DNA of 64,000 nt from the IMG/VR virus record IMGVR_UViG_2898799289_000011. One strand, given 5' to 3'. Every line of letters begins with the position of its first letter. Position 1 is the first letter of the stretch. The notes under the pieces were generated by a model. That model did no database searches. It was not told the DNA's origin and saw nothing but the letters and a program-made list of their open reading frames with translations. This DNA comes from an uncultured virus (IMG/VR IMGVR_UViG_2898799289_000011). Its lineage: Duplodnaviria; Heunggongvirae; Uroviricota; Caudoviricetes. Positions 1 to 64,000 of this stretch are shown here, in pieces. A program made the position numbers and the translations under genes.

Positions 1-204
1 ATGCAGACCAGAACCTGCCTGAACCAGACCGAACTCGCCGCGCGCTGGAGCATTTCGGCGCGCACCCTCGAACGCTGGCGCTGGACCGGCGAGGGCCCGG
101 CCTTCCTGAAGATCGGCGGCCGTGTGGTCTACCGGCTCGAGGATGTGCTGGCCTATGAGCAGGCCCGCCAGCGGCGCAGCACCGCGGATCGGGGCGCGGC
201 ATGA
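1..204 (+). CDS. Small HTH DNA-binding protein (excisionase/AlpA-like)
   Basis: LNQTELAARWSISARTLERWRWTGEGPAFLKIGGRVVYR, MerR-like HTH; paralog at 58334. Confidence 0.85.
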   Translation: MQTRTCLNQTELAARWSISARTLERWRWTGEGPAFLKIGGRVVYRLEDVLAYEQARQRRSTADRGAA

Positions 205-566
205 TGGCTCGGCATTCCATCCTCCGCGCCACAGGCGTCGTGTCGATCTTTGGCGCGGCCGGACCTGCGCTTGACGAGGTCGGGCTTTCGGCCTGGATCG
301 CGCAGGCCGCGCCCGGCGAGACGCTGGTCTACCATCGCGGCTTTCTCGCGGTCGATGCGACCTCCGTCATCTCGAAGCTGCCCGCCGAACAGCAGCGCGC
401 CCTTCGCCTGGTGGCCTCGGCCGCGCTGCGCGCCGCCGAGCAGGGGCTTGTCCACCTCGTGCAGGCCCGGATCGGCCCCGACCAGTTCGCCTACATCGCC
501 ATCGCCCGGGCCAAGCCGCGCCAGGCCGGTCCTGCCCTGTCCATGCGCCTTCTCGAGGCCGCCTGA
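201..566 (+). CDS. Phage hypothetical protein
   Basis: ATGA overlap with upstream gene; host-like codon usage. Confidence 0.75.
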   Translation: MMARHSILRATGVVSIFGAAGPALDEVGLSAWIAQAAPGETLVYHRGFLAVDATSVISKLPAEQQRALRLVASAALRAAEQGLVHLVQARIGPDQFAYIAIARAKPRQAGPALSMRLLEAA

Positions 567-592
567 CCCTATCCCCCATTACGGAGACCTCC

Positions 593-1081
593 ATGACGTT
601 CCCGCAAAACACCCCCAGCATCGATCAGCTGATCAACTTGCCCGCAGGCGAGATCGCCCAGCTTCCCGTCGAGCTTCTGGCCGCCCTGCAGCGCGAGATC
701 GACGCCGCGGCCAAGCAGATGAAGGCCGTCACCGCACGCTTTTCCACCGCGCTTGAGGTCCGCTACGCCGCCCGAGCTGCCGAGGCACGCCGCGCCTGCG
801 GCAAGGACACCGGCACCGTTCGCATTGTCGACGGAGATTTCACCGTGGTCGCCGACCTGCCGAAGCGCGTCGAATGGGACCAGGCCAAGCTCGCCGCCAT
901 GGTCGAACGCATCCGCGCCGCAGGCGAAGATCCGGCCGAATACGTCGAGATCAGCTTCAAGGTGCCTGAGCGCGCCTATGTCGCCTGGCCCGAGGCAATC
1001 CGCCAGGGCTTCGAGCCCGCCCGCACCGTCAAGACCGGCACGCTGAAAGTCGACCTCCTCCCGCTGGAGGATCGCGCGTGA
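593..1081 (+). CDS. Conserved phage early protein
   Basis: GGAG RBS; clear paralog at 58554-59039 (GKDTGTVR, KRVEWDQ, VPER, FEPARTV). Confidence 0.8.
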   Translation: MTFPQNTPSIDQLINLPAGEIAQLPVELLAALQREIDAAAKQMKAVTARFSTALEVRYAARAAEARRACGKDTGTVRIVDGDFTVVADLPKRVEWDQAKLAAMVERIRAAGEDPAEYVEISFKVPERAYVAWPEAIRQGFEPARTVKTGTLKVDLLPLEDRA

Positions 1082-1947
1082 GCCTGCCCATCATCACCGC
1101 CGACCAGCGGTTGGCCGAGCCGCGCGGCATCAAGGGCTGCATCTTCGGCAAGTCCGGCATCGGCAAGACCAGCCTGCTTTGGACGCTCGACCCGGCCTGC
1201 ACGCTGTTCATCGACCTCGAGGCGGGCGATCTGGCCATCGAGGGCTGGCCGGGCGACAGCATCCGGCCACGCACATGGGCGGAGTGTCGGGATTTCGCAG
1301 TGTTCATCGGCGGGCCGAACCCGGCCCTGCGCGACGAGCAGCCCTACAGCCCCGCGCATCATGCCGCCGTCTGCCAGAAGTTCGGCGATCCTGCCGCGCT
1401 CGACCGCTACGACACGATCTTCGTCGACTCGATCACCGTGGCGGGGCGGCTCTGCTTCCAATGGTGCAAGGGCCAACCCGAGGCGGTTTCGGAAAAGACC
1501 GGCAAGCCGGATGTGCGCGGGGCCTACGGGTTGCACGGGCGCGAGATGATCGCCTGGCTGACCCACCTCCAGCACACCCGGGGTCGCAACGTCTGGTTCG
1601 TCGGGATCCTCGACGAGAAGTTCGACGACTTCAACCGGCGTATCTTCCAGCCGCAGATCGACGGCTCGAAGACCGGGCTCGAGCTGCCGGGGATCGTCGA
1701 CGAAGTGATCACCATGGCCGAGCTCAAGGCCGATGGCGGCGATCCCTACCGCGCCTTCGTCTGCCACACCATCAACCCATGGGGCTTCCCGGCCAAGGAC
1801 CGTTCCGGTCGTCTTGGCCCCGTGGAAGAGCCGCATCTTGGCCGCCTGATGGAGAAGATCCGCGCCCCCGGCACGCCCGCGCCAAGGCGCCTGACCTTCA
1901 CGCCGCCCGCTGAAGGCGCGGCCGATCACCCCCATCCGCAATCCTGA
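1078..1947 (+). CDS. AAA_24 / Sak4-like phage ATPase (recombinase)
   Basis: Walker A GKSGIGKT, Walker B IFVDS, C-terminal AKDRSG. Confidence 0.85.
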   Translation: MSLPIITADQRLAEPRGIKGCIFGKSGIGKTSLLWTLDPACTLFIDLEAGDLAIEGWPGDSIRPRTWAECRDFAVFIGGPNPALRDEQPYSPAHHAAVCQKFGDPAALDRYDTIFVDSITVAGRLCFQWCKGQPEAVSEKTGKPDVRGAYGLHGREMIAWLTHLQHTRGRNVWFVGILDEKFDDFNRRIFQPQIDGSKTGLELPGIVDEVITMAELKADGGDPYRAFVCHTINPWGFPAKDRSGRLGPVEEPHLGRLMEKIRAPGTPAPRRLTFTPPAEGAADHPHPQS

Positions 1948-1967
1948 TCCGCAAAGGAGACACCCCC

Positions 1968-2582
1968 ATGAGTTCCTGGAACGACTTCAACGACGCCCAG
2001 TCCAACACCAACCTCATCCCCAAGGGCACGCTGGCCAAGGTGCGGCTGACGATCCGCCCCGGCGGTTTCGACGACGCGTCGCAGGGCTGGACGGGCGGCT
2101 ATGCCACGCGCGGCTCGACCGGCGCTGTGTACCTGAACGGTGAGTTCACGGTGACCGAAGGCCAGTATGCCCGGCGCAAGATCTTCACCCTGATCGGGCT
2201 TTACAGCCCCAAGGGGCCGGACTGGGCCAACATGGGCCGCAGCCTCGTGCGTGGCATGCTGAACTCGGCGCGCGGGATTTCCGACAAGGACCAGTCCCCG
2301 CAGGCGCAAGCGGCGCGCCGGATCAACGGGCTGAAGGATCTCGACGGGATCGAGTTCCTCGCCCGGATCGATGTCGGCACCGATGCCACTGGCGATGACA
2401 AGAACCAAATCCGCAGCGCCGTGACGCCGGACCATCGGGATTACGCCCAACATATGGGCTTGTCCGCACAGCCCGGCTACCACCCGCCCGCGCAACCCGC
2501 GCCGCAGCAGCCGGTTCAGCAGCAGCCGGTTCAGCAGCAGCCCGCGTCGCCCGTACCGGGTCGTCCCTCCTGGGCACAGTGA
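1968..2582 (+). CDS. Phage ssDNA-binding-like protein (DUF669-like)
   Basis: AAGGAG RBS; follows Sak4-like gene; Pro/Gln tail ending RPSWAQ. Confidence 0.7.
   Translation: MSSWNDFNDAQSNTNLIPKGTLAKVRLTIRPGGFDDASQGWTGGYATRGSTGAVYLNGEFTVTEGQYARRKIFTLIGLYSPKGPDWANMGRSLVRGMLNSARGISDKDQSPQAQAARRINGLKDLDGIEFLARIDVGTDATGDDKNQIRSAVTPDHRDYAQHMGLSAQPGYHPPAQPAPQQPVQQQPVQQQPASPVPGRPSWAQ
2505..2543 (+). repeat. In-frame 15-bp tandem repeat (CAGCAGCCGGTTCAG) encoding QQPVQ
   Basis: About 2.5 copies read directly from the sequence. Confidence 0.8.
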
Positions 2583-2593
2583 GGGCCTGACTC

Positions 2594-4285
2594 ATGCGCC
2601 TTCGCCCCCGTCAGAGCCTGTTCGTGGAGCGCAGCCTCGCTGCGCTCTGCGATCACGGCAACACCCTCAGCATCGCCTCGACGGGCTTCGGCAAGACCAT
2701 CGCCCTGTCGGCGGTTGTCGCGAAGTCCCTCGAGGGCGGTGATGCCAAGGCCTGCATCCTGGCCCATCGCGACGAGTTGACCGCCCAGAACCGGGCGAAG
2801 TTCGGCCGGGTCGCGCCTGACATCCCCACGTCCGTCGTCGATGCCGAGGCCAAGAGCTGGGCCGGACGTGCGACCTTCGCCATGGTGCCGACCCTCTCGC
2901 GACCCACCAATCTGGCCGCGATGCCCGCGCTCGACCTGCTGGTCATCGACGAGGCGCATCACGCGGTGGCTGACAGCTACCGCCGGATCATCGATCATGT
3001 CCGGGGTGCCAACCCCGCCTGCCGGATCTTCGGCGTCACGGCCACGCCGAACCGGGGTGACCGCAAGGGTCTGCGCGAGATCTTCGACAATGTCGGCGAC
3101 CAGGTGCGGCTGGGCGAGCTGATCGCCTCGGGCCACCTCGTCCCGCCCCGCACCTTCGTCATCGACGTGGGCGTGCAGGAACAACTGCGTGCTGTGCGCA
3201 AGAGCGCCGCTGACTACGACATGACCGAGGTCGCGCAGATCATGAACCGCGCGCCGGTGACGGACGAGGTCGTGCGGCACTGGCAGGAAAAGGCGAGCGA
3301 GCGGCCGACCGTGGTCTTCTGCTCCACCGTCGCCCATGCCGAAAACGTCGCGGCGGCCTTCAAAGGCGCAGGTGTTTCGGCGGCCGTCATCCATGGCGAT
3401 CTCGATGCCAGCACGCGTCGCCGGATCCTCGCCGCCTATGCCTCAGGCGAAATCCGCGTCATCGTCAACGTGGCCGTGCTGACCGAGGGCTGGGACCACC
3501 CGCCGACCTCCTGCGTCGTCCTGCTGCGCCCCAGCTCCTACAAATCGACCATGATCCAGATGGTCGGGCGTGGCCTGCGCACAGTGGAACCCGAGGAACA
3601 CCCCGGTGTCGTCAAGACCGACTGCATCGTGCTGGATTTCGGGACGTCGAGCCTGATCCACGGTACGCTGGAACAGGATGTCGACCTCGACGGCAAGCTT
3701 GATCCCGGAGAGGCGCCGACGAAGACCTGTCCGGCCTGCGAGGCTGAAATCCCATTAGCCGCCATGGAATGCCCGCTCTGCGGCGAGGCGTTCGCGCGCG
3801 ACCCGGAGGAGCAAGGCGAAGGCCAGGATGCCATTCCGCTCTCGGGTTTCATCATGTCCGAGATCGACCTTCTGAGGCGGTCGAGCTTCGCATGGGTCGA
3901 TCTCTTCGGCGATGACGCCGCGCTGATGGCCAACGGCTTCAATGCCTGGGGCGGGATCTTCTTTCTCGATGGACGCTGGCACGCGGTGGGCGGCGCGAAG
4001 GGGCGTGCACCCCGGCTGCTGGGTGTTGGGGAGCGGACGGTCTGCCTCGCGCAGGCCGATGACTGGCTGAATGAATACGAGACCGACGAGAGTGCCTTCA
4101 AATCGAAGGGCTGGCTAAAGCAGGCCGCGACCGAAAAGCAGCTGCAATACCTGCCGCCCGAGTTCCGTCAGGATTATGGCCTGACCCGCTATCGCGCCTC
4201 GGCGCTGATGACCTTCGGCTTCAACAAGCGCGAAATCCGCCAGCTCGTCGGCCGTGCCAGCCCGGGTATCGGGAGGGCGGCGTGA
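2594..4285 (+). CDS. SF2 DEAH-box helicase with Zn finger
   Basis: TGFGKT, DEAHH, TATP, QMVGRGLR, CPAC..CPLC. Confidence 0.92.
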   Translation: MRLRPRQSLFVERSLAALCDHGNTLSIASTGFGKTIALSAVVAKSLEGGDAKACILAHRDELTAQNRAKFGRVAPDIPTSVVDAEAKSWAGRATFAMVPTLSRPTNLAAMPALDLLVIDEAHHAVADSYRRIIDHVRGANPACRIFGVTATPNRGDRKGLREIFDNVGDQVRLGELIASGHLVPPRTFVIDVGVQEQLRAVRKSAADYDMTEVAQIMNRAPVTDEVVRHWQEKASERPTVVFCSTVAHAENVAAAFKGAGVSAAVIHGDLDASTRRRILAAYASGEIRVIVNVAVLTEGWDHPPTSCVVLLRPSSYKSTMIQMVGRGLRTVEPEEHPGVVKTDCIVLDFGTSSLIHGTLEQDVDLDGKLDPGEAPTKTCPACEAEIPLAAMECPLCGEAFARDPEEQGEGQDAIPLSGFIMSEIDLLRRSSFAWVDLFGDDAALMANGFNAWGGIFFLDGRWHAVGGAKGRAPRLLGVGERTVCLAQADDWLNEYETDESAFKSKGWLKQAATEKQLQYLPPEFRQDYGLTRYRASALMTFGFNKREIRQLVGRASPGIGRAA

Positions 4286-4686
4286 CCCATGCCGGGCAAA
4301 TTGCACCCCTTCCTGAACCGGCCCGCCATTGGCACCCGCGCCTGCAACCTTGCGCCGTCTGCCTGCGCCCGGCGCAAGGCTTCGGCTTCTTCAACCCCGC
4401 CAAACCACGCCCTCGCAAGCATCGCTGGTTCTGCTCGATGCCCTGCCAGGGATGGTTCGCGGCCCGCCATCGCAAAGGACTGACCATGCAGGGAATGACC
4501 GAGGAAGAGCGCGTGGCCATCGCGCTGGTGATGAAGCGTCTGGGCCAGACGATGGACCGGATCGGCTGGGACAAGCGGCTTCGCGATCTCACAGCGGCAG
4601 ACGTCACCGCGCTGATCGAAGAGGTGCTGGAGGGCTACGGGGCCGAGATGTCGCGCATCGCGGCCACGGCGGAGGTGCCGTTCTGA
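4282..4686 (+). CDS. Phage Zn-binding protein (DUF6511-like)
   Basis: CAVC...FCSMPCQ, ends EVPF; GTGA overlap; paralog at 63260. Confidence 0.7.
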   Translation: MTHAGQIAPLPEPARHWHPRLQPCAVCLRPAQGFGFFNPAKPRPRKHRWFCSMPCQGWFAARHRKGLTMQGMTEEERVAIALVMKRLGQTMDRIGWDKRLRDLTAADVTALIEEVLEGYGAEMSRIAATAEVPF

Positions 4687-5453
4687 TGCTGGACTACAAC
4701 CATCGCCCCGGCATTGCCGAACGCGTCAACGCTGCCATCGATGCCGCGCTGATCGCCGAGCGCGAGGCCACGCCACCCCGAACCTATCTCGGCGCATCCC
4801 GGCTGGGCCATGCCTGCGAACGGGCCTTGCAGTTCGAATTCGCGGGCGCGCCCAAGGACGACGGTGCGGATTTCGGCGGTCAGACGCTGCGGATCTTCGA
4901 GATCGGCCACCAACTCGAGGATCTGGCCATCCGCTGGCTGCGCGCGGCCGGGCTCGACCTCTACACCCGCAAGGGCAATCGCCCCGATGGCGAGCAGTTC
5001 GGCTTTTCCGTCGCGGGCGGGCGCATCCGGGGGCATGTCGACGGGATCATCGCCGCGGCACCTGCGCCGCTGGGCATCGGCGTTCCCGCGCTCTGGGAAT
5101 GCAAGACCATGAACGCCAAGAACTGGCGGGCCTGCGTCAAGGACGGGGTCGCTGTCGCCAAGCCGGTCTATGCCGCGCAGATCGCGCTCTACCAAGCCTA
5201 CATGGAAGGGGCGGTCCCCGGCATTTCGGCCCATCCGGCGCTGTTCACGGCGATCAACAAGGACACCGCCGAACTGCACCACGAGCTTGTGCCCTTCGAT
5301 GCAGGGCTCGCGCAGCGCATGTCGGACCGGGGCGTCCGGATCCTGCAGGCGACCGACGCGGGCGAGCTGCTGCCCCGCATCGCCACCAATCGTGACTTCT
5401 TCGAATGCCGCTTCTGCCCATGGGCCGCGCGTTGCTGGGGGCTGCCCGGATGA
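4686..5453 (+). CDS. PD-(D/E)XK Cas4/YqaJ-like exonuclease
   Basis: True start at ATG 4686 (TGATG overlap); YLGAS..C, GHVDG, WECK, QIALY, CRFCPW...C. Confidence 0.85.
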   Translation: MLDYNHRPGIAERVNAAIDAALIAEREATPPRTYLGASRLGHACERALQFEFAGAPKDDGADFGGQTLRIFEIGHQLEDLAIRWLRAAGLDLYTRKGNRPDGEQFGFSVAGGRIRGHVDGIIAAAPAPLGIGVPALWECKTMNAKNWRACVKDGVAVAKPVYAAQIALYQAYMEGAVPGISAHPALFTAINKDTAELHHELVPFDAGLAQRMSDRGVRILQATDAGELLPRIATNRDFFECRFCPWAARCWGLPG

Positions 5454-7747
5454 GCGACGACAACATCATCCACTTCAGCCCATGGCAGGACTTCAACGAC
5501 GCCCCGGCGGCCGAAGATCCGTTCGGCGTGGAGCCCGACCCGGTCCAGATCGCGACGTTCCTCGATGTCGTGTTCGGCTGGTGCGAAGGCCAGATCCCGG
5601 TTCGAGGCTTTGTCGACATGGGGCAGGGCAAGGAGGGCCGGCCCCACAACGTCTGGATGGACGCTGACGCCACGGCAGCTGGCAAGCTCGCCACCTTCGC
5701 CAACTGGGCCTGGCGCGAAGGGGCCGCCGTCTACGTGATCCCCGGCACGGTCGCCGGGGCAGGGCAGGCCAAAGCCGCCGAAGTCCTGCAAATGCAGGCA
5801 TTGGTCGTCGACCTCGACGCGGGTGGCATCCCTGCCAAGCTCGCTCATCTGTTGCGTCATCTGGGTCAACCCACCCTGATCATCGAGAGCGGTGGGCGGA
5901 CGTCCGAAGGTGCAGCCAAGCTGCATGTCTGGTGGAAGATGACCGAACCCGCCGAGGGGGCGGCGCTGGCCAGTCTTTGCCGCCTGCGGGGCGAGATTGC
6001 CCTGAAGGTCGGCGGCGACACGCATTTTCGGTCTGCGCACCAGCCGATCAGAGTGGCAGGCACAGTCTATCACAAGCATGGCAACCAGCGGCTGGTGCAA
6101 ATTCGCGAGCACCATTCCGTCGAGGTCGATCTCGACGAGTTCGCAGAGCGCGTCGCCGAAATGCCGCCCTTGCCGGGGGCCGGGATGGTCGCCAGCGGCA
6201 GTGTCACCCCGGACAAGCCCCGCCTCGACGATGTCTTGGTGACCCCAGTGCGCGAGGGCGGGCAGGACGACTGGTCCCGTTTTGAGGGGGCATCGGCCGC
6301 GATCGGCCATTTCATCCGCATGGTCCACGAAGGCCGGATGTCGAAGGACGAGGGCTGGCAGGCGATCTGCGGCTACAATTCCGCGATGCTCCGGCCCTCC
6401 TGGCCGATCGAGCGCCTTCAGCGCGAGTCCGAGCGGCTCTGGGATCTGCATGTCCAGAAGAACGGGCCGCCGCTGGTCCGCCTCGACAGCGCGGCCCCCG
6501 CGCCCTGCGAAATGCCCACCTTCACGCTCGGCGCACTGCTGGACGATACCAGCCCGATGCCCGAGGACATCATCGCGCCCCGCGTCCTGACGCCGGGTGG
6601 CTTGCTGGTGCTGGGCGGTGCGCCGAAGGTCGGCAAGAGCGATCTGACCATCAGCTGGCTCGTGCACATGGCTGCCGGGGTGCCGTTTCTCGGCTTCACC
6701 CCGCCGCGCCCGCTGCGGGTGTTCTACCTGCAGGCCGAGATCCAGTATCACTACCTGCGCGAGCGGTTGGGCCAGATCGCGCTGCCCGCCAGGGTTCTGG
6801 CCGCCGCACGCGAAACCTTCGTGGCAACGCCGAAGCTGAAGCTGCTGCTCGATACCGAGGGCAGCATGCGCGTGGCGCGCGCCATCCAGGCAGCCTTTCC
6901 GGATGTGGGCCCAGACATCATCTGCATCGACCCGATACGCAACCTCTTCGATGGTGGTCCGGATGGTGGCGGCGAAAACGACAACACCGCCATGATGTTC
7001 TTCCTCAAGGACCGGGTCGAGGTGCTGCGGGATTACATCAACCCCGCTTGCGGGGTGATCCTGGTTCATCACACGCGAAAGCTGTCGAAGCAGCAGCTGA
7101 AGGACGATCCGTTCCTCGCCCTGTCGGGGGCCAGCGCGCTCAGGGGCTTCTACACTTCCGGCCTGATCCTGCATCGGCCGGATGAGGACGCACCGGAGCG
7201 CAAGCTCGAGATCGAGCTCAGGAATGGCCCCGCGCTGCCCTCGAAGCTGATCGACAAGGTTGGCGGCCAGTGGGTCGAGATCAACCCGATGAATGAGCGC
7301 CTGGTCCGCGCCGAGGTTGGCGCGAAATACGACGCCGAGCGCGTGCGCAAGCAGGAGGTGATCCTCTCCATCCTGCTTGAGGAAGCCGCCGAGGGGCGTC
7401 TCTATACCGCCAACCAGTTCGCAGAAGTATTCGAGAACAAGGGCGGTCTGGGCGGCAAGGATGCCATCCGCGACCGGATTGCCGTGCAGGCCACCAAGGG
7501 CACCATCAAGTTTGTCCGCAACGCGGCGCCCTATGGCCTTGGGCCGTCACGCTCGCGCTTTGGCTACCTCTGCGTCGAGGGAATGGTCATGCCCTTGGGG
7601 CGCGAGGAGGTCGATCCGGAGACCGGCGAAGTCAGCCCCGCACGCGTTGCAGTGCTGCCGACCCATTACAAATCGCCCCAGACCGGCGCGCTTCTCGAGG
7701 TCGAGAACCCGCATATCTGGGTCTATCCCGAGGGGGATCGTCCATGA
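5450..7747 (+). CDS. Primase (RepB/AEP-like)-helicase (AAA_25/RepA-like) fusion
   Basis: VVDLD, ESGG..LHVWW, IRVAGT at the N-terminus; GAPKVGKS, CIDP, VHHTRK at the C-terminus. Confidence 0.85.
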   Translation: MSDDNIIHFSPWQDFNDAPAAEDPFGVEPDPVQIATFLDVVFGWCEGQIPVRGFVDMGQGKEGRPHNVWMDADATAAGKLATFANWAWREGAAVYVIPGTVAGAGQAKAAEVLQMQALVVDLDAGGIPAKLAHLLRHLGQPTLIIESGGRTSEGAAKLHVWWKMTEPAEGAALASLCRLRGEIALKVGGDTHFRSAHQPIRVAGTVYHKHGNQRLVQIREHHSVEVDLDEFAERVAEMPPLPGAGMVASGSVTPDKPRLDDVLVTPVREGGQDDWSRFEGASAAIGHFIRMVHEGRMSKDEGWQAICGYNSAMLRPSWPIERLQRESERLWDLHVQKNGPPLVRLDSAAPAPCEMPTFTLGALLDDTSPMPEDIIAPRVLTPGGLLVLGGAPKVGKSDLTISWLVHMAAGVPFLGFTPPRPLRVFYLQAEIQYHYLRERLGQIALPARVLAAARETFVATPKLKLLLDTEGSMRVARAIQAAFPDVGPDIICIDPIRNLFDGGPDGGGENDNTAMMFFLKDRVEVLRDYINPACGVILVHHTRKLSKQQLKDDPFLALSGASALRGFYTSGLILHRPDEDAPERKLEIELRNGPALPSKLIDKVGGQWVEINPMNERLVRAEVGAKYDAERVRKQEVILSILLEEAAEGRLYTANQFAEVFENKGGLGGKDAIRDRIAVQATKGTIKFVRNAAPYGLGPSRSRFGYLCVEGMVMPLGREEVDPETGEVSPARVAVLPTHYKSPQTGALLEVENPHIWVYPEGDRP

Positions 7748-7805
7748 TCGCGCCCGCAGATCGCTTCGCGCGGAATTGCGCAGAGGCCAGTTTGAACCAG
7801 ATTGG

Positions 7806-8087
7806 CCAAACTGCCGAAACTGCCTCGCCATCCTCACGCAGGACCACGCAGGGTCCAGTTGTGACCAGTTTCGGCCCGCTTCCGAAACTGCCCCTGCAGG
7901 ATTGCGCGGAAGCCGCAACGGCTACGCTGCAACCAGTTTCGGCAGGATCGACCGAAACACACCTCCCGAAACTGGAATTCCCGTTTCCTGTCAGTGTCTT
8001 GATCGGTGTTCCAAGTTTAGGGGGTGAAACCACCCCCTACGGGGGTGGGGGAGAACGCCGCAGGCGGGTTCTCCCTCGCCCACCCCC
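7806..8087. repeat. Cluster of CCGAAACTG repeats plus strong hairpins; candidate replication origin
   Basis: CCGAAACTG at 7814, 7882, 7966; inverse CCAGTTTCGG at 7865, 7933; hairpins 8019-8038 and 8041-8087. Confidence 0.55.
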
Positions 8088-8187
8088 AGGGGGTTCGCGC
8101 GCGGGGCCTGTCACTGGTCCGATCACGCCGAGTTCCCAATCTGACGTCGCCTTCCACCGAGCAGCCAACTAGAAGAGGAGACCCCCC

Positions 8188-8724
8188 ATGGCTGACCTGT
8201 CCTTCGCCACCCAACCCCATGTGGTCATCCCCGATCTGCCGACCGCCGTCAGGTCAGGCCTCACCCTGTTGGCCCTCGACCTTGGCACCACGACGGGATG
8301 GGCGCTGCATGGCCTTGATGGGCTGATCACCAGCGGCACCGTCTCCTTCCGTCCCGGTCGCTTCGATGGCGGTGGCATGCGCTATCTGCGGTTCACCAAC
8401 TGGCTGGGCGAACTCGACCGGCTGTCCGGGCCCATCGCCTCCATCTGGTTCGAAGAGGTCCGTCGCCACGCCGCAACCGACGCCGCCCATGTCTATGGCG
8501 GGCTGATGGCCACGCTGACCGCATGGGCCGAACTGCGCGGCGTGCCTTACGAGGGCGTCCCGGTCGGCACGATCAAGCGCCACGCTACCGGCAAGGGCAA
8601 CGCCGACAAGGCGGCGATGATTGCCGCCGCCCGGGCAAGGGGCTTCAGTCCCGCCGATGACAACGAGGCTGATGCCATCGCGATCCTGTTCTGGGCGCTC
8701 GAGACCAAGGGGGGCCTGCAATGA
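8188..8724 (+). CDS. RuvC-like Holliday junction resolvase
   Basis: LALDLGTTTGW, FEEV, TIKRHATGKGNADK, DNEADA. Confidence 0.8.
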   Translation: MADLSFATQPHVVIPDLPTAVRSGLTLLALDLGTTTGWALHGLDGLITSGTVSFRPGRFDGGGMRYLRFTNWLGELDRLSGPIASIWFEEVRRHAATDAAHVYGGLMATLTAWAELRGVPYEGVPVGTIKRHATGKGNADKAAMIAAARARGFSPADDNEADAIAILFWALETKGGLQ

Positions 8725-8927
8725 CCGGGATGCGTTTTGCGCCGAAAGGCTATGGCGGCCGCCGTCGGAACCCCGATGAGGTCAAACGCGATGGCTGGCA
8801 CGAACAGCGCGTTCTGGCCGTCGCCCTCGACGATCACCGCCTGACCTGGCCCGAGCGGGAATTGGTGCGCCAGCTAGGCGAGAAGCTTTATGGCCCGGCC
8901 AGCAGCGGGCGGGAGGTGCAGCGATGA
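8721..8927 (+). CDS. Phage hypothetical protein
   Basis: ATGA overlaps at both ends. Confidence 0.7.
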   Translation: MTGMRFAPKGYGGRRRNPDEVKRDGWHEQRVLAVALDDHRLTWPERELVRQLGEKLYGPASSGREVQR

Positions 8928-9352
8928 CCGTGTGGACCCCCGCGCTGGTCGAGGAACGACTGGCCGAAGCCGCCTTCGTCCTGAAGCGTCTGCCCGAGCC
9001 GCGCAGGCAGGGTTACTTCAGCACCTGGCCTGCGGTCCTGCACAGCTTTGGCGACAACGTCGGGCAGGAACCCAAACCTATGCGCGTGCTTCCCTCGCCG
9101 CAGGCAATCAGCCGCATGGAGGAAACGCTGACCTGGACTGCCTGCCTCGAGCCGGTGGACGGTCGCATCGTCTGGATGAAAGCCCATGGCGAGCGGTGGA
9201 AGGAGATCTGCTGGTCCGCGGGGCTGCACCGGTCGGCGGCACATCAGCACTGGCAATTCGGCCTCGCGGTGATCGCTCTCACTCTCAACAAGCGGCGGTT
9301 CAACCGCAACCTGTCGAAGCAGAGGGTGATCGAACTGGCCCGTGGCGCGTAA
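8924..9352 (+). CDS. DUF6362-like putative late-gene regulator (C-terminal HTH)
   Basis: GGAGG RBS; WKEICWSAGLHRSAAHQHW HTH; last gene before the late region. Confidence 0.65.
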   Translation: MTVWTPALVEERLAEAAFVLKRLPEPRRQGYFSTWPAVLHSFGDNVGQEPKPMRVLPSPQAISRMEETLTWTACLEPVDGRIVWMKAHGERWKEICWSAGLHRSAAHQHWQFGLAVIALTLNKRRFNRNLSKQRVIELARGA

Positions 9353-9369
9353 ACCTGCGCGCCAGATAG

Positions 9370-9392
9370 AAAATTGTCCGCCGGACAGTTTT
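9370..9392. promoter_or_regulatory. Inverted repeat AAAATTGTCCG-C-CGGACAGTTTT (operator-like)
   Basis: 11-bp arms with one mismatch, directly after the putative regulator. Confidence 0.45.
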
Positions 9393-9523
9393 CGAAGGGA
9401 CAGAAAGCCCTCTCCCGGGCTAGAAAGTTGATATGCTCGGGAGAGGAGCGCGCGGGGCAGGGGGGCCACTGGCTTCCGGTATCCAGCGGGAGTCCGGCCG
9501 GGGTCCAACCCGAGGGAGTTTCC

Positions 9524-9566
9524 GGTTCCTTCCGGGCAACATTCGTATGCTGGCGGGCGAAGCGCG
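9524..9566 (+). other. Candidate lambda-like cosQ/cosN packaging site
   Basis: GGTTCCT-20 nt-TGGCGGGCGAAG-CGCG resembles lambda GGGTCCT...GGGCGGCGACCT-CGCG; the phage encodes a GpA terminase. Confidence 0.45.
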
Positions 9567-9764
9567 GCGCATCGCTAGCGACAGGGCCGGATTTTTGGGA
9601 AGCCACCAGGAAGCCAGCGCTGCCTGAACCCGCCTGAAACACCGCAAAATCAAACTCTTGAAGCTGGACACCCCAATGGCCGCTGGACCCCGCGTGGAGT
9701 CCAGTCTGGACCCCGGCGTCCGGAAGCCAGGGGTTTCCACCCTGATCCGAGGAATGACCCGCCG

Positions 9765-11141
9765 ATGACGCTGAGCTTTGCCCCGGATCGGATCGAGATG
9801 TGGCCACTGGCGAGGCTGCAGCCCTACGCCCGCAATGCGAAAACGCATTGCGCGGATCAGGTCGCGAAGATCGCTGCCAGCATGGCCGAGTTTGGCTGGA
9901 CCGTACCCTGCCTCGTGGCGGAGGATGGCGAACTGATTGCAGGGCACGGCCGGGTGCTGGCGGCGACACAACTGGGGCTGACCGAAGCGCCGGTGATCGT
10001 TCTCGGGCATCTGACGGAGGCGCAGCGTCGGGCTTACCGGATCGCGGACAACAAGCTGACGGAACTCGGCACCTGGGACGAGGCGCTGTTGTCGGCGGAA
10101 CTGAACGACCTACTGGCCGAGGATTTCGACCTGTCGCTTGTCGGGTTTTCCGATGGCGAACTCGACAATCTGCTTGCCTTTGTGCCGGAGGGGGACGGGG
10201 AAGAAGGTGGCGCCGGGGGCTCCGTGCCGCCGGTGACCATTCCCGAACCGCCGCGCAACCCGGCGTCTCGCACGGGTGATCTGTGGATCCTCGGCGATCA
10301 CCGGCTGCTCTGCGGCGACAGCACCAGCGCAGCCGACGTGCGCCGCCTGATGAATGGCGAGCGCGCGATCCTGTTCGCGACGGACCCGCCGTATCTGGTG
10401 GACTACGACGGCTCGAACCATCCGACCCGGAACAAGGACTGGTCAGCGTCCTACGGCACCACGTGGGACGACAGTTCGCAGGGCGCGGAACTCTACGACG
10501 GTTTCATCGCGGCGGCCGTGGCCGAGGCCATCGCCGACGATGCCGCCTGGTATTGCTGGCATGCCTCGCGCCGCCAGGCGATGCTGGAAGCCTGCTGGGA
10601 GAAGGCTGGTGCCTTCGTCCATCAGCAGATCATCTGGGTGAAGGACCGCGGAGTTCTGACCCGGTCGCATTACCTCTGGAAGCACGAACCCTGTTTCATG
10701 GGCTGGCGTCGCCCGAACCGCCCGCCGAAGGTGGCCGAGGAAACGCTGCCATCCACATGGGCGCTGCCCAGCTTCGCAAAGGACGACCGGCCCGACCATC
10801 CGACGCCGAAGCCGCTCGACGCCTTCGGGATCCCGATGCGCCAGCATGTGGCGCGGGGCGGCCTCTGCTACGAGCCGTTCTCGGGCTCCGGATCGCAGAT
10901 CATGGCGGGCGAAGCCAATGGCCGACGCATCTTCGCGATGGAAATCAGCCCGGCCTATGTCGATGTCGCCGTGGAGCGCTGGCAGGCCGAGACCGGCCGC
11001 GACGCGATCCGCGACGGTGACGGAAGGACATTCGCGCAGGTGAGGACCGAGCGGCTGGGCGACGATGCCGACGCACGGGCCGATGCGACGGACACGGACG
11101 CCGCCCCCGAACCCGCGCGAAAGCGCAAGACCGCCGCGTGA
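9765..11141 (+). CDS. ParB/Srx-domain plus N4/N6 DNA methyltransferase
   Basis: LIAGHGRV..RIADNK (ParB-like); TDPPY, HPTPKP, EPFSGSGS. Confidence 0.9.
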   Translation: MTLSFAPDRIEMWPLARLQPYARNAKTHCADQVAKIAASMAEFGWTVPCLVAEDGELIAGHGRVLAATQLGLTEAPVIVLGHLTEAQRRAYRIADNKLTELGTWDEALLSAELNDLLAEDFDLSLVGFSDGELDNLLAFVPEGDGEEGGAGGSVPPVTIPEPPRNPASRTGDLWILGDHRLLCGDSTSAADVRRLMNGERAILFATDPPYLVDYDGSNHPTRNKDWSASYGTTWDDSSQGAELYDGFIAAAVAEAIADDAAWYCWHASRRQAMLEACWEKAGAFVHQQIIWVKDRGVLTRSHYLWKHEPCFMGWRRPNRPPKVAEETLPSTWALPSFAKDDRPDHPTPKPLDAFGIPMRQHVARGGLCYEPFSGSGSQIMAGEANGRRIFAMEISPAYVDVAVERWQAETGRDAIRDGDGRTFAQVRTERLGDDADARADATDTDAAPEPARKRKTAA

Positions 11142-12253
11142 CATGCATGACCTGGCTTTACCTTCCTCCGGACGCGCTTCCGGAGCCGGAGACGCATGCC
11201 TCTTCGGCCTCTCCCTCTGCTCCGGCGCAGGCGGGCTCGATCTCGGGCTTGTCCTCGCCATCCCCGGATATCGTGCTGTGGGCCATGTCGAACGGGAAAC
11301 CTACGCCGCAGCCACTCTCGTGGCGCGGATGGAAGACGCGTCCCTGGATCGCGCGCCTGTCTGGGACGACGTTGGAACCTTCGACGGCCGCCCTTGGCGC
11401 GGCGCGGTGGACATCGTCACTGCGGGCTATCCGTGCCAGCCGTTCTCGGTCGCGGGCAAGCGCCGGGGTGCCGACGACCCGCGCCACCTCTGGCCCCATG
11501 TCGCCCGCATCATCGACGAGGTCCGGCCGCCCTTCGTCTTCCTCGAGAATGTCGCTCATCATCTCCGTCTCGGCTTCCCCGAAGTCGCCAGCGGAATGGT
11601 CGGCATGGGCTACCGCCTTGCGGCAGGCCTCTTCACGGCGGCGGAAGTCGGCGCGCCCCACAAGCGCGAACGGCTGTTCATCCTTGCCATCCGCGAGGGG
11701 GACGAGCTGGCCGACCCCGCGCGCCTGCTCTGGGACCCGGTCGAGTGGCGGGAACCGGACGGAGCTGCTGCGGCTCTGGCCGACGCCGAGGGCCAGCGCG
11801 AACGAGAACCGGCAGACGAAGCCGACGCCTTCGCAAGCGGCGGGGCAGCATGGGATGAACCTCGCGACGACGGCCGCGCTCTGGCCGACGCCGATGGCGA
11901 ACGACGGCTGCAAGCCGAGCGCGGGCAACCGTCGCTTGGCCGACCTGACCCATTCGGCGGGGATGTGGATGACGCCGACGGCTCGAGACCACAAGGATGG
12001 GGCGACCACCTTGGCGAACACGCCGGTGAACGGGCTGCTTGGCCGCCAGGTCCTGGTGACACCGACGGCTGGGCCGAATACCTCCGACGTGCGCCGAACC
12101 TTGAACCCGCTGTTCGTCGAGGCGCTGATGGGCTGGCCCACCGGGTGGACCGGCTTCGCCTCTGTGGCAACGGCGTGGTCCCCTTGGTTGCGGCGCATGC
12201 GCTGCGAACTCTGGCAGTTGAACTGCTGGCCGATGGATGAGGTGGCGGCATGA
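11138..12253 (+). CDS. Overlapping-frame ORF carrying a C5-MTase motif IX-like segment (beta-like chain)
   Basis: WPTP repeats and LNPLFVEALMGWPTGWT; GTGA and ATGA coupling to both neighbours. Confidence 0.65.
   Translation: MTCMTWLYLPPDALPEPETHASSASPSAPAQAGSISGLSSPSPDIVLWAMSNGKPTPQPLSWRGWKTRPWIARLSGTTLEPSTAALGAARWTSSLRAIRASRSRSRASAGVPTTRATSGPMSPASSTRSGRPSSSSRMSLIISVSASPKSPAEWSAWATALRQASSRRRKSARPTSANGCSSLPSARGTSWPTPRACSGTRSSGGNRTELLRLWPTPRASANENRQTKPTPSQAAGQHGMNLATTAALWPTPMANDGCKPSAGNRRLADLTHSAGMWMTPTARDHKDGATTLANTPVNGLLGRQVLVTPTAGPNTSDVRRTLNPLFVEALMGWPTGWTGFASVATAWSPWLRRMRCELWQLNCWPMDEVAA
11143..12240 (+). CDS. C5 cytosine methyltransferase, alpha-like chain (motifs I-VIII and X)
   Basis: CSGAGG, GYPCQPFS, ENV, HKRERLF, CGNGVV; no motif IX in this frame. 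Confidence 0.88.
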   Translation: MHDLALPSSGRASGAGDACLFGLSLCSGAGGLDLGLVLAIPGYRAVGHVERETYAAATLVARMEDASLDRAPVWDDVGTFDGRPWRGAVDIVTAGYPCQPFSVAGKRRGADDPRHLWPHVARIIDEVRPPFVFLENVAHHLRLGFPEVASGMVGMGYRLAAGLFTAAEVGAPHKRERLFILAIREGDELADPARLLWDPVEWREPDGAAAALADAEGQREREPADEADAFASGGAAWDEPRDDGRALADADGERRLQAERGQPSLGRPDPFGGDVDDADGSRPQGWGDHLGEHAGERAAWPPGPGDTDGWAEYLRRAPNLEPAVRRGADGLAHRVDRLRLCGNGVVPLVAAHALRTLAVELLADG

Positions 12254-12459
12254 AGCAAACCCGCCTCATGTCGCTGGTCGAGTCCGTCGCCAACGTGATC
12301 GTCGGCTATGGCGTCGCCGTGGTCACGCAGATCGTGATCTTCCCTATCTTCGGGCTGCACACGACGCTGGCCCAGAACCTGAAGATGGGCGCGGTGTTCA
12401 CCGTGGTCAGCATCGCGCGGTCCTACGTCCTGCGGCGGCTGTTCGAAAGGTTCCGTTGA
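12250..12459 (+). CDS. Small two-TM membrane protein
   Basis: GAGGTGG RBS; two hydrophobic segments. Confidence 0.75.
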   Translation: MKQTRLMSLVESVANVIVGYGVAVVTQIVIFPIFGLHTTLAQNLKMGAVFTVVSIARSYVLRRLFERFR

Positions 12460-12689
12460 CGTGATGCGGGACGATCATTTATCCTGGCGCTGCTGCGAAT
12501 TCGGCCACGGCCGAATTGAGTAAGCCAGCGGCTACTCTGACCTGAGGTCTTTTCCTGCAGGTTTCGCGGTCCGGCATGCGGAGCCACGGATTACCGGGCC
12601 TCGCGCGAGCAGGAGCTTCCAGCCGGGGAGCGTCCGTTACGGGCGTCGCGCATTCGCTTCTCACGAAGTCGAATGAAAGGGCCCGTGTA

Positions 12690-13064
12690 ATGGGATTTGT
12701 TAAACGTATCCGTCAAAGGAAGATGATAGCCCAAGGTGGCCGCTGCTACTATTGCGGCCTGCCGATGTGGGACGATGCTGTGGAAGCCGCATCTTCTCAA
12801 CGAAACTACCAAACGAGGCGGACCCCAAAGGCGCTACGCTGCACCGCCGAGCATCTACACGCCCGCTCCGACGGTGGTCGCGACACGGATGAGAACATCG
12901 TTGCGGCGTGCTGGTACTGCAACAGCCAGCGCCATAAGCGGAAGTGCCCGCCCTCGCCCGAAGAGCATCGCGTGTATGTCCAGAAGCGCATGGCAGCCGG
13001 AAAGTGGCTGCTGGCGCAGGTGTCATTGGTCGGTCTCACAGCGACACTGACGAGGCCATTGTAG
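12690..13064 (+). CDS. HNH endonuclease
   Basis: RCYYCG, TAEHL..RSDGG, NIVAACWYCN; likely start ATG 12690; lower GC than flanks. Confidence 0.8.
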   Translation: MGFVKRIRQRKMIAQGGRCYYCGLPMWDDAVEAASSQRNYQTRRTPKALRCTAEHLHARSDGGRDTDENIVAACWYCNSQRHKRKCPPSPEEHRVYVQKRMAAGKWLLAQVSLVGLTATLTRPL

Positions 13065-13070
13065 ATAAAG

Positions 13071-13095
13071 GCCGCCGCCCAGTCGGGGCGGCGGC
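13071..13095. terminator. GC-rich hairpin between convergent genes
   Basis: GCCGCCGCCC-AGTCG-GGGCGGCGGC. Confidence 0.6.
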
Positions 13096-13115
13096 GTCGC
13101 ATTTCTGGCGTTGGG

Positions 13116-13634
13116 TCAGGCGCCGGGAAGCCGGTAGACCCGCCCGCGCCCCTCTACCTTCTCCGAGGTCACCTCGAGCCCGAGCTTCTTCTTCAGAGCA
13201 CCGGCCATCGCGCCGCGTACCGTGTGCGACTGCCAGTCCGTCGCTGCCATGATCTCCTCGATTGTGGCGCCGTCCGGTGCCCGCAACATTTCAATCAGCG
13301 CTTCCTGCTTGGTGCCCTTCCGGCGCGGGGAAGATGTGGTGACGTTTTCGGCTGGTGTCGTGGTGGCATCGTGCTCGGTGATCCCGAGCATGCTCTGTGC
13401 CAGCGGCGTTGCGCGCAAGGTGATCGGGCCGCGCGCCTCGTCGTGCCGCCAGACGGTGTTGATGTCGGTGGCCGGGACTTCTTCGATCAGCCCGAGCTTC
13501 AGGAGGCTCTTGCAGACATTGCCGACAGCGCCGCCCTTCAGCTTGGCGGTGACGGGGAATACCGCGCCACCATCACGCGCGCAGGCCGCCGAGAGGACAA
13601 CGGCTTGGGTGTCGGTCAGCTGGATCTGGGTCAT
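13116..13634 (-). CDS. DUF3489-like winged-helix protein
   Basis: TKQEALIEML..GATIEEI..WQSHTVRGAMAGALKKKLG..RVYRL. Confidence 0.8.
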   Translation of the reverse strand: MTQIQLTDTQAVVLSAACARDGGAVFPVTAKLKGGAVGNVCKSLLKLGLIEEVPATDINTVWRHDEARGPITLRATPLAQSMLGITEHDATTTPAENVTTSSPRRKGTKQEALIEMLRAPDGATIEEIMAATDWQSHTVRGAMAGALKKKLGLEVTSEKVEGRGRVYRLPGA

Positions 13635-13730
13635 GGGGTCGTCTCCGTTCTCGGGGCCGCGACCGTCGCAGCCCTTCTACGACCCCAAGCCGCGCTGGGC
13701 GCGCGGCTGGAGCTTTGGCGTTGCGGTTGG

Positions 13731-13955
13731 TCAGATGGCGTGCTCGCCCTCCCTGAAGGCGCTGTCGCTGATCTCGCGCAGCTTGGCGCGGTAGTGGTTC
13801 AGGGTGCCGACGTGGCCCCAGTGGATCTCGTCGGGGCTGGTCTCGAAATGGTCCGCGCTGAGGGCGGCGAGCCGCTCCAGCATCGCGTCGATCTCGGCCT
13901 TGGCGTCGATGAAGGCGTCGAGGGCTTTGGTGTTATCGGTGGCGCGGCGGGTCAT
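13731..13955 (-). CDS. Phage hypothetical protein
   Basis: GGAG RBS before ATG 13955; ALDAFI..PDEIHWGHVGTL. Confidence 0.7.
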   Translation of the reverse strand: MTRRATDNTKALDAFIDAKAEIDAMLERLAALSADHFETSPDEIHWGHVGTLNHYRAKLREISDSAFREGEHAI

Positions 13956-14067
13956 TTCGGTGGCTCCTTGGCGAGTTGCATCGTCCTTGTGGGATGAACG
14001 TTCGCTCCAGGGGCGCAGCTTATCAACTCGATAAGCACATGAATCTGAATGATAATCGGAGCCGTCG

Positions 14068-14628
14068 ATGCAGGGCATGAGCGAGCGCCAGTACGCCGCG
14101 CATGTCGGCCTGTCGCGGGGCGCGATCCAGAAGGCGAAGACTGCCGAGCGGCTGGTCCTCTATCCCGACGGCAGCATCAACGCTGCCGCCAGCGATGCGC
14201 GGCGTGCCGAGACGACAGACCCCTCGAAGACCTGCAAGCCGCCCGCGCCGAAGCTGAAGCCCGTCCCCGAGGCGGCGGTGGCCGCTGTCGGCGACACGCT
14301 GCGCGAACAGGGTCTGGCGGTTCCGGCGGTGGGCAGCGGCACGACCTTCCTTCAGGCGAAGACCGCGAACGAGGTGCTGAAGGCGCAGGAGCGGCGCATC
14401 CGGCTCCAGAAGCTGAAGGGGGAGTTGATCGAGCGGGCCCGCGCGCTGTCGCTGGTGTTCCGGCTGGCGCGGGAGGAACGGGACGCATGGGTAAACTGGC
14501 CTGCGCGCGCGGCGGCGCTGATGGCGGCCGATCTGGGCGTCGAGCCAGCCGCGATGCAGAAGGTCCTTGAGAAACATGTCCGTGCCCACCTCGACGAGCT
14601 TGCCGAGGTCCGGCCTGACTTCCGGTGA
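14068..14628 (+). CDS. Terminase small subunit (Nu1-like)
   Basis: N-terminal HTH, coiled coil KLKGELI; directly upstream of the large subunit. Confidence 0.75.
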   Translation: MQGMSERQYAAHVGLSRGAIQKAKTAERLVLYPDGSINAAASDARRAETTDPSKTCKPPAPKLKPVPEAAVAAVGDTLREQGLAVPAVGSGTTFLQAKTANEVLKAQERRIRLQKLKGELIERARALSLVFRLAREERDAWVNWPARAAALMAADLGVEPAAMQKVLEKHVRAHLDELAEVRPDFR

Positions 14629-16579
14629 TGATGAGGGCCTGACCGACTTCGACGGCGCAGCAGAAATCCTGCGCACCTGGGGTGCAGGGCTGACGCCCGA
14701 CGCGGACCTGACCGTCTCGCAATGGGCGGACCGGCACAGGATGCTGTCGGGCCGGGCTTCCGCCGAACCGGGGCGCTATCGCTCGGCCCGCACGCCTTAC
14801 ATGCGCGAAATCATGGATCGGCTGTCGCCCGGCGACGAGATGCAGCGCATCGTGTTCATGAAGGCCGCACAGGTCGGCGCGACCGAGGCGGGCAACAACT
14901 GGATCGGGTTCGCCATTCACCAGGCGCCGGGCCCGATGCTGGCGGTCCAGCCGACGGTGGAGTTGGCCAAGCGCAACTCGCGCCAGCGGATCGACCCGCT
15001 GATCGACGAGAGCCCGGAGCTTCGGGAGAGGGTGAAGCCCGCACGATCCCGCGATGCGGGCAACACGATGCTGTCCAAGGAATTCGCGGGCGGCATCCTG
15101 ATCATGACCGGGGCGAACTCGGCGGTCGGGCTGCGCTCGACCCCGGCGCGGTACATCTTCCTCGACGAGGTGGACGCCTATCCGGCCTCGGCCGACGAGG
15201 AAGGCGATCCGGTCACCCTGGCGGAAGCGCGGTCACTGACCTTCGCACATCGGCGCAAGGTCTTCCTGGTCTCGACCCCGACCATCCGGGGGCTGAGCCG
15301 GATCGAACGGGAATACGAGGCCAGCGACCAGCGGCGGTTCTTCGTGCCGTGCCCGCATTGTAGTGCGATGCAGTGGCTGAAGTTCGATCGGCTGCGCTGG
15401 CAGAAGGGCCGCCCGGAGACGGCGGAATATCACTGCGAGGGCTGTGACGCGGCAATCGCGGAGCACCACAAGACGACGATGTTGGAGGGCGGCGAATGGC
15501 GGGCGACCGCCACGGCGGCCGATCCGACCACGGTCGGCTACCACCTCTCGGCGCTCTATTCGCCGGTGGGCTGGCTCAGCTGGTCCCGCATTGCCCGTGG
15601 CTGGGAGGCGGCCCAAGGGTCGGACGAGGCGATCAAGGCGTTCCGCAACACGATCCTCGGCGAGACATGGGTCGAGACCGGAGAAGCGCCGGACTGGCAG
15701 CGGCTCTACGACCGCCGCGAGCGCTGGAAATCCGGCACCGTGCCTGCGGGCGGGTTGTTCCTGACTGCCGGGGCCGACGTCCAGAAGGACCGGATCGAGG
15801 TCGATGTCTGGGCCTGGGGGCGCGGGCTGGAAAGCTGGCTGGTCGATCACGTCGTGATCGAGGGCGGGCCCGACCGGCACGATGCATGGTCGGAACTGAC
15901 CGCGCTGCTGGACCGGTCATGGCCGCATGAACGTGGCGCGCATCTGCGCATCGCGCGACTTGCCATCGACACGGGTTATGAGGCCCCGGCGGTCTACTCC
16001 TGGTCGCGGGCGCAAGGGTTTGGGCAGGTATCGCCGGTCAAGGGCGTCGAGGGTTTCAACCGTTCGAGCCCCGTTTCGGGGCCGACCTTCGTCGACGCGA
16101 CCGAGGGTGGCAAACGCCTGCGGCGCGGGGCTCGGCTATGGACCGTGGCGGTGTCGACCTTCAAGGCCGAGACCTACCGCTTCCTGCGGTTGGCGCGGCC
16201 GACCGAAGAGGACATGGCCGAGGGGGCCGCGTTTCCGCCCGGTTCGGTCCATCTGCCGCATTGGGTCGAGAACGAATGGCTGAAGCAGTTCGTGGCCGAA
16301 CAGCTGGTGACAGTGCGCACCAAGCGCGGCTTTGCCCGGCTTGAATGGCAGAAGCTGCGCGAGCGCAACGAGGCGCTGGATTGCCGGGTCTATGCCCGCG
16401 CCGCCGCCTGGATCGCGGGCGCGGACCGTTGGCCCGACGAGAAATGGCGCGACCTCGAGGATCAGCTCGGGGCCGCCCCCACCGACACCGATCCCGCGGG
16501 ACAGATCAACCGGCCGGGACAGGCCCCGCAGGGCAAGCGCCGCTCCGATTGGCTCGGACGGCGCGGAGGATGGTTTTGA
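14567..16579 (+). CDS. Terminase large subunit, lambda GpA family (start uncertain)
   Basis: RTPY, KAAQVGAT, FLDEVD, STPT, CPHC..C, GADVQ, NEALDC. Confidence 0.95.
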   Translation: MRNMSVPTSTSLPRSGLTSGDDEGLTDFDGAAEILRTWGAGLTPDADLTVSQWADRHRMLSGRASAEPGRYRSARTPYMREIMDRLSPGDEMQRIVFMKAAQVGATEAGNNWIGFAIHQAPGPMLAVQPTVELAKRNSRQRIDPLIDESPELRERVKPARSRDAGNTMLSKEFAGGILIMTGANSAVGLRSTPARYIFLDEVDAYPASADEEGDPVTLAEARSLTFAHRRKVFLVSTPTIRGLSRIEREYEASDQRRFFVPCPHCSAMQWLKFDRLRWQKGRPETAEYHCEGCDAAIAEHHKTTMLEGGEWRATATAADPTTVGYHLSALYSPVGWLSWSRIARGWEAAQGSDEAIKAFRNTILGETWVETGEAPDWQRLYDRRERWKSGTVPAGGLFLTAGADVQKDRIEVDVWAWGRGLESWLVDHVVIEGGPDRHDAWSELTALLDRSWPHERGAHLRIARLAIDTGYEAPAVYSWSRAQGFGQVSPVKGVEGFNRSSPVSGPTFVDATEGGKRLRRGARLWTVAVSTFKAETYRFLRLARPTEEDMAEGAAFPPGSVHLPHWVENEWLKQFVAEQLVTVRTKRGFARLEWQKLRERNEALDCRVYARAAAWIAGADRWPDEKWRDLEDQLGAAPTDTDPAGQINRPGQAPQGKRRSDWLGRRGGWF

Positions 16580-16581
16580 AC

Positions 16582-16791
16582 ATGACCGACTGGACGGAAA
16601 CCGAGCTCTCGGCGCTGCGCCGGGCCTATGCCAGCGGCACGACCCGGGTCAGCTATGACGGCAAGTCGGTCGACTACGGCTCGGCCGAGGATCTGCTCGC
16701 CCGCATCCGCACCATCGAGCGCGCGATCGCCGGGACAACCCGACCGCTGCCGGTGTCCGGGTTCGCGGGCTTCAGTCGCGGAGATCGCTGA
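16582..16791 (+). CDS. Head-tail joining protein (gpW-like)
   Basis: Between terminase and portal; RVSYDGKSVDY. Confidence 0.8.
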   Translation: MTDWTETELSALRRAYASGTTRVSYDGKSVDYGSAEDLLARIRTIERAIAGTTRPLPVSGFAGFSRGDR

Positions 16792-18302
16792 TGTCGGCCA
16801 ACTGGTTCGATCATGCCATCGCATCGGTGGCGCCGCGCATGGCGGCCAGACGCGTGATGGCGCGTCAGGCCTTCGAGACCCTGACGCGGGGCTATGACGG
16901 TGCGGCGCGCGGGCGGCGGACCGAGGGCTGGCGTGCGCCGGTATCCTCGGCCGACACCGAAATCGGCGTGGCCGGGGCGCTCTTGCGTGACCGGATGCGC
17001 GATCTGGTGCGCAACAACCCGCATGCGGCCAAGGCCGTGGCGGTGCTGGTGAACAACATCATCGGCGCAGGCATCATGCCGCGAGCCGCGAGCGGCGATG
17101 ACACGCTGGACCGCAAAGTCGATGCGCTGTTTGCCCGCTGGTCAGCGGACTGCGACGCTGACGGCCAGCTCGACTTCTACGGCCTGCAAACGCTGATCTG
17201 CCGCGAGATGGTTGAGGCGGGCGAAGTCCTGGTGCGCCGCCGTTTGCGCCGGTCGTCGGACGGATTGCCGGTACCACTGCAGCTGCAGGTGCTGGAGGCC
17301 GACTTCCTCGACGCCACCAAGTCCGGCGTCCTTAGCGGTGCCCGGCTTGTGCAGGGGATCGAATTCGATCCGGTCGGCAAGCGCCGGGCCTACTGGCTGC
17401 ATGGCGAGCACCCCGGCGATGCCTGGGGCGCGCTGCAGGGCGGGCTTGGGTCTCGCCCGGTCCCGGCGACCGAGATCGCCCATGTCTACGAGAAGCAGCG
17501 CACGCAGGCGCGTGGCGTTCCCTGGGGCGCGCCGGTGATCCGAAGTCTGCGCGATCTCGACGATTACGAGGTGGCGGAACTTGTCCGCAAGAAGACCGAG
17601 GCCTGCGTCACCGCCATCGTCTTCGGCGATGATGAATCCCAGCAGGGCATTGCACCCACCGTGGTCGATGCCGACGGCAACCGGGTCGAGCAGTTCGAGC
17701 CGGGGCTGATCGCCTATGCTCGCGGTGGCAAGGACATCCGCTTCAACCAGCCGTCCGCCACCGGCGGTTACGGCGAGTACAAGCGGGCGAGCCTGCACAC
17801 GATCTCGGCCGGCTTCCGCGTGCCCTACGAACTTCTGACCGGTGACCTCAGCCAGGTCAACTATTCCTCGATCCGGGCGGGGCTGGTCGAGTTCCGCCGC
17901 ATGATCGACGCCGTCCAGTGGCAACTCTTCATCCCGATGCTCTGCGCGCCGGTCTGGCGCTGGTTCACCGAAGCCGCATGGGCGGCAGGCCAGATCCCCA
18001 CGCCGGACGTGCGGGTGGAATGGTCGCCGCCGAAGTTCGACGCAGTCGATCCCTACAAGGACGCGATGGCCGATCTGCTGGCGATCCGGACAGGGACCAT
18101 GACGCTGTCGCAGGCCATCGCCCGGCAGGGTCACAACCCGGACGCGGTCCTCGCAGAAATCGCCGCGACCAACGCCAAGCTCGACGGCCTCGGTCTCGTG
18201 CTCGACAGCGATCCGCGCCGCGTCACCAAGACCGGCAGCGCGCAGGCGGGCGACCCGACCAGTGACCCGGCCGCCCCCGCATCCGAACCAGAGAAGGAAT
18301 AG
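16791..18302 (+). CDS. Portal protein, lambda family
   Basis: YDGA, RDLVRNN, RGVPW, GDLSQVNYSSIR, VDPYKD. Confidence 0.95.
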   Translation: MSANWFDHAIASVAPRMAARRVMARQAFETLTRGYDGAARGRRTEGWRAPVSSADTEIGVAGALLRDRMRDLVRNNPHAAKAVAVLVNNIIGAGIMPRAASGDDTLDRKVDALFARWSADCDADGQLDFYGLQTLICREMVEAGEVLVRRRLRRSSDGLPVPLQLQVLEADFLDATKSGVLSGARLVQGIEFDPVGKRRAYWLHGEHPGDAWGALQGGLGSRPVPATEIAHVYEKQRTQARGVPWGAPVIRSLRDLDDYEVAELVRKKTEACVTAIVFGDDESQQGIAPTVVDADGNRVEQFEPGLIAYARGGKDIRFNQPSATGGYGEYKRASLHTISAGFRVPYELLTGDLSQVNYSSIRAGLVEFRRMIDAVQWQLFIPMLCAPVWRWFTEAAWAAGQIPTPDVRVEWSPPKFDAVDPYKDAMADLLAIRTGTMTLSQAIARQGHNPDAVLAEIAATNAKLDGLGLVLDSDPRRVTKTGSAQAGDPTSDPAAPASEPEKE

Positions 18303-18306
18303 GGCC

Positions 18307-20340
18307 ATGCCCGACACGATCATGGCGGCCCCGGTCGCCCTGCCGATGCAGCTGCGGCGCGCGCCCATTCTGCCCGCGACCGTCAATACCGAGTCGCGCT
18401 CGGTCGACGTGGTCTTCACCACTGGCGCGGCCGTCCGGCGGCGGCGGTGGACCGGCTGGGACACCTCTGTTCCCTTCGACGAGATCCTCGAGGTCAGCGA
18501 CCGGGCGGTAGATCTGACGCGCCTCAATGCCGGCGCCCCTGCGCTCGACAGCCATTCCGTCTGGTCCTCGCATTCGCAGGTGGGGGTCGTCGAGCGCGCC
18601 TGGATCGAGGGCAAGGAAGGCAAGGCCACCATCCGGTTCCCCCGCGAGGGGCTCGACCAGGCCGCCGACCGCATGTTCGGCCTGATTAGCGACGGGATCA
18701 TCCGCAACGTCTCGGTCGGCTATTCCATCGAGCGGGTGAAAGTGGTCGAGCCCGCCGCGAAGGGCGATGTCGAGCAGCGCATCGTCGAACGCTGGACCGC
18801 GCTCGAGGTCAGCTTCGTGACCGTTCCCGCCGATCCCCGCGCGCAGGTGCGTGCGGCGGATCAGGCCAGCTATCCCGTCGAGATCGTCGACAACCGCATG
18901 CAAAAGGAGGCACCCATGCCTGAGAGCACGACCACCGTGGCCGGGGATGTCCCCGCCAGCCGTGAGACCCGCCAGCAGCCCATTTCGGCACCGGCGAACC
19001 CCGAGCCGACCGGCGCGCGGATGCCGGAACCGGCTCCTGCGCCCGACAGCGAGGCCATCGCCACCCGTGCCCGCGAGGCCGAGCGCGACCGCGTCTCGAC
19101 CATCTACGATCTGACCAGCCGTCTGAACCTCGAGCGCGGCTTTGCCGAGGATCTGGTCAAGCGCGGCGTCAGCGTGGACGAGTCCCGCCGCCTGATCCTC
19201 GACCAGGTCGCTGCGACGTCCGACGAGAACCGGACCTTCCCGCATGTCTCCGTTCCCCTCGGCGGCCGGGACGAGCGCATCACCCGCCGCGATGCCGTGG
19301 CGAACGCGCTGCTGCACCGCTACAGCCCGACGCTCTTTCCGCTGGAAGACGCCGCGCGCCAGTATCGCGGCATGACGCTGCTGGAACTCGCCCGCGAGAG
19401 CCTCGGCAATGCCGGGGTCAACACGCGCGGCCTCTCGCGCGACGAGGTGGCGACCCGCGCCCTGCATTCGACCTCGGACTTCCCCGAGATCCTGTCGGCC
19501 GTCACCAACAAGACCCTTCGCCAGGCCTATGACGCCTATCCCCGCACCTTTGCGCTCTTCTGCCGTCAGGTGCTGGCGACCGACTTCAAGTCGATGCACC
19601 GGGTGCAACTGGGCGAGGCGCCGCAACTCCTCGAAGTGGGCGAAAGCGGCGAGTTCAAACGCGGCACCCTCGGCGAGAGCAAGGAGAGCTACAAGGTCAA
19701 GACCTATGGCCGGGTCGTGGCCATCACCCGGCAGGTGCTGATCAACGACGATCTGGATGCCTTCACCCGGATCCCGGCGATGTACGGCAACTCCATCGCG
19801 CAGCTGGAAAGCGACGTCGTCTGGGGCATCATCACCGCGAACCCGGCAATGGCCGACGGCAACGCGCTGTTCCACACCACCCACAAGAACCTCGCCGCGA
19901 CGGGCGCTGCGCTGGATGTGGCGAGCGTAGGGGCGGCCCGTGCGGCGATGGCGCTGCAGACGGGCCTCGACAAGAAGACGGTGCTGAACATTCGTCCGGC
20001 TTTCCTGATCGTCCCGGCCGCGCTGGAACTGAAGGCCGAGCAACTGGTCGCCCAGAACCTCGTCCCTGCCGACAGTGCCAAGGTGGTGCCGCAGTCGATC
20101 CGCACGCTGTCGCCGATCAGCGAGCCGCGCCTCGACGCGGCGAGCGCCACCTCCTGGTATCTGGCGGCGAGCCCCAACCAGATCGACACCATCGAGTACG
20201 CCTATCTGGAAGGTCAGCAGGGCGCCTACATCGAGACCCGCAACGGCTTCGACGTCGACGGGGTCGAGATCAAGTGCCGCCTCGACTTCGGCGCCAAGGC
20301 CATCGACTGGCGCGGCCTCTACAAGAACCCGGGCGCGTAA
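18307..20340 (+). CDS. Prohead protease-scaffold-major capsid fusion
   Basis: LDSH, NVSVGY, EVSFVTVPAD (protease); HSTSDF..RLDFGAKAIDWRG (capsid). Confidence 0.92.
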   Translation: MPDTIMAAPVALPMQLRRAPILPATVNTESRSVDVVFTTGAAVRRRRWTGWDTSVPFDEILEVSDRAVDLTRLNAGAPALDSHSVWSSHSQVGVVERAWIEGKEGKATIRFPREGLDQAADRMFGLISDGIIRNVSVGYSIERVKVVEPAAKGDVEQRIVERWTALEVSFVTVPADPRAQVRAADQASYPVEIVDNRMQKEAPMPESTTTVAGDVPASRETRQQPISAPANPEPTGARMPEPAPAPDSEAIATRAREAERDRVSTIYDLTSRLNLERGFAEDLVKRGVSVDESRRLILDQVAATSDENRTFPHVSVPLGGRDERITRRDAVANALLHRYSPTLFPLEDAARQYRGMTLLELARESLGNAGVNTRGLSRDEVATRALHSTSDFPEILSAVTNKTLRQAYDAYPRTFALFCRQVLATDFKSMHRVQLGEAPQLLEVGESGEFKRGTLGESKESYKVKTYGRVVAITRQVLINDDLDAFTRIPAMYGNSIAQLESDVVWGIITANPAMADGNALFHTTHKNLAATGAALDVASVGAARAAMALQTGLDKKTVLNIRPAFLIVPAALELKAEQLVAQNLVPADSAKVVPQSIRTLSPISEPRLDAASATSWYLAASPNQIDTIEYAYLEGQQGAYIETRNGFDVDGVEIKCRLDFGAKAIDWRGLYKNPGA

Positions 20341-20368
20341 CCGCCACCCCATGCCGAACCCTGACATG

Positions 20369-20391
20369 CGGGCGGTCCTGACGGGCCGCCC
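20369..20391 (+). terminator. Hairpin after the capsid gene
   Basis: GGGCGGTC...GGCCGCCC followed by TTCGTCT. Confidence 0.45.
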
Positions 20392-20417
20392 TTCGTCTGT
20401 CCACGAGGATCCTCCCC

Positions 20418-20753
20418 ATGAAAACCTACGTCCAGCCCGGCAATACCATCACCCTGACCGCGCCCTATGCCGTCGCTCCCGGGGATGGCCTGCTCGTCGG
20501 CTCCATCTTCGGCGTGGCCTCCGGCACCGGCGCTCTCGGCGAATCTGTCGAAGCCGCGCTCGTCGGCGTCTACGAGCTGAAGAAGCTCGGCTCCCAGGCT
20601 TGGGCCGTCGGCGACCGCATCTATTGGGACAACACCGCCCGTCAGACCACCAAGGTCACCACCTCGAACACGCTAATTGGCGTGGCGACCGAGGTGGTGG
20701 CGGGTGGCGCGGGCGATGTGGTCGGCCGGGTGCGGCTGAACGGCACCTTCTGA
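20418..20753 (+). CDS. DUF2190 capsid cement/decoration protein
   Basis: MKTYVQPG..GDRIYWD..VRLNG; follows the capsid gene. Confidence 0.85.
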   Translation: MKTYVQPGNTITLTAPYAVAPGDGLLVGSIFGVASGTGALGESVEAALVGVYELKKLGSQAWAVGDRIYWDNTARQTTKVTTSNTLIGVATEVVAGGAGDVVGRVRLNGTF

Positions 20754-21064
20754 TGAGCGGCTTTGCCGCCGCCGTGGGTGCGCTCTTCGCCGATCCCAAC
20801 ATCGGGCGGGACGCGGTCTACATCGCCGACGGTTGTGCGCCGGTCCTGGTGCGCGTCGTTGCCCGGCGTGCCGATGCGGTCACCGACTTCGGTGACGCGC
20901 GGCTCTGGTCCGAAACCACCCGCGTCGACCTGCGGGTGGCGGAGGTGCCGAACCCCCGCCCCGGCGACCGCATCGAGATCGAGGGCGTCGCCTTCCTCAT
21001 CCAGGGCGAGCCCGTCCGCGACCGCGAGCGGCTGGTCTGGACTGTCGACCTGCGCCCCGCGTGA
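20753..21064 (+). CDS. Head-tail joining protein
   Basis: TGATG overlap; MSGFAAAV..PRPGDRIEI. Confidence 0.75.
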   Translation: MSGFAAAVGALFADPNIGRDAVYIADGCAPVLVRVVARRADAVTDFGDARLWSETTRVDLRVAEVPNPRPGDRIEIEGVAFLIQGEPVRDRERLVWTVDLRPA

Positions 21065-21714
21065 CCGCGATGAAGCTCAAGCTCGACATCGATCCTGACA
21101 TCGTCGAGATGATGGCCGCCGAGGTCGCGGCGGGTGAGCGCGCCGTATCGGCTGCAATCCGCGAGGCCGGGACAGGGCTGAAGACCGCGTGGCGGTTGCA
21201 GATCACCGGCGCGGGGCTAGGGGCCCGGCTGGCCCGCACCATCCGGTCGGAGCAGTTCCCGAAGGCCACGCCCAGCCTCAACGCGGCGGCCGTGGTTTGG
21301 TCCAACGCCCCCGTCATCGTCGGCGCGCATGACACCGGCCCGCTGATCCGCTCGAAAAACGGGTTCTGGCTGGCAATTCCCACGTCTGCGGCGGGCAAGT
21401 CCCTCCGCGGTGGACGCATAACCCCCGGCGAATGGGAACGCCGCACCGGCCTGCGCCTGCGGTTCATCTATCGCCGCCGGGGGCCAAGCCTGCTGGTGGC
21501 CGAGGGGCGGCTGAACACCAAGGGCCGTGCCGTGGCGTCACGGTCGAAGACCGGTCGGGGTGTCGTCACCGCGCCGATCTTCTTGCTGGTGCCGCAGGTC
21601 AAGCTGCCGAAGCGGCTGGACCTGGCACGGGATGCGCAGCGAGCGCATGATGCCGTGCCGGGGCTGATCGTGGCGAACTGGGTGGAGAGTAAGGTGGGCC
21701 CCGGTGGTCCTTGA
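21061..21714 (+). CDS. Neck/tail completion protein (DUF6441-like)
   Basis: Basic protein in the head-tail cluster; PQVKLPKRLDL. Confidence 0.75.
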   Translation: MTAMKLKLDIDPDIVEMMAAEVAAGERAVSAAIREAGTGLKTAWRLQITGAGLGARLARTIRSEQFPKATPSLNAAAVVWSNAPVIVGAHDTGPLIRSKNGFWLAIPTSAAGKSLRGGRITPGEWERRTGLRLRFIYRRRGPSLLVAEGRLNTKGRAVASRSKTGRGVVTAPIFLLVPQVKLPKRLDLARDAQRAHDAVPGLIVANWVESKVGPGGP

Positions 21715-21899
21715 TTGCGGTTCTGACGGTTCGACGTGCGTCCCAATGACCTGCTTGCGCTTTGGCGCCTTTCGGTGAAAAGTCGGTTTGTCAGAAGGTT
21801 CTAGGGCGTCGCCATACTGTCCAGCTTGCGTTCTGACGAAGTGTTCTATATTTGTTCTGTGCCATTCACTGGAAACATGGCGCGGGAAGGAGGGGGATA

Positions 21900-22808
21900 A
21901 TGCAGCTTGAGTTACAGGCCGAAGACTTTTCCGATCGCGCCGTCTCGCCGTTCCATGAACTGGGTGCTTACGAAGCACTCTGGGAGGAACAGAAGGCGAG
22001 TTTCAAGTCCATCGCAGACATGTTTGCTAAGCGCAAAGGATCCTTACCGTCTGATTTCGTGGAGCGGTCGCGCGCCGTCAACTACGCCAACGATGTCCAT
22101 GCCATGCTGCGAGACGCCGGCGTTGAGCACTATGGTATTCGCATCCATGGCGCTGGCGATTACCCTGAGCGCCTTCGTGTCGCAGACCACCCAGTTGAGC
22201 TCCTGTACTTCCAGGGTTGGTGGGACCTCGTGAACTCCCCGCGGGCGGTTGCCGTGGTTGGTACGCGCAAACCCACCGACGAAGGGCTTGCGAGAACGCG
22301 CAGGCTGGTGAAGTCCCTGCTGGGCGACGACTTCACCATCGTCTCGGGGCTTGCGGCAGGGGTCGACACAGCTGCCCACACGGCTGCTATCGAGAATGGC
22401 GGCCGGACAATCGCAGTGCTGGGGACCCCGCTGTTGAAAGCATACCCAGCGGCCAATACGCGGCTCCAACGCGAGATTGCCCGCAACCACCTGCTCATCA
22501 GTCAGGTGCCGGTGAAGCGGTACAGCGCACAGAAAAATCCGGTCGCGAACAACTTCTTCTTCCCGGAGCGGAACATCACAATGTCTGCGCTTACGCAGGC
22601 CACGATCATCGTCGAGGCCGGGGAGACCTCGGGGACTCTGATCCAGGCGCGACACGCGCTTAAACAGGGGCGGAAGGTCTTCATCCTCGAGAGCAATTTC
22701 CGCAAGCCGGGGCTGAAGTGGCCCCACACATTAGAAGAACGTGGCGCGATCAGAGTGGCCGACTATGACGACATCCGCAGGCAGCTCCTTTCCGTCGCGC
22801 TTCACTAG
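21900..22808 (+). CDS. DprA/Smf-like protein (ShosA-like)
   Basis: AVVGTR, IVSGLAAGVDTAAH, FPERN, VEAGETSGTL; GGAGGGG RBS. Confidence 0.85.
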   Translation: MQLELQAEDFSDRAVSPFHELGAYEALWEEQKASFKSIADMFAKRKGSLPSDFVERSRAVNYANDVHAMLRDAGVEHYGIRIHGAGDYPERLRVADHPVELLYFQGWWDLVNSPRAVAVVGTRKPTDEGLARTRRLVKSLLGDDFTIVSGLAAGVDTAAHTAAIENGGRTIAVLGTPLLKAYPAANTRLQREIARNHLLISQVPVKRYSAQKNPVANNFFFPERNITMSALTQATIIVEAGETSGTLIQARHALKQGRKVFILESNFRKPGLKWPHTLEERGAIRVADYDDIRRQLLSVALH

Positions 22809-23448
22809 GATCGACGATCTTACCCGTGGCGACCACAATCACCTCCTGCCGGGGGATGAGTGCCTGTTCTTCGGCGACTACACGGCGCGGAAAGGATGGG
22901 CGCACAGCGCCACCAACCAGTTGATACTGAACTTCAAGATGCCAGTGAACTGGCGGGGGACGAACCGGTGGCCGCACAAGCAGCGTGCGATCCGGACAGT
23001 GGCAGATCTGTTCTCGGCCCGAATTGGCCCACGGTTCGGGGAACTCACCCTTGTCCCGGTGCCGCCGTCGAAGCTCAAGACTGACCCGGAATACGATGAC
23101 CGAATGATGGACATGCTGAGGGCGCTGAAGCCGCCCGCAGGCATCTCGGCCGATGTCAGAGAGATCGTTACTCAGACCGAACCAATTGGTGCTGCGCATG
23201 AAAGTTCCAGCCGTCCGCCGCCCGAGGCATGGGAAAGCGTGTACGAAATTGATGAGACGTTGACCGGGCAATCGCCAAGTTGGATCGGCATCGTAGATGA
23301 CCTGCTTGTGACAGGGTGCCGGTTTCGAGCCATGTCAAACGTCCTGAGCCGACGCTTTCCGAAGGCAAGGATAACTGGACTTTTCATCGCGCGGCGTGTG
23401 CCAGAAGCCATAGATTTCTCAGACTTTTTCGACCAGATTGACGACTGA
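22765..23448 (+). CDS. Phosphoribosyltransferase-like protein (ShosT-like)
   Basis: LVPVPPSK, PRPP-binding loop IVDDLLVTG; overlaps the DprA gene. Confidence 0.75.
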   Translation: MTTSAGSSFPSRFTRIDDLTRGDHNHLLPGDECLFFGDYTARKGWAHSATNQLILNFKMPVNWRGTNRWPHKQRAIRTVADLFSARIGPRFGELTLVPVPPSKLKTDPEYDDRMMDMLRALKPPAGISADVREIVTQTEPIGAAHESSSRPPPEAWESVYEIDETLTGQSPSWIGIVDDLLVTGCRFRAMSNVLSRRFPKARITGLFIARRVPEAIDFSDFFDQIDD

Positions 23449-23565
23449 AGCTCGGCTTTGAAGGCCGATAGAGCTGTGATCTGACATGGCTGACACGCGT
23501 ACAATGCCGTTGTGTCGTAGTTTTCCACGCCAAAACTCCCCTTCTGGACTGGAGCCCTTTCGGTC

Positions 23566-23985
23566 GTGCCCACCCCTCGCGAAACCATCCTCGCCGCGCT
23601 GCATGCGCGGCTCTCGGCGCTGCCCGCCACCGCCCTGCGCGGTGACGCGCTGCCCGAACGAGTCCCTGCCGCAGGCCTTCTGATCCTGCGCGACGGCGAG
23701 CCGGGCGAGCCCGAGGTGACGCTCTCGCCGCTGCGCTACCACTACCAGCACCGGGCCGAGATCGAGGCGGTCGTGCAGGGTGCTGCCCGTGACACCGCCT
23801 TCGACACCCTCTGCGCCAGTGTCGGCGCGGCTCTGGCCGCCGACCGCACGCTGGGCGGCCTCTGCGACTGGGTCGAGGCGGAAGCGCCGCGTCCGGTCGA
23901 TCTGGCCGTGGAGGGTGCCGCCAGCCTGAAGGCGGGGGTGATCCCGGTCATCCTGCACTATTCCACGGCCGATCCTCTGGCCTGA
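23566..23985 (+). CDS. Tail terminator-like protein
   Basis: Precedes tail tube; DRTLGGLCDWV. Confidence 0.75.
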   Translation: MPTPRETILAALHARLSALPATALRGDALPERVPAAGLLILRDGEPGEPEVTLSPLRYHYQHRAEIEAVVQGAARDTAFDTLCASVGAALAADRTLGGLCDWVEAEAPRPVDLAVEGAASLKAGVIPVILHYSTADPLA

Positions 23986-24009
23986 CCCCACCCACGATAG
24001 GAGAACACG

Positions 24010-24948
24010 ATGGCACGAGCCCATGGGGCGCGGGCGCAGATGGCGCTTGCGTTCGAGACCGTCTACGGCACCGCGCCTGCCACGGGCTTTCGCACAGTGC
24101 CCTTCGCGAGCACCACGCTCGGCTCCGAACAGCCGCTGATCGCCTCGGAACTGCTGGGCCAGGGGCGCGATCCCTTGGCCCCGATCAAGGACGCGGTCAC
24201 CGCCGATGGCGATGTGGTGGTGCCGATCGATGTCGAGAACCTTGGGTTGTGGCTGAAAGCGGCTTTCGGCGCGCCGGTCACCTCTGGCACCACGCCCAAG
24301 ACCCATACGTTCCAGTCGGGCAACTGGGCGCTGCCAAGCATGGCCATCGAGACGGCGATGCCCGAGGTGCCGCGCTACGCGATGTACAGCGGCTGTGTTT
24401 GCGATCAGTTGTCGTGGCAGATGGCGCGGTCAGGGTTGCTGACGGCGACAGCGCGGCTGATTGCGCAGGGCGAGAGCGTCGCGGCGGCTACGGCCGCTGG
24501 CACGCCCACTTCGCTGGCGCTGCAGCGGTTCGGACATTTCAACGGCGCGATCACGCGCAACGGCACGCCGCTCGGCAACGTCATCTCGGCCGAGGTGACC
24601 TATTCCAACGGGCTCGACCGGATCGAGACCATCCGTTCGGACGGCCGCATCGAGGGGGCCGATCCGGGCATGGCCGCCCTGACCGGCCGGGTCGAGGTGC
24701 GCTTTGCCGACACCGCGCTGATCACGCAAGCCATTGATGGCACGCCTTGCGAGCTGGTCTTTGCCTGGAGCCTCGGGGCCGACGCCAGCTTCACCTTCAC
24801 CGCCCATGCCGTCTACCTGCCGCGCCCCCGGATCGAAATCCCGGGCCCGCAGGGCATCCAGGCCACCTTCGACTGGCAGGCGGCCAAGGCCACCAGCCCC
24901 GCCCGGATGTGCACCGCCGTCCTCGTCAACACCGTCGCAACCTATTGA
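24010..24948 (+). CDS. Major tail tube protein
   Basis: AGGAG RBS; AFETVYG..PGPQGIQATFDWQA; position. Confidence 0.85.
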   Translation: MARAHGARAQMALAFETVYGTAPATGFRTVPFASTTLGSEQPLIASELLGQGRDPLAPIKDAVTADGDVVVPIDVENLGLWLKAAFGAPVTSGTTPKTHTFQSGNWALPSMAIETAMPEVPRYAMYSGCVCDQLSWQMARSGLLTATARLIAQGESVAAATAAGTPTSLALQRFGHFNGAITRNGTPLGNVISAEVTYSNGLDRIETIRSDGRIEGADPGMAALTGRVEVRFADTALITQAIDGTPCELVFAWSLGADASFTFTAHAVYLPRPRIEIPGPQGIQATFDWQAAKATSPARMCTAVLVNTVATY

Positions 24949-24959
24949 GAAGGCCCGCC

Positions 24960-25397
24960 ATGCTGACCCTCGACCTCACCAACGCGTCGCAGTGGTGCGA
25001 CCTCATCCCCGGAGTGCGTGTCCGGCTCCGCCCGCTGACCACAGCACTGATGGTGTCCGCGCGGGGCGATCCGGCGATTGCCGACCTGCCCGAGGGGTCC
25101 GCGACCGAGGAAGCCGCGCTCGCCATGGCCAAGGCATTGGCGCGGCGCGCGATCCTCGACTGGGAGGGGATTGGCGACGCCAATGGCAATCCCATCGATC
25201 CGAGCCCGGAGGCCGTTGATGCGCTTCTCGACATCTGGCCCGCATTCGAGGCGTTCCAGACTTCTTACGTCGCCAAGGCCCTCCTGCTGGACGCGGAAAA
25301 AAACGCCTCATCGCCCTTGCCGACTGGTCCTTCGGTGGGGGCGAAGGCTACTGCGCGGCCTGCGGAACAACCTGTCCCGACTGCCCCGCACGGCTGA
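24960..25397 (+). CDS. Tail assembly chaperone (gpG-like)
   Basis: Between tube and tape measure; contains slippery A-AAA-AAC at 25298-25304. Confidence 0.8.
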   Translation: MLTLDLTNASQWCDLIPGVRVRLRPLTTALMVSARGDPAIADLPEGSATEEAALAMAKALARRAILDWEGIGDANGNPIDPSPEAVDALLDIWPAFEAFQTSYVAKALLLDAEKNASSPLPTGPSVGAKATARPAEQPVPTAPHG

Positions 25398-25624
25398 ACT
25401 GGCCGCTGACGCTCGAAGGCGCGCAGGTCTGGGACCTGGCGCAGCGCCTTGGCGGGCAGATGCGCGTCATCCCTGGTGCTGTGATCGGCTGGGACATGGG
25501 GGCCGCGCTGGCCTTGGGCGCGGCCCTCGGCATCTCCCCACCCGCCATCGCCGAACTGCTGCCCGCCATCGAGGCAGTGATGGTCCGCCGCGTGAACGAA
25601 CAGATCGCGGCGAACCGCGACTGA
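25301..25624 (+). CDS. Tail chaperone -1 frameshift extension (gpT-like)
   Basis: -1 frame open from the slip site to TGA 25622-25624: RLIALADWSFGGGEGYCAAC..CPDCP..EQIAANRD. Confidence 0.75.
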   Translation, partial: KRLIALADWSFGGGEGYCAACGTTCPDCPARLNWPLTLEGAQVWDLAQRLGGQMRVIPGAVIGWDMGAALALGAALGISPPAIAELLPAIEAVMVRRVNEQIAANRD

Positions 25625-25651
25625 CCCCATTCCACCCGGAGCCCCGATCCC

Positions 25652-28093
25652 ATGGCCGAGAAACGCGTCTCCGTCCGGCTCGCCGCCGTCGGTGGCCGCC
25701 AGGTGCGCGCCGAACTGGAGGGGATCGGTGAGGCCGGTGCTCGTGGCTTTGGCCGTCTGTCCACCGAGATGGAACTGGCCAATACGCGCCTCTCCAGCTT
25801 CGCGCGCCGCGCCGGGATCGCGCTGGCGGCATTGACCGCCGCCGCAGCCGCTGCGGGCGTGGCGATGGTCCGCTCGGGGCTCGACGTCATCGGCGCGCAG
25901 GCGGACATGGCGGCCTCGCTCCGGACCACCGTCGAAAGCCTGCAGGTGCTGACATGGGCTGGCGAATTGGCCGGTGTTTCCATGGGCGAGATCGAACAGG
26001 CAACCAAGAAGCTGACCACGCGGTTGTCGGAAGCCGCCGCTGGTTCCGGATCGGCGGTTGGCGCCTTGCAACGGCTGAACCTGACGGCCGCCGAGTTGCA
26101 GGCGCTGCCGCTCGACCAGCGCATCGTTGCCATTCAGGACGCCTTGGCCCGCTATGTGCCCGAGGCCGAGCGGGCGGCCGTTGCCTCCGACCTCTTCGGC
26201 GACCGGGCGGCACTCGCCTTCCTGCGGATCGACAGCGCCACCCTGCGCGACGCCGCGCGCGATGTGCAGGACTTTGGGGTGGCCGTAAGCGCGGCCGACG
26301 CGGCACAGATCGAACGCACAGGAGATGCCATTGCCAAGCTGAGCCTGATCTGGCTGGGCCTGACCAACCGACTGACCGCCGCCGTCGCCCCGGCGCTGGA
26401 AACCGTGGCGAATGCGCTGGCGGATATGGCGCGCGGCACCGGGCCCATCGGCGGCGCGATCACGGCGGTCTTCGACAACCTCGCACGGCTTGCCACCTAT
26501 GCCGCGACATTCGCTGCCTTCATGGCGGGTCGTTGGGTGGCCGGGCTGGCCGTTGCCGCTTTGTCGGTGCGCGGCCTCGCCACCGCGCTGGTGTTCCTGC
26601 GCGGCGCGCTGATCCGCACCGGCATCGGCGCGCCGATCGTCGGCGCGGGCGAGTTGGTCTACCAGTTCTCACAGCTCGTGGACCGGGTCGGCGGCGTGGG
26701 TGAAGCGTTCCGCCTGCTGGGCGATCTTGTATCGGAGGTCTGGTCTCGGATCGGCCTGTCGCTCGACGCGATATTCGCGCGTATGGCGGCCGGGTGGGAG
26801 GGCCTGAAGGCGGCCGGTCTCTCGGCCCTTGAAGGCACCATCGCGGGCGTGGTCAGCTTCGGCGACCGGACGGCGGCGATCTTCCAGGGGGCCTATGACG
26901 TGGCGGTCGCCATCTGGGGAAGTCTGCCGGGCGCTATCGGCGATTTCGCCTTCCAGGCCGCGAACGGGCTTATCTCCGGCGTCGAGGCGATGCTGAACGG
27001 CGTCGTCACCCGCATCAACAGCTTCATCGAGACCCTGAACGCGGCCCTCGCGCTGCTGCCCGAATGGGCAACCGGCGAAGGGGGCGTGCGGATCGGCGTT
27101 CTCGATCCGGTGGAACTCGGCCGCATCGGCAATCCGTTCGAGGGTGCGGCAACGGCTGCAGGGGCTGCGGCGGCGGATGCCTTCTCGGCGGCACTATCCC
27201 GGGCCTACCTCGAGCCGCCCGACCTCGGGCTTGGCGCGATGGCAGACGATGCGCGTGGCCGGGCTGACGGTTACCGCGAAGCAGCAGGCATGCTGGCCGA
27301 TGCCGCAGGCCGTCCGCTGGCCAGTTGGCAGGCGCTGAAGGATGCCGTCACCGGCACGGGCACCGAGGCCGAGACCGCACTCGCCGATGCAGCCGCTTCT
27401 GCAGATGCCGTCACGGCCGGGCTGAACGACACCGCCACCGCCGCCGACGGCGCTAGCGGGGCCGCGCGTGACGCGGGGGCGGCTGCGGCCGAGGGCGCGG
27501 ACGCGGCGCTCTCCGGCTGGCGAGCCGTCACCGCCGCGCTGGCCGACTACGGCGCCAAGGCGCGCGACATCGGCGGGGATATCGGCAGCGCGCTGGTGGG
27601 CGCGTTTCAGAGCGCTGAGAACGCCATCGGCGACTTCGTGAAAACCGGCAAACTCGACTTCCGCGATCTGGTCACGTCGATGATCGCCGACCTTGCCAAG
27701 CTCGCCGCCCGGCGCTTCATCCTGGGCCCGATTGCGAACGCCCTCTCTGGCGCGCTGGGCGGCGCGGGTGGGATTTTCGCGAACATCCTGCATGCGGGCG
27801 GAACGGTCGGCGCCCCAGGTCCCGGCCGAATGGTCCCGGCCATGGCCTTCGCGGGCGCGCCGCGCATGCACAACGGAGGCTGGGCTGGTCTTCGGCCGGA
27901 TGAGGTGCCCGCGATCCTGCAGCGCGGGGAGCGGGTGCTCTCTCGGCGCGAGGCGGCTGGCTACGGCCAGGCGGGTGGTTCGACCGTCAACGTCACGATC
28001 AACGCCCGCGACGCCGAGAGCTTCCGCCAGTCGCGCACGCAGGTGGCGAGCGACATCGCCCGTGCCGTGTCACTGGGCCGGAGGGGGATGTGA
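25652..28093 (+). CDS. Tail tape measure protein
   Basis: 813 aa, Ala/Gly-rich helical; C-terminal EVPAILQRGERV. Confidence 0.92.
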   Translation: MAEKRVSVRLAAVGGRQVRAELEGIGEAGARGFGRLSTEMELANTRLSSFARRAGIALAALTAAAAAAGVAMVRSGLDVIGAQADMAASLRTTVESLQVLTWAGELAGVSMGEIEQATKKLTTRLSEAAAGSGSAVGALQRLNLTAAELQALPLDQRIVAIQDALARYVPEAERAAVASDLFGDRAALAFLRIDSATLRDAARDVQDFGVAVSAADAAQIERTGDAIAKLSLIWLGLTNRLTAAVAPALETVANALADMARGTGPIGGAITAVFDNLARLATYAATFAAFMAGRWVAGLAVAALSVRGLATALVFLRGALIRTGIGAPIVGAGELVYQFSQLVDRVGGVGEAFRLLGDLVSEVWSRIGLSLDAIFARMAAGWEGLKAAGLSALEGTIAGVVSFGDRTAAIFQGAYDVAVAIWGSLPGAIGDFAFQAANGLISGVEAMLNGVVTRINSFIETLNAALALLPEWATGEGGVRIGVLDPVELGRIGNPFEGAATAAGAAAADAFSAALSRAYLEPPDLGLGAMADDARGRADGYREAAGMLADAAGRPLASWQALKDAVTGTGTEAETALADAAASADAVTAGLNDTATAADGASGAARDAGAAAAEGADAALSGWRAVTAALADYGAKARDIGGDIGSALVGAFQSAENAIGDFVKTGKLDFRDLVTSMIADLAKLAARRFILGPIANALSGALGGAGGIFANILHAGGTVGAPGPGRMVPAMAFAGAPRMHNGGWAGLRPDEVPAILQRGERVLSRREAAGYGQAGGSTVNVTINARDAESFRQSRTQVASDIARAVSLGRRGM

Positions 28094-28154
28094 GTGCGAC
28101 CCCGCAAGTGGGAGTCGGTTGCGGGGACCAGAGCACGAACCAAGGAGAGTTCTG

Positions 28155-28781
28155 ATGGCGTTTCACGAGGTCCGGTTTCCGGACAACATCAGCCGCGGGG
28201 CGCGCGGTGGCCCCGAGCGGCGCACACAGATCGTCGAACTGGCCTCGGGCGCTGAGGAGCGCAACGCCAGCTGGGCCAACAGCCGCCGCCGCTACGACGT
28301 TGCCTACGGCATCCGCCGCGCTGACGATCTGGCGGCGGTCGTGGCGTTCTTCGAGGCGAGGAACGGCCGCCTTCACGGTTTCCGCTTCAAGGACTGGGCA
28401 GACTTCAAGTCCTGCCTGCCGTCGCAGCCGGTCGCGCCGGCCGACCAGTCTATCGGCACCGGCAATGGGTCGGCTACCCAGTTCCAACTGGCCAAGCGCT
28501 ACACCTCCGGCGCGCAGTCCTGGACCCGAACCATCACCAAACCCGTCGCCGGGACCGTTAGCATCGCCTTGAATGGGGTCCCCCAAGCCTCCGGCTGGTC
28601 GGTTTCCACCGCGACAGGCTTGGTGACCTTCACCACCGCTCCGGCCGCAGGCGTCGTCATCACCGCGGGTTTCGACTTCGACGTCCCCGTCCGCTTCGAC
28701 ACCGACGCCCTCGACGTCACCCTCGACCTCGAACGCCTCGGGTCGATCACCTCGATCCCGCTCCTGGAGATCCGCACATGA
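28155..28781 (+). CDS. Distal tail protein (DUF2460; RcGTA g12-like)
   Basis: MAFHEVRFP..GFRFKDWAD..FDVPVRFDTD; AAGGAG RBS. Confidence 0.9.
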   Translation: MAFHEVRFPDNISRGARGGPERRTQIVELASGAEERNASWANSRRRYDVAYGIRRADDLAAVVAFFEARNGRLHGFRFKDWADFKSCLPSQPVAPADQSIGTGNGSATQFQLAKRYTSGAQSWTRTITKPVAGTVSIALNGVPQASGWSVSTATGLVTFTTAPAAGVVITAGFDFDVPVRFDTDALDVTLDLERLGSITSIPLLEIRT

Positions 28782-29128
28782 ACGACGAGACCGGGTTTCT
28801 GGCGGCGGTGCTGCGCGAGCTTGCAGCCTCGACGGCGGTGATCCTCGCCGCCTGGGGCGCGCTTGGCGGGGCCACCAATGCGCTGACCACCCGGATGCGG
28901 CTGCGCGACGCGCTCCGGCACATCCTGCTCGGAGGCCTGATCGCGGCAGGAATGGGAAGCCTCTCGATGGCGCTCGTCACCGCATGGCTCGCCCTGCCGC
29001 CGCAGGCGATCCCCGCGGGTGGCGCTGCAGGCTCGGCCGCCTATCTCGTGGGCGTCTTCGGCCCCGCCTTCATCGAACTCGTCCTCGCCCGGCTGCGCGG
29101 CGCGCAGGGAGGGGCGGACGATGAATGA
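28778..29128 (+). CDS. Multi-TM membrane protein, putative holin
   Basis: Three hydrophobic segments; upstream of endolysin. Confidence 0.6.
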   Translation: MNDETGFLAAVLRELAASTAVILAAWGALGGATNALTTRMRLRDALRHILLGGLIAAGMGSLSMALVTAWLALPPQAIPAGGAAGSAAYLVGVFGPAFIELVLARLRGAQGGADDE

Positions 29129-29252
29129 CCTTCTCCGCATCGCGCGCGCCCTTCGTTGCGACCCGGGCGATCCCGGTCAGGCCTTCCGCCACCGCCTGGG
29201 CGTAGGCATCGCCGTCGCCGCCCTGATCCTCCTCCTCTCCCTCCTCAGGTAA
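29121..29252 (+). CDS. Small membrane peptide
   Basis: GGAGG RBS; C-terminal TM GIAVAALILLLSLL. Confidence 0.55.
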   Translation: MNDLLRIARALRCDPGDPGQAFRHRLGVGIAVAALILLLSLLR

Positions 29253-29256
29253 TCCC

Positions 29257-29916
29257 ATGCACATGACCGATCGGGGCCTCCTGGCCCTCGTCCGGCACGA
29301 AGGAGTCGTGCCCGGACCCTATCTCGACGTGAAGACCGTCTGGACCTTCGGCATCGGCCATACAGCCGCCGCGGGGCCGCCCGATCCGGCGAAGATGCCC
29401 CGCGGGATTTCCGCCGACCTCGACGCCGGGATCCGCGAGGCCTTCAGGGTCTTCCGCGCAGACCTTGCCGCCTACGAGGCCGAGGTGCGACGGGCCGTGA
29501 AGGTGCCGCTGGAACCACATGAGTTCGATGCGCTGGTCTCCTTCCACTACAACACTGGCGCGATCTCCAGAGCCACGCTGACGAAAGCGCTCAACGTCGG
29601 CAATCGCGTTGCAGCCGCCGACGCGTTTCTGAACTGGCGGCGACCGGCGGTGATCATCCCGCGCCGCGAGGCCGAGCGCGACCTGTTCCGCCACGGCCGC
29701 TATCCCGGCGGGACTATCCCGGTCTGGGCCGTGGACCGCGGGGGTCGCGTCGATTTCTCTCGGCCCGTTCGCCGCCTGACCGAGGCGGAAGCGCTCGCGC
29801 TCCTGCGCCTGCCGTTCGTGCCGCAGCCGTCTGTCCCGCAGCCTGCGTCCGACGCGCCTGCCGGTTGGCTCGCCCGGCTGGTCGGTCTTTTCACCACACT
29901 GATCCGGAGGGTCTGA
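29257..29916 (+). CDS. Endolysin, GH24 lysozyme
   Basis: E-x8-D-x5-T (HEGVVPGPYLDVKTVWT), FDALVSFHYNTG, RREAE. Confidence 0.9.
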   Translation: MHMTDRGLLALVRHEGVVPGPYLDVKTVWTFGIGHTAAAGPPDPAKMPRGISADLDAGIREAFRVFRADLAAYEAEVRRAVKVPLEPHEFDALVSFHYNTGAISRATLTKALNVGNRVAAADAFLNWRRPAVIIPRREAERDLFRHGRYPGGTIPVWAVDRGGRVDFSRPVRRLTEAEALALLRLPFVPQPSVPQPASDAPAGWLARLVGLFTTLIRRV

Positions 29917-29920
29917 TCCC

Positions 29921-30151
29921 ATGCGCTACATCCGTCCGACCTCGCTCACCTGGTGGGCGGGGCTGCTCGCCTTCGCGACCGGCGCCGCCTCCCTCGCGCT
30001 GCCCGCCACCGGTCCGCTCGCCGATCTTGCCCGGCTGATCACACTCCTGTCTGGTTCAGGCGACGCATCGCCTGCTGCGCTGATCGCTCTCGGCCTCGGC
30101 CTCATCGGCCTGCGCGACCGCATCGAACGCGGGTTCCGCGGCGATGATTGA
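29921..30151 (+). CDS. Two-TM membrane protein (holin-like)
   Basis: Two hydrophobic helices; after endolysin. Confidence 0.6.
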   Translation: MRYIRPTSLTWWAGLLAFATGAASLALPATGPLADLARLITLLSGSGDASPAALIALGLGLIGLRDRIERGFRGDD

Positions 30152-30239
30152 GTTCCTCGCGGGCATGGTCGTGGGCGGTGCCATCGGCATGTTTGTCGTC
30201 GTCCTTTGTGTGGCTGCAGCGCGGGGAGACCGGCCATGA
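30144..30239 (+). CDS. 31-aa single-TM peptide (not in ORF track)
   Basis: MIEFLAGMVVGGAIGMFVVVLCVAAARGDRP; its stop overlaps the next ATG. Confidence 0.5.
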   Translation: MIEFLAGMVVGGAIGMFVVVLCVAAARGDRP

Positions 30240-31120
30240 AGTCCCTCCCGCCCGCGCTGCAGGCGCATCTCGACGAGGGCACGACGACGCTCGCCTGGTG
30301 CTGGCGCATCACCCGGACAGATGGGGTGAGCTTCGGCTTCACGGACCACGACCGGACACTGTCGTTCGACGGCACCGAGTTCGAACCGGAAAGCGGGCTG
30401 ACGGCGTCCGAGGTCCGATCCGGCTCTGACCTTTCCGTCGACGCGCAGGATGCGCAAGGCGTGCTCTCTTCTGACCGGATCACCGAGACCGACATTCTCG
30501 ACGGCCGGTGGGACAATGCAGCAGTCGAGGTCTGGCGGGTGAACTGGGCCAGCCCGGCGCAGCGCGTGCTTCTGCGGCGCGGGGCCATCGGCCAGATCCG
30601 GCGCGGGCGGCTGGCCTTCGTGGCGGAGGTGCGGTCGCTGGCGCACGTCCTTGGCCAGACGGTTGGGCGGACGTTTCAGGCGAGTTGCGACGCCACGTTG
30701 GGCGATCAGCGCTGCGGCGTAAACCTCGAGGCCGCGGCCTTCAAGGGGACCGGCGCCGTGATCGATGTGCTGCGCGACCAGGCCTTCACGGCTTCCGGCC
30801 TCGGTGCCTTCGCAACGGGCTGGTTCGCGTTTGGCCTTGTCGAATGGTCGACCGGCGCCAATGCCGGGCGGCGGGTCGAGGTGCTGTCGCATGACCTCGT
30901 CGACGGGATGGCAATCCTGACCCTGCTGGAAGCACCGGTGCGCCCGATCATGGCGACAGACGCATTCATCGTCCGCGCCGGTTGCGACAAGCGGATCGCG
31001 ACCTGCGGGTCGAAGTTCGCCAATGTCGCGAACTTCCGGGGCTTCCCGCACATCCCGGGCCAGGACGCGGTCCTGCGCTACGCCACCAAGGACGGCGGCC
31101 ATGACGGAGCTGTGCTGTGA
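30236..31120 (+). CDS. Baseplate hub protein (DUF2163; RcGTA g13-like)
   Basis: GFTDHD, CDATLGDQRC, GCDK..C..NFRGFPHIPG. Confidence 0.9.
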   Translation: MKSLPPALQAHLDEGTTTLAWCWRITRTDGVSFGFTDHDRTLSFDGTEFEPESGLTASEVRSGSDLSVDAQDAQGVLSSDRITETDILDGRWDNAAVEVWRVNWASPAQRVLLRRGAIGQIRRGRLAFVAEVRSLAHVLGQTVGRTFQASCDATLGDQRCGVNLEAAAFKGTGAVIDVLRDQAFTASGLGAFATGWFAFGLVEWSTGANAGRRVEVLSHDLVDGMAILTLLEAPVRPIMATDAFIVRAGCDKRIATCGSKFANVANFRGFPHIPGQDAVLRYATKDGGHDGAVL

Positions 31121-31551
31121 CAGCCGCCGATCCTGCCCGCGTCATCTCCGCTGCTCGGTCCTGGCTCGGCACACCCTATCACGATCAGGCCAGCCTGCGC
31201 GGAGTCGGCTGCGATTGCCTCGGCCTCGCGCGCGGGGTCTGGCGCGAGGTCGTCGGGCCGGAGCCGTTCCCGATCCCGCCCTATAGCCGGGATTGGGGCG
31301 AGACCGGGCCGCGCGAGGTGCTGGCGGACGGGGCGCGGCGGATGATGCCGGAGATCGCACCCGCAGATGCGCCGCCCGGCGCGCTGGTCCTGTTCCGTAT
31401 GGTGCCGCGCGCCATCGCCAAGCATGTCGGTATCCTGACCGTCCCCGACACCTTCCTGCACGCCTATGAACGCCTCGGCGTGATCGAGGAACCGCTGACA
31501 CCCGCATGGCGGCGGCGCATCGCCTTCGCCTTCCTCTTCCCTGCACGTTGA
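31117..31551 (+). CDS. NlpC/P60 tail peptidase (RcGTA g14-like)
   Basis: WLGTPYHDQ..GCDCLGL..KHVGI..HAY. Confidence 0.9.
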   Translation: MTAADPARVISAARSWLGTPYHDQASLRGVGCDCLGLARGVWREVVGPEPFPIPPYSRDWGETGPREVLADGARRMMPEIAPADAPPGALVLFRMVPRAIAKHVGILTVPDTFLHAYERLGVIEEPLTPAWRRRIAFAFLFPAR

Positions 31552-31560
31552 GATTTTCAA

Positions 31561-34500
31561 ATGGCCACGCTCGTCCTCGGCGCTGTCGGGTCCGCCATCG
31601 GCGGGGCCTTTGGCGGCGCGATCCTCGGGTTCTCTGGCGCCGCCATCGGTGGCTTCATCGGCTCGACCATCGGCTCGGTGGTCGACAGCTGGATCGTGTC
31701 CTCGCTGGCCCCGGCGCAGAAGATCGAGGGCCAACGCCTCGACAGTCTGCGGATCACATCCGCGACCGAAGGGGCCGTGATTCCGCGCCTCTACGGCCGC
31801 ATGCGCATCGGCGGCAACATCGTCTGGGCCACCGATTTCCGCGAGGAGACGAAGACCACGACGCAAGGCGGTGGCAAGGGCGGCGGGGGCGGCAAGGTCC
31901 GGACCACCGAGTATCTGTACTATGCATCCTTCGCGGTCGCCCTCTGCGAAGGCCCGATCACCGGTATCGGCCGCGTCTGGGCCGACGGCAAGCCGCTCGA
32001 CATGACCGGCATCACCTGGCGCTGGTATCCGGGGAACGAAACCCAGACCGCCGACCCGTTCATCGCTGCGAAGATGGGGGCGGCCAGCACCCCGGCCTAT
32101 CGCGGCACGGCCTATGTCGTCTTTGAAGAACTGGCGCTTTCCACCTACGGCAACCGCCTGCCGCAGCTCAGTTTCGAGGTATTCCGGCCTCTGGCTGATC
32201 CGGACACCGCCGAGGGGCTGGTGAAGGCGGTGACCATGATCCCGGCCTCGGGCGAGTTCACCTACGCGACCGCCCCGGTCAAGAAATCCACCGGCGCTGG
32301 CGGCGCGACCGTGGCCGAGAACCTGAACGCAATCGCCGACACCGCTGACATTGTCGTGGCCCTCGATCGGCTGCAGGCGATGGCCCCGGCAGTGGAAAGC
32401 GTCAGCCTCGTCGTGGCCTGGTTTGGCGATGATCTGCGCGCCGGAAACTGCAAGGTGCGGCCGGGCGTCGAGGTTGCGGCAAAGACCACGACACCGTCGG
32501 CATGGGTCGTGAATGGCGTCAACCGTGCAGACGCGTTTCTGGTCAGCCGAGATGCCGAGGATCGTCCGGTCTACGGCGGCACCCCTTCGGACTTCGCGGT
32601 GGTGCAGGCCATCCAGGAGATGAAGGCGCGCGGCTTGCGGGTCACCTTCTATCCGTTCCTGCTGCTTGACGTGCCGCCCGGCAACACCAAGCCCAATCCT
32701 TACAGCGCCAATGCCGCTGCCTTGGGCCAGCCGACATTCCCCTGGCGGGGGCGGATCACCTGTTCCCCGGCTGCGGGTTTTGCAGGGTCGGTGGACAAGA
32801 CCGCCGCAGCCGCCACGCAGGTGTCGGCACTGTTCGGCACAGCGGCGCCCGCGAACTTCAGCGTGTCAGGCACCAATGTCAGCTGGACCGGGCCGGTCGG
32901 GGAATGGTCGCTGCGCCGGATGATCCTGCACTACGCGCATCTGTGCAAAGCGGCCGGGGGCGTCGATGCCTTCCTGATCGGCTCCGAAATGCCCGGCCTC
33001 ACCACAATCCGGTCGGGTGCCAGCAGCTATCCCGCCGTCACCGCCTTCAAATCCCTCGCGGCAGATGTGCGCGCGATCCTCGGCGCGGGTTCCAGGATCG
33101 GCTATGCCGCCGACTGGTCGGAATACTTCGGCCACCACCCTGCAGATGGCAGCGGCGATGTGTTCTTCCACCTCGATCCGCTCTGGTCGGATGCCAACAT
33201 CGACTTCATCGGCATCGACAACTACATGCCGCTGTCGGACTGGCGCGACGGCTTCGACCATGCTGATGCCCTCGAGGACTGGTCCGCGATCCATGATCGC
33301 GGCTATCTGCAGGCCAACATCGCGGGCGGCGAGGGTTTCGACTGGGTCTACGCCTCGGCCGCGGATCGGTCGGCGCAGATCCGCACTCCGATCACCGATG
33401 GCGGCGCTGGCAAACCGTGGGTCTTCCGCTACAAGGATCTGCGCGCCTGGTGGTCGAACCCGCATTTCAACCGGCCGGGCGGGGTCGAGAGCGGCACGCC
33501 GACCGCATGGGTGCCGCAGTCGAAACCGGTCTGGTTCACGGAACTGGGCTGTCCCGCCATCGACCGAGGCACGAACCAACCGAACGTCTTCTTCGACCCG
33601 AAGTCGTCCGAGAGCTTCACTCCGTACTTCTCGCGCGGCTGGCGTGATGATGCGATCCAGCGCTCCTATCTCGAGGCCAGCAATCTCTGGTGGGGTCAGA
33701 GCACGAACAACCCGGCGTCGTCCATCTACGGCGGCCGGATGGTCCAGGTTCCGGAATGCGCCGCCTGGACCTGGGATGCGCGGCCCTATCCGTTCTTCCC
33801 CGAACTGACCGGGGTCTGGGCCGACGGCCCGAACTGGCGGCTTGGCCACTGGCTGACCGGACGGCTGGGCGCGGTGTCATTGGCCGCGCTCGTGCGGCAC
33901 CTCTGCCTGCGCGCTGGGCTTGCGGAGAACCTGATCGACGTTTCCGGCCTCTGGGGCGCGGTCGAAGGCTATGTGATCGGTTCGCTGGAAAGCCCGCGCG
34001 CGTCGATCTCCACGCTGGCCCGGCATTTCGGATTCGATGCCATCGAGACCGAGGGCGTGATCCGTTTCGTCATGCGCGGCCGCGCCTCGGTCGCCACGCT
34101 GGCCATCGACGATCTCGTCGCCAGTCGGGAAGGCGAGGCGTTCGAACTGACGCGCGGCCAGGAGACCGAACTGCCCCAGGCCCTGAAGTGGCAGGTCGCG
34201 CGGGCGGACGAGGATTATGATGCCGCTCTCGTCGAAGCCCGACGCATCACCGTCGACACGACGCGCATCGCCTCCGAAGCCTTCCCCATGGCGATCCCGC
34301 CCGAGGAGGCCGAGCGCCGCTGCCGCCGTGCGCTGATGGAAGCCTGGATCGGACGCGAGAGCGCCACCTTCCGCCTGCCGCCCTCGCGTCTGGCCCTCGA
34401 TCCGGCCGACGTCATACAGCTGGGCCATGATGGCCGCGAGGTGGAATACCGGCTCGTCTCGGTCGCCGATGCCGAAGCGCGCGGGATCGAGGCGGTGCGT

Positions 34501-35532
34501 CAGGACCGCGCGGCCTATGACCTGCCGCCCGGGGAGCCCCGGCCCGCGAGCCTTGCAAGCCCCGTCGTCTTTGGGACGCCGGAAGTGGTGATGCTCGACC
34601 TCCCGCAGATCACCGAAGACCAGCCCGCGCATCGCCCCCTGATCGCCGCCCATGCCAGCCCTTGGCCGGGTGAGATCGCGGTGTTCCGCAGCGCCTCGAC
34701 CGATGGCTTCAACCTCCTGACTACCTTTGGCAGTCGCGCGCGGATTGGCACACTGGCCTTCGATTTCTTTCCGGGGCCGACCTGGCGCTTCGATCAAGGC
34801 AATGCGCTGGTGGTCGATCTTCTGACGGGGACGCTGGAGAGCGTGAGCGATGTCGCCCTATTCGGCGGGGCCAATGCGCTTGCGGTCGAGAGTGCCGCTG
34901 GCCAGTGGGAGATCGTGCAGGCGGGCGCGGCCGAACTGATCGCCCCTGGCCGTTACCGGCTGACCCGGCTCCTGCGCGGCCAGCGCGGAACGGAGAATGC
35001 GATGGGCAACCCGGCCCAGGCCGGAGCGCGGGTCGTGGTGCTGGACGCGGCACTCACCTCTTTGCCCATCGCCGAGGCCGATCTCGGACTGCCGTGGAAC
35101 TGGCGGGTTGGCCCGGCCGCGCGTTCTGTCACGGATGACAGCTACGTCGCGCTGGGCTTCACCCCGACCGGGCGCGGCCTTGTCCCATTCGCGCCGGTCC
35201 ACGTCGAACAGCCTTGGCGGATCGCGCGAGCCCCAGGCGATCTGACGATCCGCTGGACCCGGCGGTCCCGCGCGCTGGTCGCTGATGCCTGGGAACAGGT
35301 CGAGGTGCCGCTGGCCGAGGACATCGAATCCTACGACGTCCAGATCCTCGACGGGACAACCGTCAAGCGGACGCTGACCTGCACTACGACCTCCGTTCTC
35401 TACGCCGCCACCCAGCAGAGCGCCGATTGGGGTGCACCGCTCGGGCCCGGCCAGACGTTGGCGATCCGCATCTACCAGCTGTCGAACCGCCTCGGCCGCG
35501 GCACGCCTGCCGCGGTCACGATGCAATTCTGA
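31561..35532 (+). CDS. Baseplate multidomain 'megatron' protein (RcGTA g15-like)
   Basis: YGNRLPQ, GGTPSD, IGSEM, YAADWSEY, WTWDARP, NWRLGHW. Confidence 0.92.
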   Translation: MATLVLGAVGSAIGGAFGGAILGFSGAAIGGFIGSTIGSVVDSWIVSSLAPAQKIEGQRLDSLRITSATEGAVIPRLYGRMRIGGNIVWATDFREETKTTTQGGGKGGGGGKVRTTEYLYYASFAVALCEGPITGIGRVWADGKPLDMTGITWRWYPGNETQTADPFIAAKMGAASTPAYRGTAYVVFEELALSTYGNRLPQLSFEVFRPLADPDTAEGLVKAVTMIPASGEFTYATAPVKKSTGAGGATVAENLNAIADTADIVVALDRLQAMAPAVESVSLVVAWFGDDLRAGNCKVRPGVEVAAKTTTPSAWVVNGVNRADAFLVSRDAEDRPVYGGTPSDFAVVQAIQEMKARGLRVTFYPFLLLDVPPGNTKPNPYSANAAALGQPTFPWRGRITCSPAAGFAGSVDKTAAAATQVSALFGTAAPANFSVSGTNVSWTGPVGEWSLRRMILHYAHLCKAAGGVDAFLIGSEMPGLTTIRSGASSYPAVTAFKSLAADVRAILGAGSRIGYAADWSEYFGHHPADGSGDVFFHLDPLWSDANIDFIGIDNYMPLSDWRDGFDHADALEDWSAIHDRGYLQANIAGGEGFDWVYASAADRSAQIRTPITDGGAGKPWVFRYKDLRAWWSNPHFNRPGGVESGTPTAWVPQSKPVWFTELGCPAIDRGTNQPNVFFDPKSSESFTPYFSRGWRDDAIQRSYLEASNLWWGQSTNNPASSIYGGRMVQVPECAAWTWDARPYPFFPELTGVWADGPNWRLGHWLTGRLGAVSLAALVRHLCLRAGLAENLIDVSGLWGAVEGYVIGSLESPRASISTLARHFGFDAIETEGVIRFVMRGRASVATLAIDDLVASREGEAFELTRGQETELPQALKWQVARADEDYDAALVEARRITVDTTRIASEAFPMAIPPEEAERRCRRALMEAWIGRESATFRLPPSRLALDPADVIQLGHDGREVEYRLVSVADAEARGIEAVRQDRAAYDLPPGEPRPASLASPVVFGTPEVVMLDLPQITEDQPAHRPLIAAHASPWPGEIAVFRSASTDGFNLLTTFGSRARIGTLAFDFFPGPTWRFDQGNALVVDLLTGTLESVSDVALFGGANALAVESAAGQWEIVQAGAAELIAPGRYRLTRLLRGQRGTENAMGNPAQAGARVVVLDAALTSLPIAEADLGLPWNWRVGPAARSVTDDSYVALGFTPTGRGLVPFAPVHVEQPWRIARAPGDLTIRWTRRSRALVADAWEQVEVPLAEDIESYDVQILDGTTVKRTLTCTTTSVLYAATQQSADWGAPLGPGQTLAIRIYQLSNRLGRGTPAAVTMQF

Positions 35533-35553
35533 TCCCAACCCACGGGAACCCCC

Positions 35554-37476
35554 ATGTCCGACACCACGACCCATCTGGGCCTGCCCTATCTTCTGGCGGC
35601 GCAAGCGCAGAAGCATGTCACCCACAACGAGGCGCTGCGGCTGCTCGATGCCATGGTGCAGCTTTCCGTTCTGGACCGCACGCGCACTGCGCCCCCGGCC
35701 AGCCCGGCCGACGGCAACCGGCACCTCGTGGCCTCCAGCGCAACGGGCCTCTGGGCCGGGTGGGATCTGAACATCGCCTTCTGGATCGACGGCGCATGGG
35801 TCAGGCTGGTTCCGCGCACCGGCTGGTTGGTGTGGGTCGCAGTCGAGGGCCTGTTTCTCGTCTGGACCGGTGCGGCCTGGGAGGTCATGGGCGAGCCGCG
35901 CGATGTGTCGGACGCGGTGTTCAGCCTAGTGAACGATGCGGACCCGACGAAGAAGGCCACTTTCTCGCTGGCGGGGATCAGCGCGGGCACCACGCGGAGT
36001 TTCACCCTGCCCAACACCTCCTCGGAATTGGCGATCCTCGCAGGCACGCAGACCTTCTCCGGCAACAAGACGTTTTCGGGGACGCTGACGGCATCGGGCA
36101 CCGTGACGGTCTCGGCGGCCACGGCGACCATCGGCACCTCCACCGGCACTGCGACCTACGGGATGGGCACCGGGGCCACGACCACGGGCGTCACCAAAAC
36201 CGTGAACCTCGGCACCGGAGGTGCGTCCGGGTCCACAACGGTCGTCAACATCGGATCGGCCACCGCCGGGGCGGGTGGGACGACGGTGATCAACACGCCC
36301 AACGTCACTTTCGCCAATGCCGTGACGCAGGTCGGCATGCCGCAGGCGAACCTGACCGCGCAGCTTCTGGGCCTCGGCGGGGCGACGGCGGACAGCTACA
36401 ACCGGCTGTCGGTCAACACGCCTGCGGTCCTCCTGAACAACGCAGGCACTGGCATCGAGGCGACGGTCAACAAGTCAGCTGCGGGGAACGACGCGGCATT
36501 CGCCTTCAAGACCGGGTTTTCGGCGCGTGCCCTGATCGGCCTTCTCGGCAGCGATGACTTCAGCTTCAAGGTCAGCCCGGACGGATCGGCCTTCTTCGAT
36601 GCCATCAGGATCGACCGCACCAGCGGCCAGGTGGAACTGCCGCAGCCTACGGTCCTGCCGGGACTGGCCGCGGCGCCATCCCCGCCGCCCGCAGGCAAGG
36701 CCTCGTTCTATGCCCGCAACCGCGCCGGGGCGCCGTGGATCGATGTGATGCGCCCCTCGGGGCGGGACTTTCCGCTGCAGCCGCACTTCGGGGTGAACCG
36801 GATCGCCAACTGGGCGCCTTCGACCGGCACGACGATCACCAGTGAAGGTCTGCCCGTCACCTCGGTCGGCACCGTCTCGCACCCGACGCTCGCCGCCACG
36901 AACCTTGCCGCCTCGATGCGCCGCTGGCGATTGACCTCGGCAGCCGTGGCGGACTCTGTCGCCGATCAGCGATCCGCAGGCTGGGCCTGCTGGCGCGGCA
37001 ATGCGGCGGGCCTCGGCGGCTGGACTTTCGTCACGCGGATTTCGCTGACGACGCTGCAGGCAACAGGGATGGGGTTCTTCGGGCTTTACGGCTCTACCGC
37101 CGCGCTTGCCACCACCCTGACGCTGGCCGCCGCGGTGAACTGCATCGGCATCGGTTTCCAGCGCGGAACCCATGCAAACTGGCAGCTGGTCCGCAACGAC
37201 GGCACCGGTGCGCCGACCCTGACCGACATGGGCGCGTCCTTCGCCATCGCCACGGGTGGCGTGCTGACGCTCTTCATCGCCGCGCCGCCGAATGGCAGTT
37301 CCGTCTGGGTGCGCGTCTTGGACGAGGTTTCCGGCGCGGTGTTCGAGCAGGAGATCACCGCCGACCTGCCCGCCGCCACACAGTTCCTGTCGCCGCGGCT
37401 CTTCCTCAACACCGGCGCGACCTCCGCCGCCGTCGCCTACGACTGCGCCGGGGTTTATCTGGAAACGGATTTTTGA
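35554..37476 (+). CDS. Tail fibre / receptor-binding protein (DUF2793 N-terminus)
   Basis: LPYLLAAQAQKHVTHNEALRLLD; Thr/Gly-rich shaft; FSFKVSPDG. Confidence 0.85.
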   Translation: MSDTTTHLGLPYLLAAQAQKHVTHNEALRLLDAMVQLSVLDRTRTAPPASPADGNRHLVASSATGLWAGWDLNIAFWIDGAWVRLVPRTGWLVWVAVEGLFLVWTGAAWEVMGEPRDVSDAVFSLVNDADPTKKATFSLAGISAGTTRSFTLPNTSSELAILAGTQTFSGNKTFSGTLTASGTVTVSAATATIGTSTGTATYGMGTGATTTGVTKTVNLGTGGASGSTTVVNIGSATAGAGGTTVINTPNVTFANAVTQVGMPQANLTAQLLGLGGATADSYNRLSVNTPAVLLNNAGTGIEATVNKSAAGNDAAFAFKTGFSARALIGLLGSDDFSFKVSPDGSAFFDAIRIDRTSGQVELPQPTVLPGLAAAPSPPPAGKASFYARNRAGAPWIDVMRPSGRDFPLQPHFGVNRIANWAPSTGTTITSEGLPVTSVGTVSHPTLAATNLAASMRRWRLTSAAVADSVADQRSAGWACWRGNAAGLGGWTFVTRISLTTLQATGMGFFGLYGSTAALATTLTLAAAVNCIGIGFQRGTHANWQLVRNDGTGAPTLTDMGASFAIATGGVLTLFIAAPPNGSSVWVRVLDEVSGAVFEQEITADLPAATQFLSPRLFLNTGATSAAVAYDCAGVYLETDF

Positions 37477-37602
37477 GCGGAGTAGCTGAGGATGACGATT
37501 TCATCCCACCGTTTCCGCGCCGATCACGAGCGGGGTGTGGCTTCCAAATGGATATCGTTGGGGCGCGGCGGCATTGGTTCCAACAGAGCCATCTAATCTG
37601 GG

Positions 37603-40600
37603 TCACGCATATGGAATCGATCCGTCAGGGTTCGATTGTGGCAAAGTCATATCGTCACGCCTGAACATCATAGTCATCGCTGCATGTATGGGATCTCCTG
37701 TTTGGGTTGATGCGCCGTCGGCCAACATCTGTTGAAGTCGGCTTGCATCCTCCTCTGTGTCCCCCATCGGCCAGAGGGCGGAGCTGGCCAGCCGCCGTTT
37801 CCGGGTCATCAGGGAATGTAGCAGGCAGTCAAAGGAGTTGTGCTGATACCCGGGATGGATCGCCATCGGGACGTGCACGGTGACCGGACGGGTCTGACCG
37901 ATCCGATGAACCCGGTCATTGCACTGTTCCTCGACGGCCGGGTTCCACCAACGCGAGAGGTGGATTACATGCGTGGCCGCGGTTAGGGTCAGACCGGTCC
38001 CTGCCGCCTTTGGTCCAAGCACAAGCACCTCAAACCCCTCATCACGCTTGAGGTGGCGCTGGAACCGGGTGACGATCTCCTGACGCCGCGGGATCGGGGT
38101 GCTACCGTTGATGAGGTCGACGCGGGGCAGCCGGAACTCCCGCTTCACCAGCTCGATGAACCGGTGCTGCATCTTGATGTGCTCGATGAAGACGAGCGCG
38201 CGTTCCCCCCGGTCCCGGACCCCGCGGAGGATGTCGATCGAGGCCTGCAGCCGGGCGGACATCGCCACATAGGCTGCGTCCTCTGCGGCGGCTTCCGCAT
38301 TCGGGTGGACGGAGACGGACCGGATGTGGTGCAGCATCTTGAGTGCGGCCCCCCGAGTCCCGGAGGAGAGCTTGCGCCGGGCCTCCTCATAGGTGGCTGC
38401 CTGGACTTCCGGCATGAGGCGCGGGTGAATACGCCGCCCTTTGGCGGGCAGGTCCTTCGCGACCTCCTCCTTAAGTCGGCGTAGCGCCACGGGTGGCAGC
38501 CCGTCCTGCGGCTCAAACACGAGCGAGTAGAGCTCCCGCATGTTCCCCTCGGCCGCCTCCCCGAACCGGGCTCGGAAGTCCGACAGGGACCCTAGGCGGC
38601 CCGGCGTGATCTGCTCCATGATCGCCCAGAGGTCGACGGTGCTGTTCTCGATCGGCGTCCCGGTCAGCCCGATCCGGAAGTCCGCGTTCAACGCCATCGC
38701 CGCTTTGGCGCTTAGCGTGGTCGGGTTCTTTACGTTCTGGATCTCGTCGAACACAGCGGTCGAGAAGGGGATTTTCGCTAGGGAATGCTGGTAGTTCGTC
38801 AAGGTGGTGTAGGTGGTCAGAACCCAGTAGCGGTGACCCCGCCCCTCCGCGATCGCCTCATGAAGGTCCGAGAGGTCAAGGATCGCGTTCCCGCTCTCCG
38901 TCTCGACCCCCTGCGGTCCCGGCTTCTTCTTCCCGCCAAGCGCGGACCCGTAGAGCCGGATCACGTTGCCGAGCGCGGGCGCCCGGAGATGCTTGTCGAC
39001 CTCCAGCTCCCAGTTCTCAAGAAGCGAGGTGGGAGCGACGACAAGGACCGGTCCGGTCCGGCCTCCTTCAGCGCGCGTCATGTTCTCCTTCATCCAGGCG
39101 AGGAAGGCGATCGCTTGCAGGGTCTTGCCGAGCCCCTGCTCATCAGCGTTAAGGACCCCGGGCATTCCGGCAGCCCAAGCGTCCAGCTTCCAGCGGAAGC
39201 TGTCCAGTTGGTGCCCCTTCAGATCCGCCTGAACGACCTCAGGCAGGCTGTCCGGAGCGAGTCTGGTGCGCGGCTTGACACGCGCCGCCCATCTCAGCTC
39301 CGACAGGTTGTCGGCCGTGTCCACAATGATCGGACCAACCTGCTGCTCAACGGGCTCGTCTGGTCCCAGAACCGGATCGGCCTCACCGCGCCCTTTCAGC
39401 GTCTCGAGACGCTGCTCGAGCGCCACCCGAGTGGTCTGGGTGGCAGGGATCTCCGCGCCACCGACATCGACGGTTGGGGCGCCGACCGCCATAGCCCGCT
39501 CCACCTCGCCGATCAGCTGCTCAACCTGATCCGGAGGCATCGCCTCGATCCTCTGCGCCGCCGCGCCGGTGAACGCTTCCGGGAGCCAGGTGGTCCCGGA
39601 GCCGGTGATCTGGATTTCTGGCTTCGCATAGACCGTGATCCCAATCACCCGATCGGAGTATTCGGAATACTCGACCGTTTCCACGAAGGCGGGCTCGGCC
39701 GCCTTCTCGATCAGCTCCTGCTCCGCGGCTGGCGAGAGCCCCTCAAGGCGCCCTTTCGAGCGCAGGTGCTCGGTTACAGCGTCGGTGATCCTCTGGCGCG
39801 GGTTGCGCATGAAGGCGGCGCGGGTGACCGGGTCCGCCTGCTGCATCTCCGTCATCACCTTCAGGACCGGGGCCGCAGACGGATCCACCACCAGGTAGTT
39901 TTGCGCCCCGAGCTTGTAGGCGGGCCGTGCACCGCGCGAGAAGGCGAGGTTCTGGAACGTGTCCAGCCGGCCCCCGTTCAGCTCCGCCTCACGCTCGCTG
40001 ATCGGTGCCCCCTCGCTGGCCGCGGTATCGACCGCCTCCCCGGAGAACGGAATGATCGCGAACTGGTCATCCCCCTTCGGACTGATAGAGAACCGGTCCG
40101 TCAGGGTCACCTCGAGCCCGGACAGGAAGTCCGTCATCCCCAACCGGGCCTCCGCGTCCTTCCCGCTCATCCGGACACCCGGCTCCAGCGCGCGGCGGAA
40201 CCGGGCCAGCGCCTCCCAGTGCGCATCTAGATCAGACCCGGACTGGAACCGATCCGCCACCTCGAGCGCGTCCAGCATCCAGCGCGGCAGCCGGCGCAGC
40301 CCGTCCGAGCCCGTTCCGGACGTCTGGGCGATCGCCCCGGTCCGCTGCACGAGCTCGCGCCGACCGGCCCGGACCCACTCATGGGTCAGCCGGAACTCCG
40401 GCGAGCCGAGGAGGCCGGACACGTCCGTCCTAAGGGTGAGGTCGATCAGCGGCGGGAGCCCGAGCGCCTCCGCCGTTTCCGAGGAGAGTCCGCCGAGGGT
40501 GCGGTGGGTCATGCGGATCCGGCTTCCGCCGATCTCCACCTCGTCCCCCGCCTCCTCGGCGGTCGACCTCAGGTCCGCGAGGGCGAAGCTGAGGTGCTGA

Positions 40601-40710
40601 TCATGGTCGATGATCTGGTCCGACGGGCGCGACAACAGTCGGTTGAGCAGGGTCTGCCTGGACCGGAAATCCAGGGTCACCCCATCCGTGTCGTAGGAGA
40701 GCTGGATCAT
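37603..40710 (-). CDS. zorD: SNF2-family helicase, ZorD-like
   Basis: ADEQGLGKT, FDEIQ, TGTPIEN, WWNPAVEEQCNDRVHRIGQ; fourth gene of the operon. Confidence 0.8.
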   Translation of the reverse strand: MIQLSYDTDGVTLDFRSRQTLLNRLLSRPSDQIIDHDQHLSFALADLRSTAEEAGDEVEIGGSRIRMTHRTLGGLSSETAEALGLPPLIDLTLRTDVSGLLGSPEFRLTHEWVRAGRRELVQRTGAIAQTSGTGSDGLRRLPRWMLDALEVADRFQSGSDLDAHWEALARFRRALEPGVRMSGKDAEARLGMTDFLSGLEVTLTDRFSISPKGDDQFAIIPFSGEAVDTAASEGAPISEREAELNGGRLDTFQNLAFSRGARPAYKLGAQNYLVVDPSAAPVLKVMTEMQQADPVTRAAFMRNPRQRITDAVTEHLRSKGRLEGLSPAAEQELIEKAAEPAFVETVEYSEYSDRVIGITVYAKPEIQITGSGTTWLPEAFTGAAAQRIEAMPPDQVEQLIGEVERAMAVGAPTVDVGGAEIPATQTTRVALEQRLETLKGRGEADPVLGPDEPVEQQVGPIIVDTADNLSELRWAARVKPRTRLAPDSLPEVVQADLKGHQLDSFRWKLDAWAAGMPGVLNADEQGLGKTLQAIAFLAWMKENMTRAEGGRTGPVLVVAPTSLLENWELEVDKHLRAPALGNVIRLYGSALGGKKKPGPQGVETESGNAILDLSDLHEAIAEGRGHRYWVLTTYTTLTNYQHSLAKIPFSTAVFDEIQNVKNPTTLSAKAAMALNADFRIGLTGTPIENSTVDLWAIMEQITPGRLGSLSDFRARFGEAAEGNMRELYSLVFEPQDGLPPVALRRLKEEVAKDLPAKGRRIHPRLMPEVQAATYEEARRKLSSGTRGAALKMLHHIRSVSVHPNAEAAAEDAAYVAMSARLQASIDILRGVRDRGERALVFIEHIKMQHRFIELVKREFRLPRVDLINGSTPIPRRQEIVTRFQRHLKRDEGFEVLVLGPKAAGTGLTLTAATHVIHLSRWWNPAVEEQCNDRVHRIGQTRPVTVHVPMAIHPGYQHNSFDCLLHSLMTRKRRLASSALWPMGDTEEDASRLQQMLADGASTQTGDPIHAAMTMMFRRDDMTLPQSNPDGSIPYA

Positions 40711-42839
40711 CTTCGCCCCCGTGCGGCGTCCCGCCGCATCAGCTCATAGAGCTGCTGAAGGTGGTGGATCTCCGCCGGGCGGAGATCCGGGTTCCTTGAT
40801 TTGAGCTTCGCCAAGGCTGTCCCGAGGGTCCGATCCCCGGAGAAGACGTTGCGTTCGCGTGCGAACGCCTCCATCACCTCGGCGTGCCGGAAGAGGAGCT
40901 CAAGCCGCTGCACGGACGTGTCCGGGAGCGGGGGAAGCGGGGCCGGGTCCATCACCTTCGGTACCGGCGTCTCCGCGGAACGGGCCATGATTCCGGCTGG
41001 ACCGTGCCCGAACGTCTCCATCGAGGACAGGAGGTGGGTGAGTGCATTTCGCAGGTTGTCCGGCGCAGGCCCATTCGAGCGGATGATCCACTCTAGACCG
41101 GCGCGCGCGTTCGGGGAGAGAAGGGTCTTCGTCTTCCCGTCACCCAGCCGATCAAAATAATCGATGATCGCCCGTGCGGCGGGGGCGCCGGACTGCAACA
41201 GCAGGTCAAGCGTCGTCCGGGCCCGATTGGGAGGGGCGGCCGTTCCTGCGGCTGGAGACCGGGGGGGAGGGGTGATGATGACGCGGGGTGGGACCGTAGC
41301 CGGTCCGGCGGGACGCGGGGCCGGACCGGCAGGCGCGCGAGCCTCCAGATCAAATTGGGGCTGGACGGGCGGGTCCCGTCTCGGCGGGGTTGCGGCATAT
41401 GCACGTTGCGGGGGAGAATAGCGCGGCTGAGAAGATCTGGGCCGATACACTTTCGTGTAAGCGGAGGTCTGACGGGAATACTCCACGTCGGCGTTGATCA
41501 TATCCCTCACCCAGCGCTTCCAGGTCTCAATGGACCCGTTTGTCGGGCTGCCATGCGCCCGGGACGCGGAGTCCCGACGGTTGTCCGAGGCGCGCATGAT
41601 CTCCTCGCAGTCGTAACCCTCTTGGAACATCTTTGGTGCCATCGGGTCATCCTTGTGAAACACATGTGTCCGGTAACTGTGACACCCGTCTACCATGATC
41701 TTATCCCCGATCCGCATGATGAGCAGGGAGGTGTTTGAGGAGGGGCGGGCCGCCTGAAAACCGAACCGGCTGTCGGCGTTGCGGGCGTCCTCCCGCATCA
41801 GGTTCTGGCGCGCATAAGTGAACGCCTGCGATGAGAATGCGACCCAGGCCGCATCAATCTTCCCCTCATCGAAGAGCTGAAGCCAGAAGTTGCGCCGGGG
41901 CGGCCACATCGCGTTCTTCTGCGCCGCGTCCACCACACCAGTGAAGAATCGCATGTCCTCGCGGGTGAGCCAGCGGTGGATGACTTCCATGTGTGCCCGG
42001 CCGATCCCGGCCCAGACCCCGCCGGACCGGATACGGGGGTCCCCGTACATCTCGATCAGCGCCTCGACGAGATGGGACCGGAGCTGATCGGACGGGGCCT
42101 TGTTGATCCACGGGCTAGTCAGCGCCTCGATTGCCTGCTCCGCTCCGATCGTGCGGGCGTCACGACCCGGGGGGCGGATCCAATCGATGTACCAGTCGAT
42201 CCGGGCCCGCCCGGTGAGCTCGGGCGCGACCAGCGCGGAGAGGACCTCATGCGCCCGCTCCATGAGACCGGGCCCGTGCGGGTTCCGCAAGCCGGTCCGG
42301 CTCAGTTCAAGGAACGGGTCCGTCATCCGGACCATCCGAGACGCGAGTCGGCGCGGTCCGTCTGCCGCGTCCAGAAGCTCCGGCACCCCCTCCAGGAGGC
42401 CTCGCACGGACAGGCTCATCCTACCCCGTGCGGCATCAAGCGCAGAGGCGATAGACCGGGTGTGCACCCCGTTCGCCACATAGCTCTCGAGATAGACCGC
42501 GAACAGCCCGGACAGAAACGTCTCCGATTGGGAGGCGCGCAGCTCCTCAATAAGGAAGTTGCGGGCCTGCGTAAGGTCCGCCCTGTCGCGCCGTTCCGGG
42601 TCGAAAACCGCCGAGGCGGCCGCGAGGACGAAGGAAATCCGGGCGTTCTCCCAGTCGTCATTGGCGACCCGGTCACGAAGACGAACGGCGAGCGCCTCAC
42701 GTTCGCGGGGGTTCACGTTTACGGCGACGTCCGGCCAGCGTTCGTGAACCTTCTGGACCGCCGTCTCGATGTAGCGCAGCTCCGGAACCGCTGGCGGGTT
42801 GAACCGGGTCAGCCGGGTGATCGCGTCATCGAGCCTCAT
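40707..42839 (-). CDS. zorC: EH-signature protein, ZorC-like, with extra C-terminal region
   Basis: GDPR..W, WLTREDMRFF, RRNFWL; position after the MotB-like gene. Confidence 0.75.
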   Translation of the reverse strand: MRLDDAITRLTRFNPPAVPELRYIETAVQKVHERWPDVAVNVNPREREALAVRLRDRVANDDWENARISFVLAAASAVFDPERRDRADLTQARNFLIEELRASQSETFLSGLFAVYLESYVANGVHTRSIASALDAARGRMSLSVRGLLEGVPELLDAADGPRRLASRMVRMTDPFLELSRTGLRNPHGPGLMERAHEVLSALVAPELTGRARIDWYIDWIRPPGRDARTIGAEQAIEALTSPWINKAPSDQLRSHLVEALIEMYGDPRIRSGGVWAGIGRAHMEVIHRWLTREDMRFFTGVVDAAQKNAMWPPRRNFWLQLFDEGKIDAAWVAFSSQAFTYARQNLMREDARNADSRFGFQAARPSSNTSLLIMRIGDKIMVDGCHSYRTHVFHKDDPMAPKMFQEGYDCEEIMRASDNRRDSASRAHGSPTNGSIETWKRWVRDMINADVEYSRQTSAYTKVYRPRSSQPRYSPPQRAYAATPPRRDPPVQPQFDLEARAPAGPAPRPAGPATVPPRVIITPPPRSPAAGTAAPPNRARTTLDLLLQSGAPAARAIIDYFDRLGDGKTKTLLSPNARAGLEWIIRSNGPAPDNLRNALTHLLSSMETFGHGPAGIMARSAETPVPKVMDPAPLPPLPDTSVQRLELLFRHAEVMEAFARERNVFSGDRTLGTALAKLKSRNPDLRPAEIHHLQQLYELMRRDAARGRR

Positions 42840-43918
42840 TCAGACCCCCCGGCCGCCCGGAGAGCGTCAAGGCGGCGGCCGATCTCCTCGACCTCCTCAA
42901 CGGTGCTCGGGGCGTACATGATGATCCTCAGGTCGATCCGCCGGTTCGCGGCCTTCCCCTCTGTGGTCGCGTTGGTCTCGATCGGCCGCATCTCCCCGTA
43001 ACCGGACACGGACATGACCGGCTGACCCCGAAGGTTCTCATGGGCCAAGATCGTCCGGTCCTCGTCCAGCATGACCAGCAGGGTCGCGTTTGCCCGATCT
43101 GTTGACAGGCGGAGGTTGTTGAGGTCGGACCCGTCCGTATCCGTGTGCCCCTCTATCTGGACCGCCTCGATCAGCGCGTTTCCGCTGTCACACCCCTCGC
43201 CGCGGCTCGCCCGGTCCCCGAGTGTGAAACAGACTAGGATCTCATCCAGCAGGCGCCCCATCGTGTTGACGATCTGCCGCTGCCGCTGCTCAAGCTGGCT
43301 GGACCCGCTCCGGAACAGGCCCTCCCCCTGGAAGCGGAGCGCGTCCTGTTCCGGGCTGATGACCACCTGAAGGTCAGGAAACTCGATCAGGAGCCGCTCG
43401 CGTAGCTCGATCAGGATCTCCCGGCGCTGCTCGATCGCCTGGGCCAGATAGGCCTCCAGAGGGTTGACCTGCTGCAACCGGGCCAGCCGCTCGAGAAGCT
43501 CGTCCCGTTCCAGCGTTACGTCGTCGAGCTCGCGCTGAAGCCGATCCACCAGCGCCTCAAGCTCCCGGATCCGCTCGAGAAGATCGGCGTTTTCCGACCG
43601 GAGCCTGTCCCGCTCCTCGATCGCCGCATTGCGCTCGGAGATCGCGGCGTCGCGCGCCTCGCGTGCCGCGTCCCGCTCCGTGATGGCGGCGTCCCGTTCC
43701 GCCTCAAGCCGCCGGATATCCGCCCGCGCCTCCCGGAGATTATTGAGGATCACGTTGAACTGATCCCGCGGGACCGTGTCCTGGCTGCTGAGCTGGGTGG
43801 CGAAGAAGGCGAGCAGGATCATCACGATCAGGAGGAAGCTGATCGTCATGTCAGTCATCGTGACGAAGACGGACTCTTCCTCCTCCTCTTGGGTCCGCCG
43901 CCGAACGAGCCCCCGCAT
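42836..43918 (-). CDS. zorB: MotB/OmpA-family protein, ZorB-like
   Basis: TM with conserved Asp (MTDMTISFLL); IEGHTD, NLRLSTDRA, GYGEMRP, NRRIDL. Confidence 0.88.
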   Translation of the reverse strand: MRGLVRRRTQEEEEESVFVTMTDMTISFLLIVMILLAFFATQLSSQDTVPRDQFNVILNNLREARADIRRLEAERDAAITERDAAREARDAAISERNAAIEERDRLRSENADLLERIRELEALVDRLQRELDDVTLERDELLERLARLQQVNPLEAYLAQAIEQRREILIELRERLLIEFPDLQVVISPEQDALRFQGEGLFRSGSSQLEQRQRQIVNTMGRLLDEILVCFTLGDRASRGEGCDSGNALIEAVQIEGHTDTDGSDLNNLRLSTDRANATLLVMLDEDRTILAHENLRGQPVMSVSGYGEMRPIETNATTEGKAANRRIDLRIIMYAPSTVEEVEEIGRRLDALRAAGGSE

Positions 43919-43920
43919 GA

Positions 43921-45969
43921 TCAGCGCCTCGACTCAGGAAGGAACTTCTCGGCCCGGTCCACGATCTCGTGCATCTTGTCGATCGCCGGGGCGAGTTCCC
44001 CGTTCATGGTGCGAACGTGCCCGAACAGGGTGTCCACGGCGGTCCGGACGTGCTTAGTGAACTCCTCAAAGGCGGACCCGAGTTTTTCGTCCATGTCGTC
44101 GATCTGCTCGCGCTGGCGCTCGATCTGGGTCAGCGCTTCCCCCAGCTTCGCAAGGGTCGCCTCGAGGAGCTTCTGCTCCGCGCCAAGGGCCGACTTCGCC
44201 GCGTCGAGGATCCGCACGGCCCCCTCAGCTGTCTCCCGGGCGCTCCGGGTGACCGTGTCCGCGGCCCGCTCCGTGCTTTTCGAGAGGCCAGCCACTGCCG
44301 TCTCGATCTGTTCCACGCTGCCCCGGATAGGTCCGGCCGCGGCCGCAAGCTCACGCGAAGCGGCTGTGACGGTCTGGGCCGCGTCACGGGTCGCCTCCCC
44401 TCCGGCCCGGATGTTCCCGGCCGCGGTCGCGATCTGCCCGGAGCCGTCCTTCAGGCGGGTCGCCATCTGGTCCAGCTGCTCCACAACCTCGCTGATCGGG
44501 TCGACCAGGTCTTGACGCAGCTTGTCCCCGAAGGACCCGGTGGCGCTCAGGAGGTCCGCCCCGCTACGAGAGACCGCCTCGACCAGCTCCTTACCAGCCA
44601 GGCTCACGGCGCCGCTGACCTCCACCCCGGCCGTCTCCATCCTGGACCGGACCGCAGCGGAGCCGGATTCGGCCGCCGCCTCAAGCCGCTCCTTGAAGCT
44701 GTCCGCGGACGTCCGCATCGCGTCGGCCGCCTCCCGAAGCGCGTCCGCCCCCTCGGACGTGTTGCGCCGGATCCCCTCGAGCGTCTCGTTCATGATGCCG
44801 AGGAGCCTCTCGGCGCCCGCGTTCAGCGTCCCGTCCGTCGTTTCCGCGGCGGAGGCGAGGCGAGCCGTCAGGTCCTCTGCGGCCCGGGCGAGCCGGGCGA
44901 CGGAATTCTCCATCTCCTCGCCCATTCGGCCGGAGCTCTGGTCCATCCGGTCCGAGAGGCGGGCGATCTTCTCGCCGGCCGCTGAGAGCTGGGTGCTCGC
45001 CTCGGAGAGCGCCCGTCCGACGTCGTCGGAGAACCGGGATGACAGGTCGTTCACCATTTGCCCGACTCCGTCGGCGCCAGCCTTCCCGACCCGATCGAGA
45101 AGCGGTGCCATCGCGGCCCCGATCGAGGAGGCGATAGATTCTGGGATCTCCTTGCGCAGCGGCTCGCCGAGCTTCTCGACCAGCTCAAGCCCGATCCGCT
45201 TGAAATTGTCCTCCTGACCGCGGGCGATCGCCAGCTGTTTGAGGGCGACGCCCTCGAGGCTGACGAAGCTGAGGCGCTCCTCGAGGCGCGCACACAGCAG
45301 ATGGATTGATCGTTCGATCCGGCCCATGGAGACCCGGAGTGTGATCGTGAACAGGATGGACGCCAAGAGGCCGGTCAAGGACATGATGAACTTGGCGGAC
45401 GCCGCCCCGAGCAGGTCGTTCAGCGCGCCCCTCATCTCTTCCGGCGTCGCCTCAATGCTGAGACCGCTCCCGATCGCCTGCAACGCAGAAATGAGCCCGA
45501 GGAAGGTGAGCAGGAGGCCGACGGACACGAAAAGGCCCGGCAGGTGGCGATGAAACCCCGGACCATAATGGAGGTCTTCCAGATTGAAGAAGCCGGAAGG
45601 ACGAACGCTATTGCGCAGGACTGGCGGGGTGACTGTTTCGTCAAGAACTAGCGTCTCACGGAACTCCGACCAGGCAGCGGTGATGTGGACATACCCTTTC
45701 AATGTGCGACGAGTCTTTACCTCGGAATCGATACGCGGGGACTGGGCGGTGAAGTCCTCTTCGTTCGCTGTTTTCTTGATAAGCTCGTCTAGCCAGCGCA
45801 GGGTGGTGAGCTTCCGGCGGGTCGTTAGGACCACCATGGCCAAAGACAGGACCAGCCAGCAAAGGATCAGAATGGAGATCCAGCCGGGCATTTGCTCCTG
45901 GGTTAGGAACGAGGAGACCCAGAAAATGAACTGGGACATGCTCGTCCCGATACCGCCGATAAACTCCAA
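43921..45969 (-). CDS. zorA: MotA-like membrane protein with long helical tail, ZorA-like
   Basis: Three TMs incl. PGLFVSVGLLLTFLGL and AKFIMSLTGL; long Ala-rich coiled-coil tail. Confidence 0.85.
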   Translation of the reverse strand: MEFIGGIGTSMSQFIFWVSSFLTQEQMPGWISILILCWLVLSLAMVVLTTRRKLTTLRWLDELIKKTANEEDFTAQSPRIDSEVKTRRTLKGYVHITAAWSEFRETLVLDETVTPPVLRNSVRPSGFFNLEDLHYGPGFHRHLPGLFVSVGLLLTFLGLISALQAIGSGLSIEATPEEMRGALNDLLGAASAKFIMSLTGLLASILFTITLRVSMGRIERSIHLLCARLEERLSFVSLEGVALKQLAIARGQEDNFKRIGLELVEKLGEPLRKEIPESIASSIGAAMAPLLDRVGKAGADGVGQMVNDLSSRFSDDVGRALSEASTQLSAAGEKIARLSDRMDQSSGRMGEEMENSVARLARAAEDLTARLASAAETTDGTLNAGAERLLGIMNETLEGIRRNTSEGADALREAADAMRTSADSFKERLEAAAESGSAAVRSRMETAGVEVSGAVSLAGKELVEAVSRSGADLLSATGSFGDKLRQDLVDPISEVVEQLDQMATRLKDGSGQIATAAGNIRAGGEATRDAAQTVTAASRELAAAAGPIRGSVEQIETAVAGLSKSTERAADTVTRSARETAEGAVRILDAAKSALGAEQKLLEATLAKLGEALTQIERQREQIDDMDEKLGSAFEEFTKHVRTAVDTLFGHVRTMNGELAPAIDKMHEIVDRAEKFLPESRR

Positions 45970-46461
45970 CTTGTTCTTCCCTTCCGCTCACGTCCCGAAT
46001 TCGGTTGTTCTCGTACAATTCATGAGAACCTTAACTCCAGCTACGGCTAACCATTGATAATCCACATCTATCTGCCCGAAAAGCGCACCAGTGTTCTCAG
46101 GGTTCGGCGTCTGCCTTTTTCCGGATCTTTTGGCTCTCCGGGTCGTATTCCAGCTCGTGCAAGTTCCCGTCCCGGATCGCCTGTACTGCCCGGCTCACGT
46201 GCTCGGGCAGCACGTAGAACCACTCCCGCGGGTATTGTCTGTCGCGAGCGCGAAGTCGAAGGGGAACTCGATCGGTTCATAAGGCTTGGCCGCGAGGGCT
46301 GCGAGCGCGTCGTAGATTTCAGCCGGGTTCACGCACTCACCTCACGCAAAGCCTGAAGGAGTCGCCCACCAGTGCCGTATCGGACTCGGTTGAACGGACG
46401 CGTCGGTTCCTATACGCGCGGACCCAGTCACTGGCTCGCGTGATGATGTCAGCAAGGGAGA

Positions 46462-47325
46462 TCATCGCTGGTATCCTATGATGCTGTTCCGGTTCAAAAG
46501 CACGATCAGTTGGTCCTGGGGCTTCCTGGCAGCAGGATCGGTATCGAGCCCCAGCCGCCGGAGCGCGTAGTAAAGCAATGCCCGTCGAACCCTGATCTCT
46601 GCCTTGCCACCGGTCATTCCGTAGTCGAGCGCGATCACCTTGGCTTGCGTATCGGACAGGGCAGGGTGGGGGCCGATTTCCAGCGTTGCGAAGGTGTGCC
46701 AGTCCTGATCGCTCTCGGCCAGAACGTCGGACGCGCGCGATGCGCGGATGTCGAGGATCCGGGACAGCAGAAAATCCTTGAACATCTCGTCGGTCACGCA
46801 GAACGCACGGGCGTGCCAGCGGAAGCCGTCGAAGGCGATGGCATGTGGCGCGATCCAGCGCCACCGGGGCTCCGGATTGGACAGGGACTGGTACTGCACC
46901 TCGATCGCCTCGGACCGGCGGATCGCGTCGACCACGGACCGAAGGGTTGCAGGATCGACGCCACGCGCCGGGGTGGGGGCGGAATCGTAGGCGGGCAGAC
47001 CTGCGATCCAGCAATCATCCTGATCGAGGATGCCGTCGGCGACCGATCGCAGCTGGGCCAGGTATCGACCAGCATCGAGCTTGTCGAACACCGGTTTGAA
47101 GCCTGGCTGGCGCACATAGGTCCGCAGGCTGCGGTCATAGTCCATGTTGTTGGGGGCGAGGCCGATGTAGCGGCTCAGATCGGAGGATGCCTGGTTCACC
47201 GACAGCCCGAACTGCGTCATCACATCGCTGCGGTTCACATGCCCCTCCCAGAACAGGCGGAACTCGATGAACTCGAGCCTTTGCTCGACCCCCCAACGAA
47301 GCTCCGACCTGTCGTTGCTCACCAC
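46462..47325 (-). CDS. WYL-domain transcriptional regulator (CapW/BrxR-like)
   Basis: RLEFIEFRLFWEG wHTH; YQSLS, RWHARAFC, FKDFLLSRI. Confidence 0.88.
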   Translation of the reverse strand: MVSNDRSELRWGVEQRLEFIEFRLFWEGHVNRSDVMTQFGLSVNQASSDLSRYIGLAPNNMDYDRSLRTYVRQPGFKPVFDKLDAGRYLAQLRSVADGILDQDDCWIAGLPAYDSAPTPARGVDPATLRSVVDAIRRSEAIEVQYQSLSNPEPRWRWIAPHAIAFDGFRWHARAFCVTDEMFKDFLLSRILDIRASRASDVLAESDQDWHTFATLEIGPHPALSDTQAKVIALDYGMTGGKAEIRVRRALLYYALRRLGLDTDPAARKPQDQLIVLLNRNSIIGYQR

Positions 47326-47443
47326 GCTCTCCCGTCATCGGTCGATGCGCATGGAAATTATGCGCGCCCAATTTCTGGGCTTTCTTCGACCGTAGCCGCG
47401 CGATGCTTGGGGATCAATCGAAAAGGGAAGGGATTGCGCGCAA

Positions 47444-48598
47444 TTATCCCAAGGATTGCCGCAGGTTCTGCGCGACGGCGTCAGCCGCCATCCGCACTGG
47501 TTCCGCCGCGAGATGGGCGTACCGCGCCGTGGTCTGGACCTGCGTGTGGCCAAGGAGCTTGCCGATCATCGGCAGGCCCTGACCCGACGCGACGGCCGTC
47601 GACGCGAAGGTGTGGCGCAGGTCGTGGATGCGGACGTCCTTGACCCCGGCACGGGCACGGACGCGCTGCCAGAATGGTTGCAGATCACTCAGCGGTTTGC
47701 CGGGCAGGGTGCCAGTAATTACCCACGGGTTGCCGTCGACGCGCTGGGCGCCCCGCAGCAGGTCTGCCACCGGCTGGCCGACGTGGCCGACCTTCGCCCC
47801 AGTCTTGGAATCCGGCAGGCGCAGGGCAGGGACGTCAAGATCGACATAGGACCACTTCAAGGACATGATCTCGTTCAGGCGGCATCCGGTCAGGATCAGC
47901 AGGCGGGCGGCGAGGATTGCCGAGGGCAGTTCCACCCCTTCCGCTTCCATTTCGCGCAGCACCTCGCCGATCCGGCGCAGCTCGGCCGCGCTCAGGAAGC
48001 GTTCGCGCTTTTCCTCGGGGTATTTCCGGATGTGCTTGCGCGGGTTGGTCCCGTCCGGACGCAGTCCCCACATCTCGGACAGGCTGAACATCTTCGAGAT
48101 CACCTCGAGGCAGCGGTTGGCCTGATAGGGGATGTGCCGCAGGTCGTGGTGGAACTTTGCGACATCCGCCCGTGTGACCCCCGTGACCGTCAGTTGTCCC
48201 AGTGCGGGCAGGATGAAGCGCTGCAGGTTCCGGCGATACTCCTTTCCCGTGCTGGCCTTCACGCGGATGGCGATGTGTTCCTTGTCGAACCTCTCGGCCA
48301 GTTCCTTGATCGTGATCGCCTTGCGCCCTGCGTCGCGTTCCGCAGCAGGGTCCTGCCCGTTGCGCGCAGCGGCCACGATGGTGATGGCGCGGGTGCGCGC
48401 CTGCTCGCAGGTCAGCACGGTGCTGGGCCCCAGGCTGATCCGCCGCGACCGGCGTCCGGCGCGGTATTGCACGACGTAGCCTTTGCGCCCGCTTGGCAGC
48501 ACCCGAAGTCCGAAGCCGGGGATGTCGCTGTCCCAGACGAAGTATTCGGCGGCTTGGGCTTCTGCGGCGTCGACGATGCGCTTTGTGAGTTTGGGCAT
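47444..48598 (-). CDS. Tyrosine integrase with arm-binding N-domain
   Basis: WDSDIPGFGLRV; TGCRLNEI, DSKTG, HDLRH, LLGH, TARYAH. Confidence 0.93.
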   Translation of the reverse strand: MPKLTKRIVDAAEAQAAEYFVWDSDIPGFGLRVLPSGRKGYVVQYRAGRRSRRISLGPSTVLTCEQARTRAITIVAAARNGQDPAAERDAGRKAITIKELAERFDKEHIAIRVKASTGKEYRRNLQRFILPALGQLTVTGVTRADVAKFHHDLRHIPYQANRCLEVISKMFSLSEMWGLRPDGTNPRKHIRKYPEEKRERFLSAAELRRIGEVLREMEAEGVELPSAILAARLLILTGCRLNEIMSLKWSYVDLDVPALRLPDSKTGAKVGHVGQPVADLLRGAQRVDGNPWVITGTLPGKPLSDLQPFWQRVRARAGVKDVRIHDLRHTFASTAVASGQGLPMIGKLLGHTQVQTTARYAHLAAEPVRMAADAVAQNLRQSLG

Positions 48599-48814
48599 GG
48601 GAGTGGCTTCCGGGTTCTCTGGCTTCCACAGTGCGCAATGCGGATGCATAGTCAACGAACACATTGATATTGCGTATAAAAAGGAAATTCCGCGCAATTT
48701 CACGCAGGGGCTGCTTCGCAGTCGTGAGCGGAAACGATGGCCCGCACGAATCAGAACGCAGGTTCCGGTCACCCATTCGCGCTGCTAAGGTCCGCGAAAA
48801 GAAACGGAATCCCG

Positions 48815-50254
48815 ATGGCGTCGAAATCCACCCTCAATGCGAAGAACCTGGAGGCGCTGGGCGCTGAGCGTCTGGCGCAGCTGCTGATCGAGATCAGCAC
48901 CGGCGATGCCGCAGCCAAGCGCAAGCTACGGCTGGCTCTCGCCGGAGCGGAGGGCCCGAGGGAGGCGGCGCGGGAGATCACCAAGCGGCTGGCCAGCATC
49001 GCAAAGGCCCGGACCTTCGTGAACTGGCAGAACCGCAAGCCTCTTGTGAAGGATCTTCAGACCCAGCGCAGCGCCATCATGGAACAGATTGCCCCGCATG
49101 ATCCGGGTGAGGCGCTGGCGCTCTTGTGGCGGTTCATGGGACTGGCCACGCCGGTGTTTGAACGCTGCGACGACAGCAGCGGCACCGTCATCGACATCTT
49201 CCACCAGGCCTGCGCCGATCTGGGCGAGGTGGCCAAGGCGGTTGATGCGGCGCCGGAGGCGCTGGCGCGACAGGTTCTCGATGCGCTGCAGGACAACGGG
49301 TTTGGCCAGTACGACGGGCTGATCGCCATCATCGCCCCGGCGCTGGGCCCGGAGGGCGTCGCGCATCTGAAGACACTGGTCGATGAACTTGGCCGCACGC
49401 CCGTGCCGGTACCGCCAAAGAGCGAATGGCAGGCGGTCGGCTGGGGTAGCGGCGGCACGCGCTATGCCCACGAGATGGAGGAACGCGCGCGGCAGAGCAC
49501 GGTCGAGATGGCGCTGAAGGACATCGCCGACGTGCAGGGCGACGTCGATGGCTTCATCGCCCAGTACGACCCGAAGACCCGCAAGGTGCCGAAGATCGCG
49601 GCCGAGATCGCGCAGCGCCTGCTGGCGGCGGGCAGGGCGGGGGACGCGCTTGGCTTCATCGAGCGGGCGGAGGTGAAAGATGCGCGCTGGATCCCGCCCG
49701 AATGGCAGGACGCCCGACTTGCCGTGCTGGAGGCGCTTGACCGGAAGGATGAGGCGCAGGCGTTCCGCTGGGCATGTTTCGAGCGCGACCTGTCGGGTGA
49801 GCACCTTCGGGCCTATCTGAAGCGACTGCCGGATTTTGAAGACATCGAGGGCGAAGAGCGTGCGATGGCGCATGCCGCTGGCCATCCCGACCTGCTGACC
49901 GCCCTGGCCTTCTTTCTGAACTGGCCATCGCTTGCCCATGCCGCGCAACTGTTGATCGACCGACAGGACGAGGTCGATGGCGATCACTACGAATTCCTGG
50001 CACCAGCGGCCGAGACATTGGCCGAAAGGCAGCCACTGGCCGCAACGGTGGCGCTGCGGGCGATGATCGATTTCACGCTGATCCAAGGGAGGCAGAAGCG
50101 CTATGGCTATGCCGCCCAGCACCTGGCCGCCTGTGCCGACCTAGCCGGACGGATCGAGGACTTCGGACCGGTCGAGCCGCATCACGTCTATGCCGCGCGC
50201 CTGAAGGCCGAGCATGGCAAGAAGACCGGCTTCTGGTCGCGGATGGACGGATGA
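48815..50254 (+). CDS. Helical hypothetical protein (DUF6880-like)
   Basis: LEALGAERLAQLL, CDDSSG, HGKKTGFW. Confidence 0.7.
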   Translation: MASKSTLNAKNLEALGAERLAQLLIEISTGDAAAKRKLRLALAGAEGPREAAREITKRLASIAKARTFVNWQNRKPLVKDLQTQRSAIMEQIAPHDPGEALALLWRFMGLATPVFERCDDSSGTVIDIFHQACADLGEVAKAVDAAPEALARQVLDALQDNGFGQYDGLIAIIAPALGPEGVAHLKTLVDELGRTPVPVPPKSEWQAVGWGSGGTRYAHEMEERARQSTVEMALKDIADVQGDVDGFIAQYDPKTRKVPKIAAEIAQRLLAAGRAGDALGFIERAEVKDARWIPPEWQDARLAVLEALDRKDEAQAFRWACFERDLSGEHLRAYLKRLPDFEDIEGEERAMAHAAGHPDLLTALAFFLNWPSLAHAAQLLIDRQDEVDGDHYEFLAPAAETLAERQPLAATVALRAMIDFTLIQGRQKRYGYAAQHLAACADLAGRIEDFGPVEPHHVYAARLKAEHGKKTGFWSRMDG

Positions 50255-50439
50255 TGGACGTGCTACCGGAAAATCATTCCGCGACCCAATGGAAGCATGG
50301 TGGAAGCACGAGGGGAAAAACCGCTGCGCAATCCTGACAATCCGCGCGCAGTCGGAGCTTGTGGGCCCATCTCGCAACTGGCAGGATATGCGAAGGAAAA
50401 CGCGATTCGTCGCGCTTGTTCGTGTTTCGTTTGACACGA

Positions 50440-50484
50440 CTCATAACCTGAAGGTCGTAGGTTCAAATCCTACCCCCGCAACCA
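50440..50484 (+). other. att core: 3' half of tRNA-Met(CAT), not a full tRNA
   Basis: CTCATAACCTGAAGGTCGTAGGTTCAAATCCTACCCCCGCAACCA (anticodon loop, T-arm, CCA); 5' half absent. Confidence 0.9.
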
Positions 50485-50510
50485 GAAAATCCCGCGTTAT
50501 CAAACGCTTG

Positions 50511-50540
50511 AACGCCGCCCTCCGGGGCGGCGTTTGCGTT
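50511..50540 (+). terminator. Intrinsic terminator-like hairpin after the tRNA fragment
   Basis: AACGCCGCCC-TCCG-GGGCGGCGTT then TGCGTT. Confidence 0.65.
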
Positions 50541-50670
50541 TGTACGGGCCGTGGAAGCACTGTGGAAGCAAGAGGGGCCGAAGTCCTTCATATACCTGCG
50601 AAGGCAATGGCCCGGTTCTTGTCGTAGCTGTCGCGCGCGGGTGCTACGACTTGGCCCACTCCCTTAGGCC

Positions 50671-51594
50671 CTACCGAAGCCGTTCGAGCAAAGCCTCGAC
50701 CATTTCCTGGTTTGAGTTCGCGATCACGTCGAGTGGGCGGTGCTCCTGCCGCATGAGCGCGATCAGGAGACAGGCTGTGAACAGCCAAAAGGGCGAACCG
50801 GCACGAAGGCTGTAGCCGCTGATCATCGCCGTCAACCGCTCGGCCATCGGGGGATATTTCCGATTACCCCAATGGGCGTGGGTCGGCGTCATCGCATGGA
50901 TGATCACGGCCGCGAGCGCTATCCCCATGGCACGCTTTTGCTGGACTTCGGCGAAGTTATGCCCGTGCTTCTTTGCATAGGCCGCAAGGCCGCTCGTCAT
51001 GAAGTCGCGGGCATAGGTGTCGCAGGCGATTTCCTCCTCGGGCAGCGCCGATGGGGCACTGTTGTCGGCGCAGTACATGACGTGCTGGAATTCGTGTAGA
51101 AACGAGAATGCCAGGGCAAACGCCACAAGATCGAACGCCGCCATGTGCTGGACGTCGCCCAGACTTTCACGATCGGAAGTTGGCTCGGGGATATCCGCTG
51201 GCCAAGAGATTTCGGTGGTCTGATCGGCTAAAATAAGAGATTGGGCGCTGGCGATGCGTTGCTTGTAGTCGAGCTCGAACGGACCCCGCTTGGTGTCGGC
51301 GTTGAGCGCCTGGTCGAGCGGTATTCCGGTTATCGTCGCGAGAACCAGCGCGGGTGAATAGACCTCGATGGCGCGCCAGGCGTTGAAACCGAACAACCAG
51401 AAGAGGTCGATCGTCTTGGTGTCAAACTGGATGCGCTTGGCGTCGGCGTTCATGGTGACGCCCTTGGTGCTCGGCGCGACTTCAACGGCATGGCCGTACT
51501 GGCTCCAGAGGCTGCTGATTTCGTCGGCGCGCTCAGGCACGGCGCCGCGAAGGAGATTCAGAATAATTGTGCGGTTGGACGGCTCGGTCGTCAT
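50671..51594 (-). CDS. Lit-family (peptidase U49) phage exclusion protease
   Basis: WPADIPEP, AAFDL, LHEFQH (HExxH), EEIACD. Confidence 0.75.
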   Translation of the reverse strand: MTTEPSNRTIILNLLRGAVPERADEISSLWSQYGHAVEVAPSTKGVTMNADAKRIQFDTKTIDLFWLFGFNAWRAIEVYSPALVLATITGIPLDQALNADTKRGPFELDYKQRIASAQSLILADQTTEISWPADIPEPTSDRESLGDVQHMAAFDLVAFALAFSFLHEFQHVMYCADNSAPSALPEEEIACDTYARDFMTSGLAAYAKKHGHNFAEVQQKRAMGIALAAVIIHAMTPTHAHWGNRKYPPMAERLTAMISGYSLRAGSPFWLFTACLLIALMRQEHRPLDVIANSNQEMVEALLERLR

Positions 51595-51637
51595 GCCTGT
51601 GGCTTCTCCAAGTGAGGGAATTGGGCGGGCGATCCGA

Positions 51638-53053
51638 TCATGACGGGTCGCTTTCTGCATGCGCGTCGCCCGTCGCCTGGCCTTCGCCAGTCATATGCAG
51701 ACGGGTCACCGAGGAGAGGACCGAGTTCGCCCAGATCGTGCTGCACACGATTTCGCCGTCACGCTCGAACCAATGGGTCGCGCCCGGGATGAGGTCGAAC
51801 GGGATAGGGTGGGTGGCCAGCGGATTATGGAACACCTCCAACTCCTGGCACCAGGCTTCGCCCCAAGGCCAGAGCGCCTGATATTCGTCGCTGGCGACCG
51901 ACAACTTGAAGTCGATGGGCTCCAGCGCGCCCGGAGTTCGGTCGAAGAGGATGCCGCTTCGGATCATGGTCAGCCCGGGAGGGCGCCAGCCGGCAAGGAA
52001 GCCCATCCGGTTGAACTTGGCGAGCGTTGCCGCATTGCTGAAGATGACGGCCGACAGGTGGGCGAAGTCGGGATCGCGGAAGAGCCCCGCCGGTATGCCG
52101 TGCTTGCCCGTCAGGTTGGTGATCGGCGTCGCGACAGCGCGGCGCTCTTTGCCTACTCCTTCGATATCGGCGCGCAGCCCGTAGAGGTAAGTCGGCAGGG
52201 CCTCGCGGCTCCAGACCATCGAACCGGATTGGTGGAAGTCTGCCAATGCGAGAGCGAAGGACTGGCCCTTCACGTGGTCCATCGCATGATAGTTGCGCTG
52301 GAGCTTGCCCCGCAGCGTCTTGGCGAAGCGCTCGGCCGGACCTCCTGTCAGGCGCTCGTTGCGATCCTCAGGCGCATGTACCCAGTCGCCGATCCCGCCG
52401 GCGCGTGGGGTCTCGGAGTTCGCCGTCACCGCCTCGATCCAGCACGTGTCACCGTTCTTCTCGATGAAGAAGTCGGGCGAGACATGATCTTGACGGACGC
52501 TCAGGCCCTGCTCGCGAAAGCAGGCGATAAGGTAGAGTTCGAACAGCCGGGACGCGAAGTTGCTGGTCTGAAAATCCGGGACAAAATTGGCGTCAGGATT
52601 GGGAAGCGCGAGATAGCATTCGCCGATCGCCATGAGCGCCGGCAGATGGCTGATCGTGGTCGTCAACAGATCGAATTCCGGCGATGTCCCGCTAGCTCCC
52701 GGCTTCACCAAGAGCGGGCGGCGCCTGGCCCCCGGCGGCAATGGCTCCGGCGGATCGCCGGCGCGCATGGCAATGCTGAGACCGTCGAGCGCGGCTTCGG
52801 GGGTGGAATAGGGGCCGCCTTCGTCGACCTTGATCCAGCAGTGATCGACACGCCGGCGCAAGGCGATGCTGGTGAAGGTTCTTTGCTCCGAATCAAGAAG
52901 GATGCAGCCGCTCGCGCTGCCCCGTCCGGCCTGATAGGCGCTGAAGATATGGGCGGGGTCGAAGTCTGGCCCGCGTTCGAGCGACAGCGCATAGAGTTCG
53001 AACTGGCGCTGGCTGATCGGGGTGATCAGCCGTGGCTCATCGGCTGGGGCCAT
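51638..53053 (-). CDS. Restriction-endonuclease-like protein with extra N-terminal domain
   Basis: LFELY..SPDFFI..WIEA..HNPLA; GAGG RBS. Confidence 0.6.
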   Translation of the reverse strand: MAPADEPRLITPISQRQFELYALSLERGPDFDPAHIFSAYQAGRGSASGCILLDSEQRTFTSIALRRRVDHCWIKVDEGGPYSTPEAALDGLSIAMRAGDPPEPLPPGARRRPLLVKPGASGTSPEFDLLTTTISHLPALMAIGECYLALPNPDANFVPDFQTSNFASRLFELYLIACFREQGLSVRQDHVSPDFFIEKNGDTCWIEAVTANSETPRAGGIGDWVHAPEDRNERLTGGPAERFAKTLRGKLQRNYHAMDHVKGQSFALALADFHQSGSMVWSREALPTYLYGLRADIEGVGKERRAVATPITNLTGKHGIPAGLFRDPDFAHLSAVIFSNAATLAKFNRMGFLAGWRPPGLTMIRSGILFDRTPGALEPIDFKLSVASDEYQALWPWGEAWCQELEVFHNPLATHPIPFDLIPGATHWFERDGEIVCSTIWANSVLSSVTRLHMTGEGQATGDAHAESDPS

Positions 53054-53104
53054 GGCCGACCTCATCTTCCTGCGGGCGTCTGACACACGCATCCGATTCC
53101 ATCG

Positions 53105-54031
53105 TCATGACGCCTCCGCTGCGGCCGCCGAGGCGAGGATATCGCTGGCTTCCCATCCCTCGCCCTTCCGGGTTGTCACGAACTCACGGTCCCAGACGCC
53201 CCAGTTTGTGGGCAATGGAATCTGCGCCAGCGGATTATGGACATAGGTGATTGGCCGGACCTGGCGCGAGAGGTTGCCGAGGCCGACCCGTGACCAGATC
53301 ACGCCCGAGATGTCGGCAAAGCGCTCGTCGAGGAAGGCCGTGCGCGGGATCGGATTGCGCTCGCGGTAGATCAAGGGCGCGGCGTGAAACCCTTCTTCGA
53401 GGACATCGCCGGTGTCGCGGTCGATGGTGATGAAGGCGTCGCCGATCGGGAATAGGGTCGTCATGATGAGCGGCAAAGGCTGTTCGGCGACATAGACGCC
53501 GAAGCGGCTGGCGCTGATAGCGATGATGCGGGTGTCATCGGGCGCGATCATGCCCTGCTCGATGTAGCGGACGATCTTCTGCGCCTTTGTCCAGAACGCG
53601 CTGGAGATCCGAAGCTGCGCCTGGCGGATCGGCGCGGCGACAAGGCCACCGCCTTCATTGATCGCCACGGGGCGCACGATCTGGTCAGGCCCTGGAGCGC
53701 CTTCGTCGGGGCAGATGGCCTCAATCCAGATGCGGCGATCTCCTTCGAGGACACACAGGTCCGGCTGGCCGCCTTCGCGCTGACGGTCGACGACGGGCAA
53801 CAGAGTCCGCCCCGCCTCGAGCAGCGTGCAGCCCAGATACATTTCCCAGAAGCGCCCATCGACGTCGCGCGCGAAGCCCTGCCGAAAGTCCGGATCGGCA
53901 TAAGGCTCGTAGCGCGCCCACATCTCCTGCAGCATGGCGTGAAGCTGCTGCTCAATCGGGCTTTCCGCGATCTTCAGGTTCTCGAAGGCAAGATCGAGAC
54001 TAGCGCCGTTAATTTCGAAAAGGTCGCTCAT
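53105..54031 (-). CDS. Restriction-endonuclease-like protein (paralog of its neighbour)
   Basis: FWEMY..QPDLCV..WIEA..HNPLA. Confidence 0.6.
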   Translation of the reverse strand: MSDLFEINGASLDLAFENLKIAESPIEQQLHAMLQEMWARYEPYADPDFRQGFARDVDGRFWEMYLGCTLLEAGRTLLPVVDRQREGGQPDLCVLEGDRRIWIEAICPDEGAPGPDQIVRPVAINEGGGLVAAPIRQAQLRISSAFWTKAQKIVRYIEQGMIAPDDTRIIAISASRFGVYVAEQPLPLIMTTLFPIGDAFITIDRDTGDVLEEGFHAAPLIYRERNPIPRTAFLDERFADISGVIWSRVGLGNLSRQVRPITYVHNPLAQIPLPTNWGVWDREFVTTRKGEGWEASDILASAAAAEAS

Positions 54032-54150
54032 TGAATTCTTGTCCCCTGTGCTCGCTAGACTTGCATCTGCATTGCACTGCAAATCGTCCTATTCGAAATA
54101 CTCACCTTTTCATGCAATTGGAGCGGGGCTTCAGCTGTCAGATCCATACA

Positions 54151-55323
54151 TCAAAGTGGCTCCGTCCCTCGACTGAGAATGCCAAGGTAGTCGCTGTAGA
54201 CATACATCCGGCCACGCTGCTTGCCCGTCACCTCCCGCACGATGCCGAGATCCTCCAGATGCTGGATCGACTTCGCAATCGTCGGGGGCGAGATGCTCAG
54301 CCGCTGCGCAGCCGCGGGAATGCCGATGATTGGCTTCTGCTGAAGCAGCTGGTGCACCCGGAGGGCGGATGCGGCCGGGCGCCCGAGATCCTCGATCCGG
54401 TGGCGATCGGCTTCGAACAGCGCGAGGATCTCGCGCGCCGCCTCTGATGCCTGCAGAGACGTCTCGGCGATGCCGTCGAGGAAGAACTCCAGCCATGTCT
54501 CCCAGTCGCCGTTCTCACGGACCTGCTGCAGCAGGTCGTAGTACTGGCGGCGATGCGTCTTGAAGTAGAGGCTGAGATAAAGGATCGGCTCCTTCAGGAT
54601 CCCCTGCGTGCAGAGCAGGAAGGTGATCAGCAGGCGGCCGAGACGGCCGTTCCCATCGAGAAACGGATGAATGGTCTCGAACTGCACATGGACCAGTCCG
54701 GCCTTGATGAGGGTCGGCATCTCCGGTGCGTCGGTATGGATGAACGCTTCCAGGTCCGACATCAGGTCGAGGACGTGCTCAGGCGGTGGCGGGACGAATA
54801 GCGCATTGCCTGGTCGCGTTCCGCCGATCCAGTTCTGGGAGCGCCGGAACTCCCCCGGCTGCTTCGTGCTCCCGCGTCCCTTTTCAAGAAGGATGGCGTG
54901 GATCTCCCGGATCAGGCGCAGGGAGAGCGGAAAGCCTTCGCGGATCCTCTCGAGGCCATGGTTCATGGCGGCGACGTAGTTGGAAACCTCCTGCACGTCG
55001 TCGAGCGGGACGCCCGGCGCTTCCTCGCTCTCGAAGAGCAGCAGGTCGGATAAGGACGACTGCGTGCCCTCGATCTGCGAGGACAGCAGCGCCTCCTTGC
55101 GAACGTACATGTAGAGGAAGAGCGGTGTGTCGGGGAGGATGGAGGTCACGCCATCGAGCCGGCCGATTGCGCGGTTCGCGTGCTCGAGCTGCCGATAGAG
55201 TCGGTCCATCCTGACTGGAGGGGCAGGCGGCAACGGAGGAGGCACGAATGCCTCTGCGCGTTCGCCCGCCGTCGAGATGGCAACGCGTTGACCCAAGCGT
55301 GATGGCTCCGGTGTTAACGCCAT
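54151..55323 (-). CDS. Fic-family protein (class II-like, C-terminal wHTH)
   Basis: HPFLDGNGRLGR; inhibitory motif SSQIEG. Confidence 0.92.
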   Translation of the reverse strand: MALTPEPSRLGQRVAISTAGERAEAFVPPPLPPAPPVRMDRLYRQLEHANRAIGRLDGVTSILPDTPLFLYMYVRKEALLSSQIEGTQSSLSDLLLFESEEAPGVPLDDVQEVSNYVAAMNHGLERIREGFPLSLRLIREIHAILLEKGRGSTKQPGEFRRSQNWIGGTRPGNALFVPPPPEHVLDLMSDLEAFIHTDAPEMPTLIKAGLVHVQFETIHPFLDGNGRLGRLLITFLLCTQGILKEPILYLSLYFKTHRRQYYDLLQQVRENGDWETWLEFFLDGIAETSLQASEAAREILALFEADRHRIEDLGRPAASALRVHQLLQQKPIIGIPAAAQRLSISPPTIAKSIQHLEDLGIVREVTGKQRGRMYVYSDYLGILSRGTEPL

Positions 55324-55485
55324 GGTTGAAAAAGAATCCTTTCCTTGGCAGGCTGGTTGCGAAAGGTTGTCCTGCATTCCTTTCTTTGTTGTGGTTCTAA
55401 CGGAAGGTTCCTTGGCTTGTCGAGTGCTCATCCCCCCTGTCCGCACCAGCTCCGGTCCGGGCGCATTCTCTGAGTCGGTGGCGCG

Positions 55486-56271
55486 ATGGGACACCAGCGC
55501 CTCGGCAAACTCCCCACCCACCGATACCTGCCGGACATCGTCAGGTATCTGGTGACCGGTGGCGCACCCACCGCGCCGCTGGTGGAACAGGTGACCGAAG
55601 TCAGTCGGGACGCGCTGAAGCGCGCGCTGAGGGACCCTGTCTTCGTGGAAGCGCTGTGGCTGCTCATCAGGTTGCCGCAGGCCGCTGCGTCGAAGGATTT
55701 CGGGGCGGCGCTCGCTGAGATTGGCATGGGAGCGCATCCGCCGACTTCGGGTGCCGAGCTGCTGGTGGCCTACAACAATGCATTGGAGCGCGTGCAAAGG
55801 CGTGCCCATGCGGGATCAACGGACCTTGGCGACATCGCCCGCCAGGCGGGAGCTGCCGCGCTGGCCGAGGCCGTGGAGGCGGGCATGCCGATGTGGTCCC
55901 CAACCGCTGCCGATGTGCAGGCTTCGGTGGCGGCGCTGAGGTCACCGGAGAAATTCGGCGCCCTGGCCCACCATTTCCACGCGAATATAGTGGAACGCGT
56001 CATCCACTATTACGTCGATCGAAACTTGCACAAGCTCGTTGGCGCCGATCGCGTCGCGCGGTCTGTCCATGATCTCGCGACCTACAACTCCGCGATACGC
56101 CGTCACTGCATCGAGGCTGCGCTGATCATGCGCGCCTTCGCCCGGGACTGGCTTGGCAAGAACCAGTACCGGGACGGCAAGGACATATCGAGGGATGATG
56201 CCCGCCGCTTCTCGGCCTTCGCCGTTGAGAAGATTGGTAACGAACTCAAGAACAGGAAGAGGTCAAATTGA
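55486..56271 (+). CDS. Helical protein starting Met-Gly; QatB-like partner candidate
   Basis: MGHQRLGKLP; TTGA overlap with the QueC-like gene. Confidence 0.7.
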   Translation: MGHQRLGKLPTHRYLPDIVRYLVTGGAPTAPLVEQVTEVSRDALKRALRDPVFVEALWLLIRLPQAAASKDFGAALAEIGMGAHPPTSGAELLVAYNNALERVQRRAHAGSTDLGDIARQAGAAALAEAVEAGMPMWSPTAADVQASVAALRSPEKFGALAHHFHANIVERVIHYYVDRNLHKLVGADRVARSVHDLATYNSAIRRHCIEAALIMRAFARDWLGKNQYRDGKDISRDDARRFSAFAVEKIGNELKNRKRSN

Positions 56272-58130
56272 AACGGTGCCTGATCGAATGCGGCGTGCCG
56301 CAGGCATCCGAGGCTGATGCGCTCGCGATGAACGTCAGCGAGCCGGGCAAGAACGTCAATCTGAGGATCGACTACATCAGCCGCTCGATGATCGGAAACA
56401 TTCCCGACCTGTTGATCGACCTCCTCGAAGTGGCAGCCTATGTGTACTGCGCCGATCAGCGCATTGCACGTGGGTCCGCCATGCTCACGAACTTCGGGGA
56501 AGACTGGCGCCGCAGTCTGACCTTCTCGATTCCCGTACGTCACCCTGAGGTCTGGCAGCGTGCAGATGTGCAGGAGCTCCTCATCGATACGCTCGGGTTC
56601 CTGTCCGACGACAGCTATGAGTTCAGTTTCCGCAAGGCGGAAGCGCCGGTGCAGCCGCGAGAGCTGTATTTTCCGGAGCTTCTCGACGCCTTCCAGGAAA
56701 ACGATGAGGTGGCGCTCTTCTCCGGGGGTGTCGATTCTTTTGCCGGCGCCGTCAACGACATCGTCACTCTCGGCAAGTCAGTAACCCTCGTCGGCCATTA
56801 CTCGTCAACGAAAGTACGAAACGTTCAGGAAGAGCTCATCCGCGATCTGAGACAGCGCGGGTATGAAAGGCGGGTCTCCTACGTTCCCGTCTGGGTCTCG
56901 AATGAGGTCGCCAAGCCCGTCGAGTTCACGCAGCGGACCCGCTCGTTCCTGTTTGCCTGTCTCGGTCTCGTCGTGGCGCAGATGTCGGGCAAAAACGGGT
57001 TCAGCTTCTATGAGAATGGGGTTGTCAGCATCAACCCGCCCCTGGCGGGCGACGTGGTCGGCGGCCGGGCAACGCGTACGACGCATCCCAAGGTTCTCCG
57101 CGGGTTGGAGGCGCTGTTCTCGACCCTGCTCGACAGTGAGATTGAGATCCGCACTCCGCTTCAATGGCTGACCAAGAAAGAGGTCACACAGAAGATCGCC
57201 GATGCGGGCGTTGCAGACATGCTTGCCGCCACGGTGAGTTGCACGCGACCGCGCAGCTGGACGGTCAAGCAGAAGCACTGCGGGCTCTGTTCGCAGTGCA
57301 TCGATAGGAGGTTTGCCATCTTGGCTGCAGGACTGGAAAAGTTTGAACCGTCGCAGAACTACAAGCGCGACCTCCTCCTCGGGGATCGCAGCGCCGACGA
57401 TGAGTTGCGAATGGCTCTGAGCTATGTCGCGTTCTTTCGAGACGTCGCCGCGATGCCGAAGGCGCGTTTTCTTTCTGGGTTCCAGCAGGTCATTTCCGCG
57501 CTCGATCACTTTCCTGATCTGTCTGTCGACGAGGCAGGATCACGCCTGTTCGAGTTGTTTCAGCGGCATGCGCGCTCGGTAGAAGAAGTCATTGCCAGGG
57601 CGCTTATCGAGCATGGCGACAGGCTTTACAGGGGCGAGGTTCCGTCTGGTTCGCTTCTGGCGACTTGCTTCACTCGAGACCATGTCGAGATCGCGCCGGA
57701 GTCCGACTATGATCGGCAGGCCACCGATTTCGTCGACAAGCTCAGTGCCCCCATTCTCGAGTTCGCGGTGGATCACGATGCCGAGCAGGTGCTCTTCCAT
57801 GGCGGGCATCTTCTCGAAGGTGCGAACTACCGCTTCGTGAACGCGCTGATCGAGAATTTTCGGAAGGCCAAGCGGACGCGCTCGGAGGTCCAGTTCATGC
57901 CACCTCATGATGTGGCGGACAAAATCGGCATATCCGAGCAGTCGATGCGCCAGCAACTGCGCAGGTTGCGAGACGCGCTCGACCCGCTGGCGGTGATGCT
58001 CGGGATCCCGCTGGATCAGGACAGTTTCATCGAGACCAAGGATCGCGCTGGCTACCGCCTCAACCCGGCATGCCGTGAGATCGCCCTCGGCGACATTCAT
58101 CCCCCGAATCCGGCTGCGTCACAGGAATAA
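56268..58130 (+). CDS. QueC/QatC-like PP-loop enzyme fused to a C-terminal winged-helix domain
   Basis: FSGGVDS, QRTRSFLF, ENG, TRTTHP, VSC..HCGLCSQC; tail DVADKIGISEQSMRQQLRRLR..IETKDRAGYRLN. Confidence 0.8.
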   Translation: MKRCLIECGVPQASEADALAMNVSEPGKNVNLRIDYISRSMIGNIPDLLIDLLEVAAYVYCADQRIARGSAMLTNFGEDWRRSLTFSIPVRHPEVWQRADVQELLIDTLGFLSDDSYEFSFRKAEAPVQPRELYFPELLDAFQENDEVALFSGGVDSFAGAVNDIVTLGKSVTLVGHYSSTKVRNVQEELIRDLRQRGYERRVSYVPVWVSNEVAKPVEFTQRTRSFLFACLGLVVAQMSGKNGFSFYENGVVSINPPLAGDVVGGRATRTTHPKVLRGLEALFSTLLDSEIEIRTPLQWLTKKEVTQKIADAGVADMLAATVSCTRPRSWTVKQKHCGLCSQCIDRRFAILAAGLEKFEPSQNYKRDLLLGDRSADDELRMALSYVAFFRDVAAMPKARFLSGFQQVISALDHFPDLSVDEAGSRLFELFQRHARSVEEVIARALIEHGDRLYRGEVPSGSLLATCFTRDHVEIAPESDYDRQATDFVDKLSAPILEFAVDHDAEQVLFHGGHLLEGANYRFVNALIENFRKAKRTRSEVQFMPPHDVADKIGISEQSMRQQLRRLRDALDPLAVMLGIPLDQDSFIETKDRAGYRLNPACREIALGDIHPPNPAASQE

Positions 58131-58221
58131 CGACCCGACGTCACAGGCCGCCGCGCACAACGTCACAATCTGCCAAGCGAAGCCCCGTTTTTCGGGGCTT
58201 TTTTCTTGTCTGCACGTCACA
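58117..58221 (+). promoter_or_regulatory. Four CGTCACA direct repeats
   Basis: Starts at 58117, 58139, 58161 (22-bp period) and 58215. Confidence 0.6.
58180..58204 (+). terminator. Intrinsic terminator
   Basis: AAGCCCCG-TTTTT-CGGGGCTT-TTTT. Confidence 0.75.
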
Positions 58222-58333
58222 AGAAAGTCCGGGCGTGATCATTTATTCGAGGCCGCAAAACACTGAAATTGTTCGCATATCCGGGCGCATCAACGCGCCG
58301 GGGTGAACAACGGACAACTCAGTGAGGTTTCGG

Positions 58334-58543
58334 ATGTCAGTCACGCATCTCAACCAGGTCGAGCTGGCGGCTCGATGGAAGATCAGCCCGCGCACGCTGG
58401 AGCGCTGGCGTTGGACCGGTGAGGGCCCCGCCTTCATCAAGATCGGAGGCCGGGTCGTGTACCGGCTCGAGGATGTCGAGGCCTACGAGGCCAACCGGCA
58501 CTGTTCGAGCACGGCCGACAAGCCCGCCGTGAAGCTGGCGTGA
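58334..58543 (+). CDS. Small HTH DNA-binding protein (excisionase-like)
   Basis: Paralog of 1-204; GAGG RBS. Confidence 0.85.
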   Translation: MSVTHLNQVELAARWKISPRTLERWRWTGEGPAFIKIGGRVVYRLEDVEAYEANRHCSSTADKPAVKLA

Positions 58544-58553
58544 GGGGGCGGCC

Positions 58554-59039
58554 ATGACGATCCCCAACCGCATCACCCTCGACGATCTGCCCACCCTGCC
58601 GGTCGGCGAGATCGCCGCGCTGGCGGGCGACCAGCTGGCGCTCCTGAAGCAGGACGCCGACGAGCGGCTGCGTTCCGCGAAGACCTGCTGCGACTGGATC
58701 GATGGCGCCATCGCGCTGAAGTACGGCGACCAGGCGCAGGACGCGCGCCGCGCGGAGGGCAAGGACACCGGCACTGTCCGGCTGCAGGATGGCCCGGTCA
58801 CCGTGGTGGCAGAACTCGCCAAGCGCGTTGAATGGGACCAGACGATGCTCGCCGGTCTGGTCGAGCGCATCCGGGCGGATGGCGCTGATCCCGCCGAGTA
58901 CGTGGACATCACGCTCAGCGTCCCCGAGCGCAAGTACACCGCCTGGCCCAAGGACATCCGCGAGGAGTTCGAGCCCGCCCGCACGGTTCGCACCGGCAAG
59001 CCCAAGTTCCGACTGCTGCTCGGCGAGGAGGCGCGCTGA
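58554..59039 (+). CDS. Conserved phage early protein
   Basis: Paralog of 593-1081. Confidence 0.8.
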   Translation: MTIPNRITLDDLPTLPVGEIAALAGDQLALLKQDADERLRSAKTCCDWIDGAIALKYGDQAQDARRAEGKDTGTVRLQDGPVTVVAELAKRVEWDQTMLAGLVERIRADGADPAEYVDITLSVPERKYTAWPKDIREEFEPARTVRTGKPKFRLLLGEEAR

Positions 59040-59785
59040 TGGCCATTTCGCTCGCATCCCTGCAAACCTCGACGGTACTGCGCCCGCCGCGTGTGCTGAT
59101 CCACGGTGTCGCCGGCATCGGCAAGTCCACCTTCGCCGCGTCGGCCGACGCGCCCGTGTTCGTCCTGACCGAGGACGGTCTCGGCAAGCTGCAGGTGCCG
59201 CACTTCCCGTTGGCGACGAGCTACGCGGAGGTCGCCGAGGCGCTCGATGCCCTGCTCGACGAGGACCACGCCTATTCCACGGTCGTCGTGGACAGCGTGG
59301 ACTGGCTGGAGCCGCTGATCTGGGCCGAGGCCTGCCGTCGGAACGGCTGGCCGTCGATCGAAAGCCCCGGCTTCGGGAAGGGCTACGCGGAGGCGCTGAA
59401 CATCTGGCGCGAATACATCGACAGGCTGAACGCGCTGCGTGACCGCAAGAGCATGGCGGTCATCCAGATCGCCCACACCGACATCAAGCGCTTCGACAGC
59501 CCTGAGCACGAACCCTACGACCGGTACGTGATCAAGCTGCAGACCCGCGCGTCCGCGCTGCTGCAGGAGCACTCGGACGTGGTGCTCTTTGCCAACTACC
59601 GGATCTCGGTCAGCAAGTCCGACGTCGGATTCAACAAGAAGGTCACCCGGGCGCTCGGGTCCGGTGCGCGCGTCATGCACACCGAGGAGCGCCCCGCCTT
59701 CCTCGCCAAGAACCGCTACGGCCTGCCGGAAACCCTCCCGCTCGAGTGGTCGGAGTTCCTGGCCGCCATGCCCCAATCCGCCTGA
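59039..59785 (+). CDS. AAA_24 / Sak4-like ATPase
   Basis: GVAGIGKST, VVVDSVDW, AKNRYGLP. Confidence 0.85.
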   Translation: MAISLASLQTSTVLRPPRVLIHGVAGIGKSTFAASADAPVFVLTEDGLGKLQVPHFPLATSYAEVAEALDALLDEDHAYSTVVVDSVDWLEPLIWAEACRRNGWPSIESPGFGKGYAEALNIWREYIDRLNALRDRKSMAVIQIAHTDIKRFDSPEHEPYDRYVIKLQTRASALLQEHSDVVLFANYRISVSKSDVGFNKKVTRALGSGARVMHTEERPAFLAKNRYGLPETLPLEWSEFLAAMPQSA

Positions 59786-59807
59786 TTGCGACTGAAAGGA
59801 CAGAACG

Positions 59808-60314
59808 ATGGCACGTTTCGACACCGCCTTCGACGCCACCGGCATCGAGCCCACCACCGCCTATGAGATCCTGCCCGCCGGCAAGTACCGCGCGCAGATC
59901 ATCGAGAGCGAGATGCGCGTCACGAAGAACGGGATGGGGCAGTATCTCTGGCTCATGCTCGACATCCTCGAGGGGCCGCAGCAGGGCCGCAAGGTCTTCG
60001 ACCAGCTGAACCTCGTGAACGCCAACCCGACCACGGTCGAGATCGCGCAGCGAACGCTGTCGGCGATCTGCCACGCCACGGGCAAGCTGCAGGTGAACGA
60101 CAGCGAGGAGCTGCACCTGATCCCGATGACGATCCAGGTCGGGGTGAAGCCCCCGAAGGACGGCTACAGCGAGCGCAACACGATCCGCTACCTCGTGCCG
60201 GAGGCCCCGGCGCAGACGAGCCCGGCGCAGCCCGCCGTGGCAAGGCCTGCCGCCGCGCCCGTGCAGTCGGCGCCCGCCCGCCCGGCCACCGCGCCCTGGA
60301 ACCGCAAGAGCTGA
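59808..60314 (+). CDS. DUF669 ssDNA-binding-like protein
   Basis: LPAGKY, RKVFDQLNL, LSAICHATG; Pro/Ala tail ending APWNRKS. Confidence 0.8.
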   Translation: MARFDTAFDATGIEPTTAYEILPAGKYRAQIIESEMRVTKNGMGQYLWLMLDILEGPQQGRKVFDQLNLVNANPTTVEIAQRTLSAICHATGKLQVNDSEELHLIPMTIQVGVKPPKDGYSERNTIRYLVPEAPAQTSPAQPAVARPAAAPVQSAPARPATAPWNRKS

Positions 60315-60382
60315 CGCCCTCGGCCGCCGCGGGCTGAGACTTGGCTCGCGGCCCGGACATCGCCAGACCCGAGAGACCGACC

Positions 60383-60748
60383 ATGACCAACACCACCGAC
60401 GCGGCCTGCGCGGCCGCGAACGCCCCCGGCTTGCCTGACGACACCCGGCGCCTGATCGAGATCGAGGACGCCATCGCGAAGATCCGCACGCAGATCGCGA
60501 CCGCCGATCTGACGCGACAGCGGACGGCGAAGCCGATCGACCCCGACTGGTTTCATCGGGCGCGAACGGCGCTGCGCCACCTCAATCGCGAGCGCGCCGA
60601 GATCGTCGCCCGTCAGGGTGGCCGCCGTCGGCGCGAGCGCCTGAAGGACATGATCATCGCTGTCCTGCGCGAACGCCATGACAGCGCCGCCTGGACCGCG
60701 GTGCTGGCGGAGGCGCGGGCGCGGCTCGAGCGGGAGGAGGCGTGCTGA
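60383..60748 (+). CDS. Phage hypothetical protein
   Basis: Helical; TGATG overlap with the next gene. Confidence 0.7.
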   Translation: MTNTTDAACAAANAPGLPDDTRRLIEIEDAIAKIRTQIATADLTRQRTAKPIDPDWFHRARTALRHLNRERAEIVARQGGRRRRERLKDMIIAVLRERHDSAAWTAVLAEARARLEREEAC

Positions 60749-61692
60749 TGGCCGAGCTTCCCGACCCCCCGACGCCGACCCTCTCCGCGATCTACGCCTC
60801 CTACGAGGCCCGGCAGGGCGACGGCTTCCGCGACCACCTCGGCGCCTCGCTGATCGGCAAGTCCTGCGCCCGCGCGCTCTGGTATGACTTCCGCTGGGCG
60901 ACGCCCGCGCGACACATGGGCCGCATCCTGCGGCTGTTCGAGACCGGCCAACTGGAAGAGGCCCGGCTCGTGCGCGACCTGCGCGCCACTGGCGCGACGG
61001 TGCTGGAGGTCGATCCCGAGACCGGGCGGCAGTTCCGCGTCGAGGCCCATGGCGGGCACTTCGGCGGCTCGCTCGACGCCGTCGCCCTCGGGCTGCTCGA
61101 GGCGCCGAAGACCTGGCACGTCGTCGAGTTCAAGACGCATTCGGCGAAGAGCTTCGCCGAGTTGGACGCCAAGGGCGTCGCGCTCGCCAAGCCCCAGCAC
61201 GCCGCGCAGATGCAGGTCTACATGCACCTGACCGGCATCACGCGGGCGCTCTACGTCGCGGTCTGCAAGGACACCGACGCGCTGCACATCGAGCGTGTCT
61301 CGGCCGACCCCGAGATGGGCGAGCGCCTGCTGGAAAAGGCGCGGCGGATCATCTTCGCCCAGCACCCGCCCGAGCGGATCAGCGCAGATCCCGCATGGTT
61401 CGAGTGCCGGTTCTGCGACCACCACAGGCTCTGCCACGGTGAGGAGGCCGCGGCCGTCACCTGCCGGTCCTGCCTGCATTCCACGCCCATCGAAGGCGGC
61501 TGGCACTGCGCACGCCATGATCGGCTGCTCGACCCAGCCGACCAGCGCCGAGCCTGCCCGCGGCACCTGTTCATCCCCGATCTCGTCCCCGGCGAGGTGA
61601 CCGACGCAGGCGAGGACTTCGTCGCCTACCGCATGCGCGACGGCTCAGCCTGGACCAACGACGCCCGCGAAGAGGAGGCCGCCGCATGCTGA
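60748..61692 (+). CDS. PD-(D/E)XK Cas4-like exonuclease
   Basis: HLGAS..C, GSLD, VEFKT, QMQVY, CRFC, CRSC. Confidence 0.85.
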   Translation: MAELPDPPTPTLSAIYASYEARQGDGFRDHLGASLIGKSCARALWYDFRWATPARHMGRILRLFETGQLEEARLVRDLRATGATVLEVDPETGRQFRVEAHGGHFGGSLDAVALGLLEAPKTWHVVEFKTHSAKSFAELDAKGVALAKPQHAAQMQVYMHLTGITRALYVAVCKDTDALHIERVSADPEMGERLLEKARRIIFAQHPPERISADPAWFECRFCDHHRLCHGEEAAAVTCRSCLHSTPIEGGWHCARHDRLLDPADQRRACPRHLFIPDLVPGEVTDAGEDFVAYRMRDGSAWTNDAREEEAAAC

Positions 61693-63425
61693 CCCTGCGC
61701 CCCTACCAGCAGGCCGCGATCGCCTCGATCTACGGCTATTTCGAGAAGGAGAGCGGCAACCCGCTCGTCGTGATCCCCACGGCCGGCCGCAAGAGCCTCG
61801 TCATGGCCGCCTTCATCGACGGCGTGCTCAAGGCCTGGCCTGACCAGCGCGTGCTCGTCGTCACCCATGTGCGCGAGCTGATCGCGCAGAACCATGCCGA
61901 GATGCTCGGGCTCTGGCCCGAGGCGCCGGCGGGCATCTACTCGGCCGGTCTCGGCCGCCGTGACGCGCGGGCCCGGATCCTCTTCGCCGGCATCCAGTCG
62001 ATCCACGACAAGGCGACGCGCATCGGCCATGCGGATCTGGTGCTGATCGACGAGGCCCACCTGATCCCCGGCCGGTCGAACACCATGTATCGCCGCTTCC
62101 TCAATGACCTGCAGGCGATCAATCCGGCACTCAAGGTGATCGGTCTGACGGCGACGCCCTTCCGGCTCGACAGCGGCATGCTGCACGAGGGCGAGAACGC
62201 GCTCTTCACCGACATCGCCTACGAGGTGTCCGTCCGCGACCTGATCGATCAGGGCTGGCTCTCCCCGCTCATCTCGAAACAGACGAAGACCCGTCTCGAC
62301 GTGACGGGCGTGGGATCGCGGGGCGGCGAGTTCATCGCGCGCGATCTCGAGGACGCGGTCGACCAGGACGCCATCACGCGCGCGGCCGTGGCCGAGGTGA
62401 TCGCCCATGGCGAGACGCGCCGGTCCTGGCTCGCCTTCTGTTCCGGCGTTCGCCACGCCACCCATGTCGCCGAGGAGTTCCGCCGCCGCGGGGTCAGCTG
62501 CGCCACCATCTTCGGCAAGACGCCGAAGGACGAGCGTGACGCGATCATCGCCGCCTTCAAGCGCGGCGAGATCCGGGCGCTGGCCTCGATGGGCGTACTG
62601 ACGACGGGCTTCAACGCGCCGGCCGTGGATCTGATCGCCATGCTGCGGCCCACCAAGTCGGCCGGGCTCTATGTCCAGATGGCCGGACGGGGCACGCGGC
62701 TCGCCGAGGGCAAGGAGAACTGCCTGGTCTTGGATTTCGCGGGCAATGTCCGCCGCCATGGTCCCATCGATCTGGTGCGGCCGAAGCGGCCGGGCGGTCC
62801 GGGCGACGGGCCGCCACCCACGAAGATCTGCCCCGAATGCGGGACCATCGTGGCCATCGCGGCGCTCGAATGCCCCGACTGCGGCTTCGAGTTCCCCGGC
62901 CGCGAGGTGAAGCTCGAGCCGACCGCGTCGACGCTGGAGGTGCTGTCGACCGGCGAGCCGCAATGGGTCAGCGTCACCGACGTGACCTACAGCCGCCACG
63001 AGAAGCGCGGCGGGCGGGTCTCGCTGAAGGTCACCTATCGCAGCGGGCTCGCCTTTCACACGGAGTGGGTCTGCTTCGAGCACGACGGCTTTCCGCGCCG
63101 CAAGGCCGCGAGCTGGTGGCGCGAGCGGGCGCCCGAGATGGAAGTGCCCGAGTCCGTCGACGAGGCGCTCCTGCTGGCAGACCGGTTGCGTCGCCCCACC
63201 GAGATCGCCGTCCGCCCCGCGGGCCGCTTCACCGAAATCACTGGCTACAGGTTCGCCCCATGCCTCATAGCCGTGCCGGGCTCTGCGCCGTCTGCCACCG
63301 AGAACCCCGCGGCTGGGGCTGGTTCGACGCGCGCTTCCGCGTCTCCGACCCGCGGCGCAACACGAGCCGCCGACAGCTTTGCAGCCGGGTTTGCCAGGAC
63401 ATCTGCCACCGGAGGTCGGGCATGA
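61686..63425 (+). CDS. SF2 DEAH helicase (RadD/YejH-like) with Zn finger
   Basis: DEAH, TATP, QMAGRGTR, CPEC..CPDC; motif I reads TAGRKS. Confidence 0.88.
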   Translation: MLTLRPYQQAAIASIYGYFEKESGNPLVVIPTAGRKSLVMAAFIDGVLKAWPDQRVLVVTHVRELIAQNHAEMLGLWPEAPAGIYSAGLGRRDARARILFAGIQSIHDKATRIGHADLVLIDEAHLIPGRSNTMYRRFLNDLQAINPALKVIGLTATPFRLDSGMLHEGENALFTDIAYEVSVRDLIDQGWLSPLISKQTKTRLDVTGVGSRGGEFIARDLEDAVDQDAITRAAVAEVIAHGETRRSWLAFCSGVRHATHVAEEFRRRGVSCATIFGKTPKDERDAIIAAFKRGEIRALASMGVLTTGFNAPAVDLIAMLRPTKSAGLYVQMAGRGTRLAEGKENCLVLDFAGNVRRHGPIDLVRPKRPGGPGDGPPPTKICPECGTIVAIAALECPDCGFEFPGREVKLEPTASTLEVLSTGEPQWVSVTDVTYSRHEKRGGRVSLKVTYRSGLAFHTEWVCFEHDGFPRRKAASWWRERAPEMEVPESVDEALLLADRLRRPTEIAVRPAGRFTEITGYRFAPCLIAVPGSAPSATENPAAGAGSTRASASPTRGATRAADSFAAGFARTSATGGRA

Positions 63426-63646
63426 TCGATCCGACCCCCAATGAGTCGGCGGCCATGGTCGAGGGCGGCAAGGCCGGCGGCGCCTATCTCGACAGCCTCG
63501 GCCGGACCGATCTCGCCCAACTCAGCGAGGAGGAGTGGGACACCTTCGTCGAGGTGATTGTCACCGGCTACTGCGACCACCTGCGCGAACTGGCGGCGAA
63601 GGATCGCGCGCGGCTCGACGGCATGATCCCGGAGGTGCCCTTCTGA
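63260..63646 (+). CDS. DUF6511-like protein
   Basis: CAVC..LCSRVCQ..EVPF; paralog of 4282-4686. Confidence 0.7.
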   Translation: MPHSRAGLCAVCHREPRGWGWFDARFRVSDPRRNTSRRQLCSRVCQDICHRRSGMIDPTPNESAAMVEGGKAGGAYLDSLGRTDLAQLSEEEWDTFVEVIVTGYCDHLRELAAKDRARLDGMIPEVPF

Positions 63647-64000
63647 TGGCGGACACCTCGTGGATGGCGCGCGTCGGCGCGCGCCTCGTGACCAACGGCT
63701 ACGCGATCCTGCCGATCGCGCCCGGCACCAAGAAACCAGGCCAGTTCGCCCGCGCGGGCTGGTACGACTACCCGAAGTGGAACCGGCATGCGAGCCGCGC
63801 CACGACCGAGCTCGAGGTCGCGACCTGGTCCAGCTGGCCCGACTGCGGCGTCGGGATCGTCGGCGGCGCGGTCGCCGCGCTCGACATCGACATCGCCGAG
63901 GATGGCGAGTTGGCGCTGCACATCGAGCGGCTGGCCCGCGAGCGGCTTGGCGATACGCCGGCGCTCAGGATCGGCAAGGCACCGAAGCGGCTGCTGGTCT
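63646..64000 (+). CDS. Bifunctional primase-polymerase (Prim-Pol), truncated by the window edge
   Basis: TGATG overlap; GYAILPIAPGTKKP..GVGIVGG..ALDID..RIGKAPKRLLV. Confidence 0.8.
   Translation, partial: MADTSWMARVGARLVTNGYAILPIAPGTKKPGQFARAGWYDYPKWNRHASRATTELEVATWSSWPDCGVGIVGGAVAALDIDIAEDGELALHIERLARERLGDTPALRIGKAPKRLLV

What the first reader, a model, noticed from the sequence alone, without database searches (positions are those of the whole stretch)
55486..58333. QueC/QatC-like enzyme fused to a winged helix, with a Met-Gly partner and phased operator repeats upstream of the phage early operon
Seen: a coupled two-gene unit. The first gene is a helical protein starting MGHQRLG. The second is a PP-loop/Zn enzyme (SGGVDS, TRTTHP, CGLCSQC) with an extra C-terminal region of about 150 aa ending in an OmpR-like wHTH. 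No qatA (KAP NTPase), qatD (TatD) or CBASS genes are adjacent. Directly downstream lie CGTCACA repeats, a terminator and the element's xis/replication operon. Known: the QueC homologues Cap9 (type IV CBASS) and QatC attach a deazaguanine to the N-terminal Gly of a partner protein. Inference: a stand-alone protein-deazaguanylation module is wired to a DNA-binding output. It could be a modification-controlled switch for prophage induction, or a minimal defence system.
Basis: partly seen in the sequence, partly recalled or inferred. Interest (0 to 1): 0.85.

Follow-up and report, generated by a model that had tools for sequence, protein, structure and literature searches.

The report
Prophage QatBC enzyme fused to DNA-binding domain
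A prophage carries a two-gene relative of the QatB/QatC anti-phage pair whose enzyme has gained a DNA-binding domain and always sits next to a conserved array of short repeats on the prophage's early promoter, which suggests that a protein-modifying enzyme is wired directly to a phage gene switch.

Summary
55486-56271 encodes a helical protein (MGHQRLG...) that folds like QatB. 56268-58130 encodes a QatC-like PP-loop/Zn enzyme with an extra C-terminal OmpR/PhoB-type winged helix. No qatA or qatD gene is adjacent. Four GTCACA direct repeats (22, 22 and 54 bp apart), a terminator and an HTH_17/replication operon follow.

Comparison with other loci adds three points:
- The pair is conserved in hundreds of alphaproteobacterial genomes and in 143 viral contigs. 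Met-Gly-His is nearly invariant at the partner's start.
- The repeat array travels with the winged helix. It is present in 52 of 59 genome loci and 52 of 58 viral loci, against 2 of 4066 control windows. It is absent from 29 related HTH_17 operons that lack the gene. Relatives with a different C-terminus carry different repeats.
- The last repeat occupies the -35 slot of the early promoter. The pair usually lies between the integrase and the early operon, where immunity regions lie.

Best reading: a natural QatBC-only variant whose enzyme-substrate complex is tethered to, and gates, the prophage early promoter. DNA binding, the modification and the direction of control are all untested. I rate it a new variant of a known kind and of high interest.

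The parts
55486..56271 (+). QatB-like partner gene (261 aa, all-helical, N-terminus MGHQRLGKLP)
56268..58130 (+). QatC-like PP-loop/Zn enzyme with C-terminal winged helix (620 aa). Its TTG start overlaps the partner's stop by 4 nt.
   Evidence: The 4-nt overlap is found in 37 of the 42 loci whose alignment starts at residue 1.
56721..56738 (+). PP-loop SGGVDS (aa 152-157)
   Evidence: Read from the translation. S152, G153, G154, D156 and S157 are invariant in 22 homologues.
57072..57089 (+). TRTTHP (aa 269-274), the QatC-type Thr-x-Thr substrate-site motif
   Evidence: Aligned to 'trtthp' of solved QatC 9zee_B. Invariant in 22 homologues. The role of the two threonines comes from PMC13279940.
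57240..57299 (+). Zinc-site cysteines C325, C338, C341 and C344 (…HCGLCSQCIDRR…)
   Evidence: Invariant columns. The motif is as described for QatC in PMC13329287.
57753..58070 (+). OmpR/PhoB-type winged helix-turn-helix domain (aa 496-601; wing motif GYRLNP)
58118..58123 (+). GTCACA repeat R1 (inside the last codons of the enzyme gene)
58140..58145 (+). GTCACA repeat R2 (22 bp after R1)
   Evidence: The position, about +9 after the stop codon, is conserved across loci.
58162..58167 (+). GTCACA repeat R3 (22 bp after R2)
   Evidence: The position, about +31 after the stop codon, is conserved.
58179..58207 (+). Intrinsic terminator (9-bp stem, 6 G-C pairs, then a T run) ending the partner-enzyme transcript
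   Evidence: A hairpin followed by a T run stands at the same place in most loci (read by eye).
58216..58221 (+). GTCACA repeat R4 (54 bp after R3), in the -35 position of the early promoter
   Evidence: Invariant in 24 of 24 aligned loci. It lies 17 nt upstream of the -10-like hexamer.
58236..58244 (+). Extended -10-like element TGaTCATTT (consensus cTGAtCATAT)
   Evidence: Columns G26, A30 and T31 are invariant, and T25, A32 and T33 are at least 90% conserved, in alignment A4. That the -10 consensus of alphaproteobacteria resembles CTATAT is recalled, not taken from a call.
58250..58333 (+). Leader of the early operon, with a conserved GTTGAAAAT-like box and an inverted repeat (58281-58302)
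   Evidence: Alignment A4. As RNA it folds at -34.6 kcal/mol, z -4.48. RNAalifold found no consensus structure on this alignment.
58334..58543 (+). First gene of the early operon: HTH_17 (excisionase/AlpA-like) protein. The ATG at 58334 aligns with the homologues' start. The ORF listing gives the GTG at 58322.
   Evidence: Pfam HTH_17 E 1.5e-10. PHROG 66, excisionase and transcriptional regulator. Start codon from alignment A4.

Best explanation
This is a prophage-borne, natural two-gene variant of the QatB/QatC anti-phage core.

Shown by fold and conservation:
- The upstream protein is a QatB-type substrate whose initiator Met is followed by an invariant Gly.
- The downstream protein is a QatC-type ATP-dependent PP-loop enzyme that has gained a C-terminal OmpR/PhoB-type winged helix.

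Inferred:
- The winged helix binds the array of GTCACA direct repeats. The array begins in the last codons of its own gene, spans the terminator and ends on the -35 position of the promoter of the prophage's early (HTH_17/replication) operon.
- Several bulky enzyme-partner complexes sit two helical turns apart on one face of the DNA and gate that promoter.
- I favour repression in the lysogen, because the pair lies where immunity regions lie, between the integrase and the early operon.
- Modification of the partner's Gly2 by the enzyme domain would be the event that changes promoter occupancy and so switches the early operon.

Binding, chemistry and the sign of regulation are untested.
For: Identity of the two proteins:
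- Enzyme.
- All QatC signature residues are invariant (read against PMC13329287 and PMC13279940).

Conservation of the pair:
- 2621 proteins at E <= 0.001 among 8000 scored.
- 514 of 599 matched genome stretches encode a relative, as do 143 of 204 viral-contig stretches.
- The partner is adjacent in 76 of 80 genome loci. In a 77th (L053) it lies rearranged on the other strand, and the other three are cut by contig ends.
- A start codon followed by Gly is found in 74 of 76 genome loci and 67 of 67 viral loci.

Repeats go with the winged helix:
- At least 2 GTCACA within -30..+130 of the stop codon in 52 of 59 full-length genome loci, against 2 of 4066 control windows, and in 52 of 58 viral loci.
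- No locus with a different C-terminus has two: 0 of 8 and 0 of 18. Some of these carry other direct repeats 20-21 bp apart at the same place.
- Of 29 loci with a related HTH_17 gene (44-76% identical) but no QatC-like gene, 0 have two repeats within 330 nt upstream. One of the 29, L097, lies in the unpublished genome G040.
- The sister prophage in the same contig has an HTH_17 protein about 77% identical and no repeats.
- The repeats occur beside a tyrosine integrase (window) and beside serine recombinases (20 of 34 sampled loci). They are therefore not integrase arm sites.

Promoter geometry: GTCACA is invariant in 24 of 24 aligned loci and stands 17 nt before a conserved TGn+hexamer.

Slot:
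- A recombinase gene lies within 3 kb upstream in 23 of 34 sampled loci.
- HTH_17 lies within 400 nt downstream in 57 of 58 viral loci.
- The sister prophage has a CI-like S24 repressor in that slot.
- No Peptidase_S24 was found in 5 of 5 provirus records that carry the pair.
Against: - There are no binding, modification or expression data.
- The complex predictor was not available, so entry of Gly2 into the active site is unverified.
- The partner's tail before its first modelled helix is only about 8-14 residues. About 63 residues are unresolved in P. aeruginosa QatB (PMC13279940).
- No residue-level covariation was resolved between the recognition helix and repeat variants. The link holds only at the level of domain type.
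- 7 of 59 genome loci and 6 of 58 viral loci lack two repeats.
- The pair is co-directional with the early operon and separated from it by a terminator. A classical cI/cro pair is divergent.
- Other repressors may exist. Locus L038 has a Peptidase_M78+HTH_3 gene next to the pair. One of 5 proviruses has an HTH_3 hit over the cut-off. Those provirus records are only 68-83% complete.
- An OmpR-type domain at -35 can equally activate.
Confidence: 0.5

Rival explanations
1. Same wiring, opposite sign. The tethered complex is a PhoB-like activator. When the QatBC part senses an infecting phage, or another trigger, it switches the early operon on. The outcome would be prophage escape or an abortive response.
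For: - OmpR/PhoB-family domains that bind direct repeats reaching the -35 position typically activate promoters with a weak -35. This is established knowledge of PhoB, OmpR and ToxR, recalled and not taken from a call.
- GTCACA matches TTGACA at only 4 of 6 positions (read).
- The other sites lie upstream of the promoter, at about -89, -111 and -133, as in activator arrays.
- Canonical QatBC is an infection-responsive defence core (PMC13279940).
Against: - The promoter has a conserved TGn extended -10, which as a rule lessens the need for a -35 contact or an activator (recalled).
- This reading needs a separate repressor, and none was identified between integrase and early operon in most sampled loci.
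- There are no data on the sign of regulation.
Confidence: 0.2
2. An ordinary defence moron. It is a minimal QatBC system carried by the prophage for superinfection exclusion. The winged helix serves only the system itself, for example by insulating it from the early operon or by localising it on DNA. It does not control the prophage's early operon.
For: - QatBC alone defends E. coli against lambda-vir (PMC13279940).
- In the window the pair sits at the edge of a defence island: SoFic, two PD-T7-1-like genes, Peptidase_U49 and Zorya.
- PHROGs files the enzyme's QueC part under 'moron, auxiliary metabolic gene and host takeover'.
Against: - The neighbours upstream are variable. Fic is adjacent in only 17 of 66 loci.
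- The pair, the repeats and the HTH_17 junction are constant.
- The last repeat is invariant and sits exactly on the -35 slot of the next operon.
- No GTCACA lies upstream of the pair's own start: the only six copies in the window are the four repeats and two distant ones. Autoregulation through this motif is therefore unlikely.
Confidence: 0.2
3. The repeats belong to something else, such as operators of another regulator or origin or packaging iterons. The winged helix binds elsewhere or does not bind DNA.
For: - No direct evidence links the domain to the repeats.
- Pfam's Trans_reg_C model is matched only below threshold: best E 0.0072, in 9 of 28 members.
Against: - The repeats are absent from 29 of 29 related HTH_17 loci that lack the gene.
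- They do not depend on the integrase type.
- Relatives with another C-terminal domain carry other repeats at the same spot.
- The repeats are direct, as expected for OmpR/PhoB-type domains (recalled).
Confidence: 0.1

Closest known systems
QatB-QatC core of the qatABCD anti-phage system (structures 9y01/9y02, 9zee, 9vlk)
   Same: - The enzyme has the QatC N- and C-terminal extensions, the PP-loop, the Thr-x-Thr site and the Cys4 zinc site.
- The partner has the QatB fold and an N-terminal Met-Gly.
- The genes are adjacent and translationally coupled.
- QatBC alone is a functional unit (PMC13279940).
   Different: - No qatA or qatD gene is adjacent.
- The enzyme carries about 150 extra residues ending in an OmpR/PhoB winged helix. 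Canonical QatC showed no DNA binding in EMSA (PMC13376578).
- The partner starts MGH(Q/V/I)RLG rather than MGTS, and its tail is about 8-14 residues instead of 30-90.
- The partner shows no detectable sequence similarity to QatB.
- The enzyme scores below NCBIfam's QatC cut-off (210.9 against 280 bits).
- The pair has a fixed place beside a prophage early promoter, with its own repeat array.
Cap9-CD-NTase pair of type IV CBASS (9nto)
   Different: - There is no CD-NTase and no signalling or effector genes.
- The active-site motifs are of the QatC type, not the Cap9/QueC type.
- The enzyme is fused to a DNA-binding domain.
OmpR/PhoB-family DNA-binding domains, including one-component members ToxR, TcpP and CadC
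   Same: Same fold. The candidate sites are direct repeats that reach the -35 region, as at PhoB- and OmpR-controlled promoters (recalled).
   Different: - There is no receiver domain and no membrane anchor. The input domain is a QatC-type enzyme with a protein substrate.
- The sites are 22 bp apart rather than about 11 (the figure for PhoB/OmpR is recalled).
- Pfam Trans_reg_C is not reached at threshold.
Phage immunity regions (CI-type repressor between integrase and early operon)
   Same: - The position is the same. The pair lies between the recombinase and the early operon.
- The sister prophage in the same contig has a CI-like HTH_3+S24 repressor in that slot.
   Different: - There is no HTH_3 or S24 domain.
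- The pair is co-directional with the early operon and ends in a terminator.
- The sites are direct repeats, not palindromic operators.
- The likeness is functional and rests on position only.

Membership tests
QatC (NCBIfam NF041925; PADLOC PDLC02214) | PP-loop SGGxDS ATP-binding motif | tested here: met
   SGGVDS at aa 152-157; invariant in 22 homologues.
QatC (NCBIfam NF041925; PADLOC PDLC02214) | QatC-specific motifs: D..R..WxR, RxRxxxF, Thr-x-Thr+HP, P(x)4TK, and the Cys4 site with CGxCxxC..RR (as listed in PMC13329287 and PMC13279940) | tested here: met
   D63, R68, W80, R82; R223, R225, F229; T269, T271, H273, P274; P297, T302, K303; C325, C338, C341, C344; R347, R348. All are invariant columns.
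QatC (NCBIfam NF041925; PADLOC PDLC02214) | Fold with the QatC N- and C-terminal extensions around the QueC core | tested here: met
   Foldseek 9y01_B: E 1.4e-19, 472 alignment columns, TM 0.72 on the 428-residue target.
QatC (NCBIfam NF041925; PADLOC PDLC02214) | Score above the curated equivalog cut-off | tested here: not met
   210.9 bits against a cut-off of 280. PADLOC's model matches at E 9.1e-57.
qatABCD system | Operon with qatA (KAP NTPase) and qatD (TatD nuclease) | tested here: not met
   No KAP_NTPase or TatD among the window ORFs scanned. Of 34 sampled related loci, only L056 has a KAP_NTPase next to the pair.
QatC (enzyme activity) | ATP-dependent modification of the partner's N-terminal glycine | not testable with these tools
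The test needs mass spectrometry.
QatB | Globular ten-helix QatB fold | tested here: met
QatB | Conserved N-terminal Met-Gly (MGTS in canonical QatB) | tested here: met
   M1 and G2 invariant in 31 of 31. Start codon plus Gly in 74 of 76 genome loci and 67 of 67 viral loci. The motif here is MGH(Q/V/I)RLG, not MGTS.
QatB | Long disordered N-terminal tail (30-90 residues) that reaches the QatC active site | tested here: not met
   The first helix starts at residue 15 and the alignment to QatB starts at model residue 9, against chain residue 64. Residues 1-40 have a mean pLDDT of 44-69 per block of ten, so their conformation is uncertain.
QatB | Sequence similarity to QatB | tested here: inconclusive
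   No QatB hit in PADLOC at E <= 0.1. No hit against PDB chains with the single sequence or with a 31-sequence profile.
OmpR/PhoB winged helix (Pfam Trans_reg_C, PF00486) | Beta-sheet, three helices and a C-terminal beta-hairpin wing | tested here: met
OmpR/PhoB winged helix (Pfam Trans_reg_C, PF00486) | Pfam model matched at its gathering threshold | tested here: not met
   Trans_reg_C is the commonest family among 28 C-terminal domains (9 of 28), but its best E-value is 0.0072. The window's own domain does not list it at E <= 1.
Two-component response regulator | N-terminal receiver domain | tested here: not met
   No Response_reg hit. The N-terminal 470 residues are the QatC-like enzyme.
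CI/LexA-type phage repressor | HTH_3-type DNA-binding domain and S24 autopeptidase | tested here: not met
   Neither domain is found in either protein. The likeness rests on position only.

The most novel reading that the evidence does not exclude
A large family of alphaproteobacterial temperate phages has replaced the CI-type immunity repressor by an enzyme-substrate pair. The QatC-winged-helix/QatB complex sits on the GTCACA array and holds the early promoter. Covalent nucleobase conjugation to the partner's N-terminal glycine is the signal that flips the lysis-lysogeny switch. This would be a transcription switch operated by protein deazaguanylation.
Probability: 0.3. Interest if true: 0.9.

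Novelty: new variant of a known kind. Interest (0 to 1): 0.78.

Why it matters
What QatBC does after the partner is modified is an open question. Three 2026 structural papers could not reconstitute the reaction or name an output (PMC13279940 Results and Discussion; abstracts of PMC13376578 and PMC13639016).

This natural variant offers a readable output: a DNA-binding domain, a defined repeat array and a promoter. The effect of the enzyme, of Gly2 and of ATP binding can therefore be read by EMSA and by a reporter.

If the tethered complex does gate the early operon, it would be the first case of a QueC-family protein-modifying enzyme acting as a transcription factor. It would also be a new kind of prophage switch, or of infection-triggered induction. 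The family is common: 514 genome stretches and 143 viral contigs. Relatives with other DNA-binding ends exist, for example Sigma70_r4_2 in L069.

I found no description in print. The searches were 'QatC/QatB' (97 papers hold a term, 20 listed), 'QueC + winged helix + prophage' (4 papers, none relevant) and 'QatC + transcription + DNA-binding domain + lysogeny'. Term searches inside three Qat/QueC papers for HTH, winged, prophage and fusion found nothing relevant. The neighbourhood table of PMC13329287 (Supplementary Table S2) could not be read and may list this context.

Tried and rejected
- Sequence searches of the partner against Pfam, NCBIfam, PHROGs and PDB found nothing, with the single sequence or with a profile. 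PADLOC gave no QatB hit, only a marginal unrelated one (Cas12u1, E 0.0009).
- Residue-level covariation between the recognition helix and the repeat sequence: the GTCAC core is kept under nearly all helix variants. The variants are single cases: LRHQV with TGTCAT and MRTQL with GTAACA.
- Fic as a third component: rejected. It is adjacent in only 17 of 66 loci, and there it is 88-98% identical while the enzyme is 71-77% identical. It looks like a swapped cassette.
- Homology between the winged helix and proteins in the same slot of QatC-less prophages: not significant. These were the 254-aa ORF of the sister prophage (BLASTP E 2.8; hhalign probability 1%), the L091 response regulator and the L086 ORF.
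- Rfam scan of 58050-58450: only sub-threshold hits, asX2 at 32.4 bits against 70 and BcKCsr2 at 14.9 bits against 40.
- RNAalifold on the promoter and leader alignment: no consensus structure.
- Isolated phages (INPHARED): no full-length relative. Two Listeria phage records match the core at 29% identity.
- Expression: contigs from four metatranscriptome studies hold 90-97% identical relatives. One 2805-nt contig spans 55711-58511. Contigs in RNA libraries do not prove transcription and give no ends.
- Earlier notes of this scan: none for this genome.
Full report
**What is there.** Two + strand ORFs fill the finding. ORF 55486-56271 encodes 261 aa beginning MGHQRLGKLP. ORF 56268-58130 encodes 620 aa and starts at a TTG that overlaps the first gene's stop by 4 nt. 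The second protein matches PADLOC's QatC model (E 9.1e-57, residues 47-357). It matches NCBIfam's QatC equivalog at 210.9 bits, below the 280-bit cut-off. It matches solved QatC chains 9zee_B (E 1.2e-32) and 9vlk_A (E 6.5e-30). Pfam sees only the C-terminal part of a QueC domain (E 9.6e-09). The first protein has no hit in Pfam or NCBIfam, in PHROGs or in PDB sequences. PADLOC gives it only a marginal, unrelated hit (Cas12u1, E 0.0009).

**Folds.**
- An AlphaFold2 model of the enzyme, built on 22 homologues, has mean pLDDT 83.9. It matches the QatC chain of the QatBC crystal structure: 9y01_B, Foldseek E 1.4e-19, 472 columns, TM 0.72 on the target.
- At sequence level this domain is only faintly Trans_reg_C-like: 9 of 28 diverse members match, best E 0.0072, all below threshold.
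- The pair is therefore a QatB/QatC pair by fold, with an added winged helix.
- All residues that the literature gives as QatC signatures are invariant in 22 homologues. These are the PP-loop, D63, the Thr-x-Thr-His-Pro site, P(x)4TK and the Cys4 site with CGxCxxC..RR. The motif definitions come from PMC13329287 section 7 and PMC13279940 Results.

**Surroundings in the window**.
- The window holds two related prophages in tandem. The first has an early operon at 201-11141 and structural genes at 14567-37476.
- Next come a type I Zorya set (37606-45969, - strand), a WYL gene and a tyrosine integrase (47447-48772, - strand).
- Then come DUF6880, a Peptidase_U49 gene, two PD-T7-1-like genes and a SoFic-like Fic gene (54151-55320, - strand).
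- The QatBC-like pair follows, and then the second prophage's early operon from 58334 (HTH_17, AAA_24, DUF669, PD-(D/E)XK, helicase).
- No KAP NTPase or TatD gene is adjacent.
- The genome has one copy of the enzyme gene. It also has a canonical QueC next to QueD elsewhere.

**The pair is a conserved unit.**
- The protein search found 2621 relatives at E <= 0.001 among 8000 scored candidates. The best 120 are 549-631 aa long and 56-97% identical.
- In one genome per species, 514 of 599 matched stretches encode a relative, and I kept the best 80.
- A homologue of the partner lies directly upstream on the same strand in 76 of the 80. In one locus (L053) it is rearranged onto the other strand. 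In the other three the contig ends within 75 nt.
- The partner starts with ATG, GTG or TTG followed by Gly in 74 of 76. The two exceptions, L035 and L052, align only from residue 15 or 17. Residue 3 is His in 73 of 76.
- In a 31-sequence alignment reaching down to 24% identity, M1 and G2 are invariant, and H3, R5, L6, G7 and P10 are at least 90% conserved.
- The 4-nt overlap between the two genes is kept in 37 of the 42 loci whose enzyme alignment starts at residue 1.
- In IMG/VR, 143 of 204 matched stretches encode a relative. In 67 of 67 loci with at least 800 nt upstream, the partner aligns from residue 1 and has Gly at position 2.

**The repeats belong to the winged helix.**
- In the window, GTCACA stands at 58118, 58140, 58162 and 58216, that is 22, 22 and 54 bp apart. 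The terminator (58179-58201) lies between the third and fourth copies. The phased pattern is not expected by chance: no shuffle of 100 gives two matches.
- Among the genome loci with a full-length enzyme, a GYR[LI] wing and at least 130 nt downstream, 52 of 59 have two or more GTCACA within -30..+130 of the stop codon. Only 2 of 4066 control windows of the same size from the same loci do.
- Adjacent copies are 21-22 bp apart (34 pairs) or 53-55 bp apart (44 pairs), out of 91 pairs.
- The viral contigs repeat the result: 52 of 58.
- Thirteen of the 80 genome loci were left out of these counts. Their gene is truncated or too little sequence follows it (listed).
- Relatives whose C-terminus lacks the wing have no such array: 0 of 8 genome loci and 0 of 18 viral loci have two copies.
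- Several of these relatives carry other direct repeats just after the stop codon. L073 has two 17-nt copies 20 bp apart. L074 and L077 have two 18-21-nt copies 21 bp apart.
- One relative, L069, ends in a Sigma70_r4_2 helix-turn-helix (34.7 bits, above the 25.7 cut-off).
- The repeats do not follow the downstream gene. In 300 further alphaproteobacterial genomes sampled (301 searched with the window's own), 29 loci with an HTH_17 homologue (44-76% identical) but no QatC-like gene were examined. None has two GTCACA in the 330 nt upstream, and two have one. One of the 29, L097, comes from the unpublished genome G040.
- The sister prophage in the same contig is a natural control. Its HTH_17 protein is about 77% identical, yet it has no repeats nearby.
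- The repeats do not follow the integrase either. The window has a tyrosine integrase, whereas 20 of 34 sampled loci have a large serine recombinase.

**Promoter and slot.**
- In an alignment of 24 loci, the last GTCACA is invariant. After 17 nt comes a conserved cTGAtCATAT, which is TGATCATTT in the window at 58236-58244. This has the layout of an extended -10 promoter with the repeat in the -35 position.
- That alphaproteobacterial -10 elements resemble CTATAT is my recollection, not a call result. The simple sigma-70 scan did not list this site.
- A conserved leader follows the promoter. It has a GTTGAAAAT-like box and an inverted repeat, then the ribosome-binding site and the ATG at 58334.
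- Upstream of the pair the neighbours vary. Fic is adjacent in 17 of 66 loci.
- A recombinase gene lies within 3 kb upstream in 23 of 34 sampled loci (20 serine, 3 tyrosine). A divergent block of a small ORF, DUF2924 and a serine recombinase recurs in about 30 loci.
- HTH_17 lies within 400 nt downstream in 57 of 58 viral loci. By tblastn it is downstream in 60 of 80 genome loci.
- The pair thus occupies the junction between the integration genes and the early operon. In the sister prophage that junction holds a CI-like HTH_3+Peptidase_S24 repressor (PHROG 4). Several QatC-less relatives have S24 or Cro/CI-type genes there.
- Five provirus records that carry the pair (40-49 kb, 68-83% complete) have no Peptidase_S24 match. 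Only one has an HTH_3 match over the cut-off.
- Against a sole-repressor reading: L038 has a Peptidase_M78+HTH_3 gene next to the pair, and the provirus records are incomplete.

**How it most likely works.**
- Shown: the identities of the two proteins by fold, the invariance of Gly2 and of the catalytic motifs, the co-occurrence of the wing-type domain with the GTCACA array, and the array's position on the next promoter.
- From the literature, on canonical QatBC:
  - It forms a tight 1:1 complex.
  - The QatB N-terminus lies in the QatC active site.
  - Gly2 and catalysis are required for defence.
  - QatBC alone can defend.
  - The downstream effect is unknown (PMC13279940).
  - An NDG-modified QatB N-terminal peptide was detected at low level (PMC13639016 section 9).
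  - Canonical QatC does not bind DNA (PMC13376578, passages).
- Inferred: the winged helix binds the repeats, one bulky enzyme-partner complex per site, two helical turns apart. Occupancy of the site at -35 controls the early operon. The modification state of the partner changes that occupancy.
- I favour repression in the lysogen because of the slot. Activation in the PhoB manner is the main rival.
- A plain defence moron remains possible. It does not explain why the array is constant while the upstream cargo varies, nor why no GTCACA lies upstream of the pair's own start.

**Limits.**
- No binding, chemistry or phenotype is known.
- The complex could not be predicted.
- The partner's tail is much shorter than QatB's.
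- No residue-level covariation was found.
- RNA-library contigs that hold relatives of the locus do not show transcription.

**Novelty.** The kind of system, QatBC, is known. Three things appear undescribed in the literature I could search: the fusion to an OmpR-type domain, the cognate repeat array on a prophage early promoter, and the fixed place in the immunity slot. The supplementary neighbourhood table of PMC13329287 could not be read. That paper notes that only about a third of QatC-cluster genes have qatA or qatD nearby. This leaves room for the present family among the rest.

Noticed in passing
window 37606-45969 (- strand): A four-gene set with the domain order of type I Zorya: a long coiled-coil protein (43924-45969), an OmpA-domain protein (42839-43918), an EH_Signature protein (40710-42839) and a SNF2 helicase (37606-40710). 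That this order equals ZorABCD is recalled.
   Followed up: no
window 47447-55320: A defence-rich cargo region lies between a tyrosine integrase (47447-48772) and the pair. It holds DUF6880 (48737-50251), a Peptidase_U49 (Lit-like) gene (50674-51660), a PD-T7-1 homologue (51638-53092, E 6.5e-85), a weaker PD-T7-1/5-like gene (53105-54082) and a SoFic-like Fic protein with a C-terminal HTH_24 (54151-55320, E 4.9e-126).
   Followed up: partly
L082 (own contig, 9110-10986) and window 201-11141: A second, related prophage lies just upstream in the same contig. In the slot held here by the pair it has a CI-like HTH_3+Peptidase_S24 repressor (- strand). It also has a 254-aa + strand ORF of no known family that ends ...NGRGAYRLAGI. 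No GTCACA repeats are nearby.
   Followed up: partly
window 58250-58333: The leader of the early operon has a conserved GTTGAAAAT-like box and an inverted repeat (58281-58302) whose arms differ between loci but stay complementary. As RNA it folds at -34.6 kcal/mol, z -4.48, and pairs the region of the ribosome-binding site. It could be an RNA element or an operator for the HTH_17 protein. RNAalifold found nothing on this alignment.
   Followed up: partly
L069:6739-7638; L073-L079: QatC-like enzymes with other C-terminal ends exist. L069 has a Sigma70_r4_2 helix-turn-helix. The 659-674-aa forms end ...KRKNVRDAFRNAV...; some of these (L073, L074, L077) are followed by their own direct repeats 20-21 bp apart. 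DNA-binding ends may have been added to this enzyme more than once.
   Followed up: partly
L056:3718-5070 (- strand): One related locus has a KAP_NTPase gene (E 1.4e-29) divergent from the pair, beside an AbiEi/AbiEii pair. It may be a link to the four-gene qatABCD layout.
   Followed up: no
L091:39-1357: In a QatC-less relative, the slot upstream of HTH_17 holds a histidine-kinase fragment and a 258-aa response regulator on the same strand. No similarity to the winged helix studied here was detected.
   Followed up: partly
about 28-30 genome loci, e.g. L017:2962-4990, L018:2986-5008: A recurrent divergent block sits next to the pair. It consists of a small conserved ORF (72-114 aa...ERRAELCGLLALGLVRL...), DUF2924 and a large serine recombinase. 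The small ORF has no assigned function and could be a further regulator.
   Followed up: no
window 56268: Some database entries start the enzyme at an internal Met, giving the 600-aa forms. The 20 residues upstream are conserved at protein level (MK..(I/V)ECG; C8 and G9 at least 90% conserved). This supports the longer form with the TTG start that overlaps the partner's stop.
   Followed up: yes
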